33,672 nt of DNA from the UHGV virus genome UHGV-2170543, one strand, 5' to 3'. Shown piece after piece: positions 1 through 33,672 of the stretch. Positions within the stretch are counted from its first letter, which is position 1. Each line of letters opens with the position of its first letter. Below the pieces are notes generated by a model, which had not been told where the DNA came from, made no database searches, and worked only from the letters and a program-made list of their open reading frames with translations. Origin of the DNA: a virus. The position numbers were made by a program, and so were the translations under genes.

Positions 1-403
1 TCTGCGAAGCTGGCGATCGGTCAGACTTAAATGCCTGGCAACTTCAGTCTGCGTAGCCACTCCTCACCTCGCAAAAACTCTCACTTCACAATCACAACAA
101 AACCGGTCATGTCCGGCTTACATGTCTATTTTTTGTGCATGTCCGGTTCACAGAAGACCTCTTTTTTTATTTTTCATATAGTTAACTTGAAGAGAAACCG
201 GACATGGTTCCCGGAAAATTTTCATAAATAGCGAAAACCCGCGAGGTCGCCGCCCCGTAACCTGTTGGATCGACGGAAAGGACCCGAAAACGAGAATGAT
301 TATCACTTACAGCAAGAATCGAATCTGATCTATTATGGTGCTTGCTATTATGTGCCGGCACAAGTGCGTCGTTTACCGTCATTTCACACAGAGGCATCAT
401 CAA

Positions 404-655
404 ATGAAAATCAGAAATATTCTCGCTATCTCCCTTGCAACATCATCCTTCAGTTGCCTGGCATTTAAATCCTCGCCCAATGTGCTACCAGGACCAACGA
501 ATCAACTAACTGCGGTAGAAAGTAAAATTATCGGACATTTTTATGCCCCACACAGTGCATTACCCGGAACAACCATCACAGGGACATGTGACGCCTCCCC
601 CGTCCCGGGATGCACCTGTCCGTTTTGTACTATGCTGCGTAGCCAAAACCGATAA
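404..655 (+). CDS. hypothetical secreted Cys-rich protein
   Basis: ATG at 404 within ORF 335-655; N-terminal hydrophobic signal-like segment MKIRNILAISLATSSFSCLA; Cys-rich C-terminus; no family recognised. Confidence 0.25.
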   Translation: MKIRNILAISLATSSFSCLAFKSSPNVLPGPTNQLTAVESKIIGHFYAPHSALPGTTITGTCDASPVPGCTCPFCTMLRSQNR

Positions 656-716
656 CATCCGCATTTACCTGGTATTACATGATGAGTTCACGCAGCGACT
701 GATAGAGGAAGGAAAG

Positions 717-896
717 ATGGTTAGTAAAAGCAAGGCGCATTGCCGCCGCATGCTGCAGGCATTGCAACAGACGAGAGCAGGTATTTTTGACCAGTTGGAA
801 AACTGCCAGCATACTTTGCCCGAGTATATCGCCATCTCATCGGAAACCAGTGCAACTCTTATTCATCGGGTTCCACCAGAGAAAAAGAAGAAATGA
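717..896 (+). CDS. hypothetical small protein
   Basis: ATG at 717 preceded by GGAAGGAAAG; 59-aa ORF; no family recognised. Confidence 0.2.
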   Translation: MVSKSKAHCRRMLQALQQTRAGIFDQLENCQHTLPEYIAISSETSATLIHRVPPEKKKK

Positions 897-1018
897 ACAG
901 TGAGGCGTTGTGTGGCATACAACGCCTTCTTCCATCATTCCTCGTCAGCCATGACAAAAATATAACCGCTGGCTCTTTCATTTTTCTCCTGCGTCCAGCC
1001 CCTCTCTACCTGGAAGCA

Positions 1019-1345
1019 TCAGGGACGTGACGGCGTAAAGATAAATTGTCTCTTCACTCCCTGACAGGGGCGATTCTTTTCAAATCGCCATTTCGCCATG
1101 GCCTTCACCACTTCATCACGAAACAAATTATGAGGCTCTGAGCGGAGAAAAACGATCCGTGTCACAGTCCCATCAGCACCAATATCGAACTTAACCTCAA
1201 CCAGCCCCTTGATATAATTTGCTGCAGCATATTCCGGATATCGTGGATACACCGTCACTAATTGCCGGGGCTCATCAGCTTTTTGCTGCGAGCATCCCAC
1301 TGCCAGGACAGATAACAGAAAAAGTAGTAAAAGGCGTCTTTTCAT
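1019..1345 (-). CDS. lipoprotein with TonB C-terminal-like domain
   Basis: Internal start MKRRLLLLFLLSVLAVGCSQ (lipobox LAVGC) with AGGAA RBS; C-terminal YPRYPEYAAANYIKGLVEVKFDIGADGTVTRI...WRF pattern typical of the TonB_C fold; sits downstream of Rz (bor-like position). Confidence 0.55.
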   Translation of the reverse strand: MKRRLLLLFLLSVLAVGCSQQKADEPRQLVTVYPRYPEYAAANYIKGLVEVKFDIGADGTVTRIVFLRSEPHNLFRDEVVKAMAKWRFEKNRPCQGVKRQFIFTPSRP

Positions 1346-1655
1346 TTTTATTCCTACGGGTCTTATTCTGACAATATATCCTGTGTTCCAGACTGCCACA
1401 TCACCACATCCTGTGCCATTATCTGACTCACATTACATACATCGCATCGGGATACAGTAGTAGCACTTTCTGTAATACAGCTTCCTGTTTCTTCCACCAT
1501 CGCACCGGGATAAACCCGCGAATCATTAACGCGGTAAAAACCCGGTGTGCATCGTTTTTAATTATCCCCGCACACTCGCGCAGAGGAGTCTCCCTGTCGG
1601 ACTGCGGTCTCTGTTAATGAGGGAATATAGCGACGATACGGCGCATCAACAAAAC

Positions 1656-2129
1656 TTATTTCAGGCACTGAGTGCGGATATAGTCCTGTGCCCCTTCCAG
1701 TTGCTTGTGCATCGTCATCAGCCGCTCTCTGAGGGTGAAATAATCCCGTGTAACGGTGTCTGCCAGTTGGGGGCCGGTTGCATTATCCACGCCGGAGGTG
1801 GTGGGGGCTTCACGCACGGAGCCTGGACAGGTGGCGTTGATCCGCAGGCGCTTACGACCAGCGGCAACGTCAGCGCGAAGAGTTTCATTTTCAGCTCTCG
1901 CATCGGCTAATTCCCTCGAGTATTTTGCATCGAGCGCAGCAACATCGCGCTGGCGCACCTGCATATCAGTAATGGTTGCGTTCGCCAGCTTCAGTTCACT
2001 GGCTTTGTTATCGCGCTGCGCTTTGTAGGTAATCGCGTTATCACGGTAATGGTCTGTTGCCATCCACAGCGCACCACAGGCCACCAGCAGAATAACGATA
2101 AACGCGGAAAGCATTCGGTTTATGTTCAC
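1656..2129 (-). CDS. Rz: Rz i-spanin (lysis)
   Basis: 157 aa, N-terminal TM then coiled-coil rich in A/R/E, downstream of endolysin; Rz1 embedded in +1 frame. Confidence 0.8.
1718..1903 (-). CDS. Rz1: Rz1 o-spanin lipoprotein, embedded in Rz
   Basis: [16 protein letters not shown] lipobox followed by proline-rich [14 protein letters not shown], matching the lambda Rz1 pattern; fully nested in Rz in another frame. Confidence 0.75.
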
Positions 2130-2257
2130 CCCAGCAACCCCGACGAAGACAACATCATCCAGGCCATGGAAAGAAAAAGAGCAACCAGCATTAGTGAAAA
2201 TGAAATGCCGACAATTACACAGAGGATCTTCGCCAGCGTTATGAGTTTGTCTGACAT
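2126..2257 (-). CDS. small hydrophobic membrane protein between R and Rz
   Basis: [43 protein letters not shown]; GGGAGG RBS upstream of ATG at 2257. Confidence 0.3.
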
Positions 2258-2271
2258 GCTTAATCCTCCCT

Positions 2272-2418
2272 TCACGATTTCAACGCAATGACCAGTTTTG
2301 CCAGCCCATACAGCATCGGGGACACAGCAACACCGACCGCCACCCACTTAATGGCAAAAGCCAGTGCTCTGCTGATGTCATCAGTTACAGGCGCTTTCAG
2401 TTCAAGGCCATTTTTCAT
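2272..2418 (-). CDS. small hypothetical protein between R and Rz
   Basis: [48 protein letters not shown] with GAGG RBS; one hydrophobic segment. Confidence 0.3.
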
Positions 2419-2610
2419 AGTCAACCTCAACAGAATTCGTTTACACTTCGCCATGTTCTCCCTTGCCTTACTCAAGGTCAGAAACACAAAACCTCGCTTG
2501 GTGCCAACAAACGGGGTTTTTACTTTTATTCACTTACGTTTCGCCAGTTCGCAGGATTTCGTGTTATCCGCCCGCGTGGCCATTCCTCATTTTTCAGCAA
2601 AATATTCTGC

Positions 2611-3144
2611 TTATCTGTCGATACCCCAGCACGCCAGCGCGCTCTCCTGGTCACGACGGGATACCTGACCGTAACAGTTGTTTGAACGAATACGGCAGTC
2701 TCTGCCACCGTCCTTAATCCACCAGCGAATCGCTTCGCAGGCACCTTTTCGATCACCAGCATTAATTCGTCTGTAAAACGTCGACGGGAAACACTTACCG
2801 GGACCAATGTTGTACGGACAGAATGACGCGATCCCCGCTTTCTGGGGTTCGGTCAATGGCACTTTGATGTTTTTCTCCACCCATGCCAGCGCCTTATCAC
2901 GCTCAATGGCGTTAACCCGGTCGCATTTTTCCTTCGACAACTTCATGCCCGGAACGACAGGTTTGCCATCCACCAGGATGGCACCGCGGCAGATGGTCCA
3001 GATACCCGCGCCATCACGGTATGCCGTGGTGTGGTTACCTTCCTTTTCATCCAGAAACTGGTCGAGAATGTCAGGCGCAGGCGCACCAGCGGCAATCAGC
3101 GCCAGAACGGCAGCCGACAGGCCGTATTTGATTTTGGTGTTCAT
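2611..3144 (-). CDS. R: SAR-type endolysin (T4-lysozyme-like GH24 with N-terminal signal-anchor)
   Basis: N-terminal hydrophobic MNTKIKYGLSAAVLALIAAGAPA, then EGNHTTAYRDGAGIWTICRG catalytic E-D-T pattern similar to P22 gp19; lies between holin and Rz. Confidence 0.8.
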   Translation of the reverse strand: MNTKIKYGLSAAVLALIAAGAPAPDILDQFLDEKEGNHTTAYRDGAGIWTICRGAILVDGKPVVPGMKLSKEKCDRVNAIERDKALAWVEKNIKVPLTEPQKAGIASFCPYNIGPGKCFPSTFYRRINAGDRKGACEAIRWWIKDGGRDCRIRSNNCYGQVSRRDQESALACWGIDR

Positions 3145-3180
3145 GGATATATTAAATATTCAGCCGCTGTCCCTGGCCCA

Positions 3181-4061
3181 CTAAATACGCACTTTAAGAT
3201 AAGTCAGCCCCGGATGAAGCCAGTAAGCCGGCACTTTTTTAAAGGGTGGAGTATTAAAATCACGAAGAAGAGCCTCCCGCACAATTGCATCCTTATCAGC
3301 ACCACTGGCCAGCGCTTCAATCTCAGCGGCTACCTGAAGATATCCCATGCAACGGCCAACGCGCTTCATCAGCCCCTGCTTTTTATTGTTCTTCAGGTAA
3401 TCAATGGCAAATTCAATGAGCTCCTCACTGTGCTGGTGCGATGGAGGTGTTACTTTCCCATTTTCTGAGATGGTTATTTTCCCAGCATCACCGGATACAA
3501 CAAAGGATGGCCGGTTACACTCCCATTCCAGCTCACTGAAATTATCATTATGAATACTGAAACACTCTGCGAGATTTCTGCTCATCACTTTCCGACAATA
3601 ATCGTCAAACGCAGCAAACTGCTTTTCATCGCCAGAAGGCACCAATATCGACCATTTCTTATTCAGCTCAACGACGTAGCTCTCCAGTTTTTCAATACGT
3701 GATTCAACATCATCTTTTTCTGACCGCAGTGTTGACGGCGGCATCTTCAGAGAACAAGTAATTCTTCCCGGTAGCTTTCCTTTGTAGGTTATCAACACAT
3801 CCTGCGCCTCTAAAATTACGGGGCGCTTTTCCGNNNNNNNNNNNNNNNNNNNNNNNNNNNNTCCATGAAAAACTGCTTCGCCTGCTTTTTCGCCTCAGCT
3901 TCGTAAAACTCCAGCGTGGCACCTTCAGTACGGTCAAGACTAATCGCCACATTTGGCAACAACAGTGACGGATACCCACCAATTTCCAGTACCACAGTAA
4001 CAGTAATCTTATCCGGGTAATTATTTATCCCTTTAACAACCAGTTCGTATTTTTTCTTCAT
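3181..4061 (-). CDS. hypothetical late protein between S and R with a copy-specific about 180-aa C-terminal extension; interrupted by assembly gap
   Basis: N-terminal MKKKYELVVKGINNY... matches copy B gene 33208-33561; after the gap the frame continues ITYKGKLPGRITCSLKMPPSTLRSEKDD... to 3181, whereas copy B stops at ...SLKTPPESQP; frame across the N-run not verifiable. Confidence 0.4.
3834..3861. other. assembly gap (N run, 28 nt) inside S-R intergenic gene
   Basis: Run of n characters; length does not match copy B (about 38-39 nt expected). Confidence 1.
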
Positions 4062-4065
4062 CGCT

Positions 4066-4278
4066 TTACTCTCCCCGCGCCGCCTTACGCCGGTCCTCTC
4101 TGATTTTGAAATACAGGTTAGTCAGGTACGTCAGCAGCCCAAACAGCAGACTCCCCAGCACGCCTATTGCCGCCCACTGAGACGGGGAAACCCTGTCCAG
4201 CAACTGCNNNNNNNNNNNNNNNNNNNNCGCTGACGTGGTGTATGACACACCTGTTGTGATTTTTTCCATCTGGTACAT
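4066..4278 (-). CDS. S: class II holin / pinholin (S21-like)
   Basis: [17 protein letters not shown]...[46 protein letters not shown]; two TM segments; contains N run 4208-4227. Confidence 0.8.
4208..4227. other. assembly gap (N run, 20 nt) inside holin gene
   Basis: Run of n characters. Confidence 1.
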
Positions 4279-4354
4279 ACCCCGTCTCCCGTTATCCGGA
4301 AGCTCACAACAATATAAAGACCACCGGCACACACCGATGGTCCCTTGCGCAGGC

Positions 4355-4600
4355 TTACATCATCATGTCGCTGTCAGGTGTGGGTTCACCGCCATCTGAA
4401 GCACTCCCGTCACCCGCGATACCTTCCGGCTCCGGAACCGCTGGTACGCCCAGCAGCTCATCCAGAATGGCATCCACTTCTGCATCAAGACGCGCCTCAA
4501 GGTTCTGGCGGAGTTTCTGTTTCAGTGCGCTCAGGACTTCTTCAGAGCGCAGGACTTCCTTCACTGCCTCAGCAGTGACCAGGGATGTGATTTCTGACAT
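4355..4600 (-). CDS. hypothetical acidic protein
   Basis: MSEITSLVTAEAVKEVLRSEEVLSALKQKLRQNLEARLDAEVDAILDELLG... acidic C-terminal tail; weak RBS; present only in copy A between nanS-p and S. Confidence 0.3.
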   Translation of the reverse strand: MSEITSLVTAEAVKEVLRSEEVLSALKQKLRQNLEARLDAEVDAILDELLGVPAVPEPEGIAGDGSASDGGEPTPDSDMMM

Positions 4601-4637
4601 GGGATTTTCTCGTTGAAAGGTGTTGTCAAGAAAGTGA

Positions 4638-4820
4638 CTACGGAATGAGCGGATCTTCGGGTTTGCTTCCGGCTGACTGACTGGCGCTGATTCTCTCAGC
4701 GGCCCTTTTATCAATCTGCCTGCGCCAGAAATCGCGCACTGCCCTGTACCCACCCGAAAGAAGATACATAACACAGACTGCCGTACAGAAGTACAGCATC
4801 ACCTGATGAATAAATGTCAT
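4638..4820 (-). CDS. small single-TM membrane protein
   Basis: MTFIHQVMLYFCTAVCVMYLLSGGYRAVRDFWRRQ...; only in copy A upstream of holin. Confidence 0.25.
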   Translation of the reverse strand: MTFIHQVMLYFCTAVCVMYLLSGGYRAVRDFWRRQIDKRAAERISASQSAGSKPEDPLIP

Positions 4821-4956
4821 AATTTCTTACCGTTATGGTTGACAATGAGAACTGTTTTCATTTAAAAAACCGATATACGAAAGCATCTTTTCTTTACATT
4901 CTCCATTGGGATTACCTCCGCCAGCTTCCATTCCTGCCGCTGGCGGCCTTTTTTTA

Positions 4957-6918
4957 TCATGCCGCGGCATCCGCGTTGTTCACTTCCACCTTCACACTGT
5001 CAATCAGCAGCGTATATGTCGCCGCCTTTGATATGCCTGTCAGTTGCAGTTTGTCCGCCGCCCCTGATGCCGGAGATTTCACCAGTGTGAACGGCGTCCC
5101 CCGTTTCTCATCCAGTACCGGCGTCACCTGAATGCTGTTGTTTCCGGCAAACTCAAAAGCCAGTGTGTGCCATCCGTTATCAAAGACCCCGAACGTATCC
5201 AGCTTCGCATTCGGCTTCTTGTGGTGCATCGCGTTCAGGTTCGTCGCATCCGTCTGCAGGAAGAAGGACATCAGCATGTCGTTGCCTTCCTCTGCCAGCG
5301 TCACTCCCTCCGGCAGGGACGACAACTGCCAGTAAATGCCCAGGGCAAACTGATTCGGCACCAGTGAACCCGGCAACTTAAACCGTACGCTCACACGTCC
5401 TCCTTTCTTCAGCAACTCTGCCCCCTGCCCGGCTGCATCATGCTCCAGAAACCAGATGTGGTTTTCCGGTTTATTCAGTTGCAGGGCCTTACCTCCCGTA
5501 GCCCCCGCATCACTGACCACCGCTTCAGCAATGTTTTTGTTAACATTGTCTCCGCTCGCCGGTTTGTGATAATAGCGCCAGCCCTGTGATGCCAGGTCTT
5601 CGCCGGACGCCAGCAGACTCATCAGGGTTCGGTTACTGACCGGACCTTCCGGCTCTCTCTCCGTACCTTCACCGGAAGGTCCGGTGGGCTTCACCGTATC
5701 AGGCTGTTTTCCGGTAATGAATTCAGCGGTTCTCCCGGCATGCACAAGAATCGCCGTTGCCAGACGGTCGGAAATAATCCCACGACGTGCCCATGATCCA
5801 AAATGCGTTTTACGGTCAGCCGTCGTCCAGGTTTTGGCGTCCGTTCGACCACCGGCTCCGTAATACCCAATATCCGCAACATCCGGATCTTCTGACGGCT
5901 CGTTGGTACCCACATTTCGCCCGTTTTCATCCGTCATAAACGGCACAAAGAAGATTTTTTTTGCGGATTTCGTCTTATATGCACCATACACCGCATCGTA
6001 TTGCGAAGAATAAGTCTGCTTCCAGTAGTAGGTCGTGTCGCCACAAATCCAGGGAACTGATGACGGAGAGCCCCCGAGACACTGACCTCCGAATTCCGAC
6101 AGGTCAGAACGATATTTTTCCACCATGGAATCAAACAGCCCCGGCTGAGTGGCGTATGCACCCTGTTTCAAATCAAACTCGCCCTGCATCCAGACCACTG
6201 CAAGCAGAATATTTTTAGGGTTGGCCTTCAGTGCGGCCTGAGTACGGGTAAGCAGGTCCTTGTACAGTGGCTTATCTACACCCCAGCGTGCCGAGGTCTC
6301 GCTTGCGCCGGTGGATTCGCTGAAGGTACCTTCATCGCCCGCCAAAAATGCAGAACCACCACGGCAGCACGGAACCAGAAGAATACCGGCATTCGCCGGA
6401 ATAAACGGCAACAATTTCTTCGCGATATGTAATCCCTGCCCCACGCATCCATACTGAGCTGCGCTGGCTTTCGGGTGTGAAAACTTACTCAAATCCTGAA
6501 CATCATGCAGGCAGTGGTCCGCAGGAATAATGTCATTGTAGTTACAGGACGCACCACCCGGCGTGACAGTGCTGCGACGCGCCAGCTGTTTAATACGCGG
6601 GTCCGGACGGTCATATGTCTCCGGCAGCGGAAGCCCTTCACCATACGCCATACCGTTTGACTGCCCGGCCAGGGCAACAACAAAGTAATACTCCGGGTTG
6701 CTGGTAGTGCTGATAACTGCGCCTTCTCCATCCGACGGCTTCACCACCACAGGTGTGGTGACATCACCTTCCGCCGCAATGGCCTGCATCAGGGTATAAG
6801 GCGTGATGGCCACCGGACTGCCAAATGGCTGCCACCCCTCCTTCAGTTTTTGTGTCAGTCGTTTCGCAAGGTCTGACGGCGATGCCGCCCTGACCACGTC
6901 ATAGTGTTTAAATGCCAT
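4957..6918 (-). CDS. nanS-p: NanS-p-like 9-O-acetyl-sialate esterase (DUF1737 N-terminus + SASA/SGNH domain), copy A
   Basis: 653 aa; N-terminal MAFKHYDVVRAASPSDLAKRLTQKLKEGWQPFG; GQSN SGNH-hydrolase motif (VVALAGQSNGMAYGEG); located downstream of phage tRNA cluster as in Stx-type phages. Confidence 0.8.
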   Translation of the reverse strand: MAFKHYDVVRAASPSDLAKRLTQKLKEGWQPFGSPVAITPYTLMQAIAAEGDVTTPVVVKPSDGEGAVISTTSNPEYYFVVALAGQSNGMAYGEGLPLPETYDRPDPRIKQLARRSTVTPGGASCNYNDIIPADHCLHDVQDLSKFSHPKASAAQYGCVGQGLHIAKKLLPFIPANAGILLVPCCRGGSAFLAGDEGTFSESTGASETSARWGVDKPLYKDLLTRTQAALKANPKNILLAVVWMQGEFDLKQGAYATQPGLFDSMVEKYRSDLSEFGGQCLGGSPSSVPWICGDTTYYWKQTYSSQYDAVYGAYKTKSAKKIFFVPFMTDENGRNVGTNEPSEDPDVADIGYYGAGGRTDAKTWTTADRKTHFGSWARRGIISDRLATAILVHAGRTAEFITGKQPDTVKPTGPSGEGTEREPEGPVSNRTLMSLLASGEDLASQGWRYYHKPASGDNVNKNIAEAVVSDAGATGGKALQLNKPENHIWFLEHDAAGQGAELLKKGGRVSVRFKLPGSLVPNQFALGIYWQLSSLPEGVTLAEEGNDMLMSFFLQTDATNLNAMHHKKPNAKLDTFGVFDNGWHTLAFEFAGNNSIQVTPVLDEKRGTPFTLVKSPASGAADKLQLTGISKAATYTLLIDSVKVEVNNADAAA

Positions 6919-7371
6919 GAATCCTCCCGGCCGGGATAATATTGTGAGTAAAATAAGGAGCGGGCTGAAGTCCGGAAGTTACAGGACAATGGCAGAAGAG
7001 AGACGACAGCCCGCAATTCGAAAAAGACCGCGCAGTTGCGCAGCCTTATGAATTCTGGTTAAAATCCATTCGATTATAAAAATGTATATCTCATGCTGTT
7101 GCCCGAACCCACTCGGGCTTTTTTTTGCCCACAAGAAAGCCCCTCCGGAGAGGGGCTAAAGCCGCGTATCTGTATCATCATGCACATGATGCCGGGTGCC
7201 TCCCGGTGAGTTCAGTATCAGCACCTGAACCCGCACAGAAAGGATAAGGGTCGGTGACAAAACACCAGTTGCTGATTGCCCCTCCGCACAGGGGGATTCA
7301 CCATGCCAGTTTCTTTTAACAAACTCCCCGCAAAACAGACAACTGTCAACCGTCTGAATTGTGAGACATTT

Positions 7372-7395
7372 AAAAAAAAGCCCGCAAAAGCGAGC
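7372..7395 (-). terminator. hairpin + U-tract terminator downstream of tRNA cluster (copy A)
   Basis: Minus-sense GCTCGC-TTTT-GCGGGC followed by TTTTTTTT. Confidence 0.45.
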
Positions 7396-7410
7396 CGGGA
7401 AAAATAAGTC

Positions 7411-7487
7411 TGGCGCGTTGTACTGGATTCGAACCAGTGACCGATTGCTTAGAAGGCAATTGCTCTGTCCGGCTGAGCTAATAACGC
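7411..7487 (-). tRNA. tRNA-Arg (anticodon UCU), argN/argO-like phage tRNA
   Basis: Cloverleaf read by hand: acceptor GCGTTAT/ACAACGC (one mismatch), anticodon loop CTTCTAA, T-loop TTCGAAT, 3' CCA. Confidence 0.85.
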
Positions 7488-7500
7488 AGGGTACAGATAA

Positions 7501-7577
7501 TGGACCGCCATCGAGGACTCGAACCCCGCGCAACCAGCTTCGAAGGCTGGCGCTCTATCCTGATGAGCTAATGGCGG
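7501..7577 (-). tRNA. tRNA-Arg (anticodon UCG), phage tRNA
   Basis: Acceptor CCGCCAT/ATGGCGG, D-stem GCTC/GAGC, anticodon loop CTTCGAA, T-loop TTCGAGT with A58, 3' CCA. Confidence 0.85.
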
Positions 7578-7584
7578 TATGTGA

Positions 7585-7660
7585 TGGTGGCCCTTGCTGG
7601 ATTTGAACCAGCGACCTGGCGATTATGAATCGCTCGCTCTCACCACTGAGCTAAAGGGCC
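7585..7660 (-). tRNA. tRNA-Ile2 (anticodon CAU, lysidine type), ileZ-like phage tRNA
   Basis: Near-identical to E. coli ileX-type sequence as recalled; acceptor GGCCCTT/AAGGGCC, anticodon loop TTCATAA, T-loop TTCAAAT, CCA. Confidence 0.9.
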
Positions 7661-7688
7661 GAGCCAAAAAATAATAATCAGATGAAAA

Positions 7689-8402
7689 TCAATAATCAAG
7701 CCCTTGCCTGGATACATATCTGTCTGGCGGGAAGCCATAATAGCGGTGAAATACAGAAATAAAGTAGGACCTGCTTGAATAACCGCATTTTTCTGCTATA
7801 GCCTGTCCATATCCATGCCGGGAACATAACATATTTACAGCAACACGCATCCGCTCTTCCAGCAACAAGCGACTGAACATGCCCCCTTCATTTTTCAGTT
7901 TTGTCTTTAACAAACTCTCACTCATATGCAACTGTAGAGCAATCGCACCAAGCGTCCAGCTTGCTGATATATCTGTCTGAATTATCGCCCTGACTTTGGC
8001 ACTTATGCTGGATAAACATCCACTTAAAAACAATGACATCCGTTCATCTGTTTCAAACAGAGACAGGCAGGCCATCATAAGAAACATATCCGTGGCCTCT
8101 CCGGAAAATCCCTGGCTGGTAATTAAAGCCGCAGCCAACGCAGGATTGTTGGGTTCCAGCAACAGGTAAAGCGGAATGTCAGTCAGACGAGTCCTCGTCA
8201 GCTTATGCTGACTTTCCAGATATTGACTTACGACGGATTCGCTTATATCGACAATTTTAACTTTGCCATAATGCATAAGGAAAAGCTCCCTGATGCATTT
8301 GGTGGCCAGAACAACTGAGCCTGGCTTAAGTGACAACGTATCCTTTTCAAGAAAAATATTAATTGGGGAGCAAACCATGATAACTGAACAGACAACAGCC
8401 AT
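7689..8402 (-). CDS. AraC-family transcriptional regulator (prophage-encoded)
   Basis: C-terminal AraC-type double HTH (ISASWTLGAIALQLHMSESLLKTKLK...RHGYGQAIAEKCGYSSRSYFISVFHRYYGFPP); start codon uncertain (8402 or 8378). Confidence 0.7.
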   Translation of the reverse strand: MAVVCSVIMVCSPINIFLEKDTLSLKPGSVVLATKCIRELFLMHYGKVKIVDISESVVSQYLESQHKLTRTRLTDIPLYLLLEPNNPALAAALITSQGFSGEATDMFLMMACLSLFETDERMSLFLSGCLSSISAKVRAIIQTDISASWTLGAIALQLHMSESLLKTKLKNEGGMFSRLLLEERMRVAVNMLCSRHGYGQAIAEKCGYSSRSYFISVFHRYYGFPPDRYVSRQGLDY

Positions 8403-8524
8403 TATAATTTTACTTTCATTAGCAATTGGTTAGCTCAATTATAGCCCCAAAAGGTAAATTATCATCAACACATAAGCAAAGGACTGACAGGTGTCGCCCC
8501 CCCACCAGCCGCCCATTCACCACA

Positions 8525-8550
8525 AATAAAAAGCCTTCAGGACTGAAGGC
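8525..8550 (-). terminator. hairpin + U-tract terminator overlapping stop of small gene
   Basis: Minus-sense GCCTTCA-GTCC-TGAAGGC followed by TTTTTATTT. Confidence 0.4.
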
Positions 8551-16932: not shown

Positions 16933-17558
16933 GCGTTAGTTTCTCCACAACCAGAAGCAATCGACGCCACGACGCCCGGAGCTGCACACTCGCGGGCGTT
17001 ACTCTTTTCCGGCGCACAAAAAACACGAAATAACAGTGTTAAATGCTCCTGCCACTTCGCCATTACTTGGTAGCTGTTCTCTTCGATTTGCTCACGCTCA
17101 GCCTGGTCAATAACTCCATCAGCAGTTGCCTTGCGTAAGTACTGGGAATGCTTGCCAATCCATTCTATTGACTCCATCAGCCGCTGATTAATGTCACCAT
17201 TGTCAATGTCATCAATGACCACCAGCGGCACAAACACCCCATTACTACGACGGGCTATTGCATCCGTTACATGCCTGGTACCACTGGCATCCTGTAAAAC
17301 CATGGCCCACTCAAGTGGAAAAATTTGATCCCCACCGCTACGCAGTCTGTTATGCAATTGATCTTTTGCTGGGGTGATATCATCAGATTTATACAAACCA
17401 AGAATTTCTGCTGCTTCCTCATAGCCATGAGGTAAATCAGCAATCGTTCTTCGTATTGCTGCCACCAGCCATGCTGGTTGCTTATCAACTTTCCATTCAG
17501 GTTCTTTACCCACGTTTAAGCCCTCATATCTGTGGTTTCTGTAAATCGATTTATCCAT
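16929..17558 (-). CDS. hypothetical early protein in cII position (YdaT-like?)
   Basis: About 209 aa from MDKSIYRNH...; directly follows cro; family uncertain. Confidence 0.5.
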
Positions 17559-17751
17559 TAGATTTTTCATAAAGCTCAGGTTTAAATGGCAACCGTCCGC
17601 AAGTTCTATATGCAGCCTCTGCTGCACGTCCTTTTGGAATTAACTGGCCAGGACGGTTTCGCCACTGATAAACGGCTTCAGTTGTTATGCCGAAAAAAGC
17701 AGCAACTTTCTCAATGCTGCCGAAGTAGCTTTCGATATCGTCAGTCGTCAT
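17551..17751 (-). CDS. cro: Cro-like HTH regulator
   Basis: 66 aa; FGSIEKVAAFFGITTEAVYQWRNR HTH; divergent from CI-like repressor. Confidence 0.7.
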   Translation of the reverse strand: MTTDDIESYFGSIEKVAAFFGITTEAVYQWRNRPGQLIPKGRAAEAAYRTCGRLPFKPELYEKSNG

Positions 17752-17848
17752 ATGCCCTCCAAACTAAGTTTTATTAGATGTTAATTATCAATCTATCTTA
17801 GGTCAATAAAAACTAAGATTACTTAGTAATTAAAGAAATGGTGCTCCT
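17752..17848. promoter_or_regulatory. immunity-region operator/promoter interval (OR/PR/PRM)
   Basis: Inverted half-sites ACTAAG-ATTA-CTTAGT at 17811-17826, further CTAAG/CTTAG copies at 17763 and 17796; minus-strand PR candidate -35 TTGACC (17805-17800), 17-bp spacer, -10 TAACAT (17782-17777). Confidence 0.5.
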
Positions 17849-18475
17849 ATGGAAACGGTTGGTCAGCGTATAAAAGCTCTGAGAAGAGTTACCAGAACGT
17901 CCCAGAAAGAATTGGGTAAATTTTGTGGAGTAAGTGACGTTGCTGTGGGGTACTGGGAGAAAGACATCAATGTCCCTGGTGGGGAAGCACTTTCAAAATT
18001 AGCGAAGTTCTTCAATACGTCAATAGATTACATTCTTTATGGTGCGGAGTTTGAAGGCAAACTCGTCACAAACATGCGCAGAGTTCCTGTAATCTCGTGG
18101 GTTCAGGCTGGGCAGTTTACTGAGTGCAGGACAGCAGAAGTGTTTAGTGAAGTAGACAAGTGGGTAGATACATCATTAAAGATTGGTGATAACTCATTTG
18201 CATTGGAGGTTAAAGGCGACTCCATGACTAACCCTAACGGCCTCCCAACAATACCAGAAGGCGCAACAGTGATTGTAGATCCTGATGCAGAACCCCGGCA
18301 TGGAAAAATAGTCATCGCTAGACTTGATGGAACAAACGAAGCCACAGTAAAAAAATTAGTTATCGATGGCCCTCAAAAGTTTTTAGTGCCATTAAATCCC
18401 CGGTACCCCAACATCCCGATCAATGGTAATTGCCTCATCATTGGTGTAGTCAAAGGAGTTCAATACGAACTCTAG
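17849..18475 (+). CDS. cI: CI-like repressor (XRE-type HTH + S24 LexA-like peptidase domain)
   Basis: N-terminal HTH SQKELGKFCGVSDVAVGYWEKD; C-terminal GDSM serine and KKL lysine of the S24 Ser/Lys dyad. Confidence 0.85.
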   Translation: METVGQRIKALRRVTRTSQKELGKFCGVSDVAVGYWEKDINVPGGEALSKLAKFFNTSIDYILYGAEFEGKLVTNMRRVPVISWVQAGQFTECRTAEVFSEVDKWVDTSLKIGDNSFALEVKGDSMTNPNGLPTIPEGATVIVDPDAEPRHGKIVIARLDGTNEATVKKLVIDGPQKFLVPLNPRYPNIPINGNCLIIGVVKGVQYEL

Positions 18476-18641
18476 CCCCCCCTTTTCTCTAACCAAAACA
18501 CCGAACTAAGAAAAGTTTGGTGTTTTCTCTTGCCATTAAAACTAAGTTAAGTTAGATTTTATATCAAAGATAACGAACAGGCAGGACGCCCACGAAGTAG
18601 CCGCCTGGGGCATATGAAGTCCAGGATGATTCGTTAGTACC

Positions 18642-18668
18642 AAAAAAGCGCCCTACCGGACGCTTCGC
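18642..18668 (-). terminator. candidate terminator downstream of 2-TM gene
   Basis: Minus-sense AAGCGTCC-GGTA-GGGCGCTT (one mismatch) followed by TTTTTT. Confidence 0.35.
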
Positions 18669-18831
18669 TCTTTAAAAATCAGTAACCCTCACTTTGGGCC
18701 TGGATCTGGTGGCCTGGGACGAGGTGGAATATGAAAAGGCTCTATTGGTCGACTCATTATCCAATCCTATTATGTCTCATTTCTTCGGTTTCGGTGGTTT
18801 CGGCTTCGGAGGTACATGTCCGTGAACTGGA

Positions 18832-19326
18832 TTATGCTTGTTGGTCATCATTAATATCCGTTAGTTCATTCTCTAGAGGTAGATCTCCCGCACACCAAGC
18901 TATAAATTTTTCTTTGGTTGTTAAATCGTACTTAGTTGGAACACCAGCAAAAATACAGGCCCGAATGAAAGCCGCTCGTTCAAGTGATTTCCATGGATTA
19001 CTATCAGTATCTTGGATTTTTAAATACCTAGCTTGCAACTGATCTTCAGGAAGGGTATCAGACTCAATCAGCAGTCTTTTGTAATGCCTCGCTTGCTCTT
19101 TAGACATTCCAGCCTCTTGGCCAAACTGATAGACCAACTGAAGAACCGAAAGTACGGCAACAAACAAACCGAAAATAAATAAATTACTGTACGGGGCGAA
19201 AACTGAAAAACCGAGAACGATTAACATCAACGTTATTAATTTATCAATGCGAGTTAACAACGTGTAATTCATCTTCTCCAATACATAAGAGTAGTGAACA
19301 TAAAATTTATAATCGTCTCTGGTCAT
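18832..19326 (-). CDS. 2-TM membrane protein in the rex-like slot adjacent to cI
   Basis: 164 aa; two hydrophobic helices (LITLMLIVLGFSVFAPY, LFIFGLFVAVLSVLQLVY) then charged cytoplasmic domain; AT-rich; convergent with cI. Confidence 0.55.
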   Translation of the reverse strand: MTRDDYKFYVHYSYVLEKMNYTLLTRIDKLITLMLIVLGFSVFAPYSNLFIFGLFVAVLSVLQLVYQFGQEAGMSKEQARHYKRLLIESDTLPEDQLQARYLKIQDTDSNPWKSLERAAFIRACIFAGVPTKYDLTTKEKFIAWCAGDLPLENELTDINDDQQA

Positions 19327-19711
19327 ATTAGTCTCAGTTTTCCTTGGGTGGTTTTGGAGGAACTGGAGGCTTTTGTCTTAACGGCACATGCCTCTCCTCA
19401 TACTTATCTACACATAGATCCATATAAATCCTTATCGTTGTTGGGGAGGGTTACATAATAACCAAATCCTTGTTGTTGGGGAATAACCAGGTCCACCTCG
19501 CCTGATGTGGCTAAAAGCAGGCACATAACAGCTAAGTATTTTCAACCAGAGAGAATCCTTAGCGTTGTGGTGAATGCGCAGGCTGATGCGCGAAAGACAT
19601 TGCAGCTATTGCGGAAAAGAGCTGTTCGGCGGGGCAATTAAACGCCCGTGAGAGTCTGAAATAACCGCAAGCCGGAGATCAGCACCGGTCACCACAACAG
19701 CCACTGCTTTG

Positions 19712-19757
19712 GCGGTACCAGTTTGTACCCTTGCTTCCGGCTGGTACCGCTCTTTTT
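19712..19757 (+). terminator. strong hairpin terminator in leader of yfdP-like operon
   Basis: Perfect 10-bp stem GCGGTACCAG/CTGGTACCGC with 19-nt loop followed by TCTTTTT. Confidence 0.5.
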
Positions 19758-19894
19758 ACAAAACAGAGAAGAGCATCACCGGACGACGGGCTCATAACCC
19801 AATCCATCCGGGCGGCTGTCACCGCAGGTGTTCTTCTCTGTTTTGTGGAGAAACCAACCGACCTTGCAGGGTCGGTATGATGAGGAGCAGCAAA

Positions 19895-20257
19895 ATGGCT
19901 AGCGTACGCAGTACTGATGTGCAGGTATTTATCGTAGAACTGGACGGCGGCGTATTTGAAACCAAACTCGGCGCAGTTCTCAGTGAAGTCGCTTCCGGTG
20001 TGATGAACACGAAAAACAAAGGTAAAGTCTCGGTCAATCTGGACATCGAACCGTTTGATGAGAACCGTGTGAAAATCAAACACAAACTCTCATATGTTCG
20101 CCCGACTAACCGCGGGAAAATCTCCGAAGAAGACACCACCGAAACGCCGATGTATGTCAATCGAGGTGGTCGCCTGACTATTCTGCAGGAAGACCAGGGA
20201 CAATTACTGACTCTTGCCGGTGAACCTGACGGAAAACTCCGCGCAGCAGGTCGTTAA
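19895..20257 (+). CDS. YfdP-like hypothetical protein
   Basis: 120 aa from MASVRSTDVQVF with GAGGAG RBS; first gene of a block resembling CPS-53 yfdPQRST by order and lengths. Confidence 0.45.
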   Translation: MASVRSTDVQVFIVELDGGVFETKLGAVLSEVASGVMNTKNKGKVSVNLDIEPFDENRVKIKHKLSYVRPTNRGKISEEDTTETPMYVNRGGRLTILQEDQGQLLTLAGEPDGKLRAAGR

Positions 20258-20322
20258 TATCGTTCGTAATAAACTGATTATTTATCTCATCACTGAATAT
20301 CTTTATATAGTGAGGACTTATT

Positions 20323-21147
20323 ATGTCTCAGAACTTAGACGCAACCGCAATTAATCAAATCCATGCCCTTATTTCTGCTCAGGGTGTTAATGAAATTATC
20401 AGTAAGATTGGTGCCGATGCTGTGGCATTGCCTGAGAATTTCCGCATTCATGATCTGGAAAAATTTAATTTAAATCGCTTCCGTTTCCGTGGTGCACTTT
20501 CCACTGCCAGCATCGATGATTTTACCCGTTATTCTAAAGATCTTGCAGATGAAGGCACCCGCTGCTTTATCGATGCCGATAATATGCGTGCCGTCAGTGT
20601 GCTTAACCTGGGTACTATTGATGAGCCAGGTCACGCAGATAACACTGCCACTCTCAAACTGAAAAAGACAGCACCGTTCTCTGCTCTGTTGTCTGTTAAC
20701 GGCGAGCGTAACTCCCAGAAGTCACTGGCAGAATGGATCGAAGACTGGGCCGACTACCTTGTGGGCTTTGATGCTAATGGTGACGCTATTCAGGCAACAA
20801 AAGCGGCTGCGGCAGTCCGTAAAATCACGATTGAAGCAAACCAGACCGCTGATTTTGAAGATAATGACTTCAGCGGCAAACGCTCCCTGATGGAGTCTGT
20901 CGAAGCGAAGACCAAAGACATTATGCCAGTGGCATTTGAATTTAAATGCGTTCCGTTTGAAGGTCTGAAAGAACGTCCGTTTAAATTACGCCTCAGCATT
21001 ATCACTGGCGATCGTCCTGTACTGGTTCTGCGCATTATTCAGCTGGAAGCGGTGCAGGAAGAAATGGCTAACGAATTTCGTGATCTGCTTGTTGAGAAAT
21101 TCAAAGACAGCAAAGTAGAAACCTTTATTGGTACTTTCACCGCCTGA
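20323..21147 (+). CDS. YfdQ-like protein (DUF2303 family)
   Basis: 274 aa; length and position match yfdQ of CPS-53-type prophages as recalled. Confidence 0.6.
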
Positions 21148-21274
21148 TTTCATTACTGCAAATGCCCCTGCGGGGGCATTTATGGAAACGTAATTAACTC
21201 AATAATCACCGGATGGTGAGGGCTTCCTTTTACCAGAATTCAGCGCGGTGCAGTGCATATACGTGGAGAACAAA

Positions 21275-21811
21275 ATGTCATTTATTAAAACTTTTTCCGG
21301 GAAGCATTTTTATTATGACAAGATAAATAAAGACGACATCGATATTAACGATATCGCGGTTTCCCTTTCAAATATCTGTCGCTTTGCCGGTCATCTTTCG
21401 CACTTCTACAGCGTCGCCCAACATGCGGTTCTTTGCAGCCAGCTGGTGCCGCAGGAATTTGCTTTTGAAGCGTTAATGCATGATGCAACAGAAGCGTATT
21501 GCCAGGACATTCCCGCACCACTGAAACGCCTTCTTCCTGACTATAAACGGATGGAAGAAAAAATAGACGCCGTAATCCGTGAGAAATACGGGTTACCCCC
21601 AGTTATGAGTACACCCGTGAAATATGCCGATCTCATCATGCTGGCAACCGAACGCCGCGATCTCGGGCTTGATGATGGCTCTTTCTGGCCTGTACTGGAA
21701 GGCATCCCGGCAACAGAGATGTTCAACGTGATTCCACTGGCACCGGGTCATGCCTACGGGATGTTTATGGAACGTTTTAACGATTTATCGGAGTTACGCA
21801 AATGCGCATGA
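21275..21811 (+). CDS. HD-domain phosphohydrolase (YfdR-like)
   Basis: H...HD metal-binding motif (HLSHFYSVAQHAV ... EALMHDATEAY); start MSFIKTF with GGAGAA RBS. Confidence 0.6.
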   Translation: MSFIKTFSGKHFYYDKINKDDIDINDIAVSLSNICRFAGHLSHFYSVAQHAVLCSQLVPQEFAFEALMHDATEAYCQDIPAPLKRLLPDYKRMEEKIDAVIREKYGLPPVMSTPVKYADLIMLATERRDLGLDDGSFWPVLEGIPATEMFNVIPLAPGHAYGMFMERFNDLSELRKCA

Positions 21812-22164
21812 ATGTTTTCGAAATGGAAGGGTTTCTTCGCGGGAAATGTGTACCGCGAGATCTGAAAGTGAATGAAACAAATGCTGAGTACCTGTTACGT
21901 AAATTCGACGCGCTTGAAGCTAAATGTGCGGCACTGGAAAACAAAATAATACCAGTGTCAGCTGAACTGCCACCAGCAAATGAAAGTGTTCTGTTATTTG
22001 ATGCTAACGGAGAAGGCTGGCTAATTGGCTGGCGTTCTCTCTGGTACACCTGGGGACAAAAAGAAACCGGAGAATGGCTGTGGACATTTCAGGTCGGGGA
22101 CCTTGAAAACGTCAATATCACTCACTGGGCAGTAATGCCGAAAGCACCGAAGAATAAAAAATGA
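21802..22164 (+). CDS. YfdS-like hypothetical protein
   Basis: 120 aa, overlaps upstream stop; Trp-rich C-terminus. Confidence 0.45.
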   Translation: MRMNVFEMEGFLRGKCVPRDLKVNETNAEYLLRKFDALEAKCAALENKIIPVSAELPPANESVLLFDANGEGWLIGWRSLWYTWGQKETGEWLWTFQVGDLENVNITHWAVMPKAPKNKK

Positions 22165-22364
22165 GCGTGATAAAAACTCATACAGGAATTGTTATCACCC
22201 GAGACGGTCCGCAGGTAAAAAAACTGCACCAGACAAAGCGGATGTGGGTCGTCGGAAAAAACGAGTTTTACCACAAAGAAACCGGACGCCGCCACTTTGC
22301 AGAAAATACTCGCCGCCGACTGCTGATCGATACCATCAAGCCTATCGAGGTGAAGCATGTTTAA
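22161..22364 (+). CDS. small hypothetical protein
   Basis: 67 aa; ATGA-type overlap with upstream gene. Confidence 0.35.
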   Translation: MSVIKTHTGIVITRDGPQVKKLHQTKRMWVVGKNEFYHKETGRRHFAENTRRRLLIDTIKPIEVKHV

Positions 22365-22596
22365 ACAGAACGAAAAATCTATCGCTCAAATTGCTGAGTA
22401 TATCCCGCGTGCGTGCCGGGATATGCAGTTGCAGGAAGCCAAAGCACGCCTGGAGAAAAAAATTGCGCTCTATATCGATGACGGCTGTGATGCCGCCGTT
22501 CTTAACGCGGCGTTCGCGCCAGCTCTTAACAGTCATACGCGAAAGTCTTTTTTTTCGTGCATCGCAGCGCAGATCCGTAAAGGAGGCAACCAGTGA
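22357..22596 (+). CDS. small hypothetical protein
   Basis: 79 aa; operon-style overlap. Confidence 0.35.
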   Translation: MFKQNEKSIAQIAEYIPRACRDMQLQEAKARLEKKIALYIDDGCDAAVLNAAFAPALNSHTRKSFFSCIAAQIRKGGNQ

Positions 22597-23216
22597 GCAA
22601 CATTAACTATCAGGTACTGCGTGAAAAGGCAGAGAAAGCAACTAAAGGAAGCTACATCGTAGGGCATACATCTGTTAACCAACACGGCAATTTAACAGGA
22701 GTTTTTGTTTGTCAAAAATGGAAAGGAGAACCCGGTGGCGTGATTGCGGAACGTCATGTTAACTGCCTGATTGAAACAGATGCTCAGGCTTATGCAAACG
22801 CTGAGTTCATAGCAGAGGCTAACCCGGCTACCGTGCTGGCACTGCTGGATGAACAGGAAAGAAACCAGCAATACATCAAACGCCGCGACCAGGAGAACGA
22901 GGATATTGCGCTAACGGTAGGGAAGCTGCGCGTTGAGCTTGAGGAGACAAAATCAAAACTCAACGAGCAGCGCGAGTATTATGAGGGAGTTATCTCTGAT
23001 GGGTGCAAGCGTATTGCTGAACTGGAAGCGCGGGAAGTTCAATTACCGACTCGCTACGACCTTCGATATGGACACCCGATAAATGCAGATGAGCGACATG
23101 TCATGATACCTAAAGAAAATGGCAGTTGGCTTTACCTGATTGACCTGGAACACGCATTACGCGTCGCTGGCATTCGCATCAAAGGAGAGGAGCATGGAAA
23201 TAAAACCAGAGGATGA
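22593..23216 (+). CDS. Ea22-like family protein
   Basis: 207 aa; coiled-coil central region; resembles ead/Ea22-like prophage proteins as recalled. Confidence 0.45.
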   Translation: MSNINYQVLREKAEKATKGSYIVGHTSVNQHGNLTGVFVCQKWKGEPGGVIAERHVNCLIETDAQAYANAEFIAEANPATVLALLDEQERNQQYIKRRDQENEDIALTVGKLRVELEETKSKLNEQREYYEGVISDGCKRIAELEAREVQLPTRYDLRYGHPINADERHVMIPKENGSWLYLIDLEHALRVAGIRIKGEEHGNKTRG

Positions 23217-23550
23217 GTTAAGCAATATCGTTTTATTTCCGGTAAAAGAGGATGACCCTCGTAATCAGGTTAATTTTCTTTATGAGCCATCGGAAAGACC
23301 ATATTGTCATCACGCCTCTGTCCGGGTTGACGAAAAAGAGCGTCAGGTCCGCTGTAAAATCTGCGGTGCAGTTGTGGAACCATTTGACTGGATGCTCTCT
23401 GTGGCGAAAAGAGAAACCAGACTGGCAGATGATGTAAGGCTCTTGCGTCAGGAGGAGCGGGAAAGGCGAAAAAATATAGAAAAGCTAATTCAGATTGAGC
23501 GTAACGCGAAAGCGCGGATACGCAGGGCGACAAAATCCAGAACTGAATAA
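23194..23550 (+). CDS. hypothetical protein with C/H zinc-ribbon-like motif
   Basis: MEIKPEDEL start with GGAGAGGAG RBS; PYCHH...CKICG motif; basic C-terminus. Confidence 0.4.
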   Translation: MEIKPEDELSNIVLFPVKEDDPRNQVNFLYEPSERPYCHHASVRVDEKERQVRCKICGAVVEPFDWMLSVAKRETRLADDVRLLRQEERERRKNIEKLIQIERNAKARIRRATKSRTE

Positions 23551-23643
23551 TTAAATTTAGCTCTGTTAAAAATTTAATCCTTAACCGGAGGGATTTCTGC
23601 ACCCTCAGAACATCAGGAGGCCGCCCGAAAGGGCGGTAGTTAA

Positions 23644-23826
23644 ATGCGAAAGTTTAAAATAATTATTGAAACGGGAATAGCCGGTGGAGATTTCGAGGAT
23701 GAATTCGAAGTGGATGATGATGCGACGCCTGATGAAATACATGACGAAGCAAAAGATATTTTCTTTAACTACTGCAATTACTCATATCACGAAATAAAAG
23801 ACGAAGAGGAAGAGCAAAATGGCTGA
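23644..23826 (+). CDS. small acidic hypothetical protein
   Basis: 60 aa ORF. Confidence 0.3.
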   Translation: MRKFKIIIETGIAGGDFEDEFEVDDDATPDEIHDEAKDIFFNYCNYSYHEIKDEEEEQNG

Positions 23827-23995
23827 TTTTGGTTCAACTAAATACAACGTCAGTTTTGAAGCATGGCATGAACTGTTAATGGACTATGCAGAGTTACGTG
23901 GTGGCAGTGCTGCTGATGCTGAAGCATGGCGTGATGATTATGAAGCAGGAAAAACTCCGGTCGAAGCATATTGTGATGAGTGGGGCGATGAATGA
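23819..23995 (+). CDS. small hypothetical protein
   Basis: 58 aa MADFGSTKYNVSFEAWHELLMDY...; overlaps neighbours by start/stop. Confidence 0.3.
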   Translation: MADFGSTKYNVSFEAWHELLMDYAELRGGSAADAEAWRDDYEAGKTPVEAYCDEWGDE

Positions 23996-24306
23996 GCGAG
24001 ATTAATTATCAGGAAGGGCATGAAACGGCAGGGCAGGCAAAACCAGTTGCATGGCGATATCGCTACGTGAAAAAAGGCGTTACGGACTTTCAGGAGAATC
24101 TGTGGGTTGGTGACTGGAAATATGTACCGACAAAAGAGGATTGCAACGACAGGCCGAACTATGAAATTCAGGCCTTATTCGCTGCCCCGCCAGTTCCGGT
24201 GACATCAGAAGAACTGGTTAAAGCTGTGCACTTTTATGAACAACTAAAACGCGAAAATCCACCAGCATCCGGAAACCTGATTACAGATTCCCAGATAAGG
24301 CAATGA
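23992..24306 (+). CDS. hypothetical protein
   Basis: 104 aa ORF, ATGA overlap with upstream. Confidence 0.35.
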   Translation: MSEINYQEGHETAGQAKPVAWRYRYVKKGVTDFQENLWVGDWKYVPTKEDCNDRPNYEIQALFAAPPVPVTSEELVKAVHFYEQLKRENPPASGNLITDSQIRQ

Positions 24307-24476
24307 GCTACCTGGCGCAGAACGGGCTGATAAGTATGGGGAATATTTTGCGATGAATATTTAGACTAAAGAGTTTGTAACGCTATGTAAGTGATTTTTT
24401 CTGGTTTAGATATTTATATGTCCGGCCAAATTGAGGTGTGTTTAAATGTTATTGTACATTGATTGTAGGGGGAATA

Positions 24477-24656
24477 ATGAAAAACGCATTGCAGTTTTTG
24501 TTTGTTGCGTTCTGGTTGTTCGCATCATGTATGCCCATCATCTTCACAGCAAGGTATATGGAAAAAGTTGATGTTTTGATATTAATGTTTGGACATATAA
24601 ATGCCCTTTTTTTAGGGGTGTTCATGGCGGTCATGTGCATTGAATACTGGCGGTAA
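24477..24656 (+). CDS. small 2-TM membrane protein
   Basis: MKNALQFLFVAFWLFASCMPIIF...; AT-rich; GGGGGA RBS. Confidence 0.3.
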   Translation: MKNALQFLFVAFWLFASCMPIIFTARYMEKVDVLILMFGHINALFLGVFMAVMCIEYWR

Positions 24657-24914
24657 ATACAGCGAACGCCATTGGTTTAGTTGGATATTTACTGTGCCGG
24701 ACAAAAACGGTTTGCGGGGAAATCTTAGTTAAGTAGAATGACTGCGGGTGCTTGAGGCTATCTGTCTCAGGCATGAACACCAAAAGGCAGATAGAGAAAA
24801 GCCCCAGTTAACATTACGCGTCCTGCAAGACGCTTAACATTAATCTGAGGCCATATCTATGCGACACATAGAGATTAGCCTCTTACGGACCGAAAGGTCA
24901 AGGAGAAGCAGGCT

Positions 24915-25070
24915 ATGAAGCAGCAAAAGGCGATGTTAATCGCCCTGATCGTCATCTGTTTAACCGTCATAGTGACGGCACTGGTAACGAGGAAAGACCT
25001 CTGCGAGGTACGAATCCGAACCGGCCAGACGGAGGTCGCTGTCTTCACAGCTTACGAACCTGAGGAGTAA
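24915..25070 (+). CDS. hok: Hok/Gef-family type I toxin
   Basis: MKQQKAMLIALIVICLTVIVTALVTRKDLCEVRIRTGQTEVAVFTAYEPEE closely matches the Hok pattern (LTRKSLCEIRYRDG.REVAAF.AYE); short upstream ORF ends in ATGA overlap; palindrome CTATGCGACACATAG upstream. Confidence 0.75.
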   Translation: MKQQKAMLIALIVICLTVIVTALVTRKDLCEVRIRTGQTEVAVFTAYEPEE

Positions 25071-25140
25071 GAGACCAGGCGAGGGGGAAATCCCTCGCCA
25101 CCTCTGATGAGTCAGGCATCCTCAACGCACCCGCACTTAA

Positions 25141-25167
25141 CCCGCTTCGGCGGGTTTTGTTTTTTCC
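25141..25167 (+). terminator. Rho-independent terminator after hok
   Basis: CCCGC-TTCG-GCGGG followed by TTTTGTTTTTT. Confidence 0.55.
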
Positions 25168-25237
25168 TGGCATTCTGGTTTACAATTCGCACGTCAGCCT
25201 GAACACCTGACACCTGCTGCGCCAGCAGAGAAAACAG

Positions 25238-25510
25238 ATGGCGCACAAAACCAAATTTCACAATTCTGATACCGACCTTGCCATCCGGCATGGGCGGCGT
25301 TCACACGCATTTAAAACCGACTGGTACCAACACCCACCATGTACTGAAGAACAGGCCGAATGGCTAATTCATAACTACCGCAGACGCGGATACGAGATTA
25401 AGAAAGCCCTCAGCCTCGATTATCGTCACTGGATAATCTATGTCAGGCTCCCTTATTCCGAACGCTCACCGCGCCCATCCCGCACATTCCAGCAACGCAT
25501 CTGGAGGTAA
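25238..25510 (+). CDS. hypothetical protein
   Basis: 90 aa ORF preceding DUF968 gene. Confidence 0.35.
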   Translation: MAHKTKFHNSDTDLAIRHGRRSHAFKTDWYQHPPCTEEQAEWLIHNYRRRGYEIKKALSLDYRHWIIYVRLPYSERSPRPSRTFQQRIWR

Positions 25511-25511
25511 C

Positions 25512-26566
25512 GTGCGGATATTACTTCGACCTGTTCTGGTACCGGAACTCGGGCTGGTGGTCCTTAGGCCGGGCCGTGAATCCATGCAAGTATTTCATAA
25601 CCCTCGAGTGCTGGTGGAGCCTGAACCGAAAAGCATGCGCGGTCTGCCGTCCGGAGTCGTCCCTGCCGTTCGCCAGCCGCTGGCGGAGGATAAATCATTT
25701 CTGCCATTTTTCAGCGATGAGCGGGTGATTCGTGCTGCTGGCGGCGCTGGGGCACTGTCTGACTGGCTGTTGCGTCATGCCAAATCCTGCCAGTGGCCTC
25801 ATGGTGACTATCATCACAGTGAAATCGTCATACATCGTTACGGTACCGGCGCGATGGTGTTGTGCTGGCACTGCGACAACCAGTTGCGTGACCAGACATC
25901 CGAATCACTCGGGCAACTTGCTCATCAAAACCTGTCAGCATGGATGATTGACGTCATACGCCATGCAATGAATGGCACGCAGGAGCGGGAATTGTCGCTG
26001 GCTGAATTATCCTGGTGGGCGGTCCGCAATCAGGTGGCGGACGCGCTACCGGAAGTGGTATTACGTCGTTCGCTGGGGTTGCGTGCGGAAAAAATCCGCT
26101 CAATGTACCGTGAAAGCGACATCGTACCGGGAGNNNNNNNNNNNNNNNNNNNNNNNNNNNNNNNNNNNNNNNNNNNNNNNNNNNNNNNNNNNNNNNNNNN
26201 NNNNNNNNNNNNNNNNNNCCACAGGAAGAGACGGTGGTCAGCATTGCCGTTGATCCTGAGTCTCCGGAATCTTTCATGAAACGACCTAAACGTCGCCGCT
26301 GGGTTAACGAGAAATACAAACGCTGGGTGAAGACACAGCCGTGTGCGTGTTGTGGTAAGCCAGCCGACGATCCCCATCACCTGATTGGTCATGGTCAGGG
26401 CGGAATGGGGACAAAATCTCACGATATTTTCACGCTACCGCTGTGTCGGGAGCATCACAACGAGCTTCATGCGGATCCTCTGGCGTTCGAAGAAAAGCAT
26501 GGTTCTCAGGTTGATTTAATTTTTCGTTTTCTTGATCACGCCTTTGCAACTGGCGTGCTTGGGTAA
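25512..26566 (+). CDS. DUF968-family nin-region protein, copy B (spans assembly gap)
   Basis: GTG start after GGAGG RBS; N- and C-terminal parts paralogous to 10095-11090; interrupted by N run 26134-26218. Confidence 0.55.
26134..26218. other. assembly gap (N run, 85 nt) inside DUF968 gene
   Basis: Run of n characters. Confidence 1.
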
Positions 26567-26578
26567 AAGAGGTGACTG

Positions 26579-33672: not shown

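What the first reader, a model, noticed from the sequence alone, without database searches (positions are those of the whole stretch)
1019..1345. Lipoprotein with TonB C-terminal-like domain in the bor position after Rz
Immediately downstream of Rz/Rz1, where lambda carries the bor lipoprotein, there is a lipoprotein (lipobox LAVGC) whose mature part has the YP-x-YP...G-x-V-x-V-x-F-x-I...WRF pattern of the TonB C-terminal domain. A periplasm-facing TonB-C mimic could compete for TonB boxes of outer-membrane receptors and block TonB-dependent phage or colicin uptake, analogous to known lipoprotein exclusion factors (Cor, Llp); this is a hypothesis.
Basis: partly seen in the sequence, partly recalled or inferred. 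Interest (0 to 1): 0.5.

Follow-up and report, generated by a model that had tools for sequence, protein, structure and literature searches.

The report
Prophage lipoprotein made of TonB's C-terminal domain
A lambdoid prophage carries a small outer-membrane lipoprotein that is essentially a lipid-anchored copy of the receptor-docking domain of TonB; databases already annotate it and about 30% of complete E. coli genomes carry it, but its function (possibly jamming TonB-dependent entry of phages, colicins and siderophores) has never been tested.

Summary
Window 1019-1345 (- strand) encodes a 108-aa protein with a type II signal peptide (LAVG|C18, Ser at +2). Its mature part is a near-complete TonB C-terminal domain:
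- Pfam TonB_C, E = 7e-13.
- Ungapped 41% identity to E. coli TonB residues 150-230.
- AF2 model within 0.9-1.0 Å of transporter-bound TonB.

The gene is under purifying selection (dN/dS 0.13). It is identical in phage 21, ev017 and Perceval, and occurs in 1617 of 5426 complete E. coli genomes as two alleles. Related prophages of Klebsiella and Rahnella carry a homologue in the same lysis-to-terminase slot.

It is not a new discovery as a gene. GenBank calls it "TonB C-terminal domain protein", "TonB family protein" or "TonB fragment", and RNA-seq in strain LF82 lists it as a lysogen-expressed moron.

I found no functional study. It remains unproven. Three Ton-box contact residues differ, and distant family members sit as orphan chromosomal genes.

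The gene is not in the bor slot. It lies after a conserved, apparently undescribed ~180-nt structured RNA element.

The parts
1019..1345 (-). Complete ORF (108 codons plus stop) of the TonB-C-domain lipoprotein, identical to phage 21 CPT_21_73 and to WP_000830178.1
   Evidence: ORF list. tblastn gives 100% identity to phage 21, ev017 and Perceval. PGAP annotates it as 'TonB family protein'. dN/dS is 0.13 against the type-B allele.
1292..1345 (-). Type II (lipoprotein) signal peptide, residues 1-18, with lipobox L-A-V-G-C. Cys18 is the predicted lipidated first residue of the mature protein and Ser19 is at +2.
   Evidence: Read from the sequence. G17 and C18 are invariant in E. coli and Klebsiella alleles. 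The Cys is nearly invariant in the wider family.
1034..1270 (-). TonB C-terminal domain, residues 26-104, corresponding to E. coli TonB 153-231. Predicted order: short N-terminal strand, short helix (YPxYA), beta1, beta2, alpha2, beta3.
   Evidence: Pfam and NCBIfam. PDB sequence alignment. AF2 model. Foldseek against PDB.
1352..1355 (-). Shine-Dalgarno AGGA, 6 nt upstream of the ATG
   Evidence: Read from the sequence. Phage 21 annotates a ribosome-binding site at the same place.
1475..1655 (-). Conserved ~180-nt non-coding element between the Rz stop codon and the gene. It is a predicted structured RNA in the sense of the late transcript. It marks the left edge of the variable cargo slot that holds this gene.
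   Evidence: About 90% identical between carriers of type-A and type-B alleles, although the ORFs are only 73% identical. Found in 424 phage records, including lambda. No Rfam match. Pair counts on 43 distinct copies: 26 pairs, 98.3% of cells paired against 37-51% when partners are slid, and 0 of 500 shuffles reach the observed covariation score.
1656..2129 (-). Rz (i-spanin) with embedded Rz1 (o-spanin lipoprotein, 1718-1903). Context only: it shows that the spanin function is already covered.
   Evidence: phrog_13 at E = 1.6e-73 and phrog_3198 at E = 1.3e-29.

Best explanation
**What the gene is (shown).** It is a prophage accessory gene (moron). It encodes a small lipoprotein consisting of a signal peptide, a lipidated Cys, a tether of about 8 residues, and a stand-alone TonB C-terminal domain. 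It lacks TonB's transmembrane anchor and proline-rich spacer.

[quoted passage not shown] There it would sit level with the Ton boxes of TonB-dependent transporters such as FhuA, FepA, CirA, BtuB and FecA.

**How it most likely works (inferred, not shown).** It cannot be coupled to ExbB/ExbD. I therefore propose that it acts as a non-energised decoy. It would dock by beta-strand augmentation on exposed Ton boxes of transporters, or of incoming group-B colicins. Alternatively it could pair with TonB's own C-terminal domain.

**Expected consequence.** Productive TonB engagement would be reduced. That would lower TonB-dependent irreversible adsorption or entry of phages of the T1/phi80 type, and of group-B colicins, microcins and sideromycins. 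The cost would be reduced siderophore and B12 uptake.

**When it is made.** It is transcribed in the lysogen. It also lies inside the late operon, so it would be made late in lytic growth as well.
For: **Identity and fold.**. The best structural matches are TonB in complex with BtuB (2GSK_B, 1.0 Å) and with FhuA (2GRX_C, 0.9 Å).

**Selection.** dN/dS is 0.13 over the whole gene, with dS about 1.4, between the two E. coli alleles.

**Lipobox conservation.** It is conserved across E. coli, Klebsiella, Rahnella, Pantoea and other homologues.

**Recognition residues.** Y163, F180, G186, F202, W213 and F230 equivalents are identical, and Y215 becomes F. PMC3005593 identifies exactly these seven as the only functionally important residues of the TonB C-terminus. 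It notes that five of them are poorly conserved among TonBs in general (22-53%) but conserved in enterics, as expected of transporter-recognition residues.

**Docking strand.** Beta3, to which Ton boxes pair (PMC2533080; PMC3005593), is present at residues 94-103.

**Precedent.** Howard et al. [quoted passage not shown] I saw only the title, in reference lists.

**Expression.** The identical gene LF82_160 is transcribed 8-fold above the prophage background in a lysogen (PMC9928086, Table 1).

**Distribution typical of an accessory or competition gene.**
- 1617 of 5426 complete E. coli genomes.
- The same slot in unrelated lambdoid backbones.
- One plasmid copy next to a Qat defence system.

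**Possible compensation.** All seven sequenced type-A phage records also carry sitABCD. To my knowledge Sit is a TonB-independent Fe/Mn importer, which could offset an iron cost.
Against: - No experiment exists, and the mechanism is inference from homology.
- Residues in TonB's Ton-box contact segments are less conserved (6 of 20 in segments 158-171 and 225-230) than the rest of the domain (23 of 53).
- R158 becomes T or K, Q160 becomes Y or L, and R166 becomes Y. The Tyr at the R166 position is family-invariant. This may mean a different partner or binding mode.
- The exposed face of beta3 is variable across the wider family.
- Distant family members are orphan chromosomal genes in Pantoea, Erwinia and others, with no phage, TBDT or exbBD neighbours. 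A constitutive TonB inhibitor there looks costly.
- There is no PADLOC match.
- No sigma-70 consensus promoter was found upstream on the coding strand.
- From memory (Higgs et al. 2002), transporters greatly outnumber TonB. Saturating Ton boxes would therefore need high expression.
- The sit association is confounded by shared ancestry. Nineteen sit-carrying phage records lack the gene, and type-B carriers lack sit.
Confidence: 0.4

Rival explanations
1. It is a TonB-fold binding module with a partner outside the Ton system. Under this view the fold is used as a generic beta-augmentation or peptide-binding domain tethered to the outer membrane. Possible partners are peptidoglycan, another envelope protein, or a host or competitor molecule. 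The role would be in envelope stability, stress tolerance or virulence, like other lambdoid moron lipoproteins such as Bor.
For: - Family-specific invariant residues differ from TonB exactly in the transporter-contact helix: Y39 replaces R166 and N43 replaces L170. The motif SEPxHLFD replaces AKPANMFE.
- Distant members are orphan chromosomal genes in plant-associated Enterobacterales, next to unrelated metabolic genes.
- TonB_C domains also occur in non-TonB architectures. Many multi-repeat TonB_C proteins appeared in the exhaustive search, and BlaR-like sensors with TonB_C domains turned up in the literature search.
Against: The closest relatives by both sequence and structure are bona fide enteric TonB C-terminal domains (41% identity, 0.9-1.0 Å). 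All seven TonB recognition residues are retained, which a domain re-purposed for an unrelated ligand would not need. No alternative partner is suggested by gene neighbourhood.
Confidence: 0.27
2. It modulates iron and nutrient uptake for host fitness rather than for defence. It would bind particular TonB-dependent transporters to tune siderophore, haem or B12 uptake or FecA-type signalling, for example limiting iron overload. In phage 21 and Perceval it would act together with the co-carried SitABCD Fe/Mn transporter.
For: - All seven type-A phage records also carry sitABCD.
- Both are among the Perceval morons expressed in LF82 lysogens.
- The domain keeps the TonB recognition residues.
Against: The co-occurrence is explained by shared ancestry of phage 21-like phages. 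Type-B carriers (Stx1a phages, JLK-2012), the Klebsiella and Rahnella prophages, and the E. coli AR_0017 prophage carry the gene without sit nearby. No Fur box scoring above 11 of 19 lies upstream of the gene.
Confidence: 0.15
3. It is a lysis accessory protein or spanin, as the PHROG label 'Rz-like spanin' for phrog_1267 implies. Under this view the lipoprotein would take part in outer-membrane disruption at the end of the lytic cycle.
For: It matches phrog_1267 at E = 5e-43 under the label 'Rz-like spanin'. The gene follows the lysis cassette on the same strand, within the late operon, in E. coli, Klebsiella and Rahnella prophages.
Against: - A complete Rz/Rz1 pair is already present (phrog_13 and phrog_3198).
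- The protein has no C-terminal transmembrane segment (needed for a unimolecular spanin) and no Rz1-like proline-rich sequence.
- Homologues occur outside prophages.
- Only 20 of 121 copies of the upstream element are followed by this gene, so it is dispensable cargo.
- The label looks like annotation transferred by position.
Confidence: 0.04
4. It is a decaying, non-functional fragment of a captured tonB gene, as the database names 'TonB fragment' and 'partial tonB-like membrane protein' suggest.
For: Database names. It lacks two of the three TonB regions.
Against: - dN/dS is 0.13 at dS about 1.4.
- The ORF is intact in more than 1600 genomes.
- A lipoprotein signal peptide has been acquired and is conserved.
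- The fold is confidently predicted.
- It is transcribed in a lysogen.
Confidence: 0.03

Closest known systems
TonB energy transducer (E. coli TonB, PDB 2GSK, 2GRX, 1XX3, 1U07), C-terminal domain
   Same: Homologous domain: Pfam TonB_C, 41% identity without gaps to TonB residues 150-230, and 0.9-1.0 Å rmsd. The YP motif, G186 and the five enteric aromatic recognition residues are kept. Strand beta3, which pairs with Ton boxes, is present.
   Different: It has no N-terminal transmembrane helix for ExbB/ExbD coupling and no proline-rich periplasm-spanning spacer. Instead it has a lipoprotein signal peptide and a short tether, so it is anchored to the opposite membrane and cannot transduce energy. 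R158, Q160 and R166 equivalents are changed. The last roughly 8 TonB residues are missing.
Experimentally exported periplasmic TonB fragments (Howard, Herrmann, Stratilo and Braun 2001, J Bacteriol 183:5885)
   Same: A TonB C-terminal region placed in the periplasm without the energy-coupling N-terminus. The title reports inhibition of FecA and FhuA transport. This is the mechanistic precedent for a dominant-negative decoy.
   Different: Those were artificial, over-expressed, soluble fragments of TonB itself. This is a natural, diverged, lipid-anchored protein encoded by a prophage, and its effect is untested. I could not read the paper; only its title in reference lists.
Cor (phi80, N15, HK022) and Llp (T5): phage lipoproteins that exclude superinfection at FhuA
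   Same: Small phage-encoded outer-membrane lipoproteins facing the periplasm that act on a TonB-dependent transporter. Llp binds FhuA from the inner leaflet (abstract of bioRxiv 10.64898/2026.03.26.714494). The proposed outcome, exclusion, is the same.
   Different: There is no sequence or fold relationship; the only Pfam hit is TonB_C. Cor and Llp target one receptor and block adsorption. A TonB mimic would target the common Ton box and so act on many transporters, blocking the energy-dependent step.
Bor/Iss lipoprotein of lambda
   Same: A small outer-membrane lipoprotein moron in the Rz-to-cos interval of lambdoid phages that is expressed in lysogens.
   Different: Unrelated sequence, opposite strand, and a different slot: bor lies left of the conserved ~180-nt element and this gene lies right of it. 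Both co-exist in phage 21.

Membership tests
TonB_C domain family (Pfam PF03544 / TIGR01352) | Significant match to the family profile above the curated threshold | tested here: met
   PF03544 scores 49.2 bits against a cut-off of 24.6, E = 7.3e-13. TIGR01352 scores 47.4 bits against 27.1.
TonB_C domain family (Pfam PF03544 / TIGR01352) | beta-beta-alpha-beta fold of the TonB C-terminal domain | tested here: met
   The AF2 model has pLDDT 87 with strands at 47-55, 61-70 and 94-103 and a helix at 76-83. Foldseek gives TM 0.92 and rmsd 0.9-1.0 Å to 2GRX_C and 2GSK_B.
TonB energy-transducer proteins (functional TonB, NCBIfam PRK10819 equivalogs) | N-terminal transmembrane anchor that couples to ExbB/ExbD | tested here: not met
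   Residues 1-18 are a cleavable lipoprotein signal peptide. The NCBIfam equivalog models score 45-69 bits against cut-offs of 265-448 and match only their C-terminal roughly 80 positions.
TonB energy-transducer proteins (functional TonB, NCBIfam PRK10819 equivalogs) | Proline-rich periplasm-spanning spacer | tested here: not met
   The mature protein is 90 aa. Only about 8 residues (SQQKADE) lie between Cys18 and the start of the domain.
TonB energy-transducer proteins (functional TonB, NCBIfam PRK10819 equivalogs) | Binding of Ton boxes of outer-membrane transporters | not testable with these tools
   Only indirect evidence. Beta3 and the seven functionally important residues are conserved, but R158, Q160 and R166 equivalents differ. 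Multimer modelling is not available here.
Bacterial outer-membrane lipoproteins (Lol-sorted) | Positively charged n-region, hydrophobic h-region, lipobox [LVI][ASTVI][GAS]C, and no Asp at +2 | tested here: met
   The sequence is MKRR-LLLLFLLSVL-AVG-C-S. The feature is conserved in homologues. This was a rule-based reading; no dedicated predictor was available and lipidation has not been shown.
Phage superinfection-exclusion lipoproteins Cor / Llp | Sequence or fold homology to Cor or Llp | tested here: not met
   Pfam returns only TonB_C. The PHROG hits are phrog_1267 and phrog_34172. The fold search returns only TonB and TolA domains.
Phage superinfection-exclusion lipoproteins Cor / Llp | Confers resistance to phages that use the targeted receptor | not testable with these tools
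   No experimental report was found.
Spanins (Rz1 o-spanin or unimolecular spanin), as phrog_1267 is labelled | An o-spanin embedded in or adjacent to its i-spanin partner, or a lipoprotein with a C-terminal transmembrane domain | tested here: not met
   A separate, complete Rz/Rz1 pair lies at 1656-2129 and 1718-1903. This protein ends ...FIFTPSRP with no hydrophobic C-terminal segment.
Known anti-phage defence systems (PADLOC-DB 2.0) | Match to any defence-system protein model | tested here: not met
   No families matched at E <= 1.

The most novel reading that the evidence does not exclude
A prophage has captured the docking domain of TonB, fused it to a lipoprotein signal, and uses it as a broad-spectrum 'gate jammer'. 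The outer-membrane-tethered mimic would occupy Ton boxes, or trap TonB. About 30% of complete E. coli genomes carry it. Lysogens would then be less permeable to TonB-dependent phages, group-B colicins, microcins and siderophore-drug conjugates. In phage 21-like phages the iron cost would be offset by the co-carried SitABCD transporter. This would be exclusion by molecular mimicry of a host energy transducer, a mechanism distinct from the receptor-specific Cor and Llp proteins.
Probability: 0.3. Interest if true: 0.75.

Novelty: new variant of a known kind. Interest (0 to 1): 0.5.

Why it matters
TonB-dependent transporters are the entry gates for many phages, including candidates for therapy. 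They also admit group-B colicins and microcins used in gut competition, and sideromycin antibiotics such as albomycin and cefiderocol.

If a mobile gene carried by nearly a third of complete E. coli genomes dampens all these gates at once, several things would follow:
- It would be a widespread and overlooked determinant of phage, bacteriocin and drug susceptibility, and of iron physiology.
- It would be a clean natural example of a virus disarming a host machine with a decoy copy of one of that machine's own domains.
- It would give the TonB field a natural dominant-negative tool.

If the protein instead has a non-Ton partner, it shows that the TonB fold has been re-used as a lipoprotein binding module across Enterobacterales.

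The test is cheap: one plasmid and a panel of phages and colicins.

Tried and rejected
**Structure and defence searches**
- Single-sequence AF2 gave a poor model (pLDDT 51). It was replaced by a run with a 41-sequence alignment.
- PADLOC found nothing for this gene or for the 45-aa ORF upstream.

**Regulation upstream of the gene**
- The sigma-70 and terminator scan found no promoter on the coding strand.
- The Fur-box scan found nothing above 11 of 19 matches upstream of the gene.
- Regulation therefore remains unresolved.
- The 45-aa upstream ORF (1363-1500, annotated in phage 21) is not conserved in frame in the type-B locus, so I do not treat it as a gene.

**RNA and related loci**
- Rfam gave no real hit in window 1-2300. 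The only hit was a spurious mir-483 match to a hairpin at about 904-926.
- Folding the 321-nt upstream region alone gave z = -1.5, which is uninformative.

**Literature**
- Searches for any functional study found only one relevant item, the LF82 transcriptome table. The terms used were TonB-like prophage, CP-933N, TonB fragment, mimic or lipoprotein, and WP_000830178. Three O157 papers that mention CP-933N do not concern this gene.
- Howard et al. 2001 (PMC99666) and Sauter et al. 2003 (PMC193961) are not held.
- I checked whether the conserved upstream RNA element is one of the lambda sRNAs PreS, LPR2 or 6S. The paper places PreS in the early-left operon. It places LPR2 and 6S RNA in the same late-operon region as StxS (which another abstract, derives from early termination just downstream of pR'). 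None is placed downstream of Rz/bor.

**Ideas rejected**
- The spanin reading and the 'decaying fragment' reading; see the rival explanations.
- The sitABCD link as strong evidence, because it tracks phage 21-like ancestry.
Full report
**1. What is in the sequence**

On the - strand, window 1019-1345 is a 108-codon ORF. It starts at ATG 1345 and has an AGGA Shine-Dalgarno 6 nt upstream. A longer GTG-initiated version (to 1399) exists mechanically. Both PGAP and the phage 21 annotators use the ATG.

The product begins MKRRLLLLFLLSVLAVG-C18-SQQK. This is a basic n-region, a hydrophobic core, a lipobox and Ser at +2. That is the signature of a Lol-sorted outer-membrane lipoprotein.

Upstream on the same strand are:
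- Rz (1656-2129) with embedded Rz1 (1718-1903). They match the spanin families phrog_13 and phrog_3198.
- The lysozyme (2611-3144).
- The rest of a lambdoid late region.

Downstream, the window runs towards cos. Phage 21 cosQ aligns to about window 279-285.

**2. The TonB resemblance is real**

- Pfam TonB_C matches at E = 7.3e-13, twice the gathering score.
- TIGR01352 and the enteric TonB equivalog models match only through their C-terminal roughly 80 positions.
- Against PDB sequences the best hits are all E. coli TonB C-terminal fragments (E about 1e-14). The alignment is ungapped, with query residue n equal to TonB residue n+127 over residues 23-103.
- Identity is 33 of 81 residues.
- A single-sequence AF2 run was poor. 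With a 41-sequence alignment the model reached pLDDT 87, and above 95 over residues 25-105.
- Foldseek placed the model 0.9-1.0 Å from TonB as seen bound to FhuA (2GRX_C) and BtuB (2GSK_B), with TM 0.92.

The domain is essentially complete. It runs from the equivalent of TonB P153 through strand beta3 (residues 94-103, TonB 221-230). Only TonB's last roughly 8 residues are missing.

**3. It is a functional gene, common, and already annotated**

The identical protein is encoded by:
- Phage 21 (CPT_21_73, 'TonB C-terminal domain protein').
- ev017 ('Partial tonB-like membrane protein encoded within prophage CP-933N').
- Perceval ('TonB fragment').
- Three ECOR-derived phages.

PGAP names it 'TonB family protein', WP_000830178.1.

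In complete E. coli genomes:
- The type-A allele (at least 95% nt identity) is in 1225 of 5426 genomes.
- A type-B allele (about 73% nt, 70-72% aa) is found in O157:H7 and other genomes and in Stx1a phages. It brings the total to 1617 genomes.

Between the two alleles dN/dS is 0.13, with dS about 1.4. That is strong purifying selection and excludes the 'decaying fragment' reading.

The only experimental datum I found is transcriptomic. In AIEC strain LF82 the identical gene (LF82_160) is listed among Perceval morons, expressed 8-fold above the local prophage background in LB (PMC9928086, Table 1).

**4. The family and its contexts**

A Klebsiella prophage protein (41% identical) and a Rahnella prophage protein (31%) are also lipoproteins. 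They lie in the same place, after the lysis cassette and before the small terminase subunit, in backbones with different head genes. JLK-2012 (type B) shows the same arrangement.

All of these fall in phrog_1267. Its label 'Rz-like spanin' is almost certainly a positional mis-annotation.

An exhaustive profile search and a word-seeded profile search found a wider set of proteins of about 105-135 aa. Nearly all have a lipobox, and the source names attached to them include Pantoea, Erwinia, Rahnella and 'Salmonella'.

Their contexts are mixed:
- Orphan chromosomal genes among unrelated metabolic genes.
- One inserted in a bcs cellulose locus.
- One beside an integrase stub, near a colicin-like gene in one of two genomes.
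- One on a plasmid, next to partition genes and a Qat defence system.

None is linked to exbBD or to a TonB-dependent transporter. This looks like a single-gene accessory cassette that phages have picked up.

**5. Slot structure, and correction of the 'bor position'**

I aligned the window with phage 21, JLK-2012 and lambda. Homology begins at the same point in all of them. That point is immediately after the Rz stop in the window, after bor in phage 21 and lambda, and after a KilA-N gene in JLK-2012. For the type-A against type-B comparison, homology ends at the stop codon of the lipoprotein gene.

The first roughly 180 nt of this unit (window 1475-1655) are about 90% identical between carriers whose ORFs are only 73% identical.

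That segment is present in 424 phage records and in more than 120 IMG/VR contigs. Only 20 of 121 copies are followed by this gene, always at a fixed distance. The others are followed by a YnfO/YlcI-like gene, by terminase genes directly, or by lambda's p78.

So the lipoprotein occupies a variable cargo slot to the right of a conserved element. Bor, when present, is to the left of it. Phage 21 has both. This window has no bor.

**6. How it may work**

Shown:
- Domain identity.
- Lipoprotein signals.
- Selection.
- Lysogen transcription.
- Position inside the late operon.

Inferred:
- Outer-membrane inner-leaflet location.
- Inability to couple to ExbBD, because the protein has no transmembrane helix and no spacer.

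Several facts make this more than a guess.

- PMC3005593 reports that a Cys scan of TonB 150-239 found only seven functionally important residues: Y163, F180, G186, F202, W213, Y215 and F230. Five of them are poorly conserved among TonBs at large (22-53%) but conserved in enterics. The authors interpret them as transporter- and colicin-recognition residues.
- The phage protein keeps six of the seven identically and has F for Y215. In the family alignments:
  - Y36, G59, F75 and W86 are invariant.
  - F103 is nearly invariant.
  - Position 53 alternates F and Y.
- Ton boxes pair with beta3 and contact residues 158-171 (PMC3005593; PMC2533080). Beta3 is present.
- Howard et al. [quoted passage not shown] I could not read the paper.

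*Counter-evidence* is listed in the Against line. The most important points are these.
- R158, Q160 and R166 equivalents are replaced. The Tyr at the R166 position is invariant in the family.
- The contact segments are less conserved than the core (6 of 20 against 23 of 53).
- Distant relatives live in chromosomes, where a constitutive TonB brake seems costly.
- Stoichiometry favours trapping TonB over saturating transporters. This point rests on my memory of Higgs et al. 2002.

I therefore put the decoy or TonB-interference mechanism at about 0.4. A non-Ton partner for the fold gets about 0.27. A nutritional-tuning role gets about 0.15. The spanin and pseudogene readings are each below 0.05.

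**7. A possible companion**

Phage 21 carries sitABCD in its b-region. All seven type-A phage records also carry sitA. To my knowledge Sit imports Fe2+/Mn2+ without TonB, which would neatly offset a TonB brake.

However, 19 other sit-carrying phage records lack the lipoprotein gene. Type-B, Klebsiella and Rahnella carriers lack sit, as does the AR_0017 prophage. The association is therefore best explained by ancestry, and I give it little weight.

**8. Comparison with what is known, and novelty**

- As a domain, it is a member of TonB_C.
- As a protein, it fails two defining features of TonB energy transducers: the anchor and the spacer.
- It is unrelated to Cor, Llp or Bor.
- As a gene, it is already in the databases and in one transcriptome table.

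I found nothing in the searchable literature on three points: a test of its function, recognition that it is a conserved lipoprotein family with a fixed prophage slot, and the mimicry hypothesis.

I rate it a new variant of a known kind, namely a phage moron lipoprotein acting at outer-membrane receptors. Interest is moderate (0.5). The most novel reading has probability about 0.3.

**9. Side finding**

The conserved ~180-nt element upstream has no Rfam match. On 43 distinct copies RNAalifold predicts five helices with 26 pairs.

Counting those pairs gives:
- 98.3% of cells paired, against 37-51% when partners are slid by 1-3 columns.
- Covariation score 0.134, against 0.03-0.05 in the slid controls.
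- 0 of 500 shuffles reach the observed score.
- Four pairs with changes on both sides. Examples are columns 175/197 (GC 19, UA 11, GU 8) and 36/94 (UA 22, UG 18, CG 3).

The intermediates are U-G on this strand, which would be A-C on the other. This points to an RNA in the sense of the late transcript.

It is not one of the lambda sRNAs PreS, LPR2 or 6S. The paper places PreS in the early-left operon, and LPR2 and 6S in the same late-operon region as StxS. Its function is unknown. It could be a processing or stability element, or an insulator at the end of the lysis module, and it could affect expression of the cargo gene.

Noticed in passing
window 1475-1655 (- strand); also lambda NC_001416 at about 46.86-47.04 kb (L013 about 1460-1640): A conserved ~180-nt non-coding element directly after Rz/bor. 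It is present in 424 phage records and more than 120 IMG/VR contigs and has no Rfam match. Pair counts on 43 distinct copies support five helices: 98.3% of cells paired against 37-51% when slid, 4 pairs with compensatory changes, and U-G intermediates only on the late-transcript strand. It is an apparently undescribed structured RNA at the end of the lambdoid lysis module, marking a variable cargo slot.
   Followed up: partly
window 286-310 (+ strand), next to the cosQ equivalent (about 279-285), upstream of + strand ORF 404-655: The best Fur-box-like matches in the whole window: two overlapping 15-of-19 matches to GATAATGATAATCATTATC, offset by 6 nt. They lie upstream of an unannotated 83-aa ORF with a signal-peptide-like N-terminus and a Cys-rich C-terminus (MKIRNILAISLATSSFSCLAF...). 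The ORF has no Pfam or PHROG hit. This may be chance or related to cos.
   Followed up: partly
window about 25440-33672 (+ strand): A second lambdoid late region in the opposite orientation to the first. It contains DUF968, antiterminator Q (26929-27624), a eukaryote-like Ser/Thr kinase (27696-28535), a PP2C phosphatase (28532-29275), a SASA/DUF1737 esterase (30987-32840), then what by position look like holin and lysozyme ORFs at the window end. The window therefore spans two adjacent or chimeric prophages.
   Followed up: partly
window 3834-3861, 4208-4227, 26134-26218: Three runs of N (28, 20 and 85 bases), giving X-runs in translated ORFs such as 3710-3982 and 3816-4061. These are masked or unresolved sequence.
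   Followed up: no
window 2126-2487 (- strand): Two small ORFs (71 and 73 aa, 2272-2487 and 2126-2347) lie between the lysozyme and Rz, with no Pfam hit. PGAP annotates two hypothetical proteins in the same interval of the identical E. coli AR_0017 prophage.
   Followed up: no
L014 (phage 21, 21967-25416); also Perceval, ev017 and PhiR phages: Every sequenced phage record carrying the type-A TonB-like gene (7 of 7) also carries the SitABCD Fe/Mn ABC transporter. Nineteen other sit-carrying E. coli phage records lack the TonB-like gene. This could be functional pairing or shared ancestry.
   Followed up: partly
L003 about 3470-3490 (JLK-2012, type-B allele), just upstream of the ATG: The type-B allele has a 13-nt insertion that creates a perfect palindrome, AGAATAAG-A-CTTATTCT, between the conserved TTGT(C/T)AGAATAAGAC motif and the RBS. 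The type-A allele in the window has only the left half. It may be an operator or regulatory difference between the alleles.
   Followed up: no
window 904-926: A perfect 8-bp hairpin (GGCGTTGT...ACAACGCC) about 95 nt downstream of the gene's stop codon, with T-rich sequence on both sides. It caused a spurious mir-483 Rfam hit. It may be a weak or bidirectional terminator.
   Followed up: no
proteins P0051, P0054, P0055, P0056 and others: Many proteins of 300-2100 aa carry 3-6 tandem TonB_C domains and score as high against the lipoprotein-family profile as the family's own members do. This architecture is unfamiliar to me.
   Followed up: no

What the first reader, a model, noticed from the sequence alone, without database searches (positions are those of the whole stretch)
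3181..4061. Gene between holin and endolysin carries a copy-specific in-frame C-terminal extension
Both late modules encode a protein starting M(M)NKKYELVVKGINNY between S and R. In copy B it is 117 aa and stops at ...SLKTPPESQP. In copy A the sequence diverges exactly at that point (CTGAAGACTCCACCGGAA versus CTGAAGATGCCGCCGTCA) and continues in frame for about 180 more residues (MPPSTLRSEKDD...LHPGLTYLKVRI), ending 36 bp before R. This is a polymorphic-protein architecture: a conserved N-terminal module with a swapped C-terminal domain, located in a lysis cassette.
Basis: seen in the sequence. Interest (0 to 1): 0.5.

Follow-up and report, generated by a model that had tools for sequence, protein, structure and literature searches.

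The report
Full-length allele of prophage YdfR gene
The "extension" is real but ordinary: copy A carries the common, full-length two-domain version of a prophage late gene (YdfR/DUF1327 family) and copy B carries a version that has lost its back half, and reference annotation wrongly treats the long form as a broken gene.

Summary
Copy A (3181-4061, minus strand) and copy B (33211-33561) share about 112 codons, then diverge. Copy A stays open for 184 more codons and stops 36 nt before R. The 28-N run breaks the frame as written. However, the two N runs that could be checked are shorter than the real sequence (28 N for 38 nt, 20 N for 23 nt), and every relative read through carries an intact 296-codon ORF.

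This is not a copy-specific novelty. The extension DNA occurs in 1144 of 5426 complete E. coli genomes, and the 296-aa protein is already catalogued as PHROG 1085 and as NCBI "YdfR family protein".

The C-terminal part has no Pfam family and no significant structural match. It also exists as a stand-alone 185-213 aa gene in the same holin-endolysin slot. Its core evolves under purifying selection (dN/dS 0.15-0.25). Salmonella prophages encode roughly 30%-identical proteins with the same two-domain layout, so the long form is probably ancestral and the 116-aa form a deletion derivative.

PGAP calls the long allele a truncated pseudogene and leaves about 590 nt unannotated.

Function is unknown. 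The best lead is that K-12 YdfR's N-terminal 72 residues bind RNase E. The polymorphic-toxin reading is not supported.

The parts
3181..4061 (-). Long (296-codon) allele of the YdfR/DUF1327-family late gene, copy A. The N run 3834-3861 stands for 38 nt in relatives.
   Evidence: Pfam DUF1327 scores 150.6 bits on residues 1-100. PHROG 1085 matches 1-296/296 with E 6e-190.
3862..4061 (-). N-terminal DUF1327 domain, the part before the gap (residues 1-66). It is predicted as three strands plus a long helix, and is 44% identical to K-12 YdfR residues 1-77.
3736..3833 (-). Conserved but predicted-disordered linker (residues about 80-112, PEKRPVILEAQDVLITYKGKLPGRITCSLKMPP). This is the last stretch shared with the short allele.
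3184..3735 (-). The extension (residues 113-296). It comprises a helical hairpin or coiled coil (about 122-176) and a conserved core (186-296) carrying the motifs H214, MKRxGRCMGxLQxAAEIEA and DFxxPPFKxxPxxWxxPGxxYLKxR. It has no Pfam or NCBIfam family.
4066..4278 (-). Class II holin S, copy A (N run 4208-4227 stands for 23 nt). Its stop codon lies 4 nt upstream of the ydfR-family ATG, and the GGAG ribosome-binding site sits inside the holin 3' end.
2611..3144 (-). Endolysin R (phage lysozyme, 177 aa), copy A. It is a different allele (94.3%) from the one next to the short form in the otherwise near-identical prophage.
33211..33561 (+). Short (116 aa) allele, copy B. It consists of DUF1327 plus the linker and ends ...SLKTPPESQP*.
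32991..33206 (+). Class II holin S, copy B.
33625..33672 (+). Start of endolysin R, copy B. It runs off the end of the window.

Best explanation
Copy A carries the full-length, two-domain allele of a lambdoid-prophage late gene of the YdfR (DUF1327) family. Copy B carries an allele in which the 585-nt 3' part has been replaced by 72 nt that bring an early stop.

The protein is soluble. It consists of an N-terminal alpha/beta DUF1327 domain, a flexible linker, a helical hairpin and a small conserved C-terminal domain of unknown fold family. Its start codon lies 4 nt after the holin stop, so it is probably made together with holin and endolysin from the late transcript (inferred from position, not measured).

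The holin-endolysin slot is a recombination hot spot. There the two modules occur fused (296 or 329 aa), N-terminal part alone (103-118 aa), C-terminal part alone (185 aa), or split in reverse order (213 aa followed by 75 aa).

Mechanism (inferred, not shown): the N-terminal domain docks on the catalytic half of host RNase E and possibly on RNA, as reported for K-12 YdfR. In the full-length form the coiled coil and C-terminal domain would add a second, separately selectable activity or partner. The protein would then act as a late-phase modulator of host RNA turnover rather than as part of the lysis machinery itself.
For: Intact ORF in relatives: the 296-codon ORF is intact in SCU-204 and in 30 of 30 untruncated IMG/VR loci. 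ATCC 25922 aligns without indels across the same 1254-nt stretch.

Prevalence: 518 complete genomes hold at least 80% of the 1241-nt S-to-R query, and 607 hold at least 80% of the extension.

Cataloguing: PHROG 1085 matches end to end.

Selection on the core: dN/dS is 0.15-0.25 in fused-versus-fused and fused-versus-stand-alone comparisons. Variable sites fall 20/16/43 by codon position and all antisense frames are closed.

Cross-genus architecture: Salmonella homologues of 250-340 aa align over residues 20-296 (31% identity, E 3e-26). An N-domain-only profile-profile comparison gives 92% probability and E 5.7e-7. These genes sit in the late operon next to the holin.

Mosaic mapping.

Localisation: no transmembrane segment.

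RNase E lead: PMC13232886 reports that YdfR residues 1-72 bind the RNase E N-terminal domain in two-hybrid and pull-down assays, and that RNA co-purifies. The window N-domain is 44% identical to K-12 YdfR over residues 1-77. The same essQ-ydfR-rrrQ gene order is seen in K-12.
Against: The frame across the N run cannot be read in this window. PGAP treats the long allele as a pseudogene.

Within the 296-aa allele group there is too little divergence for a dN/dS value of its own.

No fold or family match gives a function for the C-terminal domain. Its structure model is only of moderate confidence (mean pLDDT 63.6).

RNase E binding was shown only for the 103-aa K-12 protein, and overexpressing that protein barely changed the transcriptome. 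That the long form is ancestral is a parsimony argument, not a dated phylogeny.
Confidence: 0.8

Rival explanations
1. Decayed gene. The region is a truncated YdfR pseudogene followed by about 590 nt of untranslated remnant, as RefSeq/PGAP annotates it.
For: PGAP flags the first 336 nt as 'incomplete; missing C-terminus' and annotates nothing under the extension.
Against: The ORF is open for 296 codons in every untruncated locus examined. dN/dS on the core is 0.15-0.25, with an excess of third-position changes. The two-domain layout is conserved in Salmonella. The PGAP call follows from a family model built on the short form.
Confidence: 0.06
2. In this particular genome the gap hides a frameshift. 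The N-terminal part would then terminate early, and the extension would be a separate gene read from the ATG at the junction (M110, 3742-3744) or the GTG at 3798.
For: With the literal 28 N the frames differ. An ATG sits exactly at the junction. The C-terminal module can function as a stand-alone gene elsewhere.
Against: N-run lengths are demonstrably unreliable here, including the run in the conserved holin. There is no Shine-Dalgarno-like sequence ahead of that ATG (CTCTGAAGATG). Other fused alleles have T or S instead of M at that position. Stand-alone versions all use the start right after the holin.
Confidence: 0.07
3. Lysis-timing regulator. The protein modulates the pinholin or the SAR endolysin, acting like an antiholin or accessory lysis protein, and long versus short alleles would tune lysis time.
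For: It sits between S and R with its start 4 nt after the S stop. The Salmonella homologues also lie next to the holin. PMC13232886 cites a genetic screen linking ydfR to cell-envelope integrity.
Against: There is no transmembrane segment or periplasmic signal and no similarity to any known lysis regulator. Many cassettes lack one module or the other without losing S, R or Rz.
Confidence: 0.2
4. Polymorphic toxin or effector. A conserved N-terminal delivery module would carry interchangeable toxic C-terminal tips.
For: The N-terminus is conserved while the C-terminal length varies.
Against: The C-termini are one homologous module, present, truncated or absent. There are no toxin, secretion or immunity components: Pfam, NCBIfam, PADLOC and PDB give nothing. 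Only 36 nt separate the stop from R.
Confidence: 0.03

Closest known systems
YdfR of the E. coli K-12 Qin cryptic prophage (Pfam PF07041, DUF1327; NCBI 'YdfR family protein')
   Same: The N-terminal domain is homologous: 44% identity over residues 1-77 with E 2e-20, and Pfam scores 150.6 bits. The gene occupies the same slot between a class II holin and the lysozyme, as in essQ-ydfR-rrrQ.
   Different: K-12 YdfR is 103 aa and has a single domain. The window protein adds a linker, a coiled coil and a 110-aa conserved C-terminal domain that no family model describes.
PHROG 1085 (296-aa phage protein family, unknown function), with related PHROGs 2091 (183 aa) and 406 (114 aa)
   Same: The match is end to end, 1-296/296 with E 6e-190. 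The shorter PHROGs correspond to the truncated alleles.
   Different: None at the sequence level. The PHROG carries no function and does not record that the three families are length variants of one gene.
Salmonella enterica prophage 'hypothetical proteins' of 250-340 aa (for example P0290, P0313)
   Same: They have the same order of DUF1327-like N-domain, coiled coil and C-terminal core with the GR[CSA]MGLLQVAAEIEA and DNPPFK..W..PG..YLK.R motifs. They are late-operon genes lying beside the lysis genes.
   Different: They share only about 30% identity. They lie upstream of the holin (after Q and HicAB) rather than between holin and endolysin.
Phage proteins that bind host RNase E (T4 Srd, phiKZ Dip). 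This is a functional analogy recalled from the literature, not tested here.
   Same: Each is a phage-encoded small protein that contacts RNase E. For YdfR the contact is with the catalytic N-terminal half (PMC13232886).
   Different: No sequence or fold relation was tested or found. No effect on RNase E activity has been shown for YdfR.

Membership tests
DUF1327 / YdfR family (PF07041) | Match to the Pfam model above the gathering score | tested here: met
   150.6 bits against a cut-off of 25, residues 1-100 (long allele). 140.8 bits for copy B.
DUF1327 / YdfR family (PF07041) | Position between a class II holin and the phage lysozyme, as for K-12 essQ-ydfR-rrrQ | tested here: met
DUF1327 / YdfR family (PF07041) | Single-domain protein of about 100-117 aa (the form on which the annotation models rest) | tested here: not met
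   Copy A is 296 aa with a second conserved domain. PGAP therefore calls it incomplete.
PHROG 1085 | Full-length profile match | tested here: met
   1-296 of 296, E 6.1e-190
Polymorphic toxin systems (Rhs, CDI, LXG type) | A repertoire of unrelated C-terminal toxin domains on a conserved N-terminal module | tested here: not met
   The C-termini are one homologous module, full, truncated or absent. Rare exceptions look like deletion fusions to neighbouring genes, such as P0164 joined to an ANT fragment.
Polymorphic toxin systems (Rhs, CDI, LXG type) | Recognisable toxin or secretion domain and a cognate immunity gene immediately downstream | tested here: not met
   No Pfam, NCBIfam, PADLOC or PDB match. 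Only 36 nt separate the stop from R.
Holin/antiholin-type lysis regulators | A membrane-spanning or periplasmic segment that allows interaction with the holin in the membrane | tested here: not met
   The maximum 19-residue Kyte-Doolittle hydropathy is 1.3, so no transmembrane segment is indicated.
Anti-phage defence systems (PADLOC-DB) | Match to any defence-system protein model | tested here: not met
   Best E-value 0.03-0.04, which is noise.
RNase E-binding phage proteins (functional class) | Physical binding to RNase E and an effect on RNA decay | not testable with these tools
   Binding is shown only for the K-12 homologue in PMC13232886. The window N-domain is 44% identical to it.

The most novel reading that the evidence does not exclude
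The full-length two-domain YdfR protein is a late-phase phage adaptor. Its N-domain tethers it to the catalytic half of host RNase E or to RNA, and the uncharacterised, fold-orphan C-terminal domain delivers a second activity that reprogrammes RNA decay just before lysis. On this reading the widespread short and stand-alone alleles are naturally split halves of one system, and the RefSeq 'pseudogene' calls hide a functional gene in about 10% of E. coli genomes.
Probability: 0.15. Interest if true: 0.55.

Novelty: already known. Interest (0 to 1): 0.25.

Why it matters
The practical value lies mainly in annotation. RefSeq/PGAP labels the long allele as a truncated pseudogene in the two genomes whose annotation was read. 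It lists no feature under the extension in the 11 sampled genomes that match it at 99% identity or more. Yet the ORF is intact, its C-terminal core is under purifying selection, and the two-domain layout is conserved across genera.

The work also defines an uncharacterised C-terminal domain with no Pfam family and no structural neighbour. That domain can now be tested together with the recently reported YdfR-RNase E interaction.

As biology seen in this window, it is ordinary lambdoid mosaicism: two alleles of one accessory late gene in two prophage modules.

Tried and rejected
Searches on the extension that gave nothing:
- Pfam and NCBIfam.
- PADLOC.
- A PDB sequence-profile search.

Structure:
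- The first AlphaFold model, built on a 38-sequence alignment, was too poor to use (pLDDT 48.6).
- A second model, built on 82 sequences including the Salmonella homologues, was usable (pLDDT 63.6).
- Weak top hits to dsRNA-binding domains (probability 0.1-0.2) were not pursued as evidence.
- The afdb50 library was unavailable.

Other dead ends:
- A 1074-aa HEAT-repeat hit in the profile search (P0258) was judged a low-complexity artefact.
- An antisense gene inside the extension was rejected because all antisense frames are closed.
- Small convergent ORFs downstream of ydfR-like genes in other loci were compared and are not homologous to each other.
- Literature searches for DUF1327 and for Stx-phage lysis cassettes found nothing specific on the long form.

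Full report
**What is in the window**

On the minus strand the gene order is holin S (4066-4278), then a gene starting at ATG 4061 (MKKKYELVVKGINNY...), then endolysin R (2611-3144). The middle gene ends at TAG 3181-3183, 36 nt before the R start.

On the plus strand at the other end of the window the same order recurs. It comprises S (32991-33206), a 116-aa gene (ATG 33211, or GTG 33208, to 33561, ending ...SLKTPPESQP) and the start of R at 33625.

A four-way nucleotide alignment shows the two copies are collinear up to CTGAAGA and unrelated after that.

**Where the breakpoint is**

An E. coli prophage (strain 23CRST038) matches window 3736-23189 at 98.9% but carries the short allele. The match stops exactly at 3736, so the breakpoint falls after codon 112. 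The extension is residues 113-296.

Against SCU-204, which carries the same long allele, copy B lacks 585 nt and has 72 unrelated nt in their place.

**The N run**

As written, the 28 N at 3834-3861 put the two halves of the gene in different frames. The window has three N runs. For the two that lie in regions matched by relatives, exact matching of the flanking 25-mers shows each run is shorter than the sequence it replaces:
- 28 N stand for 38 nt in the ydfR-family gene.
- 20 N stand for 23 invariant nt in the holin.

N-run length therefore carries no information here. With 38 nt the ORF is continuous at 296 codons.

That ORF is intact in SCU-204. ATCC 25922 aligns without indels over the same stretch. 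The ORF is also intact in all 30 IMG/VR loci of this allele that are not cut by a contig end; L014 and L034 are cut. Frame continuity in this particular strain remains formally unverified.

**How common it is**

- 518 of 5426 complete E. coli genomes hold at least 80% of the S-to-R stretch that includes the long allele.
- The extension DNA alone is found in 1144 genomes. 607 of them hold at least 80% of it, and 417 match at 99% identity or more.
- The protein matches PHROG 1085 end to end (E 6e-190). It also appears in NCBI as "YdfR family protein".

It is therefore catalogued, though nothing is known about what it does.

**Annotation problem**

PGAP annotates only the first 336 nt, as "YdfR family protein, incomplete; missing C-terminus", and places no feature over the next roughly 590 nt. 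In the spread sample, every match at 99% identity or more had "none" listed under the extension.

**What the two halves are**

Residues 1-100 match Pfam DUF1327 (150.6 bits). They are 44% identical to K-12 YdfR over residues 1-77. K-12 YdfR occupies the same slot, essQ-ydfR-rrrQ.

The extension matches no Pfam or NCBIfam family. A homology search shows it also exists as a stand-alone gene of 185-222 aa beginning MNHEEMNQRFSRLENEIAELNKKLS. That stand-alone gene sits in the same slot in two arrangements:
- S, the 185-aa gene, R.
- S, the 213-aa gene, a 75-aa DUF1327 remnant, R.

The stand-alone genes use the same start site directly after the holin stop.

DUF1327 proteins fall into length classes of 103, 114-118, 162-183, 259, 268, 287, 296 and 329-333 aa. 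When aligned, they are one series in which the coiled coil and core are complete, truncated or missing. The identical C-terminal part is also joined to strongly divergent N-domain alleles (MTQNYELIVKGIRNF... versus MKKKYELVVKGINNY...).

**Is the extension a real coding region?**

- Nei-Gojobori dN/dS for the core (residues 186-296) is 0.15-0.25 in every comparison: fused versus fused, fused versus stand-alone, and within the 329-aa group.
- Variable sites fall 20/16/43 by codon position, and all three antisense frames are closed in all 29 distinct alleles.
- Within the 296-aa group itself there is too little divergence to measure selection.

**Depth of the architecture**

A profile search of 1.84 billion representative proteins found only 42 relatives. 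The distant ones are Salmonella enterica proteins of 250-340 aa with the same domain order.

- BLASTP of a 296-aa E. coli protein against a 305-aa Salmonella protein aligns residues 20-296 at 31% identity (E 3e-26).
- The N-domains alone are not detectable by BLASTP.
- A profile-profile comparison of the N-domains alone gives 92% probability and E 5.7e-7.
- The Salmonella genes lie in the late operon between Q/HicAB and the holin.

The simplest reading is that the two-domain form is ancestral. On that reading the 116-aa allele of copy B, like K-12 YdfR, is a C-terminal deletion derivative.

**Structure**

With an 82-sequence alignment, AlphaFold gives mean pLDDT 63.6:
- N-domain, residues 1-72: three strands and a long helix, pLDDT 70-90.
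- Residues 73-120: disordered.
- Residues 122-176: helical hairpin.
- Residues 186-296: core of three strands and four helices, pLDDT 70-89 for the first part.

**How it most likely works**

Shown:
- It is a late-operon gene whose start lies 4 nt after the holin stop.
- It is predicted to be soluble, with no transmembrane segment.
- It has two conserved domains that are separable in nature.
- Its core is under purifying selection.

Taken from the literature: K-12 YdfR binds the catalytic N-terminal half of RNase E in two-hybrid and pull-down assays. Residues 1-72 are sufficient, RNA co-purifies, and overexpression has little effect on the transcriptome (PMC13232886).

Inferred: the window protein's N-domain does the same, and the C-terminal domain adds a second partner or activity during late lytic growth. 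I put this mechanism at roughly 0.25. The identification of the gene as the full-length family allele I put at 0.8.

A role in lysis timing is the main functional rival. It is supported only by the gene's position and by an envelope-integrity phenotype cited in that paper.

**Verdict**

The "copy-specific" extension is a common allele. The "swapped domain / polymorphic" reading is only partly right, and the toxin connotation is not supported. The object is already catalogued but uncharacterised.

The useful outputs are a corrected gene model and a defined orphan domain.

Noticed in passing
window 3834-3861, 4208-4227, 26134-26218: There are three N runs. The two that can be checked are shorter than the sequence they replace (28 N for 38 nt, 20 N for 23 nt), so N-run lengths in this window cannot be used to judge reading frames.
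   Followed up: yes
window 3736-23189 and about 23190-33672: Window 3736-23189 is 98.9% identical to a prophage integrated next to mlrA in E. coli 23CRST038. At 23189, inside the ea22-like region, the match ends. Instead of xis/int the window continues into a second phage's DUF968, RusA, Q and late genes. The two late modules therefore point outward from one shared early region. This suggests an inter-prophage recombination or inversion, or an assembly join.
   Followed up: partly
window 27696-28535 and 28532-29275 (+): A eukaryotic-type Ser/Thr protein kinase (Pkinase, E 2e-33) is followed, with a 4-nt overlap, by a PP2C-family phosphatase. The pair lies between the Q antiterminator (26929-27624) and the tRNA cluster of module B.
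   Followed up: no
window 7411-7660 (-) and 29762-30011 (+): Both late modules carry the same tRNA triplet (Met-CAT, Arg-TCG, Arg-TCT) between Q and the SASA/DUF1737 esterase (653 aa at 4957-6918; 617 aa at 30987-32840).
   Followed up: no
L001 3619-4209, L002 3619-4209, and RefSeq hits H59-H69: PGAP leaves about 590 nt unannotated downstream of a 'YdfR family protein, incomplete' pseudogene call in the two genomes whose annotation was read. It lists no feature under the extension in 11 further sampled genomes, although the 296-codon ORF is intact wherever it was read through.
   Followed up: yes
L097 2979-3239, L003 4902-5189, L090 4881-5141, L093 4809-5126 (all antisense): In loci with other ydfR-family alleles, from both E. 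coli and Salmonella, a small ORF (86-105 aa) is called on the opposite strand, overlapping or just downstream of the gene's 3' end. The four examples are not detectably homologous to each other.
   Followed up: partly
window 15099-15703 versus 15977-16566: These are two adjacent diverged paralogues (73.9% nt identity). In the near-identical reference prophage they correspond to two tandem Rha-family regulatory genes.
   Followed up: no
proteins P0121, P0140, P0205, P0207, P0224, P0164 (database hits, not in the window): Several odd DUF1327 gene models turned up. One has an internal duplication of the N-domain (196 aa). Others are holin-DUF1327 fusions (173-187 aa), and one is a DUF1327-ANT fragment fusion (155 aa). 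These are probably frameshifts, deletions or gene-calling artefacts in the same hot spot.
   Followed up: no

What the first reader, a model, noticed from the sequence alone, without database searches (positions are those of the whole stretch)
4957..6918. Two divergent NanS-p esterase paralogs and no stx between tRNAs and nanS-p
Both late modules encode a DUF1737 + SGNH esterase of the NanS-p type (653 and 617 aa) with near-identical N-termini but diverged C-terminal halves, suggesting different substrate-binding domains. In Stx phages the toxin genes lie between the tRNA cluster and this gene; here the interval is non-coding in both copies, so these are stx-negative late regions of the same architecture.
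Basis: partly seen in the sequence, partly recalled or inferred. Interest (0 to 1): 0.4.

Follow-up and report, generated by a model that had tools for sequence, protein, structure and literature searches.

The report
Two ordinary prophage NanS-p esterase genes
The window holds two well-known, widespread variants of the prophage sialic-acid O-acetylesterase NanS-p. Each sits in a toxin-free copy of the late-gene layout used by Shiga-toxin phages, and the "empty" toxin slot carries known small-RNA genes, so the finding is correct but ordinary.

Summary
ORFs 4957-6918(-) (653 aa) and 30987-32840(+) (617 aa) are both DUF1737 + SASA/SGNH + DUF6645 proteins. Each lies downstream of an ileZ-argN-argO-type tRNA trio.

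- **Divergence:** it covers the whole protein, not just the C-terminal half. DUF1737 is 100% identical (9 differences, all synonymous), the esterase core 70%, and the lectin-like C-terminal domain 40%.
- **No sequencing error:** both proteins are identical to RefSeq entries and occur on hundreds of independent contigs. The SGNH catalytic blocks are intact.
- **Toxin slot:** against phage 933W, both copies lack exactly the 1335-bp stx2AB cassette, with the same junction and no remnant.
- **The intervals are not empty:** they have no protein genes, but carry STnc100 sRNA genes (one copy; two plus a degenerate one), an AsxR-like antisense sRNA in copy 1, and many terminators.
- **Already published:** multiple nanS-p alleles in non-Stx prophages, domain-wise diversity, the C-terminal lectin fold (6YP6) and a capsid-decoration role for DUF1737.

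Mildly new points: the 653-aa allele has no close relative (at most 65%) among 50,697 phage records. The two late regions are joined in one composite not seen in 5,426 complete E. coli genomes.

The parts
4957..6918 (-). nanS-p copy 1 (653 aa). Domains: DUF1737 1-53, linker, SASA/SGNH core about 77-395, DUF6645 lectin-like C-terminal domain about 441-653.
   Evidence: ORF; Pfam. PDB 3PT5 at E 1e-118 and 6YP6 at E 4e-61. Identical to WP_001530582.1. GQSN, CCRGGS, MQGE and RKTH blocks present.
30987..32840 (+). nanS-p copy 2 (617 aa). Same three domains, with a 14-aa shorter DUF1737-SASA linker and a shorter start of the C-terminal domain.
   Evidence: ORF; Pfam. PDB 3PT5 at E 2e-122 and 6YP6 at E 4e-30. 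Identical to WP_000874518.1. 90% identical to the NanS-p of Stx2 phage 86. Block IV reads RPTH.
7411..7660 (-). tRNA trio upstream of copy 1: tRNA(CAT) (Ile2/Met), tRNA-Arg(TCG), tRNA-Arg(TCT). Equivalent to ileZ-argN-argO of 933W.
   Evidence: ARAGORN; Rfam. 93.5% identical to the 933W tRNA block. 933W annotation.
29762..30011 (+). tRNA trio upstream of copy 2, same three tRNAs.
   Evidence: 92% identical to the 933W block.
7379..7396 (-). Intrinsic terminator after argO. The empty stx slot follows at 7369-7372.
   Evidence: Terminator scan. Alignment breakpoints against 933W.
30026..30043 (+). Intrinsic terminator after argO. The empty stx slot follows at 30050-30053.
   Evidence: Terminator scan. 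Alignment breakpoints against 933W.
7127..7335 (-). STnc100-family sRNA gene (overlaps EcOnc27/sRNA103; PasD-related). In 933W the same element lies just downstream of stxB.
   Evidence: Rfam RF02076 at 131.7 bits against a gathering score of 47. 933W homologue at L005 3278-3483. Literature: PMC12711010 and 10.64898/2026.05.13.724894.
7071..7123 (+). AsxR/AgvB-like antisense sRNA gene with its own terminator at 7101-7118.
   Evidence: Rfam RF02703 at 63.0 bits, equal to the gathering score; AgvB at 43.4 bits, below threshold. Terminator. 933W AsxR in the same position at 88 bits.
30087..30277 (+). STnc100-family sRNA gene, first copy in interval 2.
   Evidence: Rfam at 136.3 bits.
30316..30489 (+). 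Degenerate STnc100-like module, below threshold, with a terminator at 30460-30483.
   Evidence: Rfam at 30.1 bits, E 6e-4, below the gathering score. Terminator.
30555..30764 (+). STnc100-family sRNA gene, second copy in interval 2. About 70% identical to the first copy, with a repeat period of about 470 bp.
   Evidence: Rfam at 165.4 bits. Self-BLAST.
6824..7043 (-). Conserved block: 125-nt leader (begins with hairpin CTGCGCAACTGCGCGG + T-run) plus the first 95 nt of nanS-p. 93-98% identical among copy 1, copy 2 and 933W, except 89-91% to 933W over the coding 95 nt.
   Evidence: Alignment A1. Identities.
30862..31081 (+). The same conserved leader plus 5' coding block in copy 2. The terminator-like hairpin is at 30862-30877.
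32913..33206 (+). P21-type class II holin downstream of copy 2, marking the start of the lysis cassette.
   Evidence: Pfam PF04971. Annotation of the homologous locus.

Best explanation
These are two alleles of nanS-p, the prophage-borne sialate O-acetylesterase. They were brought in by two different lambda-like prophage late regions, not produced by duplication in place.

**Position.** Each gene sits in the standard slot: Q antiterminator, accessory genes, ileZ-argN-argO tRNAs, terminator, a cargo ('moron') slot, STnc100 sRNA, then nanS-p and the holin/lysis genes. In Stx phages the cargo slot holds stxAB. Here it is empty in both copies, with an identical junction.

**Expression and activity (inferred).** The genes are expected to be transcribed with the late operon after Q-dependent read-through of the many terminators. 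The enzyme is expected to remove 9-O-acetyl groups from sialic acids such as Neu5,9Ac2 and mucin O-glycans, using the intact SGNH catalytic blocks. This is inferred from characterised homologues.

**C-terminal domain.** The lectin-like jelly-roll domain probably targets glycans. It differs between the copies (40% identity) but keeps the same aromatic residues at the proposed sugar site.

**N-terminal domain (inferred).** By homology to phi24B gp84, DUF1737 is probably a capsid-hexon anchor that displays the enzyme on virions.
- It is identical in both copies.
- Its synonymous divergence (dS 0.28) is far below the saturated value (above 2) for the rest of the gene.
- So each gene is a domain mosaic with a recently shared 5' block.
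- This fits the near-identical lambda-type capsid proteins seen in relatives of both prophages.
For: - **Domains and structures:** Pfam; PDB 3PT5 and 6YP6.
- **Catalytic blocks and site residues:**
- **Divergence per domain:** identity and dN/dS. DUF1737 has 9 synonymous and 0 non-synonymous changes, dS 0.28. SASA has dS about 2.1 and dN 0.23. The C-terminal domain has dN 0.61.
- **Not errors:** exact identity to RefSeq proteins; 513 and at least 1000 contigs carry the exact sequences.
- **Independent origin:** each allele sits in its own prophage at separate loci of one strain, 23CRST038.
- **Empty slot:** 933W layout and precise junction; no stx remnant.
- **sRNAs and terminators:**
- **Capsids:** lambda-type heads with the major capsid protein 339/342 identical in the two relatives.
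- **Literature:** esterase activity of seven EDL933 and five O104:H4 NanS-p enzymes, and the lectin-like domain (PMC8065619); domain-wise diversity, presence in non-Stx prophages and mitomycin induction (PMC10462455); DUF1737 as capsid decoration anchor (10.64898/2026.04.10.717836).
Against: - No activity, expression or virion data exist for these two alleles.
- The capsid-decoration role was shown only for a T=9 podovirus (phi24B), whereas relatives of both prophages have lambda-type heads.
- The DUF1737 allele here has a 3-residue shorter anchor loop than phi24B/933W.
- This allele also occurs with an unrelated HK97-fusion head type, so adaptation to one capsid type is not demonstrated.
- F611, one of the four proposed sugar-site aromatic residues, is absent in both copies.
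- The structural genes of the window's own prophages lie outside the window.
Confidence: 0.87

Rival explanations
1. The two genes are true paralogs made by duplication within this genome, followed by divergence of the C-terminal half.
For: They share identical first 53 residues and a 93-98% identical leader. They lie 24 kb apart in one window.
Against: - Beyond codon 53, nucleotide identity is only 50-70% and dS is saturated above 2.
- Each allele occurs alone, in its own prophage at different chromosomal sites, in many genomes.
- Copy 2 is 90% identical to the phage 86 allele, while copy 1's best phage match is 65%.
Confidence: 0.03
2. These late regions are former Stx phages that lost the toxin cassette by precise deletion, rather than backbones that never carried stx.
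For: The junction coincides exactly with the cassette boundaries in 933W in both copies. Downstream sRNAs known from Stx2 phages (STnc100, AsxR-like) are retained. A short ATCTG motif flanks the cassette in 933W.
Against: - No stx remnant is present.
- The same empty junction occurs in two otherwise diverged regions.
- Homologous regions occur in 3,202 and 3,359 of 5,426 complete E. coli genomes. From general knowledge, not tested here, most E. coli lack stx.
- In other prophages the slot carries different cargo, such as iraM and DUF3927. This fits a general cargo slot that is empty here.
Confidence: 0.1
3. NanS-p acts only as a metabolic enzyme for the lysogen, released on lysis to feed on O-acetylated sialic acids, and has no virion role in these lambda-type prophages. 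On this view DUF1737 is conserved for another reason or by recent recombination alone.
For: Growth-advantage and esterase data exist for homologues (PMC8065619). Virion display was shown only in phi24B (10.64898/2026.04.10.717836). The window-type DUF1737 occurs with two unrelated head types. Its low dS (0.28) shows recent shared ancestry, which alone explains much of the identity.
Against: All 9 nucleotide differences in DUF1737 are synonymous. The variable half of DUF1737 among alleles contains the position of the capsid-contacting Tyr42 loop of phi24B. The 933W-type and VT1-type alleles each co-occurred only with their own head type, 3/3 and 2/2.
Confidence: 0.35
4. The placement of two divergent late regions in one 33.7-kb window is an assembly chimera, collapsed at a shared 588-bp Ea22-like repeat. 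On this view the two genes are not physically linked.
For: - Window 1-23189 matches a prophage at mlrA, and 24727 to the end matches a different prophage's nin-to-late region.
- The two matches overlap only in 22602-23189.
- No complete E. coli genome contains the whole arrangement.
- Ten contigs examined around the junction gene were all ordinary single prophages.
- In strain 23CRST038 the two regions are about 1 Mb apart.
Against: Homologous recombination between prophages at such repeats is common and could give a real composite. No read-level data are available, so this cannot be decided here. It does not affect what the two genes are.
Confidence: 0.3

Closest known systems
NanS-p of Stx2a phage 933W (L0105 / z1466) and phi24B gp84 (vb_24B_21; C-terminal domain structure 6YP6)
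   Same: Same three-domain architecture. Same position between the tRNAs/STnc100 and the holin. Same SGNH blocks. The 125-nt leader is 93-95% identical and the first 95 coding nt 89-91% identical.
   Different: - stx2AB lies upstream in 933W and is absent here.
- The SASA core is only 71-72% identical, and the C-terminal domain 58% (copy 1) or 37% (copy 2).
- The second half of DUF1737, including the Tyr42 anchor loop, is a different allele and 3 residues shorter.
- 933W and phi24B are podoviruses with a different capsid protein.
NanS-p of Stx2-converting phage 86 (NC_008464; 'sequence 20' of Pascal et al. 2023) and of some Stx1a phages
   Same: Copy 2 is 90% identical over its full length to the phage 86 protein, and 85-86% to Stx1a-phage alleles. 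It shares the unusual RPTH block IV (PMC10462455).
   Different: Those phages carry stx and this region does not. Copy 1 has no comparable relative: its best match among 50,697 phage records is 64.8%.
Multiple NanS-p genes of non-Stx prophages in E. coli O157:H7 EDL933 (seven) and O104:H4 (five)
   Same: Several divergent nanS-p alleles per genome, mostly in stx-negative lambdoid prophages, all shown to be active esterases (PMC8065619, PMC10462455).
   Different: Identity of the present alleles to those characterised enzymes was not determined here.
Chromosomal NanS (YjhS), 9-O-acetyl-N-acetylneuraminate esterase, PDB 3PT5
   Same: The catalytic core is homologous over about 320 residues (E 1e-118 and 2e-122), with the same block motifs.
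   Different: NanS lacks the DUF1737 N-terminal and lectin-like C-terminal domains and is not prophage-borne.
STnc100 (RF02076; overlaps EcOnc27/sRNA103; related to PasD) and AsxR (RF02703), sRNAs of Stx-phage late regions
   Same: Same position immediately upstream of nanS-p, with scores well above threshold for STnc100. PasD2 and the esterase are reported as neighbours in EPEC (10.64898/2026.05.13.724894).
   Different: Here they occur without stx. Interval 2 has two full copies plus one degenerate copy and no detectable AsxR. The copy 1 AsxR hit is only at threshold.

Membership tests
NanS-p (prophage sialate O-acetylesterase) | N-terminal DUF1737 domain | tested here: met
   PF08410 at E 9e-16 and 1e-15 for residues 3-50 of both proteins.
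NanS-p (prophage sialate O-acetylesterase) | SASA/SGNH catalytic core homologous to NanS, with the four block motifs (GQSN Ser, CCRGGS, MQGE, RxxH His) | tested here: met
   PF03629. 3PT5 at E 1e-118 and 2e-122. Motifs at 85/184/244/369 in copy 1 and 71/172/232/356 in copy 2.
NanS-p (prophage sialate O-acetylesterase) | C-terminal lectin-like jelly-roll domain (DUF6645; 6YP6) with aromatic sugar-site residues Y510, Y515, Y540, F611 | tested here: inconclusive
   The domain is present in both (PF20350 at E 2e-43 and 2e-19; 6YP6 at E 4e-61 and 4e-30). The site residues read F, Y, F and a deletion in both copies, so 3 of 4 are conservatively kept. No structure was predicted.
NanS-p (prophage sialate O-acetylesterase) | Location in a lambdoid late region between Q/tRNAs and the holin | tested here: met
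   Q genes at 9706-10092(-) and 26929-27624(+), and a holin at 32913-33206. tRNAs. Annotations of homologous loci.
NanS-p (prophage sialate O-acetylesterase) | Esterase activity on Neu5,9Ac2 or O-acetylated mucin glycans | not testable with these tools
   Only shown for homologues in the literature (PMC8065619).
Capsid-decorating esterase (phi24B gp84 type) | DUF1737 hexamer bound at hexon centres of the virion; autoproteolytic processing | not testable with these tools
   Shown for phi24B only (10.64898/2026.04.10.717836). Here the anchor-loop half of DUF1737 is a different allele. Heads of related prophages are lambda-type.
Stx-converting phage late region | stxA-stxB operon between argO and STnc100/nanS-p | tested here: not met
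   The 1335-bp cassette (933W L005 1910-3244) is absent, replaced by 4 bp in both copies. No tblastn or blastn remnant.
Stx-converting phage late region | ileZ-argN-argO tRNA cluster, terminator and downstream sRNAs in the same order | tested here: met
   92-93.5% identity to the 933W tRNA block. STnc100 is in the same relative position.
STnc100 sRNA (Rfam RF02076) | Covariance-model score above the gathering threshold of 47 bits | tested here: met
   131.7, 136.3 and 165.4 bits for full-length matches. A fourth element at 30.1 bits does not qualify.
AsxR sRNA (Rfam RF02703) | Score above the gathering threshold of 63 bits | tested here: inconclusive
   Copy 1 scores 63.0 bits, exactly at threshold, and also matches AgvB at 43.4 bits, below its threshold of 56. 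Copy 2 has no hit, only an antisense terminator at 30772-30793.

The most novel reading that the evidence does not exclude
The allele-specific second half of DUF1737, which contains the position of the Tyr42 capsid-contact loop of phi24B, may be a capsid-type-specific anchor.

On this reading, the allele shared by both copies here marks display of exchangeable esterase and lectin modules on siphovirus capsids (lambda-type and HK97-fusion-type). NanS-p would then be a general plug-in capsid-displayed glycan esterase. The 653-aa allele is absent from sequenced phages and its best matches include strain S88; it would be an uncharacterised specificity variant.

The evidence is only suggestive.
- Three DUF1737 allele classes were seen.
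- Two of them co-occurred strictly with one head type, 3/3 and 2/2.
- The window-type allele occurred with two head types.
- dN is 0 against dS 0.28 between the two copies.
Probability: 0.15. Interest if true: 0.45.

Novelty: already known. Interest (0 to 1): 0.15.

Why it matters
It matters little beyond correct annotation.
- **Not remnants of toxin phages:** both regions are ordinary stx-negative lambdoid late regions with an intact cargo slot, which in principle could receive stx by recombination with an Stx phage.
- **Annotation:** the 'non-coding' spacers should be annotated as sRNA loci (STnc100, AsxR-like).
- **Small leads:** an uncharacterised NanS-p lineage (the 653-aa allele); evidence that nanS-p evolves by exchange at domain boundaries; a possible link between DUF1737 allele and capsid type, relevant to the recent capsid-decoration report.

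Tried and rejected
- **Sequencing error or pseudogene:** rejected. Both proteins are identical to RefSeq entries and recur in hundreds of contigs.
- **In-place duplication:** rejected on saturated dS and separate genomic homes.
- **Hidden stx remnants or other ORFs in the intervals:** none. tblastn hits have E of at least 0.35 and lie elsewhere in the window. blastn of the cassette gave nothing. The longest stop-to-stop frames (84-91 aa) overlap the sRNA genes.
- **STnc100 as the late promoter/leader (pR'):** not supported. 933W annotates pR' and qut directly after Q, and STnc100 lies downstream of stxB.
- **One-to-one link between DUF1737 allele and capsid type:** tested on 11 loci and only partly upheld, because the window-type allele occurs with two head types. 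Linkage is also a confounder.
- **Search for the composite arrangement elsewhere:** The look-up of encoding contigs on the junction gene returned only ordinary single prophages. No complete genome covers it.
- **Defence-system scan of the accessory genes between Q and the tRNAs:** only the kinase matched, as PD-T4-6-like.
- **Not run:** structure prediction of the C-terminal domains, because sequence matches to 6YP6 were already decisive and no deep alignment was available. Large protein database searches, judged unnecessary.
Full report
**Observation**

The window contains ORF 4957-6918(-) of 653 aa and ORF 30987-32840(+) of 617 aa. Each lies downstream of a trio of tRNA genes with anticodons CAT, TCG and TCT, at 7411-7660(-) and 29762-30011(+). 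Both proteins match Pfam DUF1737 (residues 3-50), SASA and DUF6645. BLASTP gives 57% identity overall, with the first 53 residues identical.

**How the two proteins differ**

A three-way alignment with 933W NanS-p, scored per domain, gives these values for copy 1 against copy 2:

| Region | aa identity | Other measures |
|---|---|---|
| DUF1737 (1-53) | 100% | 94.3% nt; 9 differences, all synonymous; dS 0.28, dN 0 |
| Linker | not scored | 14-aa indel; copy 2 is shorter |
| SASA/NanS core | 70% | dS about 2.1 (saturated), dN 0.23 |
| C-terminal domain | 40% | dN 0.61 |

So divergence covers everything after residue 53, not only the C-terminal half. The gene is a mosaic: a recently shared 5' block is joined to anciently diverged catalytic and lectin modules.

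The shared block extends upstream. The 125-nt leader is 93-95% identical among copy 1, copy 2 and 933W. The first 95 coding nucleotides are 89-98% identical. After that, identity to 933W falls to 45-49%.

**Are they functional, or errors?**

- Both proteins are 100% identical to RefSeq proteins WP_001530582.1 and WP_000874518.1.
- The exact sequences occur on 513 and at least 1000 contigs.
- The 4-kb regions around them are found, at 80% coverage or more, in 55 and 227 complete E. coli genomes.
- The SGNH block motifs GQSN, CCRGGS, MQGE and RxxH are intact in both. Block IV reads RKTH in copy 1 and RPTH in copy 2.
- The cores match the solved NanS structure 3PT5 at E 1e-118 and 2e-122. The C-terminal domains match the solved NanS-p lectin-like domain 6YP6 at E 4e-61 and 4e-30.
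- At the four aromatic positions proposed as the sugar site (Y510, Y515, Y540, F611; PMC10462455), both copies read F, Y, F and a deletion.

The two C-terminal domains therefore share one fold family and one set of residues at those four positions, while differing elsewhere. 'Different substrate-binding domains' remains possible but is not demonstrated.

**The tRNA-to-nanS-p intervals**

In 933W the order is Q, pR', tRNAs ileZ-argN-argO, terminator, stxA2, stxB2, a 486-bp spacer, then nanS-p. Rfam places STnc100, and AsxR on the opposite strand, in that spacer.

In both window copies the tRNA + terminator block aligns to 933W up to locus position 1909, at 92-93.5% identity. The alignment resumes at position 3245, only 4 bp later in the window. 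Exactly the 1335-bp stx cassette is therefore missing, with the same junction in both copies. There is no stx remnant by tblastn or blastn, and no credible ORF.

The intervals are not empty, however.
- Interval 1 has one STnc100 (7127-7335, 131.7 bits) and an AsxR-like antisense element (7071-7123, 63.0 bits, at threshold).
- Interval 2 has two STnc100 copies (30087-30277 at 136.3 bits; 30555-30764 at 165.4 bits) plus a degenerate third (30316-30489, 30.1 bits).
- Interval 2 also has 10 terminator-like hairpins where 1.7 are expected.

STnc100 overlaps the Hfq-binding sRNA EcOnc27/sRNA103 (PMC12711010). It is reported to be related to PasD, which neighbours the esterase gene in EPEC (10.64898/2026.05.13.724894).

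**Context**

Window 1-23189 corresponds to a lambdoid prophage integrated next to mlrA. It is 99.9% identical over 7000-23189 to strain 23CRST038. Window 24727 to the end corresponds to the nin-to-late region of a different prophage, as in VR50 and at a second locus of 23CRST038. The two alleles therefore arrive with different prophages.

Relatives of both prophages have lambda-type morphogenesis genes. Their major capsid proteins are 339/342 identical.

**Mechanism**

*Shown for homologues, inferred here:*
- NanS-p enzymes de-O-acetylate Neu5,9Ac2 and mucin glycans and give lysogens a growth advantage (PMC8065619).
- Expression rises with prophage induction, together with stx (PMC10462455).
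- In phi24B the protein is a capsid decoration. A DUF1737 hexamer plugs the hexon centre through a Tyr42 loop, and the rest of the protein is processed off (10.64898/2026.04.10.717836).

*Seen here:*
- The half of DUF1737 that differs between alleles contains the position of that loop.
- Across 11 loci I found three allele classes. The 933W-type occurred only with the 933W capsid protein (3/3). A VT1-Sakai type occurred only with its own head type (2/2). The window-type occurred with lambda-E-like heads and also with an HK97-fusion head.

This is suggestive of capsid-related constraint. It is confounded by linkage and is not a clean association.

**Comparison with known work, and novelty**

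- Copy 2 is 90% identical to the NanS-p of Stx2 phage 86, and 85-86% to Stx1a-phage alleles.
- Copy 1 has no relative above 64.8% among 50,697 phage records, although it is common in E. coli genomes.
- Several published facts cover the finding. EDL933 carries seven and O104:H4 five nanS-p alleles. The genes occur in non-Stx prophages. All three domains vary. The C-terminal domain is a lectin-like module (PMC8065619, PMC10462455).

The finding is therefore correct but already known.

**Side observation**

The two late regions point outwards from a single composite. The pL arm of prophage A runs into a B-type nin region through a shared 588-bp Ea22-like segment (22602-23189). No complete E. coli genome has this arrangement, and a contig look-up found only ordinary prophages. 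It is either a rare recombinant or an assembly chimera, and I could not decide between the two.

**Verdict**

Novelty: already known. Interest is low (0.15).

Noticed in passing
window 22602-23189 (junction); whole window: The window is a composite. Prophage A (late genes leftward, immunity region, pL arm) is joined through a shared 588-bp Ea22-like segment to the nin-Q-late region of a different prophage running rightward. There is no integrase between them. No complete E. coli genome (5,426) contains the arrangement. It is either a rare recombinant or an assembly chimera.
   Followed up: partly
window 27696-29275 (+): A Ser/Thr protein kinase and a PP2C phosphatase lie between Q and the tRNAs of the second late region. 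The kinase matches PADLOC mads_6 at E 2e-40 and several PD-T4-6 anti-phage kinase models at up to E 2e-34. This is probably a prophage-borne defence or regulatory pair.
   Followed up: partly
window 7689-8402 (-) and 9013-9657 (-): Accessory genes lie between Q (9706-10092) and the tRNAs of the first late region. One is an AraC-type HTH protein. The other is a 214-aa protein that RefSeq calls WYL-domain-containing but that had no Pfam or PADLOC hit here.
   Followed up: partly
window 15479-15667 (-) and 16345-16530 (-): Two tandem Rha-family regulator genes are each accompanied by a C4 antisense RNA (81 and 75 bits) and an isrK RNA (62 bits). This is a duplicated P1/P7-type antirepressor control module.
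   Followed up: no
window 24746-24917 (+): A sok antitoxin RNA (107 bits) with hokD lies at the start of the second prophage segment.
   Followed up: no
window 29386-29712 (+): A truncated N6/N4 DNA methyltransferase (C-terminal fragment only) lies just upstream of the second tRNA trio. It is annotated as a pseudogene in related genomes.
   Followed up: no
window 6824-7043 (-) and 30862-31081 (+): A 125-nt leader is 93-95% identical among copy 1, copy 2 and 933W, and the first 95 nt of nanS-p are 89-98% identical. Both flanks are much more diverged. The block starts with a terminator-like hairpin (CTGCGCAACTGCGCGG + T-run). It could be a recombination linker or a regulatory 5' UTR.
   Followed up: partly
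L008 (NZ_CP015159.1) locus 25312-27415; also L018-L026: In a common related prophage, the slot between the tRNAs and nanS-p carries other cargo (DUF3927, iraM/PmrD-like). There nanS-p is truncated to a DUF1737-only ORF of about 62 aa. The slot is thus a general cargo site, and the capsid-anchor domain can persist alone.
   Followed up: no
window 7585-7660 (-) and 29762-29837 (+): The tRNA with anticodon CAT is called Met by ARAGORN. It is annotated as Ile (ileZ, AUA-reading after lysidine modification) in 933W and in some RefSeq genomes, and as Met in others. Public annotation is inconsistent.
   Followed up: no
L005 (933W) 1905-1915 and 3236-3246: A short ATCTG motif occurs at both edges of the stx2AB cassette relative to the empty site in the window. 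A 5-bp repeat may be chance.
   Followed up: no

What the first reader, a model, noticed from the sequence alone, without database searches (positions are those of the whole stretch)
7411..7660. The two phage tRNA clusters differ at stem positions; copy B tRNA-Arg(UCG) looks degenerate
Copy A tRNA-Arg(UCG) pairs correctly throughout and has A58 in the T-loop. Copy B (29845-29921) has an acceptor-stem A-A mismatch, a T-stem A-C mismatch and G at position 58. Conversely, copy A tRNA-Arg(UCU) has one acceptor mismatch that copy B lacks, and the Ile2 tRNAs differ at position 32. This suggests relaxed selection or pseudogenisation of individual tRNAs in one module.
Basis: seen in the sequence. Interest (0 to 1): 0.35.

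Follow-up and report, generated by a model that had tools for sequence, protein, structure and literature searches.

The report
Decayed arginine tRNA in prophage cluster
The window holds two copies of the well-known three-tRNA cluster of lambda-like E. coli prophages (ileZ-argN-argO), and the middle tRNA of the second copy is a widespread damaged allele that probably no longer folds as a tRNA, which is ordinary prophage gene decay and not a new element.

Summary
ARAGORN and Rfam find six tRNAs in two inverted clusters: A at 7411-7660 on the minus strand and B at 29762-30011 on the plus strand. Copy B tRNA-Arg(UCG) has A6·A67, A52·C62 and G58. Copy A tRNA-Arg(UCU) has A6·C67. The CAU tRNAs differ at position 32.

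Both clusters are the ileZ-argN-argO cluster annotated in Stx2 phage 933W, each with a promoter-like site and a terminator.

Copy B argN scores 43.4 bits against 56.0 for copy A. Its cloverleaf is 7 kcal/mol worse than its best fold, and its T-stem pair probabilities are near zero.

The damage did not arise in this genome. The exact allele is in 246 complete E. coli records, and its lineage makes up 14-35% of IMG/VR clusters. Later changes in the lineage are mostly damaging (CCA to UCA, G10U, G50A). None of 261 deposited phage records with argN carries it.

Decay of this slot is general. The middle tRNA is intact in only 35 of 115 ileZ-anchored clusters, while argO is intact in 72 of 117.

The degenerate reading of copy B argN is supported, but decay is not confined to one module. 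Loss of function is inferred, not shown. This is a known system of low interest.

The parts
7585..7660 (-). Cluster A, slot 1: ileZ-type tRNA with anticodon CAU (Ile2-like), carrying the rare U32 allele
   Evidence: ARAGORN; Rfam 72.0 bits; U32 allele in 4 of 117 IMG/VR copies; PGAP labels this allele tRNA-Met
7501..7577 (-). Cluster A, slot 2: argN-type tRNA-Arg(UCG), intact cloverleaf, A58, encoded CCA
   Evidence: 56.0 bits; the MFE is the cloverleaf; commonest allele in the argN-anchored sample (34 of 119); exact in 146 E. coli records
7411..7487 (-). Cluster A, slot 3: argO-type tRNA-Arg(UCU) with an A6·C67 acceptor mismatch
   Evidence: 64.4 bits against 70.1 for the consensus allele; allele in 5 of 113 copies
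7671..7699 (-). Promoter-like site TTGATT-17-TATTAT, ending 10 nt upstream of cluster A
   Evidence: consensus match only, function inferred
7379..7396 (-). Intrinsic-terminator-like hairpin plus T-run after cluster A
29724..29752 (+). pT-like promoter TTGCAG-17-TATTAT upstream of cluster B, with the same hexamers and spacing as the 'pT putative tRNA promoter' annotated in phage 933W
   Evidence: Sequence compared with the 933W annotation and sequence. The simple scan did not list it, because the -35 hexamer matches only 3 of 6
29762..29837 (+). Cluster B, slot 1: ileZ-type tRNA(CAU), consensus allele, identical to 933W ileZ
   Evidence: 72.5 bits; 104 of 117
29845..29921 (+). Cluster B, slot 2: degenerate argN allele with A6·A67, A52·C62, G58, C63 and A20a; predicted to misfold
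   Evidence: (43.4 bits); exact in 246 E. coli records; absent from 261 argN-bearing phage records
29935..30011 (+). Cluster B, slot 3: argO-type tRNA-Arg(UCU), consensus allele
   Evidence: 70.1 bits; 74 of 113
30026..30043 (+). Intrinsic-terminator-like hairpin plus T-run after cluster B
7271..7661 (.). Left arm of a 391-nt inverted repeat (96%) whose right arm is 29761-30151. Homology starts exactly at the 5' end of ileZ and runs about 140 nt past argO

Best explanation
Both clusters are copies of the ileZ-argN-argO tRNA operon of lambdoid (Stx-type) prophages. It is a small unit with its own promoter-like site and terminator, placed between the Q antiterminator region and the esterase and lysis genes. 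It supplies decoders for AUA, CGA/CGG and AGA/AGG.

Copy B argN belongs to an old, widely spread allele lineage that has lost canonical tRNA architecture. It has an A·A mismatch in the acceptor stem, an A·C mismatch next to the T-loop, and G in place of the near-universal A58. The transcript is predicted to fold into a shifted hairpin (U54-G58 with C63-A67) instead of a T-arm. It is therefore most likely a poor substrate for RNase P, T-loop modification, ArgRS, EF-Tu and the ribosome, which makes it effectively a pseudogene.

It persists because it rides between two tRNAs that are still useful. The host already reads CGA and CGG, so selection on this slot is weak. The structural defects, the misfolding prediction, the allele distribution and the further decay are shown. 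Loss of function and the selective reason are inferred.
For: Identity of the cluster:
- The 933W record annotates pT, ileZ (AUA), argN (CGN) and argO (AGA/AGG) plus a terminator in the same order and spacing.
- Copy B ileZ is identical to 933W ileZ and copy B argO differs at 1 nt.
- Copy A argN is 96.1% identical to 933W argN and copy B argN is 90.9%.

Defects of copy B argN:
- They are visible in the alignment.
- The Rfam score is 43.4 against 54-59 bits for all alleles with intact stems, and 33.8 for a B allele with an added G10U.
- The cloverleaf energy is -20.0 against an MFE of -27.0. T-stem pair probabilities are 0-0.01 and the alternative hairpin has 0.56-0.89. Copy A's MFE is the cloverleaf.

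Lineage decay, among 47 B-lineage clusters:
- ileZ is identical in 44.
- argN has picked up CCA to UCA, G10U, G50A and C31U.
- 11 also carry an argO with G53·A61 plus G6·G67.
- There are no compensatory double changes in any cloverleaf stem among 38 distinct alleles.

General relaxation of the slot, in 115 ileZ-anchored IMG/VR clusters:
- 35 have an intact argN, 37 are indel-disrupted, 16 are B-lineage, and 11 have another anticodon plus a mismatch.
- argO is intact in 72 of 117.

Codon-usage rationale: in 36 window ORFs, AUA, AGA and AGG occur at 10.6, 7.1 and 5.5 per 1000. That is 2-4 times typical E. coli values (K-12 figures from my own knowledge). CGA and CGG, at 4.8 and 7.7, are only about 1.3-1.4 times typical.

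Distribution: the B lineage is absent from 261 deposited phage records with argN and from the 9 stx-linked IMG/VR clusters, 7 of which have an intact argN.
Against: - The allele still exceeds the Rfam gathering score (43.4 against 29), and PGAP annotates it as tRNA-Arg with no pseudogene flag.
- The D-arm, the anticodon arm, A20 and the UCG anticodon are intact. CCA is encoded in the window's copy.
- A·C and A·A mismatches are tolerated in some real tRNAs, and modifications and tertiary contacts are not in the energy model.
- The allele is common (246 exact records, including the E. coli type strain), which could also mean it is tolerated because it still works.
- No expression or charging data were available.
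- The IMG/VR samples are redundant isolate genomes capped at 120 rows, so the frequencies are rough.
Confidence: 0.65

Rival explanations
1. Copy B argN is a working, perhaps weaker, tRNA-Arg(UCG). The mismatches are tolerated (A+·C wobble, A·A in the acceptor stem), and the cloverleaf is held by tertiary contacts and modifications.
For: It scores above the Rfam threshold and is annotated tRNA-Arg. The anticodon arm and D-arm are conserved and CCA is present. The promoter-like site and terminator are intact. The allele is frequent. G58 alleles with perfect stems exist and score 54.0 bits.
Against: Three defects are combined in the acceptor/T-arm minihelix. The cloverleaf is 5.4-7 kcal/mol less stable than the alternative folds, and T-stem probability is about 0. 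Within the lineage there is only further damage, including loss of the encoded CCA in 14-16 copies, and no restoring changes. The lineage is absent from all 261 deposited phage genomes with argN.
Confidence: 0.25
2. The B lineage has been re-purposed as a tRNA-like RNA. A58G, U63C and U67A together build a new 5-bp hairpin (UUCGG/CCGAA with loop GUCC) stacked on a 5-bp acceptor stem, while the anticodon arm is kept. It could serve as a decoy, a processing element or an sRNA precursor.
For: Three of the five changes are exactly those that create or strengthen the alternative hairpin, which dominates the predicted ensemble. Positions 58 and 63 show A-U in 12 alleles and G-C in 17. The covariation score of the alternative structure exceeds all 500 shuffles.
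Against: The haplotypes A58/U63, A58/C63 and G58/C63 fit a simple stepwise path without any pairing constraint. The tool warns that related sequences beat the shuffles without structure. 9 alleles break that pair and 24 break the 54-67 pair. U63C also improves the canonical stem. The B lineage then loses a D-stem pair and its CCA, which looks neutral. No function is known for such an element.
Confidence: 0.06
3. The differences are sequencing or assembly errors, or gene-conversion noise between two repeats in this assembly.
For: The clusters lie in a 391-nt, 96% inverted repeat. The window's overall arrangement is not found as one piece in any of 5426 complete genomes.
Against: Both 501-nt regions and both 77-nt alleles recur at 100% identity in many independent complete genomes and in IMG/VR contigs.
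Confidence: 0.01

Closest known systems
ileZ-argN-argO tRNA cluster of Stx2 phage 933W (GenBank AF125520) and other lambdoid/Stx phages
   Same: It has the same three tRNAs in the same order (CAU, UCG, UCU) with short spacers. The promoter hexamers match the annotated pT in copy B, and a terminator follows argO. It sits downstream of Q and upstream of the YjhS/SASA-type esterase and lysis genes. ileZ is identical, argO differs by 1 nt, and copy A argN differs by 3 nt.
   Different: No stx genes follow either cluster here; STnc100-type sRNA sequences and the esterase gene follow instead. Copy B argN differs from 933W argN at 7 of 77 positions and has lost stem pairing and A58. That lineage is not seen in any deposited phage record.
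tRNA pseudogenes and decayed tRNA genes in prophages (for example 'tRNA-pseudo-tRNA-Arg' next to stx2i, PMC13641118)
   Same: The same cluster is reported with one member annotated as a pseudo-tRNA in most strains. Here the middle slot is intact in only about 30% of clusters.
   Different: Copy B argN is decayed by point mutations and is still called a tRNA by ARAGORN, Rfam and PGAP. It is not an indel-disrupted remnant.
Phage-borne tRNAs that compensate for codon-usage differences (Bailly-Bechet et al. 2007, as cited in PMC7946995)
   Same: The prophage ORFs in the window are enriched in AUA, AGA and AGG, the codons read by ileZ and argO. The general rationale is quoted.
   Different: CGA and CGG are barely enriched, which fits the weak retention of argN. 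No experiment was run here.

Membership tests
ileZ-argN-argO cluster of lambdoid/Stx phages (933W type) | Three tRNA genes in the order CAU, UCG, UCU with spacers of about 7-13 nt | tested here: met
   (both clusters), compared with the 933W annotation
ileZ-argN-argO cluster of lambdoid/Stx phages (933W type) | High sequence identity to the 933W genes | tested here: met
   Copy B ileZ 76/76; copy B argO 76/77; copy A argN 96.1%; copy B argN 90.9%
ileZ-argN-argO cluster of lambdoid/Stx phages (933W type) | Location in the late-control region, downstream of antiterminator Q and upstream of the esterase, holin and lysozyme genes | tested here: met
   Annotation of near-identical regions in strain 23CRST038 and of 933W; ORF map
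ileZ-argN-argO cluster of lambdoid/Stx phages (933W type) | Own promoter (pT) and a terminator after argO | tested here: inconclusive
   Hexamers matching 933W pT are present in B. A different promoter-like site is present in A. Terminator-like hairpins are present in both. Activity was not tested.
Canonical elongator tRNA (Rfam RF00005) | Covariance-model score at or above the gathering threshold | tested here: met
   All six score 43.4-72.5 bits against 29
Canonical elongator tRNA (Rfam RF00005) | Fully paired 7-bp acceptor stem and 5-bp T stem | tested here: not met
   Copy B argN has A6·A67 and A52·C62. Copy A argO has A6·C67. The other four are fully paired.
Canonical elongator tRNA (Rfam RF00005) | Conserved T-loop with T54 and A58 | tested here: not met
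   Copy B argN has G58 (UUCGGGU). The other five have A58.
Canonical elongator tRNA (Rfam RF00005) | Cloverleaf is the favoured fold | tested here: not met
   Copy B argN: cloverleaf -20.0 against MFE -27.0 kcal/mol, T-stem probability about 0. Copy A argN: the MFE is the cloverleaf. The model ignores modifications and tertiary contacts.
Canonical elongator tRNA (Rfam RF00005) | Expressed, processed and aminoacylated | not testable with these tools
   No expression data available
tRNA-Ile2 (CAU anticodon, lysidine-modified) | CAU anticodon with C4-G69 and C5-G68 in the acceptor stem (TilS determinants, from my own knowledge of Ikeuchi et al. 2005) | tested here: inconclusive
   Both copies have CAU, C4-G69 and C5-G68 (sequences). 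933W annotates ileZ as reading AUA. PGAP calls the C32 allele tRNA-Ile and the U32 allele tRNA-Met. The modification was not tested.
tRNA pseudogene | Lineage accumulates further disabling changes without compensation | tested here: met
   B lineage: CCA to UCA, G10U, G50A. No double compensatory change in any cloverleaf stem.
tRNA pseudogene | No mature functional product | not testable with these tools
   Needs tRNA-seq, Northern blots or charging assays

The most novel reading that the evidence does not exclude
The B-lineage 'argN' is not a dying gene but a re-shaped tRNA-like RNA. Its linked changes (A58G, U63C, U67A) were selected to replace the T-arm with a stable 5-bp hairpin while keeping the Arg(UCG) anticodon arm. 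It might act as a decoy for anticodon nucleases or as a processing element within the ileZ-argO precursor in non-Stx prophages.
Probability: 0.05. Interest if true: 0.5.

Novelty: already known. Interest (0 to 1): 0.15.

Why it matters
It matters little for discovery, because this is the textbook tRNA cluster of Stx-type lambdoid prophages, and a decayed member is expected biology.

There are three practical points:
- Hundreds of E. coli genomes annotate this allele as a normal tRNA-Arg, although it probably does not fold as one. tRNA gene counts and codon-adaptation estimates for such strains may therefore be inflated.
- A single C32U change flips the automatic label of the CAU tRNA from Ile to Met.
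- The pattern (ileZ nearly invariant, argO mostly kept, argN intact in about 30% of clusters and mainly in Stx phages) suggests which of the three tRNAs actually earn their keep. That hypothesis about prophage tRNA function could be tested.

Tried and rejected
- Literature searches for ileZ, argN, argO and 'prophage-encoded tRNA' found nothing relevant in the open-access library. The Plunkett 1999 paper is not held. Context came from the 933W GenBank annotation and incidental mentions.
- The single scan of species-representative genomes with the 19-nt argN anticodon arm gave 23 hits, of which only Escherichia albertii is a true homologue. There is therefore no deep phylogeny for covariation analysis.
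- A megablast search of the B allele against the phage collection returned only one record, because the 28-nt word is interrupted in 933W-type alleles. It was repeated with blastn.
- The first IMG/VR sample was anchored on the argN anticodon arm. It excluded 933W-type and disrupted alleles, so a second, ileZ-anchored sample was taken.
- A per-column diversity comparison with the flanks was abandoned as a neutral yardstick. The flanks are mosaic (pi 0.23-0.32), and a few rearranged clusters inflated the counts.
- Sequencing error is rejected.
- Decay of one whole module is rejected, because module B holds the consensus ileZ and argO alleles.

Full report
**1. The observation**

ARAGORN finds six tRNA genes. 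Cluster A is on the minus strand: Arg(tct) 7411-7487, Arg(tcg) 7501-7577 and CAU 7585-7660. Cluster B is on the plus strand: CAU 29762-29837, Arg(tcg) 29845-29921 and Arg(tct) 29935-30011.

Rfam's tRNA model detects all six, against a gathering score of 29 bits:

| Cluster | CAU | UCG | UCU |
|---|---|---|---|
| A | 72.0 | 56.0 | 64.4 |
| B | 72.5 | 43.4 | 70.1 |

Aligning A (reverse complement) with B and reading the cloverleaf gives the following.
- Copy A Arg(UCG) is fully paired, with one G51·U63 wobble, and has T-loop UUCGAGU (A58).
- Copy B Arg(UCG) has A6·A67, A52·C62 and T-loop UUCGGGU (G58).
- Copy A Arg(UCU) has A6·C67 where copy B has G6-C67.
- The CAU tRNAs differ only at position 32 (U in A, C in B).

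**2. What the clusters are**

The two clusters lie in a 391-nt inverted repeat, 7271-7661 and 29761-30151, that is 96% complementary. Its homology begins exactly at the first base of the CAU tRNA.

Both regions are extremely common in E. coli. About 3200 of 5426 complete genomes have a match, nearly always in prophages.

Annotated near-identical regions place the clusters in lambdoid late-control regions. They sit downstream of an antiterminator Q gene and upstream of a SASA-family esterase, holin and lysozyme.

The GenBank record of Stx2 phage 933W annotates the same unit. It lists 'pT, putative tRNA promoter', ileZ (AUA), argN (CGN), argO (AGA/AGG) and a terminator, followed there by stx2AB.

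Comparison with the 933W genes:
- Copy B ileZ is identical to 933W ileZ.
- Copy B argO differs at one base.
- Copy A argN is 96.1% identical to 933W argN.
- Copy B argN is 90.9% identical to 933W argN.

Signals around the clusters:
- Copy B keeps the 933W pT hexamers and spacing, TTGCAG-17-TATTAT at 29724-29752.
- Copy A has a different upstream segment with TTGATT-17-TATTAT at 7699-7671.
- Both have a terminator-like hairpin plus T-run after argO.

No stx genes follow either cluster. STnc100-family sequences and the esterase gene do.

**3. Is copy B argN degenerate?**

Three independent computations say yes.

(a) Covariance-model scores. Representative loci for each allele gave the following Rfam scores:

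| argN allele | Rfam bits |
|---|---|
| Alleles with intact stems (including a G58 allele, 54.0) | 54.0-59.0 |
| A67-only allele | 54.1 |
| A3·C70 plus U61 allele | 44.9 |
| B allele | 43.4 |
| B allele plus G10U | 33.8 |

(b) Thermodynamics.
- Copy A's minimum free energy structure is the cloverleaf (-29.8 kcal/mol).
- Copy B's cloverleaf is worth only -20.0 kcal/mol, against an MFE of -27.0.
- Copy B's T-stem pair probabilities are 0-0.01.
- A shifted hairpin, U54-G58 with C63-A67, has probabilities of 0.56-0.89.

(c) Population pattern.
- In 119 IMG/VR clusters anchored on the argN anticodon arm, the B lineage makes up 42.
- Within the lineage, the additional changes are CCA to UCA (16 copies), G10U (3), G50A (1 in this sample, 3 in the pooled set) and C31U. 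The first three are damaging, C31U keeps a wobble pair, and none restores a pair.
- Among 47 B-lineage clusters in the pooled set, ileZ is identical in 44. Eleven also carry an argO with G53·A61 plus G6·G67, which scores 53.4 bits against 70.1.
- Across 38 distinct in-register alleles, no cloverleaf pair shows a compensatory double change. Variation is one-sided or pair-breaking.

**4. The decay is inherited and general, not local**

Distribution of the two argN alleles:
- The exact B allele occurs in 246 complete E. coli records, including the type strain ATCC 11775.
- Variants one base away occur in O157:H7 and O111:H8.
- The exact A allele occurs in 146 records.

A second IMG/VR sample was anchored on ileZ, so it is unbiased with respect to argN. 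In its 115 clusters, the middle slot falls into these classes:

| State of the middle slot | Clusters |
|---|---|
| Intact Arg(UCG) tRNA | 35 |
| Indel-disrupted | 37 |
| B lineage | 16 |
| Anticodon UUU with C33 and an A·C mismatch | 11 |
| Slot not recognisable | 5 |
| Other point-degenerate alleles | 11 |

The indel-disrupted class is mostly an 80-nt family with a replaced anticodon arm that ARAGORN does not call. It also includes argN/argO chimeras. By contrast, argO is intact in 72 of 117 clusters, and ileZ is nearly invariant.

Other points on distribution:
- No record among the 261 deposited phage genomes with an argN homologue is closer than 92.2% to the B allele. Those records are mostly Stx phages.
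- In IMG/VR, 7 of 9 stx-linked clusters have an intact argN and none is B-lineage. Among clusters without stx, 51 of 141 are intact. The numbers are small.
- Module B as a whole is not decaying, because it carries the consensus ileZ and argO.
- Module A carries the rare ileZ U32 allele (4 of 117) and the rare argO A6·C67 allele (5 of 113).

**5. Why this slot**

In the 36 longest non-overlapping ORFs of the window, codon frequencies per 1000 are:

| Codon | Per 1000 codons |
|---|---|
| AUA | 10.6 |
| AGA | 7.1 |
| AGG | 5.5 |
| CGA | 4.8 |
| CGG | 7.7 |

The comparison values are for E. coli K-12 and come from my own knowledge: about 4-5, 2-3, 1-2, 3.5 and 5.5 per 1000 respectively. On that basis the codons served by ileZ and argO are enriched 2-4 fold, and those served by argN only about 1.3-1.4 fold. 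The host also reads CGA (ICG tRNA) and CGG (CCG tRNA) itself, which is established knowledge. Weak selection on argN is therefore plausible, but this step is inference.

**6. Rival explanations**

Residual function cannot be excluded. The allele passes the Rfam threshold and PGAP annotates it as tRNA-Arg without a pseudogene flag. Its D-arm, anticodon arm, A20 and CCA are intact.

The alternative hairpin is intriguing, because A58G, U63C and U67A are exactly the changes that build it. Positions 58 and 63 also covary, A-U in 12 alleles and G-C in 17. However, the three observed haplotypes fit a simple stepwise path. Nine alleles break that pair. U63C also improves the canonical stem. The tool itself warns that relatedness alone can beat its shuffles. 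I give this reading about 5%.

Artefact is excluded by the exact recurrence in many genomes.

**7. Comparison with what is known, and verdict**

This is the known ileZ-argN-argO cluster. Pseudo-tRNA variants of it are already noted in the literature (PMC13641118). The family appears confined to Escherichia. Apart from Escherichia albertii, the scan of species-representative genomes gave only chance matches.

The 'degenerate copy B argN' reading is supported computationally. The 'one module' framing is not supported, and loss of function remains untested. Novelty: already known. Interest: low.

Noticed in passing
window 1-33672; boundary near 23189: The window holds two lambdoid late-control modules pointing away from each other, about 22 kb apart. 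No complete E. coli genome of 5426 holds 6500-30500 as one place. Homology to the mlrA-site prophage of strain 23CRST038 stops at 23189, inside an ea22-like region, and the rest matches a prophage 1 Mb away in that strain. IMG/VR contigs L067 and L025 are collinear with 22948-30200, so the right-hand arrangement exists elsewhere.
   Followed up: partly
window 7585-7660 and 29762-29837: A single C32-to-U32 difference in the CAU tRNA flips the PGAP label from tRNA-Ile to tRNA-Met in otherwise identical genes. Both copies keep C4-G69 and C5-G68.
   Followed up: partly
IMG/VR loci, e.g. L150, L174-L176, L190 (slot after ileZ): In some clusters the middle tRNA has an argN-like body but anticodon UUU with C33 and an A51·C63 mismatch, and ARAGORN calls it tRNA-Lys. 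These clusters continue with Thr(UGU) and Gly(UCC) tRNAs instead of argO.
   Followed up: no
IMG/VR loci from the ileZ-anchored scan (about 25 of 115 clusters): An 80-nt family keeps the argN acceptor, D-arm and T-arm but has the anticodon arm replaced by unrelated sequence (AGACGACACGATAACAGGGTTGTTGGTG). ARAGORN does not call it. A few clusters carry argN/argO chimeras fused at the anticodon loop.
   Followed up: partly
window 14867-16584 (minus strand): Tandem duplication, with a period of about 870 nt, of a Rha-family regulator gene. Each unit has its own C4 antisense RNA and isrK hit: 15479-15566 with 15591-15667, and 16345-16432 with 16454-16530.
   Followed up: no
window 7127-7335 (-), 30087-30277 (+), 30555-30764 (+); 7071-7123 (+): Three STnc100-family sRNA hits lie directly downstream of the tRNA clusters, two of them in module B. 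An AsxR hit sits exactly at its gathering score of 63 bits, antisense beside the module A copy. A 2026 preprint (10.64898/2026.05.13.724894) interprets tRNA hits near such sRNAs as integration-site remnants. Here they are the phage-borne ileZ-argN-argO genes.
   Followed up: partly
window 24746-24917 (+): A sok antitoxin RNA hit (106.7 bits) implies a hok/sok-type toxin-antitoxin locus in the nin-side region of module B.
   Followed up: no
window 27696-29712 (+): Between Q of module B and the tRNAs lie a Ser/Thr kinase gene, a PP2C phosphatase gene and a 5'-truncated DNA methyltransferase remnant. This follows the annotation of the 99.98% identical region in strain 23CRST038.
   Followed up: no
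IMG/VR loci with stx against those without: An intact argN is seen in 7 of 9 stx-linked clusters but in only 51 of 141 clusters without stx. The B lineage is never next to stx and never appears in deposited phage genomes. The sample is small and redundant.
   Followed up: partly

What the first reader, a model, noticed from the sequence alone, without database searches (positions are those of the whole stretch)
18832..19326. AT-rich 2-TM membrane protein in the rex-like position next to cI
A 164-aa protein with two N-terminal transmembrane helices and a charged cytoplasmic domain is encoded convergently to the CI-like repressor, in the slot where lambdoid phages typically carry lysogen-expressed exclusion genes (rexAB in lambda). 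It has its own putative terminator and an upstream region with direct repeats, consistent with independent, lysogen-expressed regulation. No family was recognised by eye.
Basis: inference. Interest (0 to 1): 0.55.

Follow-up and report, generated by a model that had tools for sequence, protein, structure and literature searches.

The report
Prophage membrane protein with proline-rich micro-genes
The small membrane protein next to the phage repressor is real, looks distantly like the pore-forming "SLATT" effectors of bacterial immune systems, and sits in a conserved, unannotated mini-operon with three tiny proline-rich peptide genes that temperate phages carry pointing against their own lytic genes, so it is a good untested candidate for a new prophage-encoded defence module.

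Summary
The ORF at 18832-19326 (minus strand, 164 aa) is real. It has a charge-free 2-TM hairpin (residues 30-45 and 49-66, 3-residue loop), 37.8% GC and lies convergent to a cI/LexA-type repressor.

It belongs to a stand-alone family of 154 clusters, PHROG 6315 (unknown function). The AF2 model is confident (pLDDT 93). The family is only remotely SLATT-like. 36 of 92 relatives hit NCBIfam SLATT_4, all far below its cut-off. The best viral fold matches are SLATT-annotated but weak. The query itself hits nothing in Pfam, NCBIfam or PADLOC.

The gene is not stand-alone. A conserved micro-ORF lies just upstream (19334-19423, MDLCVDKYEERHVPLRQKPPVPPKPPKEN). It was found in all ~80 prophage and phage loci scanned (close homologues plus ten diverse ones) and in three distant Q-holin loci read by eye. 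A Salmonella chromosomal remnant copy lacks it. Two paralogous Pro-rich micro-ORFs follow (18777-18851, 18689-18757), then a conserved terminator. None of the three is annotated.

The module always lies antisense to lytic transcription, in three kinds of slot: the pL leader beside cI, between Q and holin, and the P2/186 early operon. No nucleotide-signal enzyme accompanies it.

Best reading (about 0.4): a lysogen-expressed membrane effector gated by the micro-proteins, acting in abortive infection or exclusion. Function is untested.

The parts
18832..19326 (-). 164-aa remotely SLATT-like protein with a 2-TM hairpin; the large cistron of the module (WP_001513551.1 in RefSeq, 'hypothetical protein')
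   Evidence: ORF. TM segments 30-45 and 49-66. AF2 pLDDT 93.4. PHROG 6315, E 9e-64. Family of 154 clusters at 50% identity. 36 of 92 relatives hit NCBIfam SLATT_4 below its cut-off. BFVD fold hits to SLATT-annotated proteins.
19334..19423 (-). Upstream micro-ORF, 29 aa, MDLCVDKYEERHVPLRQKPPVPPKPPKEN. It has its own SD (AAGGA 7 nt upstream), and its stop codon lies 7 nt before the ATG of the 2-TM gene. Not annotated.
   Evidence: Translation. Found in all ~80 prophage/phage loci scanned, as 35 peptide variants, and by eye in three distant Q-holin loci (68/69). pN/pS 0.41; variability by codon position 0.28/0.20/0.45. No PHROG match.
18777..18851 (-). Downstream micro-ORF d1, 24 aa, MMTNKHNPVHGHVPPKPKPPKPKK. 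It overlaps the last 20 nt of the 2-TM gene. Not annotated.
   Evidence: Paralogous ORFs (..H[VI]PP[KR]PRPPxP..) follow the gene in Enterobacterales lambdoid loci. All four Pro codons are used, and third-position variability is 0.56 against 0.19/0.21.
18689..18757 (-). Downstream micro-ORF d2, 22 aa, MSRPIEPFHIPPRPRPPDPGPK, with AGGA 9 nt upstream. Not annotated.
   Evidence: The Pro-rich motif occurs 3 times in the six-frame translation of the whole window, all three in this operon (0.02 expected).
18643..18678 (-). Intrinsic terminator of the module: TTTTTAAAGAGCGAAGCGTCC-GGTA-GGGCGC-T6. Its reverse complement on the plus strand is a hairpin followed by GCTCTTTAAAAA, an rrn-type boxA-like sequence in the pL transcript.
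   Evidence: Hairpin in the centroid fold, though the stretch folds no better than its shuffles (z -1.0). Element present in 70 of 78 loci within 450 nt of the gene end, stem invariant, loop variable. boxA match with 1 mismatch at 18667-18678. 38 loci carry the exact GCTCTTTAACAA.
19424..19530 (-). Nearly invariant 5' region of the module. It holds two of the three AATCCTT..GTTGT repeats (minus strand: TCCCCAACAAC..AAGGATT); the one at 19427-19441 overlaps the SD of the upstream micro-ORF, and the third repeat is at 19554-19568. It also holds a weak promoter candidate (-35 TTCCCC 19483-19478, -10 TATTAT 19460-19455).
   Evidence: Alignment across Salmonella, Klebsiella, Sodalis, Atlantibacter and E. 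coli backbones. Repeats 3 against 0.14 expected. Only a weak promoter match.
18495..18558 (+). cI terminator hairpin (18495-18526), then two operator-like sites AACTAAG-N4-CTTAGTT (18504, 18540) and a promoter-like TTGCCA-17-TAGATT (18530-18558). Read as oL/pL pointing into the slot.
   Evidence: Inverted repeat I5. Promoter-like hit. The same operator motif occurs at oR 17762 and 17811; 4 sites against 1.1 expected. This block is immunity-specific, and the SfV-type allele has TTGACA-N16/17-CATAAT with its own repeats at the same place.
17849..18475 (+). cI-like repressor (HTH_3 + Peptidase_S24), convergent neighbour
   Evidence: annotated as a LexA family protein.

Best explanation
Window 19530-18643 (minus strand) holds a small prophage accessory operon, a moron. 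In order it contains a conserved 5' region, a 29-aa Pro-rich micro-protein, a 164-aa inner-membrane protein, two more Pro-rich micro-proteins (24 and 22 aa) and a terminator. The membrane protein has an N-in/C-in 2-TM hairpin and a helical cytoplasmic domain that is remotely SLATT-like.

The operon lies downstream of pL/oL and antisense to the early-left operon. It can therefore be expressed only while cI keeps pL off, that is in the lysogen. It would be silenced by head-on transcription when the prophage itself goes lytic.

Proposed action: the 2-TM protein is a membrane-breaching or depolarising effector, as predicted for SLATT proteins. Instead of a nucleotide second messenger made by a partner enzyme, the co-translated Pro-rich micro-proteins gate it by binding its cytoplasmic domain. 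Infection by another phage upsets that balance, for example through host shut-off or loss of a labile peptide. The effector then assembles and the infected cell is aborted or the infection excluded.

Shown here: the gene and micro-ORFs are real and conserved; the geometry fits translational coupling; the 2-TM topology; the remote SLATT likeness; the variable-slot position; the antisense orientation; the linkage to repressors.

Inferred: expression in lysogens, silencing on induction, peptide-protein binding, membrane damage and the anti-phage role.
For: Family and fold:
- Conserved stand-alone family with a confident fold.
- Charge-free TM hairpin with a 3-residue loop and positively charged flanks.
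- SLATT_4 is the only recurrent NCBIfam hit among relatives: 36 of 92, best E 8.6e-7, aligned over the helix-TM1-TM2-helix core.
- UniRef names two relatives as SLATT proteins.
- 9 of the 23 best BFVD fold hits are SLATT-annotated, with probabilities 0.80-1.00.

Micro-ORFs:
- Present in all ~80 prophage/phage loci scanned and under purifying selection.
- The motif is unique to this operon within the window.
- The stop codon overlaps the SD of the next cistron.
- P0013 is a natural in-frame fusion of the 2-TM protein with a Pro-rich peptide. AF2 gives its last 10 residues pLDDT 88 without helix.

Position:
- The slot is variable among phages sharing cI and yfdPQ.
- 57 of 77 loci have a convergent repressor within 1.5 kb of the gene end, mostly 280-450 bp; these repressors are of many immunity types.
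- In other phage types the module is again antisense: Fels-2 and a Yersinia P2-like phage (early operon), and EKP1 and Salmonella phages (between Q and holin).
- pL/oL lies next to cI.

Literature:
- An antisense 'noncontiguous operon' couples a prophage defence to the phage life cycle (PMC11087260).
- SLATT proteins act as cell-killing membrane effectors in CBASS, Thoeris VII and DRT10.
Against: - No experimental or transcript evidence for expression, toxicity or phage exclusion.
- No PADLOC match for this protein or its relatives.
- The alternative cargoes of the same slot are not known defence genes either.
- The query matches no SLATT model. All relatives score 14-20 bits in the 10 checked, against a cut-off of 55. 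Pfam SLATT models give nothing. TM-rich sequences can produce weak spurious profile matches.
- Foldseek E-values are only 0.03-0.4, and the PDB holds no relative.
- No signal-generating partner was found, which every characterised SLATT system has.
- No convincing sigma-70 promoter was found.
- Peptide binding rests on the pLDDT of one natural fusion.
Confidence: 0.4

Rival explanations
1. Non-lethal superinfection exclusion. The inner-membrane protein blocks genome entry of incoming phages, or inactivates an inner-membrane component they use. This would resemble P22 SieA, T4 Imm or HK97 gp15, with no pore formation or cell death.
For: It is a small inner-membrane protein encoded beside the repressor and apparently meant for expression in lysogens. 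Prophage Sie proteins are typically unannotated membrane ORFans; P22 SieA is an example (paper listed).
Against: Only 3 residues face the periplasm. Nearly all conserved residues are cytoplasmic or inside the membrane. The weak but recurrent likeness is to SLATT effectors, not to Sie proteins. This reading gives no role to 3-4 cytoplasmic Pro-rich peptides.
Confidence: 0.15
2. Toxin-antitoxin-like addiction or stabilisation module. The upstream micro-protein is a labile antitoxin and the 2-TM protein is a membrane toxin. The main role is to penalise loss of the prophage, or to tune the lysogeny-lysis switch, rather than to fight other phages.
For: The gene order (small gene first, translationally coupled to a larger membrane protein) is typical of type II TA operons. 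The module lies next to the immunity switch. One metagenomic locus has a SocA/Panacea antitoxin-domain gene beside it.
Against: No homology to any TA family in Pfam or NCBIfam. The extra downstream micro-ORFs and the strict antisense placement in three different lytic operons are not explained by addiction alone. TA and abortive infection are not mutually exclusive.
Confidence: 0.13
3. The Pro-rich peptides are the active agents. They would be ribosome-targeting, PrAMP-like peptides (core [HF]-[VI]-P-P-[KR]-P-R-P-P, like the Y-L-P-R-P-R-P-P of oncocin as I recall it) or nascent-chain arrest peptides that depend on EF-P. The 2-TM protein would be their gate, exporter, immunity protein or sensor.
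For: There are three to five paralogous cationic or acidic Pro-rich peptides of 21-32 aa per operon, under protein-level selection. Their size and PRP motifs resemble PrAMPs. The literature states that endogenously expressed apidaecin variants have been screened for activity in cells.
Against: The defining C-terminal Arg-Leu warhead of type II PrAMPs is absent; these peptides end in PKK, GPK, KEN or KED. Diproline is not universal (Fels-2 PRPAPAPKPEP; the L044 group RPAPIPEPKPEM), which weakens a general EF-P stalling model. Low-complexity resemblance is easily due to chance. Distant branches keep only one upstream peptide, with a long non-Pro linker.
Confidence: 0.1
4. Lysogenic-conversion or fitness factor unrelated to phages, for example membrane stress tolerance or host interaction, or a lysis-timing accessory protein.
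For: Morons in the Q-holin and immunity slots include many non-defence genes. A homologue is fixed in the Salmonella chromosome in a prophage remnant next to a SopE-family effector gene, probably sopE2 (1564 member sequences).
Against: The module is never on the lysis-gene strand; it is antisense. There is no signal peptide and no periplasmic domain. The PHROG hit to an Rz-like spanin is insignificant (E 0.42). Nothing points to a specific alternative function.
Confidence: 0.1

Closest known systems
[quoted passage not shown] CBASS 2TM effectors, Thoeris type VII ThsH, the DRT10/UG17 SLATT protein and the RADAR/DRT3 accessory SLATT proteins
   Same: Small protein with a 2-TM hairpin flanked by cytoplasmic helices. 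Carried on mobile elements. Weak but recurrent profile hits of relatives to SLATT_4, SLATT_1 and SLATT_5. Best viral fold matches are SLATT-annotated.
   Different: Every sequence match is below the curated thresholds, and the query itself matches none. No SMODS/CD-NTase, TIR, SLOG or reverse-transcriptase partner appears in any of about 90 loci. Instead it is accompanied by 1-4 Pro-rich micro-ORFs, which have not been described for SLATT systems; no relevant paper was found.
Lambda RexAB
   Same: Accessory cargo beside cI. RexB is a membrane protein thought to depolarise the cell during abortive infection (my own knowledge). The genomic neighbourhood is the same.
   Different: No sequence relation (no Pfam or PADLOC hit). 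rexAB is co-transcribed with cI from pRM and lies outside the pL operon. This module is convergent to cI, lies downstream of pL and is antisense to it. It has 2 TM segments rather than 4, and no RexA-like sensor.
Antisense 'noncontiguous operon' control of prophage defence (Tha/Ith in S. aureus phage 80alpha; PMC11087260)
   Same: A defence-related gene is embedded antisense to a life-cycle-specific phage operon, so the lysogenic and lytic expression states exclude each other. The same geometry is seen here in three different slots.
   Different: In 80alpha the inhibitor is antisense within the cI operon. Here the putative effector module is antisense within lytic operons. The proteins are unrelated. 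Transcription was not measured here.
Proline-rich antimicrobial peptides (oncocin/Bac7 type I; apidaecin type II)
   Same: Peptides of 21-32 aa with P-R-P / R-P-P cores preceded by an aromatic or His residue and a hydrophobic residue.
   Different: They are made inside the cell by a prophage and not secreted by an animal. The type II C-terminal Arg-Leu pharmacophore is missing. The upstream copies have acidic tails. No activity was tested.
Type II toxin-antitoxin / abortive-infection operons
   Same: A small upstream gene translationally coupled to a larger, potentially toxic protein. Location on a mobile element.
   Different: No homology to known toxins or antitoxins. Additional downstream paralogous micro-ORFs. 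The putative toxin is a membrane protein.

Membership tests
SLATT superfamily | Core of two transmembrane helices forming a hairpin, flanked by cytoplasmic helices | tested here: met
   TM segments 30-45 and 49-66 with a 3-residue loop. AF2 helices 3-41, 49-66 and 68-88 plus four more cytoplasmic helices, pLDDT 93.
SLATT superfamily | Sequence match to a curated SLATT model (Pfam SLATT_1-6 or NCBIfam NF0336xx) at or above its cut-off | tested here: not met
   The query matches no family in Pfam or NCBIfam even at E up to 10. Relatives: 36 of 92 hit SLATT_4 (best E 8.6e-7) and 10 hit SLATT_1, but with 14-20 bits in the 10 checked, against cut-offs of 55 and 41. No Pfam SLATT hit.
SLATT superfamily | Fold similarity to recognised SLATT proteins | tested here: inconclusive
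   BFVD Foldseek: 9 of the 23 best hits are SLATT-annotated giant-virus proteins, with probabilities 0.80-1.00 and TM(query) 0.28-0.60, but E-values of 0.03-0.4. The PDB has no comparable structure. The AFDB libraries were not available.
SLATT superfamily | Operonic association or fusion with a signal-generating partner (SMODS/CD-NTase, SLOG, TIR or reverse transcriptase) | tested here: not met
   None in the called genes of the loci examined. All family representatives are 38-211 aa and only one exceeds the rest (P0069), by running into unrelated sequence.
SLATT superfamily | Ligand-triggered oligomerisation into a membrane-breaching assembly | not testable with these tools
   Needs expression, membrane-potential assays and multimer structure prediction or cryo-EM.
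Lambda RexAB-type exclusion | Co-transcription with cI from pRM, and a RexA sensor plus a multi-pass RexB channel | tested here: not met
   The gene is convergent to cI and separated from it by the cI terminator and oL/pL. No Pfam or PADLOC match.
Prophage moron expressed in the lysogen | Variable cargo in a conserved slot, atypical composition, own terminator, orientation independent of the lytic operons | tested here: met
   Different cargoes between identical flanks. GC 37.8% against 48.4%. Conserved terminator. Antisense to lytic operons in three slot types.
Prophage moron expressed in the lysogen | Transcription in the uninduced lysogen | not testable with these tools
   No RNA-seq data accessible. 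Only a weak promoter candidate was found.
Known anti-phage defence systems (PADLOC-DB v2) | Profile match to a catalogued defence protein | tested here: not met
   0 families at E up to 10 for the query and at E up to 0.01 for three relatives.
Type II PrAMPs (apidaecin-like), for the micro-proteins | C-terminal pharmacophore ending in a penultimate Arg and a terminal Leu | tested here: not met
   The micro-proteins end in ..PKEN..PKPKK..DPGPK..PPKED and ..KPKQ. The feature is taken from PMC11549390.
Type II toxin-antitoxin operon | Small upstream cistron closely coupled to a downstream toxin gene | tested here: met
   In 70 of 78 loci the stop codon of the micro-ORF lies 6-10 nt before the main ATG; the range over all variants is 2-22 nt. 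In most loci the stop codon overlaps the SD, as TGAGGTG or TAAGGAG.
Type II toxin-antitoxin operon | Toxicity of the large protein, neutralisation by the small one, and a labile antitoxin | not testable with these tools
   Requires expression experiments.

The most novel reading that the evidence does not exclude
The module would be a previously unrecognised two-component prophage immune system. Genetically encoded proline-rich micro-proteins would replace the nucleotide second messenger of classical SLATT systems as the ligand or gate of a SLATT-like membrane effector. Alternatively, the micro-proteins would themselves be phage-made, PrAMP-like effectors that target the ribosome exit tunnel or report on translation. 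The whole unit would be switched off during the prophage's own lytic growth by head-on transcription from pL, Pe or pR'.
Probability: 0.2. Interest if true: 0.85.

Novelty: new variant of a known kind. Interest (0 to 1): 0.66.

Why it matters
If the module defends lysogens, it adds a compact defence unit of about 0.8 kb. About 2% of complete E. coli genomes carry it (105 of 5426), as do many Salmonella, Klebsiella, Enterobacter and related prophages. Current defence catalogues miss it.

It would show that a SLATT-like membrane effector can work without a nucleotide-signalling enzyme, which bears on the open question of how SLATT proteins are activated.

It is also a concrete case of conserved, selected micro-ORFs of 22-50 aa that annotation pipelines skip. 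PGAP annotates only the 164-aa gene, and two phage records annotate a wrong-strand ORF over the module.

The repeated antisense placement inside lytic operons gives a simple, testable rule for how prophages avoid self-targeting by their own defences.

Tried and rejected
Searches with no result for the 164-aa protein:
- Pfam, NCBIfam and PADLOC.
- Profile search against PDB sequences.
- AFDB fold libraries, which were not available.
- Rfam over 17400-20400 at E up to 1: no family.

Attempts to reach bona fide SLATT proteins:
- A profile search of the 5.8-billion-protein set with alignment A2 returned only family members, none with a Pfam SLATT annotation.

Alternative cargoes of the same slot:
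- Those of phages 569R4, mEp460_4F5, SfV and PhiR49_1 are not known defence genes. Only an HTH_17 match and a weak mad1 match appeared in one of them. The idea of a 'known defence hotspot' is therefore not supported by catalogue hits.

Technical failures:
- Locus retrieval with A2 failed because the alignment was too divergent.
- Genome contigs gave only 3 loci.

Other negatives:
- PHROGs has no family for the micro-proteins.
- Literature searches for STM2734, WP_001513551 and SLATT with 'proline-rich' found nothing relevant.
- The Burroughs 2015 paper that defines SLATT is not held.

Readings considered and rejected:
- Holin or spanin. The module is on the wrong strand, and the PHROG spanin hit has E 0.42.
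- A cI operator-controlled promoter for the module. The operator motif occurs only at oR and directly after cI.
- The boxA-like match alone is not above chance within the window. Its weight comes only from conservation across loci.
Full report
**1. The observation**

The ORF 18832..19326 (minus strand, ATG, 164 aa) exists as described. Its neighbour at 17849..18475 (plus strand) is a cI/LexA-type repressor with HTH_3 and Peptidase_S24 domains. A P22-Cro-like gene (17551..17751, minus) and a CII/YmfL-like gene lie beyond it. On the other side are the yfdP-like, yfdQ (DUF2303) and yfdR genes on the plus strand.

The central region, which is the only part I compared, is 100% identical to chromosomal prophages in at least 19 complete E. 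coli genomes. RefSeq calls the protein WP_001513551.1, 'hypothetical protein'.

- Membrane segments: residues 30-45 and 49-66 are strongly hydrophobic and free of charge, and a 3-residue loop joins them.
- Topology: the 29-residue N-terminal segment and the roughly 100-residue C-terminal part are charged, with K/R flanking the hairpin. This fits both termini being in the cytoplasm.
- Composition: the gene is 37.8% GC against 48.4% for the window.
- Constraint: 72 close relatives and 154 clusters at 50% identity were found, nearly all 145-190 aa. pN/pS is 0.26. AF2 gives a confident all-helical model, pLDDT 93.4 and pTM 0.85.

**2. What family is it?**

Pfam, NCBIfam and PADLOC give nothing for the query. 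PHROGs places it in phrog_6315, function unknown.

Several weak signals point to SLATT, the predicted pore-forming 2-TM effector of CBASS, Thoeris, DRT and RADAR-type systems:

- UniRef names two relatives as SLATT proteins.
- Of 92 diverse family members, 36 hit NCBIfam SLATT_4 (best E 8.6e-7), 10 hit SLATT_1 and 12 hit TIGR04402.
- The aligned stretch is always the helix-TM1-TM2-helix core, but the scores are 14-20 bits against a cut-off of 55.
- 9 of the 23 best Foldseek hits in BFVD are SLATT-annotated giant-virus proteins, with probabilities 0.80-1.00 and E-values of 0.03-0.4.

The PDB has no relative. A profile search did not reach Pfam-annotated SLATT proteins. I therefore call the protein remotely SLATT-like. 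Membership of the superfamily is not established.

**3. It is not a lone gene**

Inspecting homologous loci showed a small same-strand ORF just upstream. It is present in all ~80 prophage and phage loci scanned, and it usually ends 6-10 nt before the ATG (70 of 78 loci; range 2-22 nt). It was also found by eye in three distant Q-holin loci. Only the Salmonella chromosomal remnant copy has none.

These loci are the window, 64 IMG/VR contigs, Salmonella, Klebsiella, Sodalis and Atlantibacter prophages, Fels-2, a Yersinia P2-like phage, and Providencia and 'Elizabethkingia' phages.

- In the window it is 19334-19423, MDLCVDKYEERHVPLRQKPPVPPKPPKEN.
- It has its own SD, and its stop codon usually overlaps the SD of the main gene.
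- Thirty-five peptide variants share ..[YF]EE[KR]H[MLV]P..[QK]RP.xPPKP plus a charged tail.
- Codon analysis shows protein-level selection: pN/pS 0.41 and variability of 0.28/0.20/0.45 at codon positions 1/2/3.

Downstream of the main gene, the Enterobacterales lambdoid loci carry one to three further paralogous micro-ORFs (..H[VI]PP[KR]PRPPxP..K, 21-26 aa, basic tails).

- In the window these are 18777-18851 (MMTNKHNPVHGHVPPKPKPPKPKK) and 18689-18757 (MSRPIEPFHIPPRPRPPDPGPK).
- All four Pro codons are used at each Pro position.
- The motif occurs three times in the six-frame translation of the whole window, all in this operon, against 0.02 expected.

A more distant branch keeps a homologous upstream micro-ORF (..DHMPPDL...KPKQ). 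None of these micro-ORFs is annotated by PGAP or catalogued in PHROGs.

One relative, P0013 from Pectobacterium, is a natural in-frame fusion of the 2-TM protein with such a peptide. AF2 predicts its Pro-rich end as ordered, with pLDDT 88 over the last 10 residues and no helix. This is suggestive evidence only that the peptides dock on the cytoplasmic domain.

**4. The operon ends and its flanks**

The operon ends in an intrinsic terminator (18643-18678). Its stem is invariant and its loop variable in 70 of 78 loci.

About 110 nt upstream of the first micro-ORF (19424-19530) is nearly invariant across phage backbones, more so than the coding sequence. One copy (19427-19441) overlaps the SD of the micro-ORF; the third (19554-19568) lies outside the invariant stretch.

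Only a weak sigma-70 candidate is present.

**5. Position and orientation**

I aligned the region between cI and yfdP with four related phages. The alignment shows:

- an immunity-specific block right after cI, holding the cI terminator, operator-like sites identical in type to oR, and a promoter-like element pointing right. The SfV-type allele has TTGACA-N16/17-CATAAT with its own repeats at the same place;
- a leader shared by all five phages;
- a variable cargo segment;
- another shared leader before yfdP.

The slot therefore lies inside the pL (early-left) transcript, and this module is antisense to it. This differs from lambda rexAB, which is read from pRM together with cI.

The cargoes in the slot differ among phages that share cI and yfdPQ. 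None of them is a catalogued defence gene.

Across 77 homologous loci, 57 have a convergent repressor within 1.5 kb of the gene end, mostly 280-450 bp. These repressors belong to many immunity types, at 32-100% identity to my query set.

In other phage types the module is again antisense to lytic transcription:

- inside the early operon of Fels-2 and a Yersinia P2-like phage, where the records annotate a wrong-strand ORF over it;
- between Q and the holin gene in EKP1 and in Salmonella and metagenomic phages.

No SMODS, TIR, SLOG or reverse-transcriptase gene accompanies it anywhere. In E. coli, 105 of 5426 complete genomes carry a homologue, always on the chromosome.

**6. Mechanism**

The antisense placement in three different lytic operons suggests expression restricted to lysogeny and silencing when the prophage itself is induced. 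A published 'noncontiguous operon' works this way to balance prophage immunity and autoimmunity (PMC11087260). This step is inference; no transcript data were available.

The protein has a 2-TM hairpin with almost no periplasmic exposure, a conserved cytoplasmic helical domain and a remote SLATT likeness. These features fit a cytoplasm-sensing effector that acts on the membrane better than a blocker of DNA entry.

The co-translated micro-proteins are the only conserved partners. I propose that they gate the effector, like an antitoxin or a ligand. Perturbation by an infecting phage would then release membrane damage and abort the infection. My confidence in this reading is about 0.4.

The rivals are:

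- a non-lethal entry block (0.15);
- a TA-like addiction module (0.13);
- the peptides themselves as PrAMP-like or stalling agents (0.10). This is weakened because the type II PrAMP Arg-Leu warhead is absent and diproline is not universal;
- a function unrelated to phages (0.10).

**7. Novelty**

The protein family is uncharacterised, and it is absent from PADLOC and from the literature I could search.

I found no description of either of these:

- a SLATT-like 2-TM protein with conserved Pro-rich micro-ORFs and without a signal-generating enzyme;
- its systematic antisense insertion in lytic operons.

I classify it as a new variant of a known kind (SLATT-type membrane effectors carried as prophage morons). 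There is about a 20% chance that it represents a distinct type of peptide-gated or peptide-based system.

Noticed in passing
window 18648-18678 (+); also L002 ~3637 and L017 ~2572: On the pL-transcript strand, the module's terminator reads as a hairpin followed by GCTCTTTAA(A/C)AA. 38 loci carry the exact sequence GCTCTTTAACAA, which matches the rrn-type boxA as I recall it, and the order hairpin-then-boxA is the rrn order. It may be an antitermination site in the early-left leader that needs no N protein. Within this window alone the match is not above chance.
   Followed up: partly
window 18572-18635 and 19493-19895 (+): Two leader segments between pL and yfdP are conserved in phages of different immunity types. 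The 1.2-kb query containing them matched, at least in part, 2420 of 5426 complete E. coli genomes; which part matched was not resolved. The second segment is GC-rich and has a 25-nt inverted repeat (19758-19782 / 19822-19846) and GGTACCAG/CTGGTACC arms. There is no Rfam match. It may be a structured RNA in the early-left leader.
   Followed up: partly
window 19579-19700: About 120 nt of the otherwise shared leader is replaced in this window by unrelated sequence of similar length, compared with 569R4, mEp460_4F5, SfV and PhiR49_1.
   Followed up: no
window 19427-19447, 19465-19484, 19554-19574 (-): On the minus strand the three repeats read ..CAACAAC(A/G)..AAGGATT. The core ACAAGGAU resembles the CsrA-binding consensus (RUACARGGAUGU, from memory), and one copy overlaps the SD of the micro-ORF. 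In locus L013 a phage csrA gene lies directly after the module. Translational control by CsrA is possible but untested.
   Followed up: no
L018 (Fels-2, NC_010463) 5001-5459; L019 (Yersinia phage vB_YenM_42.18) 4001-4453: In both phage records the homologue of the 2-TM gene is not annotated. An ORF on the opposite strand is annotated over it instead (STM2733.1.Fels2; vBYenM4218_008).
   Followed up: partly
L089/L090 (Salmonella enterica chromosome): A divergent homologue (about 27% identity, cluster of 1564 sequences) is fixed in a prophage remnant next to a SopE-family effector gene (probably sopE2). It has no recognisable upstream Pro-rich micro-ORF, so it may be a decayed or repurposed copy.
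   Followed up: partly
P0013 (Pectobacterium aroidearum, 180 aa): Natural in-frame fusion of the 2-TM protein with a downstream-type Pro-rich peptide (..KPPVDGHIPPRPRPPAPPKAQN). It could be a real fusion or a frameshift or sequencing artefact.
   Followed up: partly
L002 3896-4330 (-), L017 2633-3361 (-), L016 2591-2887 (+), L003 3654-4022 (+): The same slot between cI and yfdP holds unrelated ORFan cargoes in sister phages: 144 aa, 242 aa, 98 aa, and a 122-aa HTH_17 protein. The minus-strand cargoes share the same flanking 5' region and terminator as this module, like an exchangeable expression cassette.
   Followed up: partly
window 9001-10000 and 27501-29000: Two further low-GC stretches (0.36-0.40) in the window. 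They may be other accessory or foreign cargo. They were not examined.
   Followed up: no

What the first reader, a model, noticed from the sequence alone, without database searches (positions are those of the whole stretch)
19426..19890. Highly structured leader and direct repeats upstream of the yfdP-like operon
The 560-bp non-coding stretch before the first plus-strand early gene contains imperfect direct repeats AAATCCTT(ATC)GTTGTTGGGGA at 19426-19447 and 19464-19482. It also holds a perfect 10-bp-stem terminator (19712-19757), a perfect 14-bp inverted repeat enclosing about 59 nt (CAAAACAGAGAAGA ... TCTTCTCTGTTTTG, 19759-19845) and a 6-bp hairpin (CCGACC-TTGCAG-GGTCGG) just before the RBS. 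No Arg-rich N-like protein is encoded. Together this resembles a cis-acting RNA control element (attenuator, or put-like antitermination RNA) more than a simple promoter.
Basis: seen in the sequence. Interest (0 to 1): 0.4.

Follow-up and report, generated by a model that had tools for sequence, protein, structure and literature searches.

The report
Chain of phage leader RNA modules
The non-coding stretch ahead of the prophage's yfdP operon is a string of conserved, previously unannotated RNA structures, including a widespread phage small-RNA fold and a hairpin that copies the anticodon arm of the cell's initiator tRNA.

Summary
The stretch is several independent RNA modules on the + strand, not one control element.

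It has a closing stem, two conserved hairpins with kissing loops, and a variable middle. About 100 distinct relatives occur in P1, T1-, N4-, Vi01- and lambda-like phages. Covariation is strong. It is absent from Rfam but related to the prophage sRNA STnc100. The "direct repeats" are partial copies of its 5' edge.

(2) The "terminator" (SL1, 19712-19757) keeps its shape across homologues with at least 8 different stem sequences.

(3) The 14-bp inverted repeat (SL2, 19758-19846) is the base of a conserved three-way junction. Its apical hairpin, CGGGCUCAUAACCC, is identical to the anticodon stem-loop of E. coli initiator tRNA.

(4) SL3 is a hairpin with a conserved (U/G)GCAG loop just before the ribosome-binding site.

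I found no evidence for an attenuator or for homology to HK022 put. A better put-like candidate lies at 18572-18636, directly after the likely PL promoter. Functions remain inferred.

The parts
18530..18558 (+). Probable early-left promoter PL (TTGCCA-17-TAGATT), overlapped by an operator-like AACTAAGTTAAGTTAG. It lies outside the finding but is the likely source of the transcript.
   Evidence: It is the only sigma-70-like site on the + strand in 18400-20400. Its CTAAG half-sites match those in the cI/cro intergenic region. Homologous phages carry different promoter/operator sequences at the same place, always just upstream of the same RNA module.
18572..18636 (+). Conserved ~65-nt RNA transcribed first from PL (ACGAACAGGCAGGACGCCCACGAAGUAGCCGCC-hairpin-AUGAUUCGU). 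It is a candidate put-like or RNA-polymerase-acting element.
   Evidence: 54 distinct variants were found. The 5-bp hairpin is 94-100% paired with 4-5 pair types at two positions, and the closing pair switches A-U to G-C. It sits about 10-15 nt after at least 6 different promoter/operator types. It lies upstream of SL2 on the same strand in 98 of 159 instances. There is no Rfam match and no significant similarity to putL.
19427..19447 (+). Direct repeat copy 1 (AATCCTTATCGTTGTTGGGGA). It resembles the 5' flank plus 5' strand of the closing stem of the sRNA cassette, and is probably a relic.
   Evidence: It has no matching 3' strand, and model R1 does not detect it.
19465..19515 (+). Direct repeat copy 2 (AATCCTTGTTGTTGGGGAAU) followed by the hairpin CCAC-CUCGCCUGAU-GUGG. 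It looks like the 5' half of a degenerate cassette.
   Evidence: The same segment is conserved in Kati, SfV and IMG/VR homologues. This reading is an inference.
19531..19563 (+). Hairpin GCUAAGUAUUUUC / GAGAAUCCUUAGC directly 5' of the sRNA domain. It contains the start of repeat copy 3.
   Evidence: Inverted repeat I6, 85% complementary. It is conserved with the type B cassette in Kati and SfV.
19563..19699 (+). 'Type A' structured RNA. P1 is 19564-19572 / 19690-19698, followed by AAU. P2 is 19576-19579 / 19588-19591 with loop AGGCUGAU. The variable domain is 19592-19670. P4 is 19671-19675 / 19685-19689 with loop AGAUCAGCA. The loops kiss: 19582-19587 (GCUGAU) pairs with 19678-19683 (AUCAGC).
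   Evidence: About 100 distinct family members were found. On 63 sequences, 16 pairs show compensatory change in 191 cells, and 0 of 500 shuffles reach this. The kissing helix shows two double-compensatory changes in L426. Model R1 scores the window copy at 90 bits, and its next best window hits are the STnc100 copies. There is no Rfam match.
19712..19757 (+). SL1: a GC-rich 10-12-bp hairpin with a 15-19-nt loop, followed by UCUUUUU. It is terminator-like.
   Evidence: A hairpin plus T-run sits immediately 5' of SL2 in 108 of 125 sequence variants, with at least 8 unrelated stem sequences, and in 92 of 95 loci. It is absent where a promoter abuts SL2 (L283).
19758..19846 (+). SL2: a three-way junction. 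The long P1 helix is 19758-19776 / 19827-19846. P2 is 19779-19783 / 19807-19811. P2a is GGG 19788-19790 / CCC 19798-19800 with loop CUCAUAA at 19791-19797 (CAU at 19793-19795). P3 is the variable hairpin 19812-19825.
   Evidence: In alignment A1 it is 99% paired, with 6 compensatory pairs in 23 cells, and 0 of 500 shuffles reach this. The 14 nt at 19787-19800 are identical to the anticodon stem-loop of E. coli metY initiator tRNA. CAU is retained in 29 of 30 variants found independently of the motif.
19847..19856 (+). Conserved single-stranded GGAGAAAC(C/U)A between SL2 and SL3. It can extend SL2 P1 by pairing with the SL1 U-run.
   Evidence: Near-invariant columns in A1. RNAalifold pairs it with the U-run.
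19857..19876 (+). SL3: hairpin ACCGACC-UUGCAG-GGUCGGU. The loop motif (U/G)(U/G)GCAG is conserved; the stem is not.
   Evidence: At least 8 different stem sequences carry the same loop motif. It lies 5 nt upstream of the SD GAGGAG (19882-19887) and 18 nt upstream of the yfdP ATG at 19895.

Best explanation
The stretch is the modular, structure-rich leader of the prophage's early-left transcript. That transcript most likely starts at PL (18530-18558), about 1.3 kb upstream.

It carries four things in series:
(a) Relics of earlier cassettes, which are the direct repeats.
(b) A self-contained structured RNA of a widespread phage family related to STnc100/PasD (19563-19699).
(c) A terminator-like hairpin, SL1.
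(d) A conserved SL2-SL3 unit that heads the first early-left gene in many SfV/ST64B/e14-type phages, whatever that gene is.

Proposed working (inferred). After induction, PL transcripts run through the leader. A fraction ends at SL1, or is cut out as tRNAs are, and this releases the structured RNA as a stable small RNA. Read-through transcripts carry SL2-SL3, which acts after transcription. The 20-25-bp SL2 helix is a likely RNase III entry site that would separate the mRNA from the upstream RNAs. The invariant head of SL2 presents an exact copy of the initiator-tRNA anticodon stem-loop to some factor that normally reads that arm. Together with SL3 beside the ribosome-binding site, this would set the stability or translation of the first gene.

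Shown: the structures, their conservation and covariation, the family relations, and the tRNA identity.
Inferred: the promoter assignment, termination or processing at SL1, RNase III cleavage, and every functional consequence.
For: Mosaic structure:
- The modules have separate homology boundaries: 19557-19699 alone is shared with P1 and P1-like plasmids, and 19690-19900 alone with cdtI and 2H10.
- Different cassettes (types A, B, C) occupy the same slot between CGTTGTGGTGAAT and CACCACAAC.

Type A RNA:
- Covariation in P1, P2 and P4 and in the kissing helix.
- Model R1 finds all three STnc100 copies in the window in register (E = 8e-4, 4e-3, 0.45) and the type B cassettes of Kati, SfV and ST64B (E about 1e-6).
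- In P1 it lies 75 nt 3' of tRNA-Asn/tRNA-Thr on the same strand. 14 of 98 family members lie within 500 nt of a tRNA, and all 14 are on the same strand.

SL1, SL2 and SL3:
- Covariation for each, with frequent G-U pairs fixing the + strand.
- SL2-SL3 precede YfdP-like, Sb37-like or RdgC-like first genes.
- In L283 a promoter with operators abuts SL2 directly.

Initiator-tRNA identity.

PL assignment.
Against: - There are no expression data. The promoter, RNA ends and processing sites are all unverified.
- Only 16 of 97 type A members are followed by a strict terminator. SL1 tracks SL2 (92 of 95 loci) more closely than it tracks type A, so SL1 may belong to the SL2 unit rather than being the sRNA's terminator.
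- SL1 has an atypically large loop.
- RNase III cleavage is a guess based on helix length.
- The tRNA-arm identity could be a historical remnant of a tRNA gene, although its conservation argues otherwise.
- The E-values linking type A to STnc100 come from a briefly calibrated model and are modest.
- A 164-aa gene (18832-19326) lies antisense between PL and the leader, so a nearer, unrecognised promoter cannot be excluded.
Confidence: 0.55

Rival explanations
1. One reading: SL1-SL2-SL3 form a cis-acting transcription control element. It would be either an attenuator with alternative pairings or a put-like RNA that makes RNA polymerase resistant to terminators.
For: - SL1 looks like an intrinsic terminator inside a leader.
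- SL2 has invariant internal-loop nucleotides, as RNA-polymerase-binding RNAs do.
- In L283, SL2 begins about 35 nt after a promoter, which is a put-like position.
- No N-like protein is encoded nearby.
Against: - SL2 is transcribed after the SL1 U-run, so it cannot affect SL1.
- The weak SL1/SL2 alternative pairing in the window (I3, 71%) is not kept in ST64B or phiNP.
- SL2 P1 is an 18-24-bp helix, too stable to switch.
- SL2 has no significant similarity to putL or putR.
- The architecture differs: a three-way junction against put's V of two stem-loops (PMC9378689).
- Only weak terminator-like sites follow on the + strand up to about 24.7 kb.
- There is only one copy in the window and none on the PR side.
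Confidence: 0.12
2. SL2 and/or SL3 are binding sites for a phage- or host-encoded RNA-binding protein. This would be a translational operator, or a nut-like linear box plus hairpin, controlling the first early-left gene.
For: - SL3 has a conserved loop, (U/G)(U/G)GCAG, on freely covarying stems. It lies 5 nt from the SD and is preceded by a conserved linear GGAGAAAC box, a geometry like boxA-spacer-boxB.
- The same UUGCAG loop recurs on SL2 P3 in many homologues.
Against: - No candidate Arg-rich or coat-like protein was identified.
- The boxA-like CGCUCUUUUUACAA in the window is not conserved in homologues, which read GUCCUUUUU or GACCUUUUU.
- In the window, P3 lacks the UGCA loop.
Confidence: 0.15
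3. The head of SL2 is a functional mimic of the initiator-tRNA anticodon arm, used as a decoy or sensor. It could soak up or report a tRNA-fMet-specific nuclease such as the VapC/MvpT PIN toxins of Shigella and Salmonella plasmids. It could also engage the 30S P site/IF3 or MetRS.
For: - 14 of 14 nt are identical to the metY anticodon stem-loop, including the three G-C pairs and CAU.
- CAU is kept in 29 of 30 independently ascertained variants, with one G-C to A-U compensatory change in the stem.
- The hosts of the homologous phages are Shigella, Salmonella, E. coli and Citrobacter.
- From general knowledge, not tested here: VapC of Shigella and Salmonella cleaves tRNA-fMet between positions 38 and 39.
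Against: - This rests purely on sequence; no binding or cleavage data exist.
- Only the 3-bp stem and the loop are copied; positions 27, 28, 42 and 43 are mismatched.
- A few variants alter loop positions 32, 33, 37 or 38, and one reads CAC.
- The hairpin sits at the tip of a long rod about 75-90 nt from the SD, so direct steric control of initiation is unlikely.
Confidence: 0.15
4. The repeats and palindromes act at the DNA level, as operators for the repressor, binding sites for another DNA-binding protein, or recombination sites for cassette exchange.
For: - The three direct repeats lie in the divergent region upstream of the minus-strand 164-aa gene, whose promoter must be nearby.
- CTAAG/CTTAG half-sites at 19531-19563 resemble the operator half-sites.
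- Different cassettes swap between conserved flanks.
Against: - Compensatory changes and abundant G-U pairs make sense only for the + strand RNA.
- The 19531-19563 palindrome is conserved in phages with different repressors (SfV, Kati).
- The stems vary freely in sequence, which operators do not do.
Confidence: 0.05

Closest known systems
STnc100 (Rfam RF02076) and PasD prophage Hfq-associated sRNAs
   Same: Type A has the same layout as the STnc100 Rfam model: closing stem, (G)AAU, 5' hairpin, variable middle, and a 3' CCGG-type hairpin stacked on the closing stem (alignments). It lives in lambdoid prophages, often next to tRNA genes. The type A model R1 finds all three STnc100 copies of the window in register. 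The type B cassette at the same slot carries the STnc100 3' hairpin CCGGGAGGCACCCGG.
   Different: The Rfam STnc100 model does not match 19563-19699 even at E <= 10. The loops are different (AGGCUGAU / AGAUCAGCA, a 6-bp kissing pair). The range is far wider: P1, T1-, N4- and Vi01-like lytic phages, and prophages of alpha-, beta- and gamma-proteobacteria. STnc100 and PasD have been described only in enterobacterial prophages (bioRxiv 10.64898/2026.05.13.724894). Most members lack an adjacent terminator.
HK022 putL/putR antiterminator RNAs
   Same: Both are cis RNA elements in the early transcripts of lambdoid phages that lack N. The 65-nt RNA at 18572-18636 shares put's position (first RNA made from PL), its size, and two short blocks (CGAAC.GGC and AGGAUGA).
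   Different: The 18572-18636 RNA closes its two ends into one helix, unlike put's two side-by-side stem-loops. Its alignment score to putL equals that of shuffled sequence. There is no second copy on the PR side.
Lambda N leader (nutL followed by a large RNase III-sensitive hairpin before the N ribosome-binding site)
   Same: The order of parts matches: PL, an early cis-acting RNA, then a long hairpin immediately upstream of the first gene's SD. SL2 P1 spans about two helical turns, as RNase III substrates do. This comparison rests on general knowledge.
   Different: There is no boxA/boxB and no N. The head of SL2 is highly conserved and mimics a tRNA. The first gene varies. RNase III cleavage has not been tested.
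thrS translational operator (a tRNA-Thr anticodon-arm mimic bound by ThrRS), and the metY-rimP-nusA-infB operon (an initiator tRNA gene followed by weak terminators and RNase III sites ahead of the first ORF)
   Same: In both cases an mRNA leader displays a tRNA anticodon stem-loop. In metY an initiator tRNA element heads an operon and is followed by terminator-like hairpins (one search shows two after metY).
   Different: SL2 copies only the loop and three G-C pairs and is not a tRNA (no ARAGORN or Rfam tRNA hit). The mimic lies 75-90 nt from the SD, whereas the thrS operator abuts it. No cognate binding protein is known.

Membership tests
HK022 put RNA | About 70 nt forming two adjacent stem-loops (V shape), as described in PMC9378689 | tested here: not met
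   SL2 is an ~89-nt three-way junction closed by an 18-24-bp helix.
HK022 put RNA | Sequence similarity to putL/putR | tested here: not met
   Local alignment of putL to 19300-19900 scores 23 and to 18540-18700 scores 19. Shuffled putL gives a mean of 18 (maximum 37). The positive control, putR, scores 52.
HK022 put RNA | Lies between an early promoter and the terminators it suppresses, with copies in both early operons | tested here: not met
   SL2 lies downstream of SL1. Only weak terminator-like sites follow it. There is a single copy in the window. The 18572-18636 RNA does meet the position criterion but is also single-copy.
HK022 put RNA | Makes RNA polymerase resistant to termination and pausing | not testable with these tools
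   This needs in vitro transcription.
Transcription attenuator | Mutually exclusive terminator and antiterminator pairings, conserved among homologues, with a sensing step upstream of the terminator | tested here: not met
   The only alternative pairing (19738-19754 with 19769-19785, 71%) involves sequence transcribed after the U-run and is not conserved in ST64B or phiNP.
Intrinsic terminator (SL1) | GC-rich stem followed directly by a U-run | tested here: met
   A 10-12-bp stem followed by UCUUUUU. The shape is kept with at least 8 different stems plus 5-7 U in homologues.
Intrinsic terminator (SL1) | Short loop (3-8 nt) | tested here: not met
   The loop is 15-19 nt in the window and 5-43 nt in homologues. 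It was not flagged by the consensus scan.
STnc100 (RF02076) | Match to the Rfam covariance model at the gathering score | tested here: not met
   There is no hit at 19563-19757, either at gathering or at E <= 10. The three true copies score 132-165 bits.
STnc100 (RF02076) | Architecture: closing stem, AAU, hairpin, variable region, CCGG hairpin, closing stem, linker, terminator | tested here: met
   Shown by the model alignments set. Model R1 aligns the STnc100 copies end to end.
Lambda-type nut site | boxA (CGCUCUUUAACAA-like) plus a boxB hairpin, and an N-like Arg-rich protein | tested here: not met
   The boxA-like CGCUCUUUUUACAA (19747-19760) occurs only in the window lineage. There is no N-like ORF.
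tRNA gene | Cloverleaf detected by ARAGORN or the Rfam tRNA model | tested here: not met
   There are no tRNA hits in 19300-19950. Only the anticodon stem-loop is copied.
Initiator-tRNA anticodon-arm mimic (descriptive class) | Three consecutive G-C pairs closing a CUCAUAA loop | tested here: met
   19788-19800 reads GGGCUCAUAACCC, identical to metY. It is conserved in homologues.

The most novel reading that the evidence does not exclude
Two unannotated RNA classes sit in this leader.

(i) SL2 is a phage leader RNA whose invariant tip is a functional copy of the initiator-tRNA anticodon arm. It would be used to engage a factor that reads or cuts tRNA-fMet, such as a VapC-type toxin, the 30S P site/IF3, or MetRS. 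It could act as a decoy, as a sensor, or as a translation-control device for the early-left operon.

(ii) The type A RNA is a pan-proteobacterial phage RNA scaffold: a closing stem plus two kissing hairpins that displays a hypervariable 'cargo' domain. STnc100 and PasD would be one local branch of it.
Probability: 0.3. Interest if true: 0.85.

Novelty: new variant of a known kind. Interest (0 to 1): 0.62.

Why it matters
The early-left leader of a very common group of enterobacterial prophages (SfV, ST64B, e14, CPS-53-like; the query or part of it matches 2,894 of 5,426 complete E. coli genomes) turns out to be packed with conserved RNAs that no database annotates.

The type A fold links the poorly understood STnc100/PasD sRNAs to a much larger family. 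That family is present in lytic and temperate phages of three proteobacterial classes, which gives a structural framework and many natural variants for working out what these RNAs do.

An exact initiator-tRNA anticodon-arm copy at the head of an early operon is a concrete, testable lead. It could point to tRNA mimicry in phage gene control, or to a counter-measure against tRNA-fMet-targeting toxins.

The work also moves the 'put-like' question to a defined 65-nt RNA directly after PL.

Tried and rejected
- Rfam, at gathering and at E <= 10, gave nothing for 19300-19950, for 18480-18760, or for the HK022 put region. The weak hits (ar7, Hammerhead_II, Hairpin) have E > 1 and I treat them as chance.
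- Full-text search for the core sequences of the type A RNA found no relevant paper. Keyword searches for kissing-loop or tRNA-like phage RNAs, for yfdP-associated sRNAs, and for initiator-tRNA mimics found nothing relevant.
- The Pas sRNAs are not this locus: PasB sits in a phage structural operon, and PasA, PasC and PasD sit near Q, holin and esterase genes.
- E. coli K-12 CPS-53 is uninformative. Its yfdP upstream region lacks SL1-SL3, and homology starts only at the SD.
- The pattern GTGAATGCGCNNNNVNNNGCGC, meant to find altered P2 loops, returned mostly chance hits in GC-rich coding DNA, but it did give the one decisive variant, L426.
- The genome-contig scan was swamped by chance matches. 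Only 3 of 120 loci were true members: Kosakonia, Massilia and Rhizobium.
- I considered SL1 to be simply the terminator of the type A sRNA. This is weakened by two results: only 16 of 97 family members have a terminator, and SL1 travels with SL2.
- I considered that the PL-proximal RNA is required wherever SL1 is present. This is not so: 42 of 95 SL1-bearing loci lack it within 2 kb.
- Some variable domains looked by eye like a hammerhead (L016) or a T-arm (L058, L098). Rfam at gathering did not confirm either.
- I did not build a model of the PL-proximal RNA to search HK022. The available sequences are too alike (11 clusters at 92% identity) to reach a distant homologue.
- Orientation of type A relative to flanking ORFs is only weakly co-directional by a crude ORF call.
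Full report
**Setting.** The window is an E. coli lambdoid prophage. The query region is 100% identical to NZ_AP045810. The local gene order is as follows:
- a Cro-like gene at 17551-17751 (-);
- a LexA/cI-like repressor at 17849-18475 (+);
- a 164-aa membrane-protein gene at 18832-19326 (-);
- a non-coding gap at 19327-19894;
- then yfdP (ATG at 19895), yfdQ, yfdR and yfdS on the + strand.

**Observation.**
- The direct repeats are real and number three, not two: 19427, 19465 and 19554.
- The 10-bp perfect stem followed by UCUUUUU (SL1), the 14-bp perfect inverted repeat that extends to 25 nt (SL2), and the small hairpin before the SD (SL3) are all there.
- The segment 19705-19900 folds 7.4 SD better than dinucleotide shuffles.

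**The stretch is a mosaic.** BLAST against phages, plasmids and E. coli genomes shows separate homology blocks.
- 19557-19699 alone is 98% identical to a segment of phage P1 and about 270 P1-like plasmids.
- 19690-19900 alone is shared with phages such as cdtI and 2H10.
- The whole of 19429-19900 is about 82% identical in Kati, SfIV and SfV.
- In T1-like, N4-like (IME11), Vi01-like (Magnus), lambda-like (HK629) and Erwinia phages, only the two ends of 19563-19699 match, with a middle of different sequence and length.

The two conserved ends pair with each other (GUUGUGGUG / CACCACAAC). Inside lie a hairpin GCGC[AGGCUGAU]GCGC, a variable domain, and a hairpin GCCGG[AGAUCAGCA]CCGGU stacked on the closing stem.
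- A pattern scan of IMG/VR found over 100 loci with about 100 distinct members. Their variable domains run from about 20 to 190 nt.
- On 63 non-identical cores, 16 of 26 pairs show changes on both sides (191 cells). The closing stem has 4-5 pair types at six positions with almost no unpaired cells, and no shuffle reaches the observed values.
- The two loops are complementary (GCUGAU / AUCAGC).
- In the first data set the 5' loop was fixed by the search pattern, so covariation there could not be judged. A second scan that forced a different loop base recovered L426. Its loops read GGUCGAU and GUUCGAC, which changes two adjacent kissing pairs compensatorily, C-G to U-A and U-A to C-G. I take the kissing interaction as supported, though by one variant.
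- G-U pairs fix the strand as +.
- Rfam 15 has no matching family.

**Relation to STnc100.** Different phages carry different cassettes at the same slot ahead of yfdP, between CGTTGTGGTGAAT and CACCACAAC.
- Type B cassettes (Kati, SfV, ST64B and most IMG/VR relatives) end in CCGGGAGGCACCCGG, which is the 3' hairpin of Rfam STnc100.
- The STnc100 model has the same layout as type A (alignments).
- I built a covariance model (R1) from 38 type A sequences. It scores the window copy at 90 bits. Its next best window hits are the STnc100 copies at 30111-30228 (E = 8e-4) and 30579-30712 (E = 4e-3), and the third copy ranks seventh (E = 0.45). All are aligned end to end.
- R1 also finds the type B cassettes at E about 1e-6.
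- Type A is therefore a divergent relative of STnc100. A 2026 preprint links STnc100 to the Hfq-associated sRNA PasD, and the function of both is unknown.
- Type A is not itself an STnc100 member by the Rfam model, and it is not one of the Pas sRNAs.

**Context of the type A family.**
- In P1 it lies 75 nt after tRNA-Asn/tRNA-Thr on the same strand. In IME11 it lies in a 2-kb non-coding island with tRNAs. In HK629 it lies between PR'/HNH and the holin gene.
- 14 of 98 members are within 500 nt of a tRNA, always on the same strand.
- Only 16 of 97 are followed by a strict terminator.
- True members also occur in Kosakonia, Massilia and Rhizobium genomes.
- I infer that this is an RNA cut out of longer transcripts much as tRNAs are. 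This is not shown.

**The direct repeats.** Copy 3 is the 5' flank plus 5' strand of the type A closing stem. Copies 1 and 2 read (AAUCCUU..)GUUGUUGGGGA(AU). Copy 2 is followed by a hairpin whose loop (CUCGCCUGAU) resembles the type A 5' loop, but it has no 3' partner. R1 does not detect either copy. The simplest reading is that they are relics of cassette turnover. This is an inference.

**SL1.** Across 125 sequence variants of the region upstream of SL2, a hairpin plus T-run abuts SL2 in 108. There are at least 8 unrelated stem sequences, and loops run from 5 to 43 nt. In 95 loci with enough flank, 92 have the T-run. It is missing where a promoter with operators abuts SL2 directly, as in L283. 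SL1 is thus conserved by shape. It is terminator-like, and it travels with SL2 even more faithfully than with the upstream cassette.

**SL2.** The motif ACGGGCTCATNACCCAATCC retrieved over 120 loci.
- In 22 diverse sequences, the long helix, the CCGGR/YCCGG helix and the GGG/CCC helix are 99% paired.
- Six pairs show compensatory change (for example C-G 13 against G-C 9; A-U 16 against G-C 6), and no shuffle reaches the observed values.
- The third arm is a hairpin of variable length.
- The first gene downstream varies: YfdP-like, Sb37-like (MSNDRMTVV...) or RdgC-like. SL2-SL3 therefore belongs to the head of the operon, not to yfdP.

**SL2 carries an initiator-tRNA anticodon arm.** The invariant tip, CGGGCUCAUAACCC (19787-19800), is identical over 14 nt to the anticodon stem-loop of E. 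coli initiator tRNA. I read this from metY in K-12 as ...GUCGGGCUCAUAACCCGAAG... (window position). The match includes the three consecutive G-C pairs and the CAU anticodon that, from general knowledge, distinguish initiator tRNA.

Because the motif had been used to fetch the homologues, I re-examined SL2 copies that were found through an unrelated upstream element. CAU is kept in 29 of 30 variants, and one variant replaces a G-C pair with A-U on both sides. The region is not a tRNA gene. I found no paper describing such a mimic in a phage leader.

**SL3.** After the conserved GGAGAAAC, a hairpin with loop (U/G)(U/G)GCAG occurs on at least 8 different stems. In the window it lies 5 nt from the SD (19882-19887). 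The same loop often caps the variable arm of SL2 in homologues, though not in the window.

**Where transcription starts, and the put question.**
- The only sigma-70-like site on the + strand is TTGCCA-17-TAGATT at 18530-18558. It lies after the cI terminator and overlaps AACTAAGTTAAGTTAG, which resembles the CTAAG half-sites between cI and cro.
- A conserved 65-nt RNA follows it directly (18572-18636). In 54 variants its hairpin covaries (CCUGG/CCAGG, CCGGU/ACCGG, CCCCA/UGGGG, CUACC/GGUAG and others) and its closing pair switches A-U to G-C.
- This RNA sits 10-15 nt after at least six unrelated promoter/operator sequences. It lies upstream of SL2 in 98 of 159 instances.
- That position, the first RNA made from PL, is the position of HK022 putL. 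The two share two short blocks, but the alignment score is no better than for shuffled sequence, whereas putR scores 52 against putL. Rfam has no put family to test against.
- The module is never found without SL1, but 42 of 95 SL1-bearing loci lack it.
- I therefore record it as the better put-like candidate, unproven.
- SL2 itself fails the put tests on architecture, sequence and position. No conserved alternative pairing supports an attenuator.

**Working model.**
- Shown: four conserved RNA structures on the + strand, their family relations, and the tRNA-arm identity.
- Inferred: PL transcripts traverse the leader.
- Inferred: the type A RNA is released by termination at SL1 or by processing.
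- Inferred: SL2's two-turn helix is cut by RNase III, as in the lambda N leader.
- Inferred: the tRNA-like tip and SL3 recruit a factor that sets the stability or translation of the first early-left gene.
- The most novel reading is that the tip acts as a decoy or sensor for tRNA-fMet-reading factors such as VapC toxins, the 30S P site or MetRS. It rests on sequence identity alone.

**Verdict.** The region is not ordinary promoter DNA, and it is not a known element. It holds a new, widely distributed relative of STnc100 and an unannotated leader RNA with an initiator-tRNA mimic. All functions still need experiments.

Noticed in passing
window 18572-18636 (+): A conserved 65-nt RNA sits immediately downstream of the probable PL promoter. 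Its hairpin covaries, and it follows at least 6 different promoter/operator types in related phages. It is a candidate put-like element and has no Rfam match.
   Followed up: partly
window 18832-19326 (-): A 164-aa predicted membrane-protein gene lies antisense inside the PL leader, which is moron-like. A bidirectional terminator-like hairpin lies at about 18645-18680, and the motif CGCUCUUUAA there resembles boxA.
   Followed up: no
window 15479-15667 and 16345-16530 (-): Two tandem copies of C4 antisense RNA plus isrK (Rfam, 62-81 bits) lie next to Rha-family genes. This is a duplicated P1/Gifsy-type antirepressor control module on the PR side.
   Followed up: no
window 7071-7660 (-/+) and 29762-30764 (+): tRNA triplets, three STnc100 copies and an AsxR match occur on opposite strands at the two ends of the window, with sok at 24746-24917. 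The window looks like two lambdoid late regions in inverted orientation, or a recombinant prophage.
   Followed up: no
window 16935-16951 (-): GTTGTGGAGAAACTAAC, the conserved sequence that follows SL2 in homologues, recurs as the ribosome-binding region of the gene after the YmfL-like ORF.
   Followed up: no
L036 and L044 (IMG/VR), type A variable domain: The variable domain begins with a hairpin, GCGGA-CUUUUAA-UCCGU, that looks like a tRNA-Lys(UUU) anticodon arm, followed by a second hairpin resembling a long variable arm. Some type A members may be more fully tRNA-like.
   Followed up: no
L016, L058, L098, L071 (IMG/VR), type A variable domain: By eye there is a hammerhead-like core (CUGAUGA...GAAAC) in L016 and T-arm-like GGUUCGAGUCC / GGUUCAAGUCC in the other loci. 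Rfam at gathering did not call a hammerhead or a tRNA there (L071 was not scanned).
   Followed up: partly
L057 (IMG/VR): A type A RNA starts 3 nt after what looks like a tRNA 3' end (GGTTCGAACCCTGCACGCCA), which suggests shared processing with tRNAs.
   Followed up: no
L345, L353, L366, L372, L380, L394, L440 (IMG/VR): A possibly larger relative (~320 nt) starts GGGGGUUGGGUGAAUGCGCGCGUCAGCGCGCGGG and ends GACCCCCCAA. It has the same GUGAAUGCGC start but a different loop and size.
   Followed up: no
L058 3205-3282 (-): An Rfam Proteo-phage-1 RNA (77 bits) lies about 130 nt upstream of a type A RNA on the same strand.
   Followed up: partly
L127, L131, L139 (IMG/VR), yfdP upstream slot: A third cassette type (type C: GUUGUGGUAAUCCGCGAAAUGGCGCGG...ACCACAAC) occupies the same slot. 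The type A model does not recognise it at E <= 1.
   Followed up: partly
L571 5248-5604 (E. coli K-12 CPS-53): K-12 has lost the whole SL1-SL3 leader. Its yfdO-yfdP gap instead holds tandem GATTTTGACGGGTCA-like repeats, and homology resumes only at the yfdP SD.
   Followed up: no

What the first reader, a model, noticed from the sequence alone, without database searches (positions are those of the whole stretch)
24306..25238. Junction between early-left block and second nin/Q module lacks integrase/att and carries a hok-type toxin
The plus-strand yfdP-T/ea22-like accessory genes end at 24306. After an AT-rich small membrane-protein gene and a Hok toxin locus, the sequence continues on the same strand into DUF968-rusA-Q-late genes of a second module. 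No integrase, excisionase or attachment core is present, and the second module has no immunity or replication genes in the window. This looks like a recombinational fusion of two prophages, or a prophage remnant, with a type I toxin-antitoxin locus at the scar.
Basis: seen in the sequence. Interest (0 to 1): 0.45.

Follow-up and report, generated by a model that had tools for sequence, protein, structure and literature searches.

The report
Ordinary prophage hok locus; misplaced junction
The flagged interval is a normal stretch of an E. coli lambda-like prophage with a well-known Hok/Sok toxin-antitoxin locus; the real break between two prophages lies about 1.5 kb upstream, in a shared 596-bp gene segment, and is probably a draft-assembly error.

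Summary
But 24306-25238 is not a junction. It is collinear with more than 800 complete E. coli genomes and with induced phages. In them the cassette 118-aa protein, DUF7167, small ORFs, hokD, rem-like, DUF968, RusA, Q lies between the replication genes and Q.

The hok locus looks complete: leader, 19-codon mok, hok, 5'/3' fold-back pairing, terminator and a likely antisense Sok.

The real switch from the early-left arm of an mlrA-type prophage ("A") to this cassette ("B") lies inside the ead/Ea22-like gene, in a 596-bp segment (22594-23189) that both prophage types carry.

I think this join is more likely a scaffolding error than a real recombination, for these reasons:
- The window is a scaffolded draft. 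Its three N runs have lengths that disagree with every reference.
- The repeat shows an A-B-A-B mix of SNPs seen in no complete genome.
- A second sharp switch (B to an ompW-type prophage, "C") falls exactly on an N gap.
- The closest closed genome holds A and C as separate, complete prophages.
- No collection searched holds the hybrid junction.

A real recombination between prophages remains possible, at about 25%.

The parts
17849..18475 (+). Repressor of prophage A (LexA/S24 family, cI-like). It heads the early-left (pL) transcription unit on the + strand. Its cro lies divergently at 17551-17751 (-).
   Evidence: Pfam Peptidase_S24 1.6e-27 plus HTH_3; P22_Cro 4.4e-11. Annotated this way in AP045810, which is 99.9% identical.
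19895..22596 (+). Early-left accessory genes of prophage A: yfdP, yfdQ, yfdR, yfdS and two small hypothetical genes.
   Evidence: Only 1 mismatch to the mlrA prophage of AP045810 over window 9000-22593; annotation. In all 10 distinct contexts of the 79-aa protein (22357-22596), the operon ends in Ea22, DUF551/DUF4222, xis and int.
22593..23216 (+). ead/Ea22-like ORF (207 aa). Positions 22594-23189 (596 bp) are shared by the pL arm of A-type prophages and the nin region of B-type prophages. This is the actual switch point.
   Evidence: Pfam Ead_Ea22 9.7e-41. The A match ends at 23189 and the B match begins at 22594 (alignment). The SNP pattern runs A (22599, 22601), B (22742-22805), A (22913-22982), B (23078-23170). 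No complete genome has this allele; the best is 98.8%.
23194..24306 (+). B-type nin-region genes: a 118-aa Zn-ribbon-like protein (23194-23550), DUF7167 (23644-23826), a 58-aa ORF (23819-23995) and a 104-aa ORF (23992-24306).
   Evidence: Pfam DUF7167 7.9e-15. Only 1 mismatch to Eco889 over 22983-25076. All 10 distinct contexts are cro, YdaT, O, P and so on, upstream of Hok, DUF968, RusA and Q.
24477..24656 (+). Small hydrophobic ORF (59 aa) of unknown function, part of the same conserved cassette.
   Evidence: The sequence and its ribosome-binding site are visible. There is no Pfam hit. Its only relatives are close E. coli/Shigella hypothetical proteins, mostly 88-98% identical. Gene callers report it in L020-L022, but PGAP does not annotate it.
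24746..25166 (+). Full-length hok mRNA. It holds the 5' tac element (24746-24757), mok (24859-24918, 19 codons, with its TGA overlapping the hok ATG), hok (24915-25070, 51 aa, HokD type), the fbi element (25121-25133) and a terminator (25139-25156 plus a T run).
   Evidence: Rfam RF01794 scores 106.7 bits on the + strand and ends at the hok AUG. Pfam HOK_GEF 1.2e-23. The MFE fold pairs the 5' end with 25121-25133, z = -8.6. Terminator. The nucleotides match Eco889 hokD (WP_000813254.1) exactly.
24796..24868 (-). Putative Sok antisense RNA, inferred. It is complementary to the mok start region. A TTGACC -35-like hexamer lies upstream at about 24896-24901.
   Evidence: Minus-strand sequence. It folds into a long hairpin followed by a U-rich tail, z = -5.95. 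The strict promoter scan found no sigma-70 site, so both ends are inferred by analogy with R1 Sok.
25238..25510 (+). rem-like 90-aa ORF.
   Evidence: No Pfam hit. The homologous position is annotated 'rem' or 'toxin to Rem' in PPompW and vB_EcoS phages.
25512..26566 (+). DUF968 (ydfU-like) gene. It looks split only because of the N gap inside it.
   Evidence: Pfam DUF968 hits fall on both halves, profile positions 1-49 and 66-171. The N run is shown.
26134..26218 (.). Scaffold gap of 85 N (80 nt in the references). The second parent switch falls here. To the left the window has 0 mismatches to GN02050's B prophage over 24351-26133. To the right it has 1 mismatch to AP045810's ompW prophage C over 26219-33181.
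26579..27624 (+). RusA (26579-26938) and antiterminator Q (26929-27624) of the C-type arm, followed by late genes.
   Evidence: Pfam RusA 1.8e-16 and Phage_antiter_Q 5.6e-84. Synteny with L006.
3834..4227 (.). Two further scaffold gaps (3834-3861, 28 N; 4208-4227, 20 N). They bracket a 346-nt holin/ydfR piece that is a 94% inverted repeat of 33065-33410.
   Evidence: (the real segments are 38 and 23 nt in the references whose flanks could be found).

Best explanation
The interval 24306-25238 is unremarkable DNA from the nin region (the stretch between the replication genes and Q, read from pR) of a very common E. coli lambdoid prophage family. The cassette is: 118-aa protein, DUF7167, small ORFs, hokD-type hok/mok/sok, rem-like, DUF968 (ydfU), RusA, Q.

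The hok locus looks intact and should work like other hok/sok systems. This mechanism is inferred from the family, not tested here:
- A stable, folded hok mRNA is kept silent by pairing between its 5' (tac) and 3' (fbi) ends.
- After 3' processing, translation of the short mok frame is coupled to hok through the overlapping ATGA.
- The unstable antisense Sok RNA blocks mok.
- Hok is a 51-aa membrane toxin. In the Sp5 prophage, the related hokW-sokW locus helps phage release.

The real discontinuity in the window is 1.1 to 1.7 kb upstream, inside the ead/Ea22-like gene. A 596-bp segment (22594-23189) occurs both in the pL arm of mlrA-type prophages (A) and in the nin region of potC/serU-type prophages (B). 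The window follows A into this segment and B out of it. That is why xis, int and att of A, and int, immunity and replication of the second module, are all missing.

Most probably the assembler made this A-to-B join. The same holds for a second B-to-C switch at the N gap in DUF968. In that case the source strain carries A, a B-type prophage and C as separate prophages. Their shared repeats were collapsed and threaded together into one scaffold.
For: The interval is ordinary:
- 831 of 5426 complete genomes hold at least 80% of 23000-27000 in one place, and 849 hold 23190-24726.
- Induced phage vB_EcoS-640R1 is collinear across 23165-26133, within a normal int...cI | cro, cII, O...Q...late layout.
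- All 10 distinct contexts of the 118-aa protein run cI | cro, YdaT, O, P..., DUF7167, Hok, DUF968, RusA, Q.

The hok locus is complete. Literature on hokW-sokW: PMC8621323.

Position of the switch:
- A (AP045810) matches 9000-23189 with 11 mismatches, 10 of them inside the repeat.
- B matches from 22594 on.

Signs of an artefact:
1. The three N runs (28, 20 and 85 nt) stand where the references have 38, 23 and 80 nt. They are therefore scaffold gaps with estimated sizes, and the window is a short-read draft.
2. SNPs in the repeat alternate A-B-A-B against parents that are otherwise more than 99.9% identical. This allele occurs in none of the 157 genomes that carry the full repeat. That is expected for a collapsed two-copy repeat.
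3. The B-to-C switch is sharp and sits on the N gap. There are 0 mismatches to GN02050 over 1783 nt on the left and 1 mismatch to AP045810's ompW prophage over 6963 nt on the right.
4. AP045810 differs from the window by 1 SNP in 13.6 kb of A and 1 in 7 kb of C. It keeps A (with xis and int at mlrA) and C (with int, cI, O and P at ompW) as separate, complete prophages.
5. At the holin repeat the right arm switches again, to A-type ydfR. A 346-nt repeat piece lies between two gaps in the left arm.
6. No complete genome holds the A-to-B junction.
7. Exact-pattern scans for the junction found nothing in genome contigs, viral contigs or metagenome contigs.
8. The hybrid Ea22 protein is not on record.
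9. A closed genome that holds both Ea22 copies (CP159118) has them in the parental linkage.
Against: - There are no reads, depth or mate-pair data, so the join cannot be shown to be wrong.
- A collapsed repeat consensus would look the same if the genome really held two recombinant copies, for example after an inversion.
- Contig breaks at repeat edges also occur in correct scaffolds. If the assembler used jumping libraries, the 596-bp repeat would have been spanned by real pairs.
- AP045810 has no prophage at potC, and I could not show that it holds any B-type prophage. The source strain therefore differs from it in prophage content anyway.
- Lambdoid prophages are naturally mosaic. A B-like nin cassette followed by the same type of Q (PF06323) does exist, though at only 92-95% identity (L026).
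Confidence: 0.66

Rival explanations
1. The join is a real recombination between two resident prophages. RecA-dependent (or phage recombinase-dependent) exchange took place in the 596-bp Ea22 segment, between an mlrA-type prophage and a second lambdoid prophage whose nin region carries the same segment. If the two copies are inverted, this inverts the chromosome between them. If they are direct, unequal exchange gives a tandem duplication. The product is a locked-in element with no int, xis or att. It has one immunity region and two outward-facing Q/late arms. pL transcription would read through yfdP-S into nin, hok, Q and the late genes.
For: - The switch lies in 596 bp of about 98% identity, which is enough for homologous recombination.
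- Recombination between prophages is a documented cause of large inversions in E. coli O157:H7 (Iguchi et al. 2006, cited in PMC6379469).
- B-type prophages occur at sites of either orientation: potC in Eco889 and next to tRNA-Ser/mtfA in GN02050.
- The sequence runs through the repeat without an N gap.
Against: - A single crossover predicts one A-to-B switch of SNPs, not the A-B-A-B pattern seen.
- A second unprecedented junction, B to C, falls exactly on a scaffold gap, and a third switch falls at the holin repeat.
- No instance was found in 5426 closed genomes or in the other collections.
- The nearest closed relative, and a closed genome holding both copies, show the parental linkage.
Confidence: 0.25
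2. The fusion point is at 24306-25238, and the hok/sok locus marks or stabilises the scar of a prophage remnant (post-segregational killing retains the remnant).
For: - The region is AT-rich and intergenic-looking, and lies next to a TA locus.
- GN02050 has a 151-bp indel at 24265-24276 relative to the window.
Against: - The window is collinear across 24200-24760 with phage vB_EcoS-640R1 and has one mismatch to Eco889 over 22983-25076.
- The genes on both sides of the interval belong to one conserved cassette in every context read and in 831 genomes.
- The parental switch is at 22594-23189.
Confidence: 0.03
3. The whole arrangement is one natural, functional mosaic phage in which these genes simply lie in this order.
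For: Lambdoid phages are highly mosaic. Ea22-like genes occur in both pL and nin contexts.
Against: - The element would have two outward-facing Q/late arms around one immunity region, with no int, xis or att. That does not fit a packageable, integrating phage genome.
- No phage record shows this arrangement.
Confidence: 0.02

Closest known systems
hokD (relF)-rem-ydfU-Q segment of Qin-type and PPompW-type lambdoid prophages of E. coli
   Same: Same gene order and strand: Hok, rem-like ORF, DUF968/YdfU, (RusA), antiterminator Q, then tRNAs and lysis genes. RefSeq and phage records annotate the homologous positions as hokD/gef, rem, ydfU and rusA. Hok matches WP_000813254.1 (HokD) through exact nucleotide identity with Eco889.
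   Different: From memory, K-12 Qin hokD lacks its upstream mok/sok leader because of a rearrangement. Here the complete leader is present. In the window, the upstream neighbours are the pL genes of another prophage rather than cro, O and P.
hokW-sokW of Sakai prophage 5 (Stx2 phage), PMC8621323
   Same: A prophage-borne hok/sok-family type I TA with a 51-aa Hok. It has been shown experimentally to act as a TA system and to help release of the induced phage.
   Different: I did not compare the sequences residue by residue, and no experiments exist for this copy.
hok/mok/sok of plasmid R1 (the founding hok/sok system)
   Same: Hok/Gef toxin (Pfam), structured leader (Rfam RF01794), tac-fbi fold-back pairing, an upstream coupling frame and an antisense hairpin RNA.
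   Different: It sits on a chromosomal prophage, not a plasmid. mok here is only 19 codons and stops at the hok start codon (ATGA), whereas R1 mok, from memory, overlaps most of hok. The Sok promoter does not pass a strict sigma-70 scan.
Homologous recombination between resident lambdoid prophages (large inversions in E. coli O157:H7; Iguchi et al. 2006)
   Same: If the join is real, it is this kind of event: an exchange within a segment shared by two prophages, leaving hybrid prophages that cannot excise.
   Different: The homology here is short (596 bp) and its SNPs are patchy. The evidence comes from a single draft scaffold only.
CPS-53 (KpLE1)-type yfdP-yfdQ-yfdR-yfdS early-left block
   Same: Same gene families and order downstream of the repressor.
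   Different: In every reference context read, the block ends in Ea22, DUF551/DUF4222, xis and int. In the window it does not.

Membership tests
hok/sok type I toxin-antitoxin | Hok/Gef-family toxin ORF of about 50 aa | tested here: met
   24915-25070, 51 aa, Pfam HOK_GEF 1.2e-23. The nucleotides match annotated hokD in Eco889 exactly.
hok/sok type I toxin-antitoxin | Conserved, structured hok mRNA leader | tested here: met
   Rfam RF01794 scores 106.7 bits against a gathering score of 59, over the full model 1-157. The hit is on the sense strand and ends at the hok AUG.
hok/sok type I toxin-antitoxin | Upstream mok frame translationally coupled to hok | tested here: met
   ATG at 24859, 19 codons, and the TGA at 24916-24918 overlaps the hok ATG (read directly). 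It is shorter than R1 mok as I recall it.
hok/sok type I toxin-antitoxin | Long-range 5' (tac) to 3' (fbi) pairing in the full-length mRNA, plus a terminator | tested here: met
   In the MFE fold of 24746-25166, 24746-24757 pairs with 25121-25133, z = -8.6. Terminator at 25139-25156.
hok/sok type I toxin-antitoxin | Antisense Sok RNA with its own promoter | tested here: inconclusive
   The minus strand 24868 to 24796 folds into a hairpin with a U tail, z = -5.95, and a TTGACC hexamer lies upstream. The strict promoter scan found none, and there are no expression data.
hok/sok type I toxin-antitoxin | Toxicity of Hok and its neutralisation by Sok | not testable with these tools
   Shown for the related hokW-sokW locus (PMC8621323), but not for this copy.
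Nin-region cassette of a single intact lambdoid prophage | Gene order 118-aa, DUF7167, Hok, rem, DUF968, RusA, Q | tested here: met
Nin-region cassette of a single intact lambdoid prophage | Its own cI/cro and replication genes upstream on the same transcription unit, and int/xis at the far end | tested here: not met
   The upstream DNA is the pL operon of prophage A. tblastn finds no int, xis, cI, O or P of B or C type in the window; the B repressor and O queries hit only prophage A's own cI and O-like genes, at 37% and 56% identity.
Genuine inter-prophage homologous recombinant | A switch of parentage inside a shared homologous segment | tested here: met
   596 bp at 22594-23189.
Genuine inter-prophage homologous recombinant | A single clean transition of parental SNPs | tested here: not met
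   The pattern is A-B-A-B, and the allele occurs in no closed genome.
Genuine inter-prophage homologous recombinant | The junction is reproducible in independent assemblies or long reads, and the reciprocal product is present | not testable with these tools
   It is absent from the collections searched. The reads and the rest of the source assembly are not available.
Chimeric scaffold of a draft assembly | The sequence is a scaffolded draft | tested here: met
   N runs of 28, 20 and 85 nt stand where the references have 38, 23 and 80 nt.
Chimeric scaffold of a draft assembly | Parent switches coincide with repeats or gaps, and the flanks match separate loci of a close relative | tested here: met
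   A and C are separate prophages in AP045810.
Chimeric scaffold of a draft assembly | Read-level contradiction of the join | not testable with these tools
   No reads are available.

The most novel reading that the evidence does not exclude
The join is real. Homologous exchange in a 596-bp Ea22 segment fused the early-left arm of an mlrA-type prophage to the nin/Q/late arm of another resident prophage, probably through a chromosomal inversion. The result is a non-excisable, two-headed element. A single repressor would control two outward-facing late operons. On induction, pL read-through would co-express hok, a second Q, and the Stk kinase/PP2C pair.
Probability: 0.22. Interest if true: 0.3.

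Novelty: already known. Interest (0 to 1): 0.1.

Why it matters
It matters mainly as a caution. Lambdoid prophages in one E. coli genome share segments a few hundred bp long (Ea22, DUF968, holin, tRNA/Q regions). Short-read scaffolds thread through these, so apparent prophage fusions and missing integrases in draft assemblies need read-level support. The hok/mok/sok locus itself is a standard, widespread cargo gene of this prophage family. If the join were real, it would be one more example of recombination between prophages locking a prophage in place and possibly inverting part of the chromosome. That process is known.

Tried and rejected
1. Looked for the source record or any independent copy of the hybrid junction.
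- An exact pattern joined the A-type SNP patch at 22905-22950, a 239-nt gap and the B-specific 23190-23219. It gave 0 hits in genome contigs, viral contigs and metagenome contigs.
- An exact-sequence look-up of the hybrid Ea22 protein found nothing on record.
- megablast of 21250-24300 found no closed genome with at least 80% coverage in one place.

2. Tested whether the mosaic 596-bp allele exists naturally. The best match is 98.8%.

3. Checked whether AP045810 holds a B-type prophage at potC. It does not: potC and potB are adjacent. I could not check the rest of that genome.

4. Considered that the N runs are one-for-one masks of real sequence. I rejected this because their lengths differ from the references (by 10, 3 and 5 nt), two of them inside conserved holin/ydfR genes.

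5. Considered that DUF968 is a frameshifted pseudogene, which would be a sign of decay. I rejected this: the apparent split is caused by the N gap.

6. Considered that the 151-bp difference at 24265-24276 against GN02050 marks a junction. I rejected this: Eco889 and phage vB_EcoS-640R1 share the window's version.

7. Searched for homologues of the 59-aa ORF. Its only relatives are close E. coli/Shigella hypothetical proteins, so there is no clue to function.

8. Asked whether a B-nin/C-Q mosaic exists. L026 has that gene content but is only 92-95% identical, so it neither explains nor excludes the sharp switch at the gap.
Full report
**What the window is.** It is E. coli lambdoid prophage DNA with two outward-facing arms. 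The minus-strand arm runs leftward from cro (17551-17751). It passes YmfL, two Rha/isrK/C4 modules, an O-like gene, methyltransferase, RusA, KilA-N, DUF968, Q, a WYL protein, an HTH protein, three tRNAs, STnc100, SASA esterase and lysis genes. The plus-strand arm starts with an S24/LexA-type repressor (17849-18475).

**Prophage A.** The closest closed genome is E. coli 23CRST038 (NZ_AP045810). It matches window 9000-23189 in one piece at 99.9%. In that genome this prophage ("A") lies next to mlrA. Its plus-strand block is the early-left operon: cI, yfdP, yfdQ, yfdR, yfdS, two small genes, ead/Ea22-like, DUF551, DUF4222, xis, int, then mlrA. Ten distinct genomic contexts of the 79-aa protein just upstream of Ea22 all end in xis and int.

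**Where the sequence stops being prophage A.**
- The A match ends at 23189. A different prophage type ("B") matches from 22594 onward. Examples of B are GN02050 (next to tRNA-Ser/mtfA), Eco889 (at potC) and the induced phage vB_EcoS-640R1.
- The 596-bp overlap, 22594-23189, is the body of the ead/Ea22-like ORF (22593-23216; Pfam 9.7e-41).
- In B-type prophages this gene lies in the nin region. The order there is cI | cro, YdaT, O, P, DUF1627, DUF4406, DUF4752, Ea22, 118-aa protein, DUF7167, 58 aa, 104 aa, (59 aa), hokD, rem-like, DUF968, RusA, Q, tRNAs.
- The flagged interval 24306-25238 is internal to a conserved cassette. 831 closed genomes hold at least 80% of 23000-27000 in one place. 849 hold 23190-24726. 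Eco889 differs from the window by one base over 22983-25076. Phage vB_EcoS-640R1 is collinear across the interval.

**The hok locus.**
- The Rfam 'sok' model (RF01794) hits the sense strand at 24746-24917 with 106.7 bits. Its last three positions align to the hok AUG, so it describes the hok mRNA leader.
- hok (24915-25070, 51 aa) is a Hok/Gef protein (1.2e-23). Its nucleotides match annotated hokD exactly.
- A 19-codon mok frame (24859-24918) ends in an ATGA overlap with hok.
- The 421-nt transcript 24746-25166 folds with its 5' end paired to 25121-25133 (tac-fbi), z = -8.6. It ends in a terminator.
- The minus strand 24868 to 24796 forms a long hairpin with a U tail, z = -5.95. It sits downstream of a TTGACC hexamer. 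This is a plausible Sok, but it is unproven, because the strict promoter scan found nothing.
- The locus therefore has the full anatomy of a hok/mok/sok module. A related prophage locus, hokW-sokW of Sp5, is a working type I TA that helps phage release (PMC8621323).
- The 59-aa hydrophobic ORF (24477-24656) has a good ribosome-binding site. Its only relatives are close E. coli/Shigella hypothetical proteins.

**What is missing.** tblastn with the int, xis, cI, O and P proteins of A-, B- and C-type prophages finds only A's own repressor and O-like gene. The explanation is simply that the window enters the second module downstream of its replication genes.

**Is the A-to-B join biological?** Several results suggest it is not.
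1. The window is a scaffolded draft. N runs of 28, 20 and 85 nt replace segments that are 38, 23 and 80 nt in the references. The apparent split of DUF968 is an artefact of the third gap.
2. Outside the repeat, the window differs from A by 1 base in 13.6 kb. To the right of the repeat it differs from B by 1 base in 2.1 kb. Inside the repeat the SNPs alternate A (22599, 22601), B (22742-22805), A (22913-22982), B (23078-23170). None of the 157 closed genomes with the full repeat has this allele; the best is 98.8%. This is what bubble-popping in a collapsed two-copy repeat produces. A single crossover would not.
3. There is a second sharp switch, exactly at the N gap in DUF968. The window has 0 mismatches to GN02050's B prophage over 24351-26133, while prophage C is only about 90% identical there. 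It then has 1 mismatch over 26219-33181 to prophage C, which lies at ompW in the same strain 23CRST038. In that strain C is complete, with its own int, xis, cI, O and P.
4. At the holin repeat (32957-33181) the right arm switches again, to A-type ydfR. The left arm leaves A-type sequence left of about 4990. A 346-nt piece between two gaps is an inverted copy of 33065-33410.
5. The A-to-B junction occurs in no closed genome and in no scanned collection. The hybrid protein is not on record. A closed genome that holds both Ea22 copies keeps the parental linkages.

**Caveats.**
- A collapsed repeat tells us that linkage across it is unverified, not that it is wrong.
- If an inversion had really occurred, two recombinant copies would collapse to the same consensus.
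- Correct scaffolds also break at repeat edges.
- 23CRST038 has no prophage at potC, so the source strain differs from it in prophage content.
- Exchange between prophages is a documented source of inversions in E. coli (Iguchi 2006, via PMC6379469).
- B-type prophages are found at more than one chromosomal site. I did not establish the relative orientation of the two Ea22 copies in the source strain. An inversion needs inverted copies. Direct copies would give a duplication junction.
- I put about 65-70% on assembly chimera and about 25% on a real recombinant.

**Verdict.** The listed features are real, but the interval is not a junction and the hok/sok locus is not at a scar. The true discontinuity is in the Ea22-like gene and is probably an artefact. 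Everything here is of a known kind, so interest is low.

Noticed in passing
window 27696-29275 (+): A eukaryote-type Ser/Thr protein kinase (Pfam Pkinase 2e-33) and a PP2C phosphatase (3.9e-14) lie as a low-GC pair (36-38%) between Q and the tRNA cluster. The same pair occurs in the ompW prophage of AP045810. From memory, it resembles the Stk exclusion kinase of phage 933W.
   Followed up: partly
window 14867-16584 (-), RNAs at 15479-15667 and 16345-16530: Two tandem copies of an isrK sRNA, C4 antisense RNA and Rha-family antirepressor module (a P1/P7 immI-like arrangement) lie in the early-right operon of prophage A. The two copies are about 75% identical to each other.
   Followed up: no
window 7071-7335 (-/+), 30087-30277 (+), 30555-30764 (+): There are three STnc100 sRNA copies downstream of the Q/tRNA regions, two of them in tandem on the right arm. 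An AsxR (anti-Stx2 sRNA) hit scores exactly at its gathering score.
   Followed up: no
window 3834-3861, 4208-4227, 26134-26218: Three N runs have lengths (28, 20, 85) that disagree with the homologous segments in the references (38, 23, 80). This marks the window as a scaffolded draft. The 346-nt piece between the first two is a 94% inverted repeat of 33065-33410.
   Followed up: yes
window 32957-33672 and 1-4990: Compared with the closest closed genome, the right (C-type) arm ends in A-type ydfR. The left (A-type) arm switches left of about 4990 to late genes like those of GN02050 and Eco889. These are further parent switches at lysis-cassette repeats.
   Followed up: partly
window 22593-23216; L003 28757-29191; L005 20000-20434: RefSeq annotates the Ea22-like gene as a partial pseudogene (missing its C-terminus) in both the pL context (A-type) and the nin context (B-type). 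The same truncated module has therefore spread into two different operons of different prophage families.
   Followed up: partly
window 9013-9657 (-) and 7689-8402 (-): A WYL-domain protein and an HTH protein lie between Q and the tRNA cluster of prophage A. This is a cargo position, and the genes could be regulatory or defence genes.
   Followed up: no
L006 16511-19643 (AP045810 ompW prophage): In the closed relative, a 651-nt hypothetical gene, an HTH gene and an IS3 element are inserted between hokD and the rem-like gene. The spacer downstream of hok is therefore a hotspot for cargo and IS insertion.
   Followed up: no
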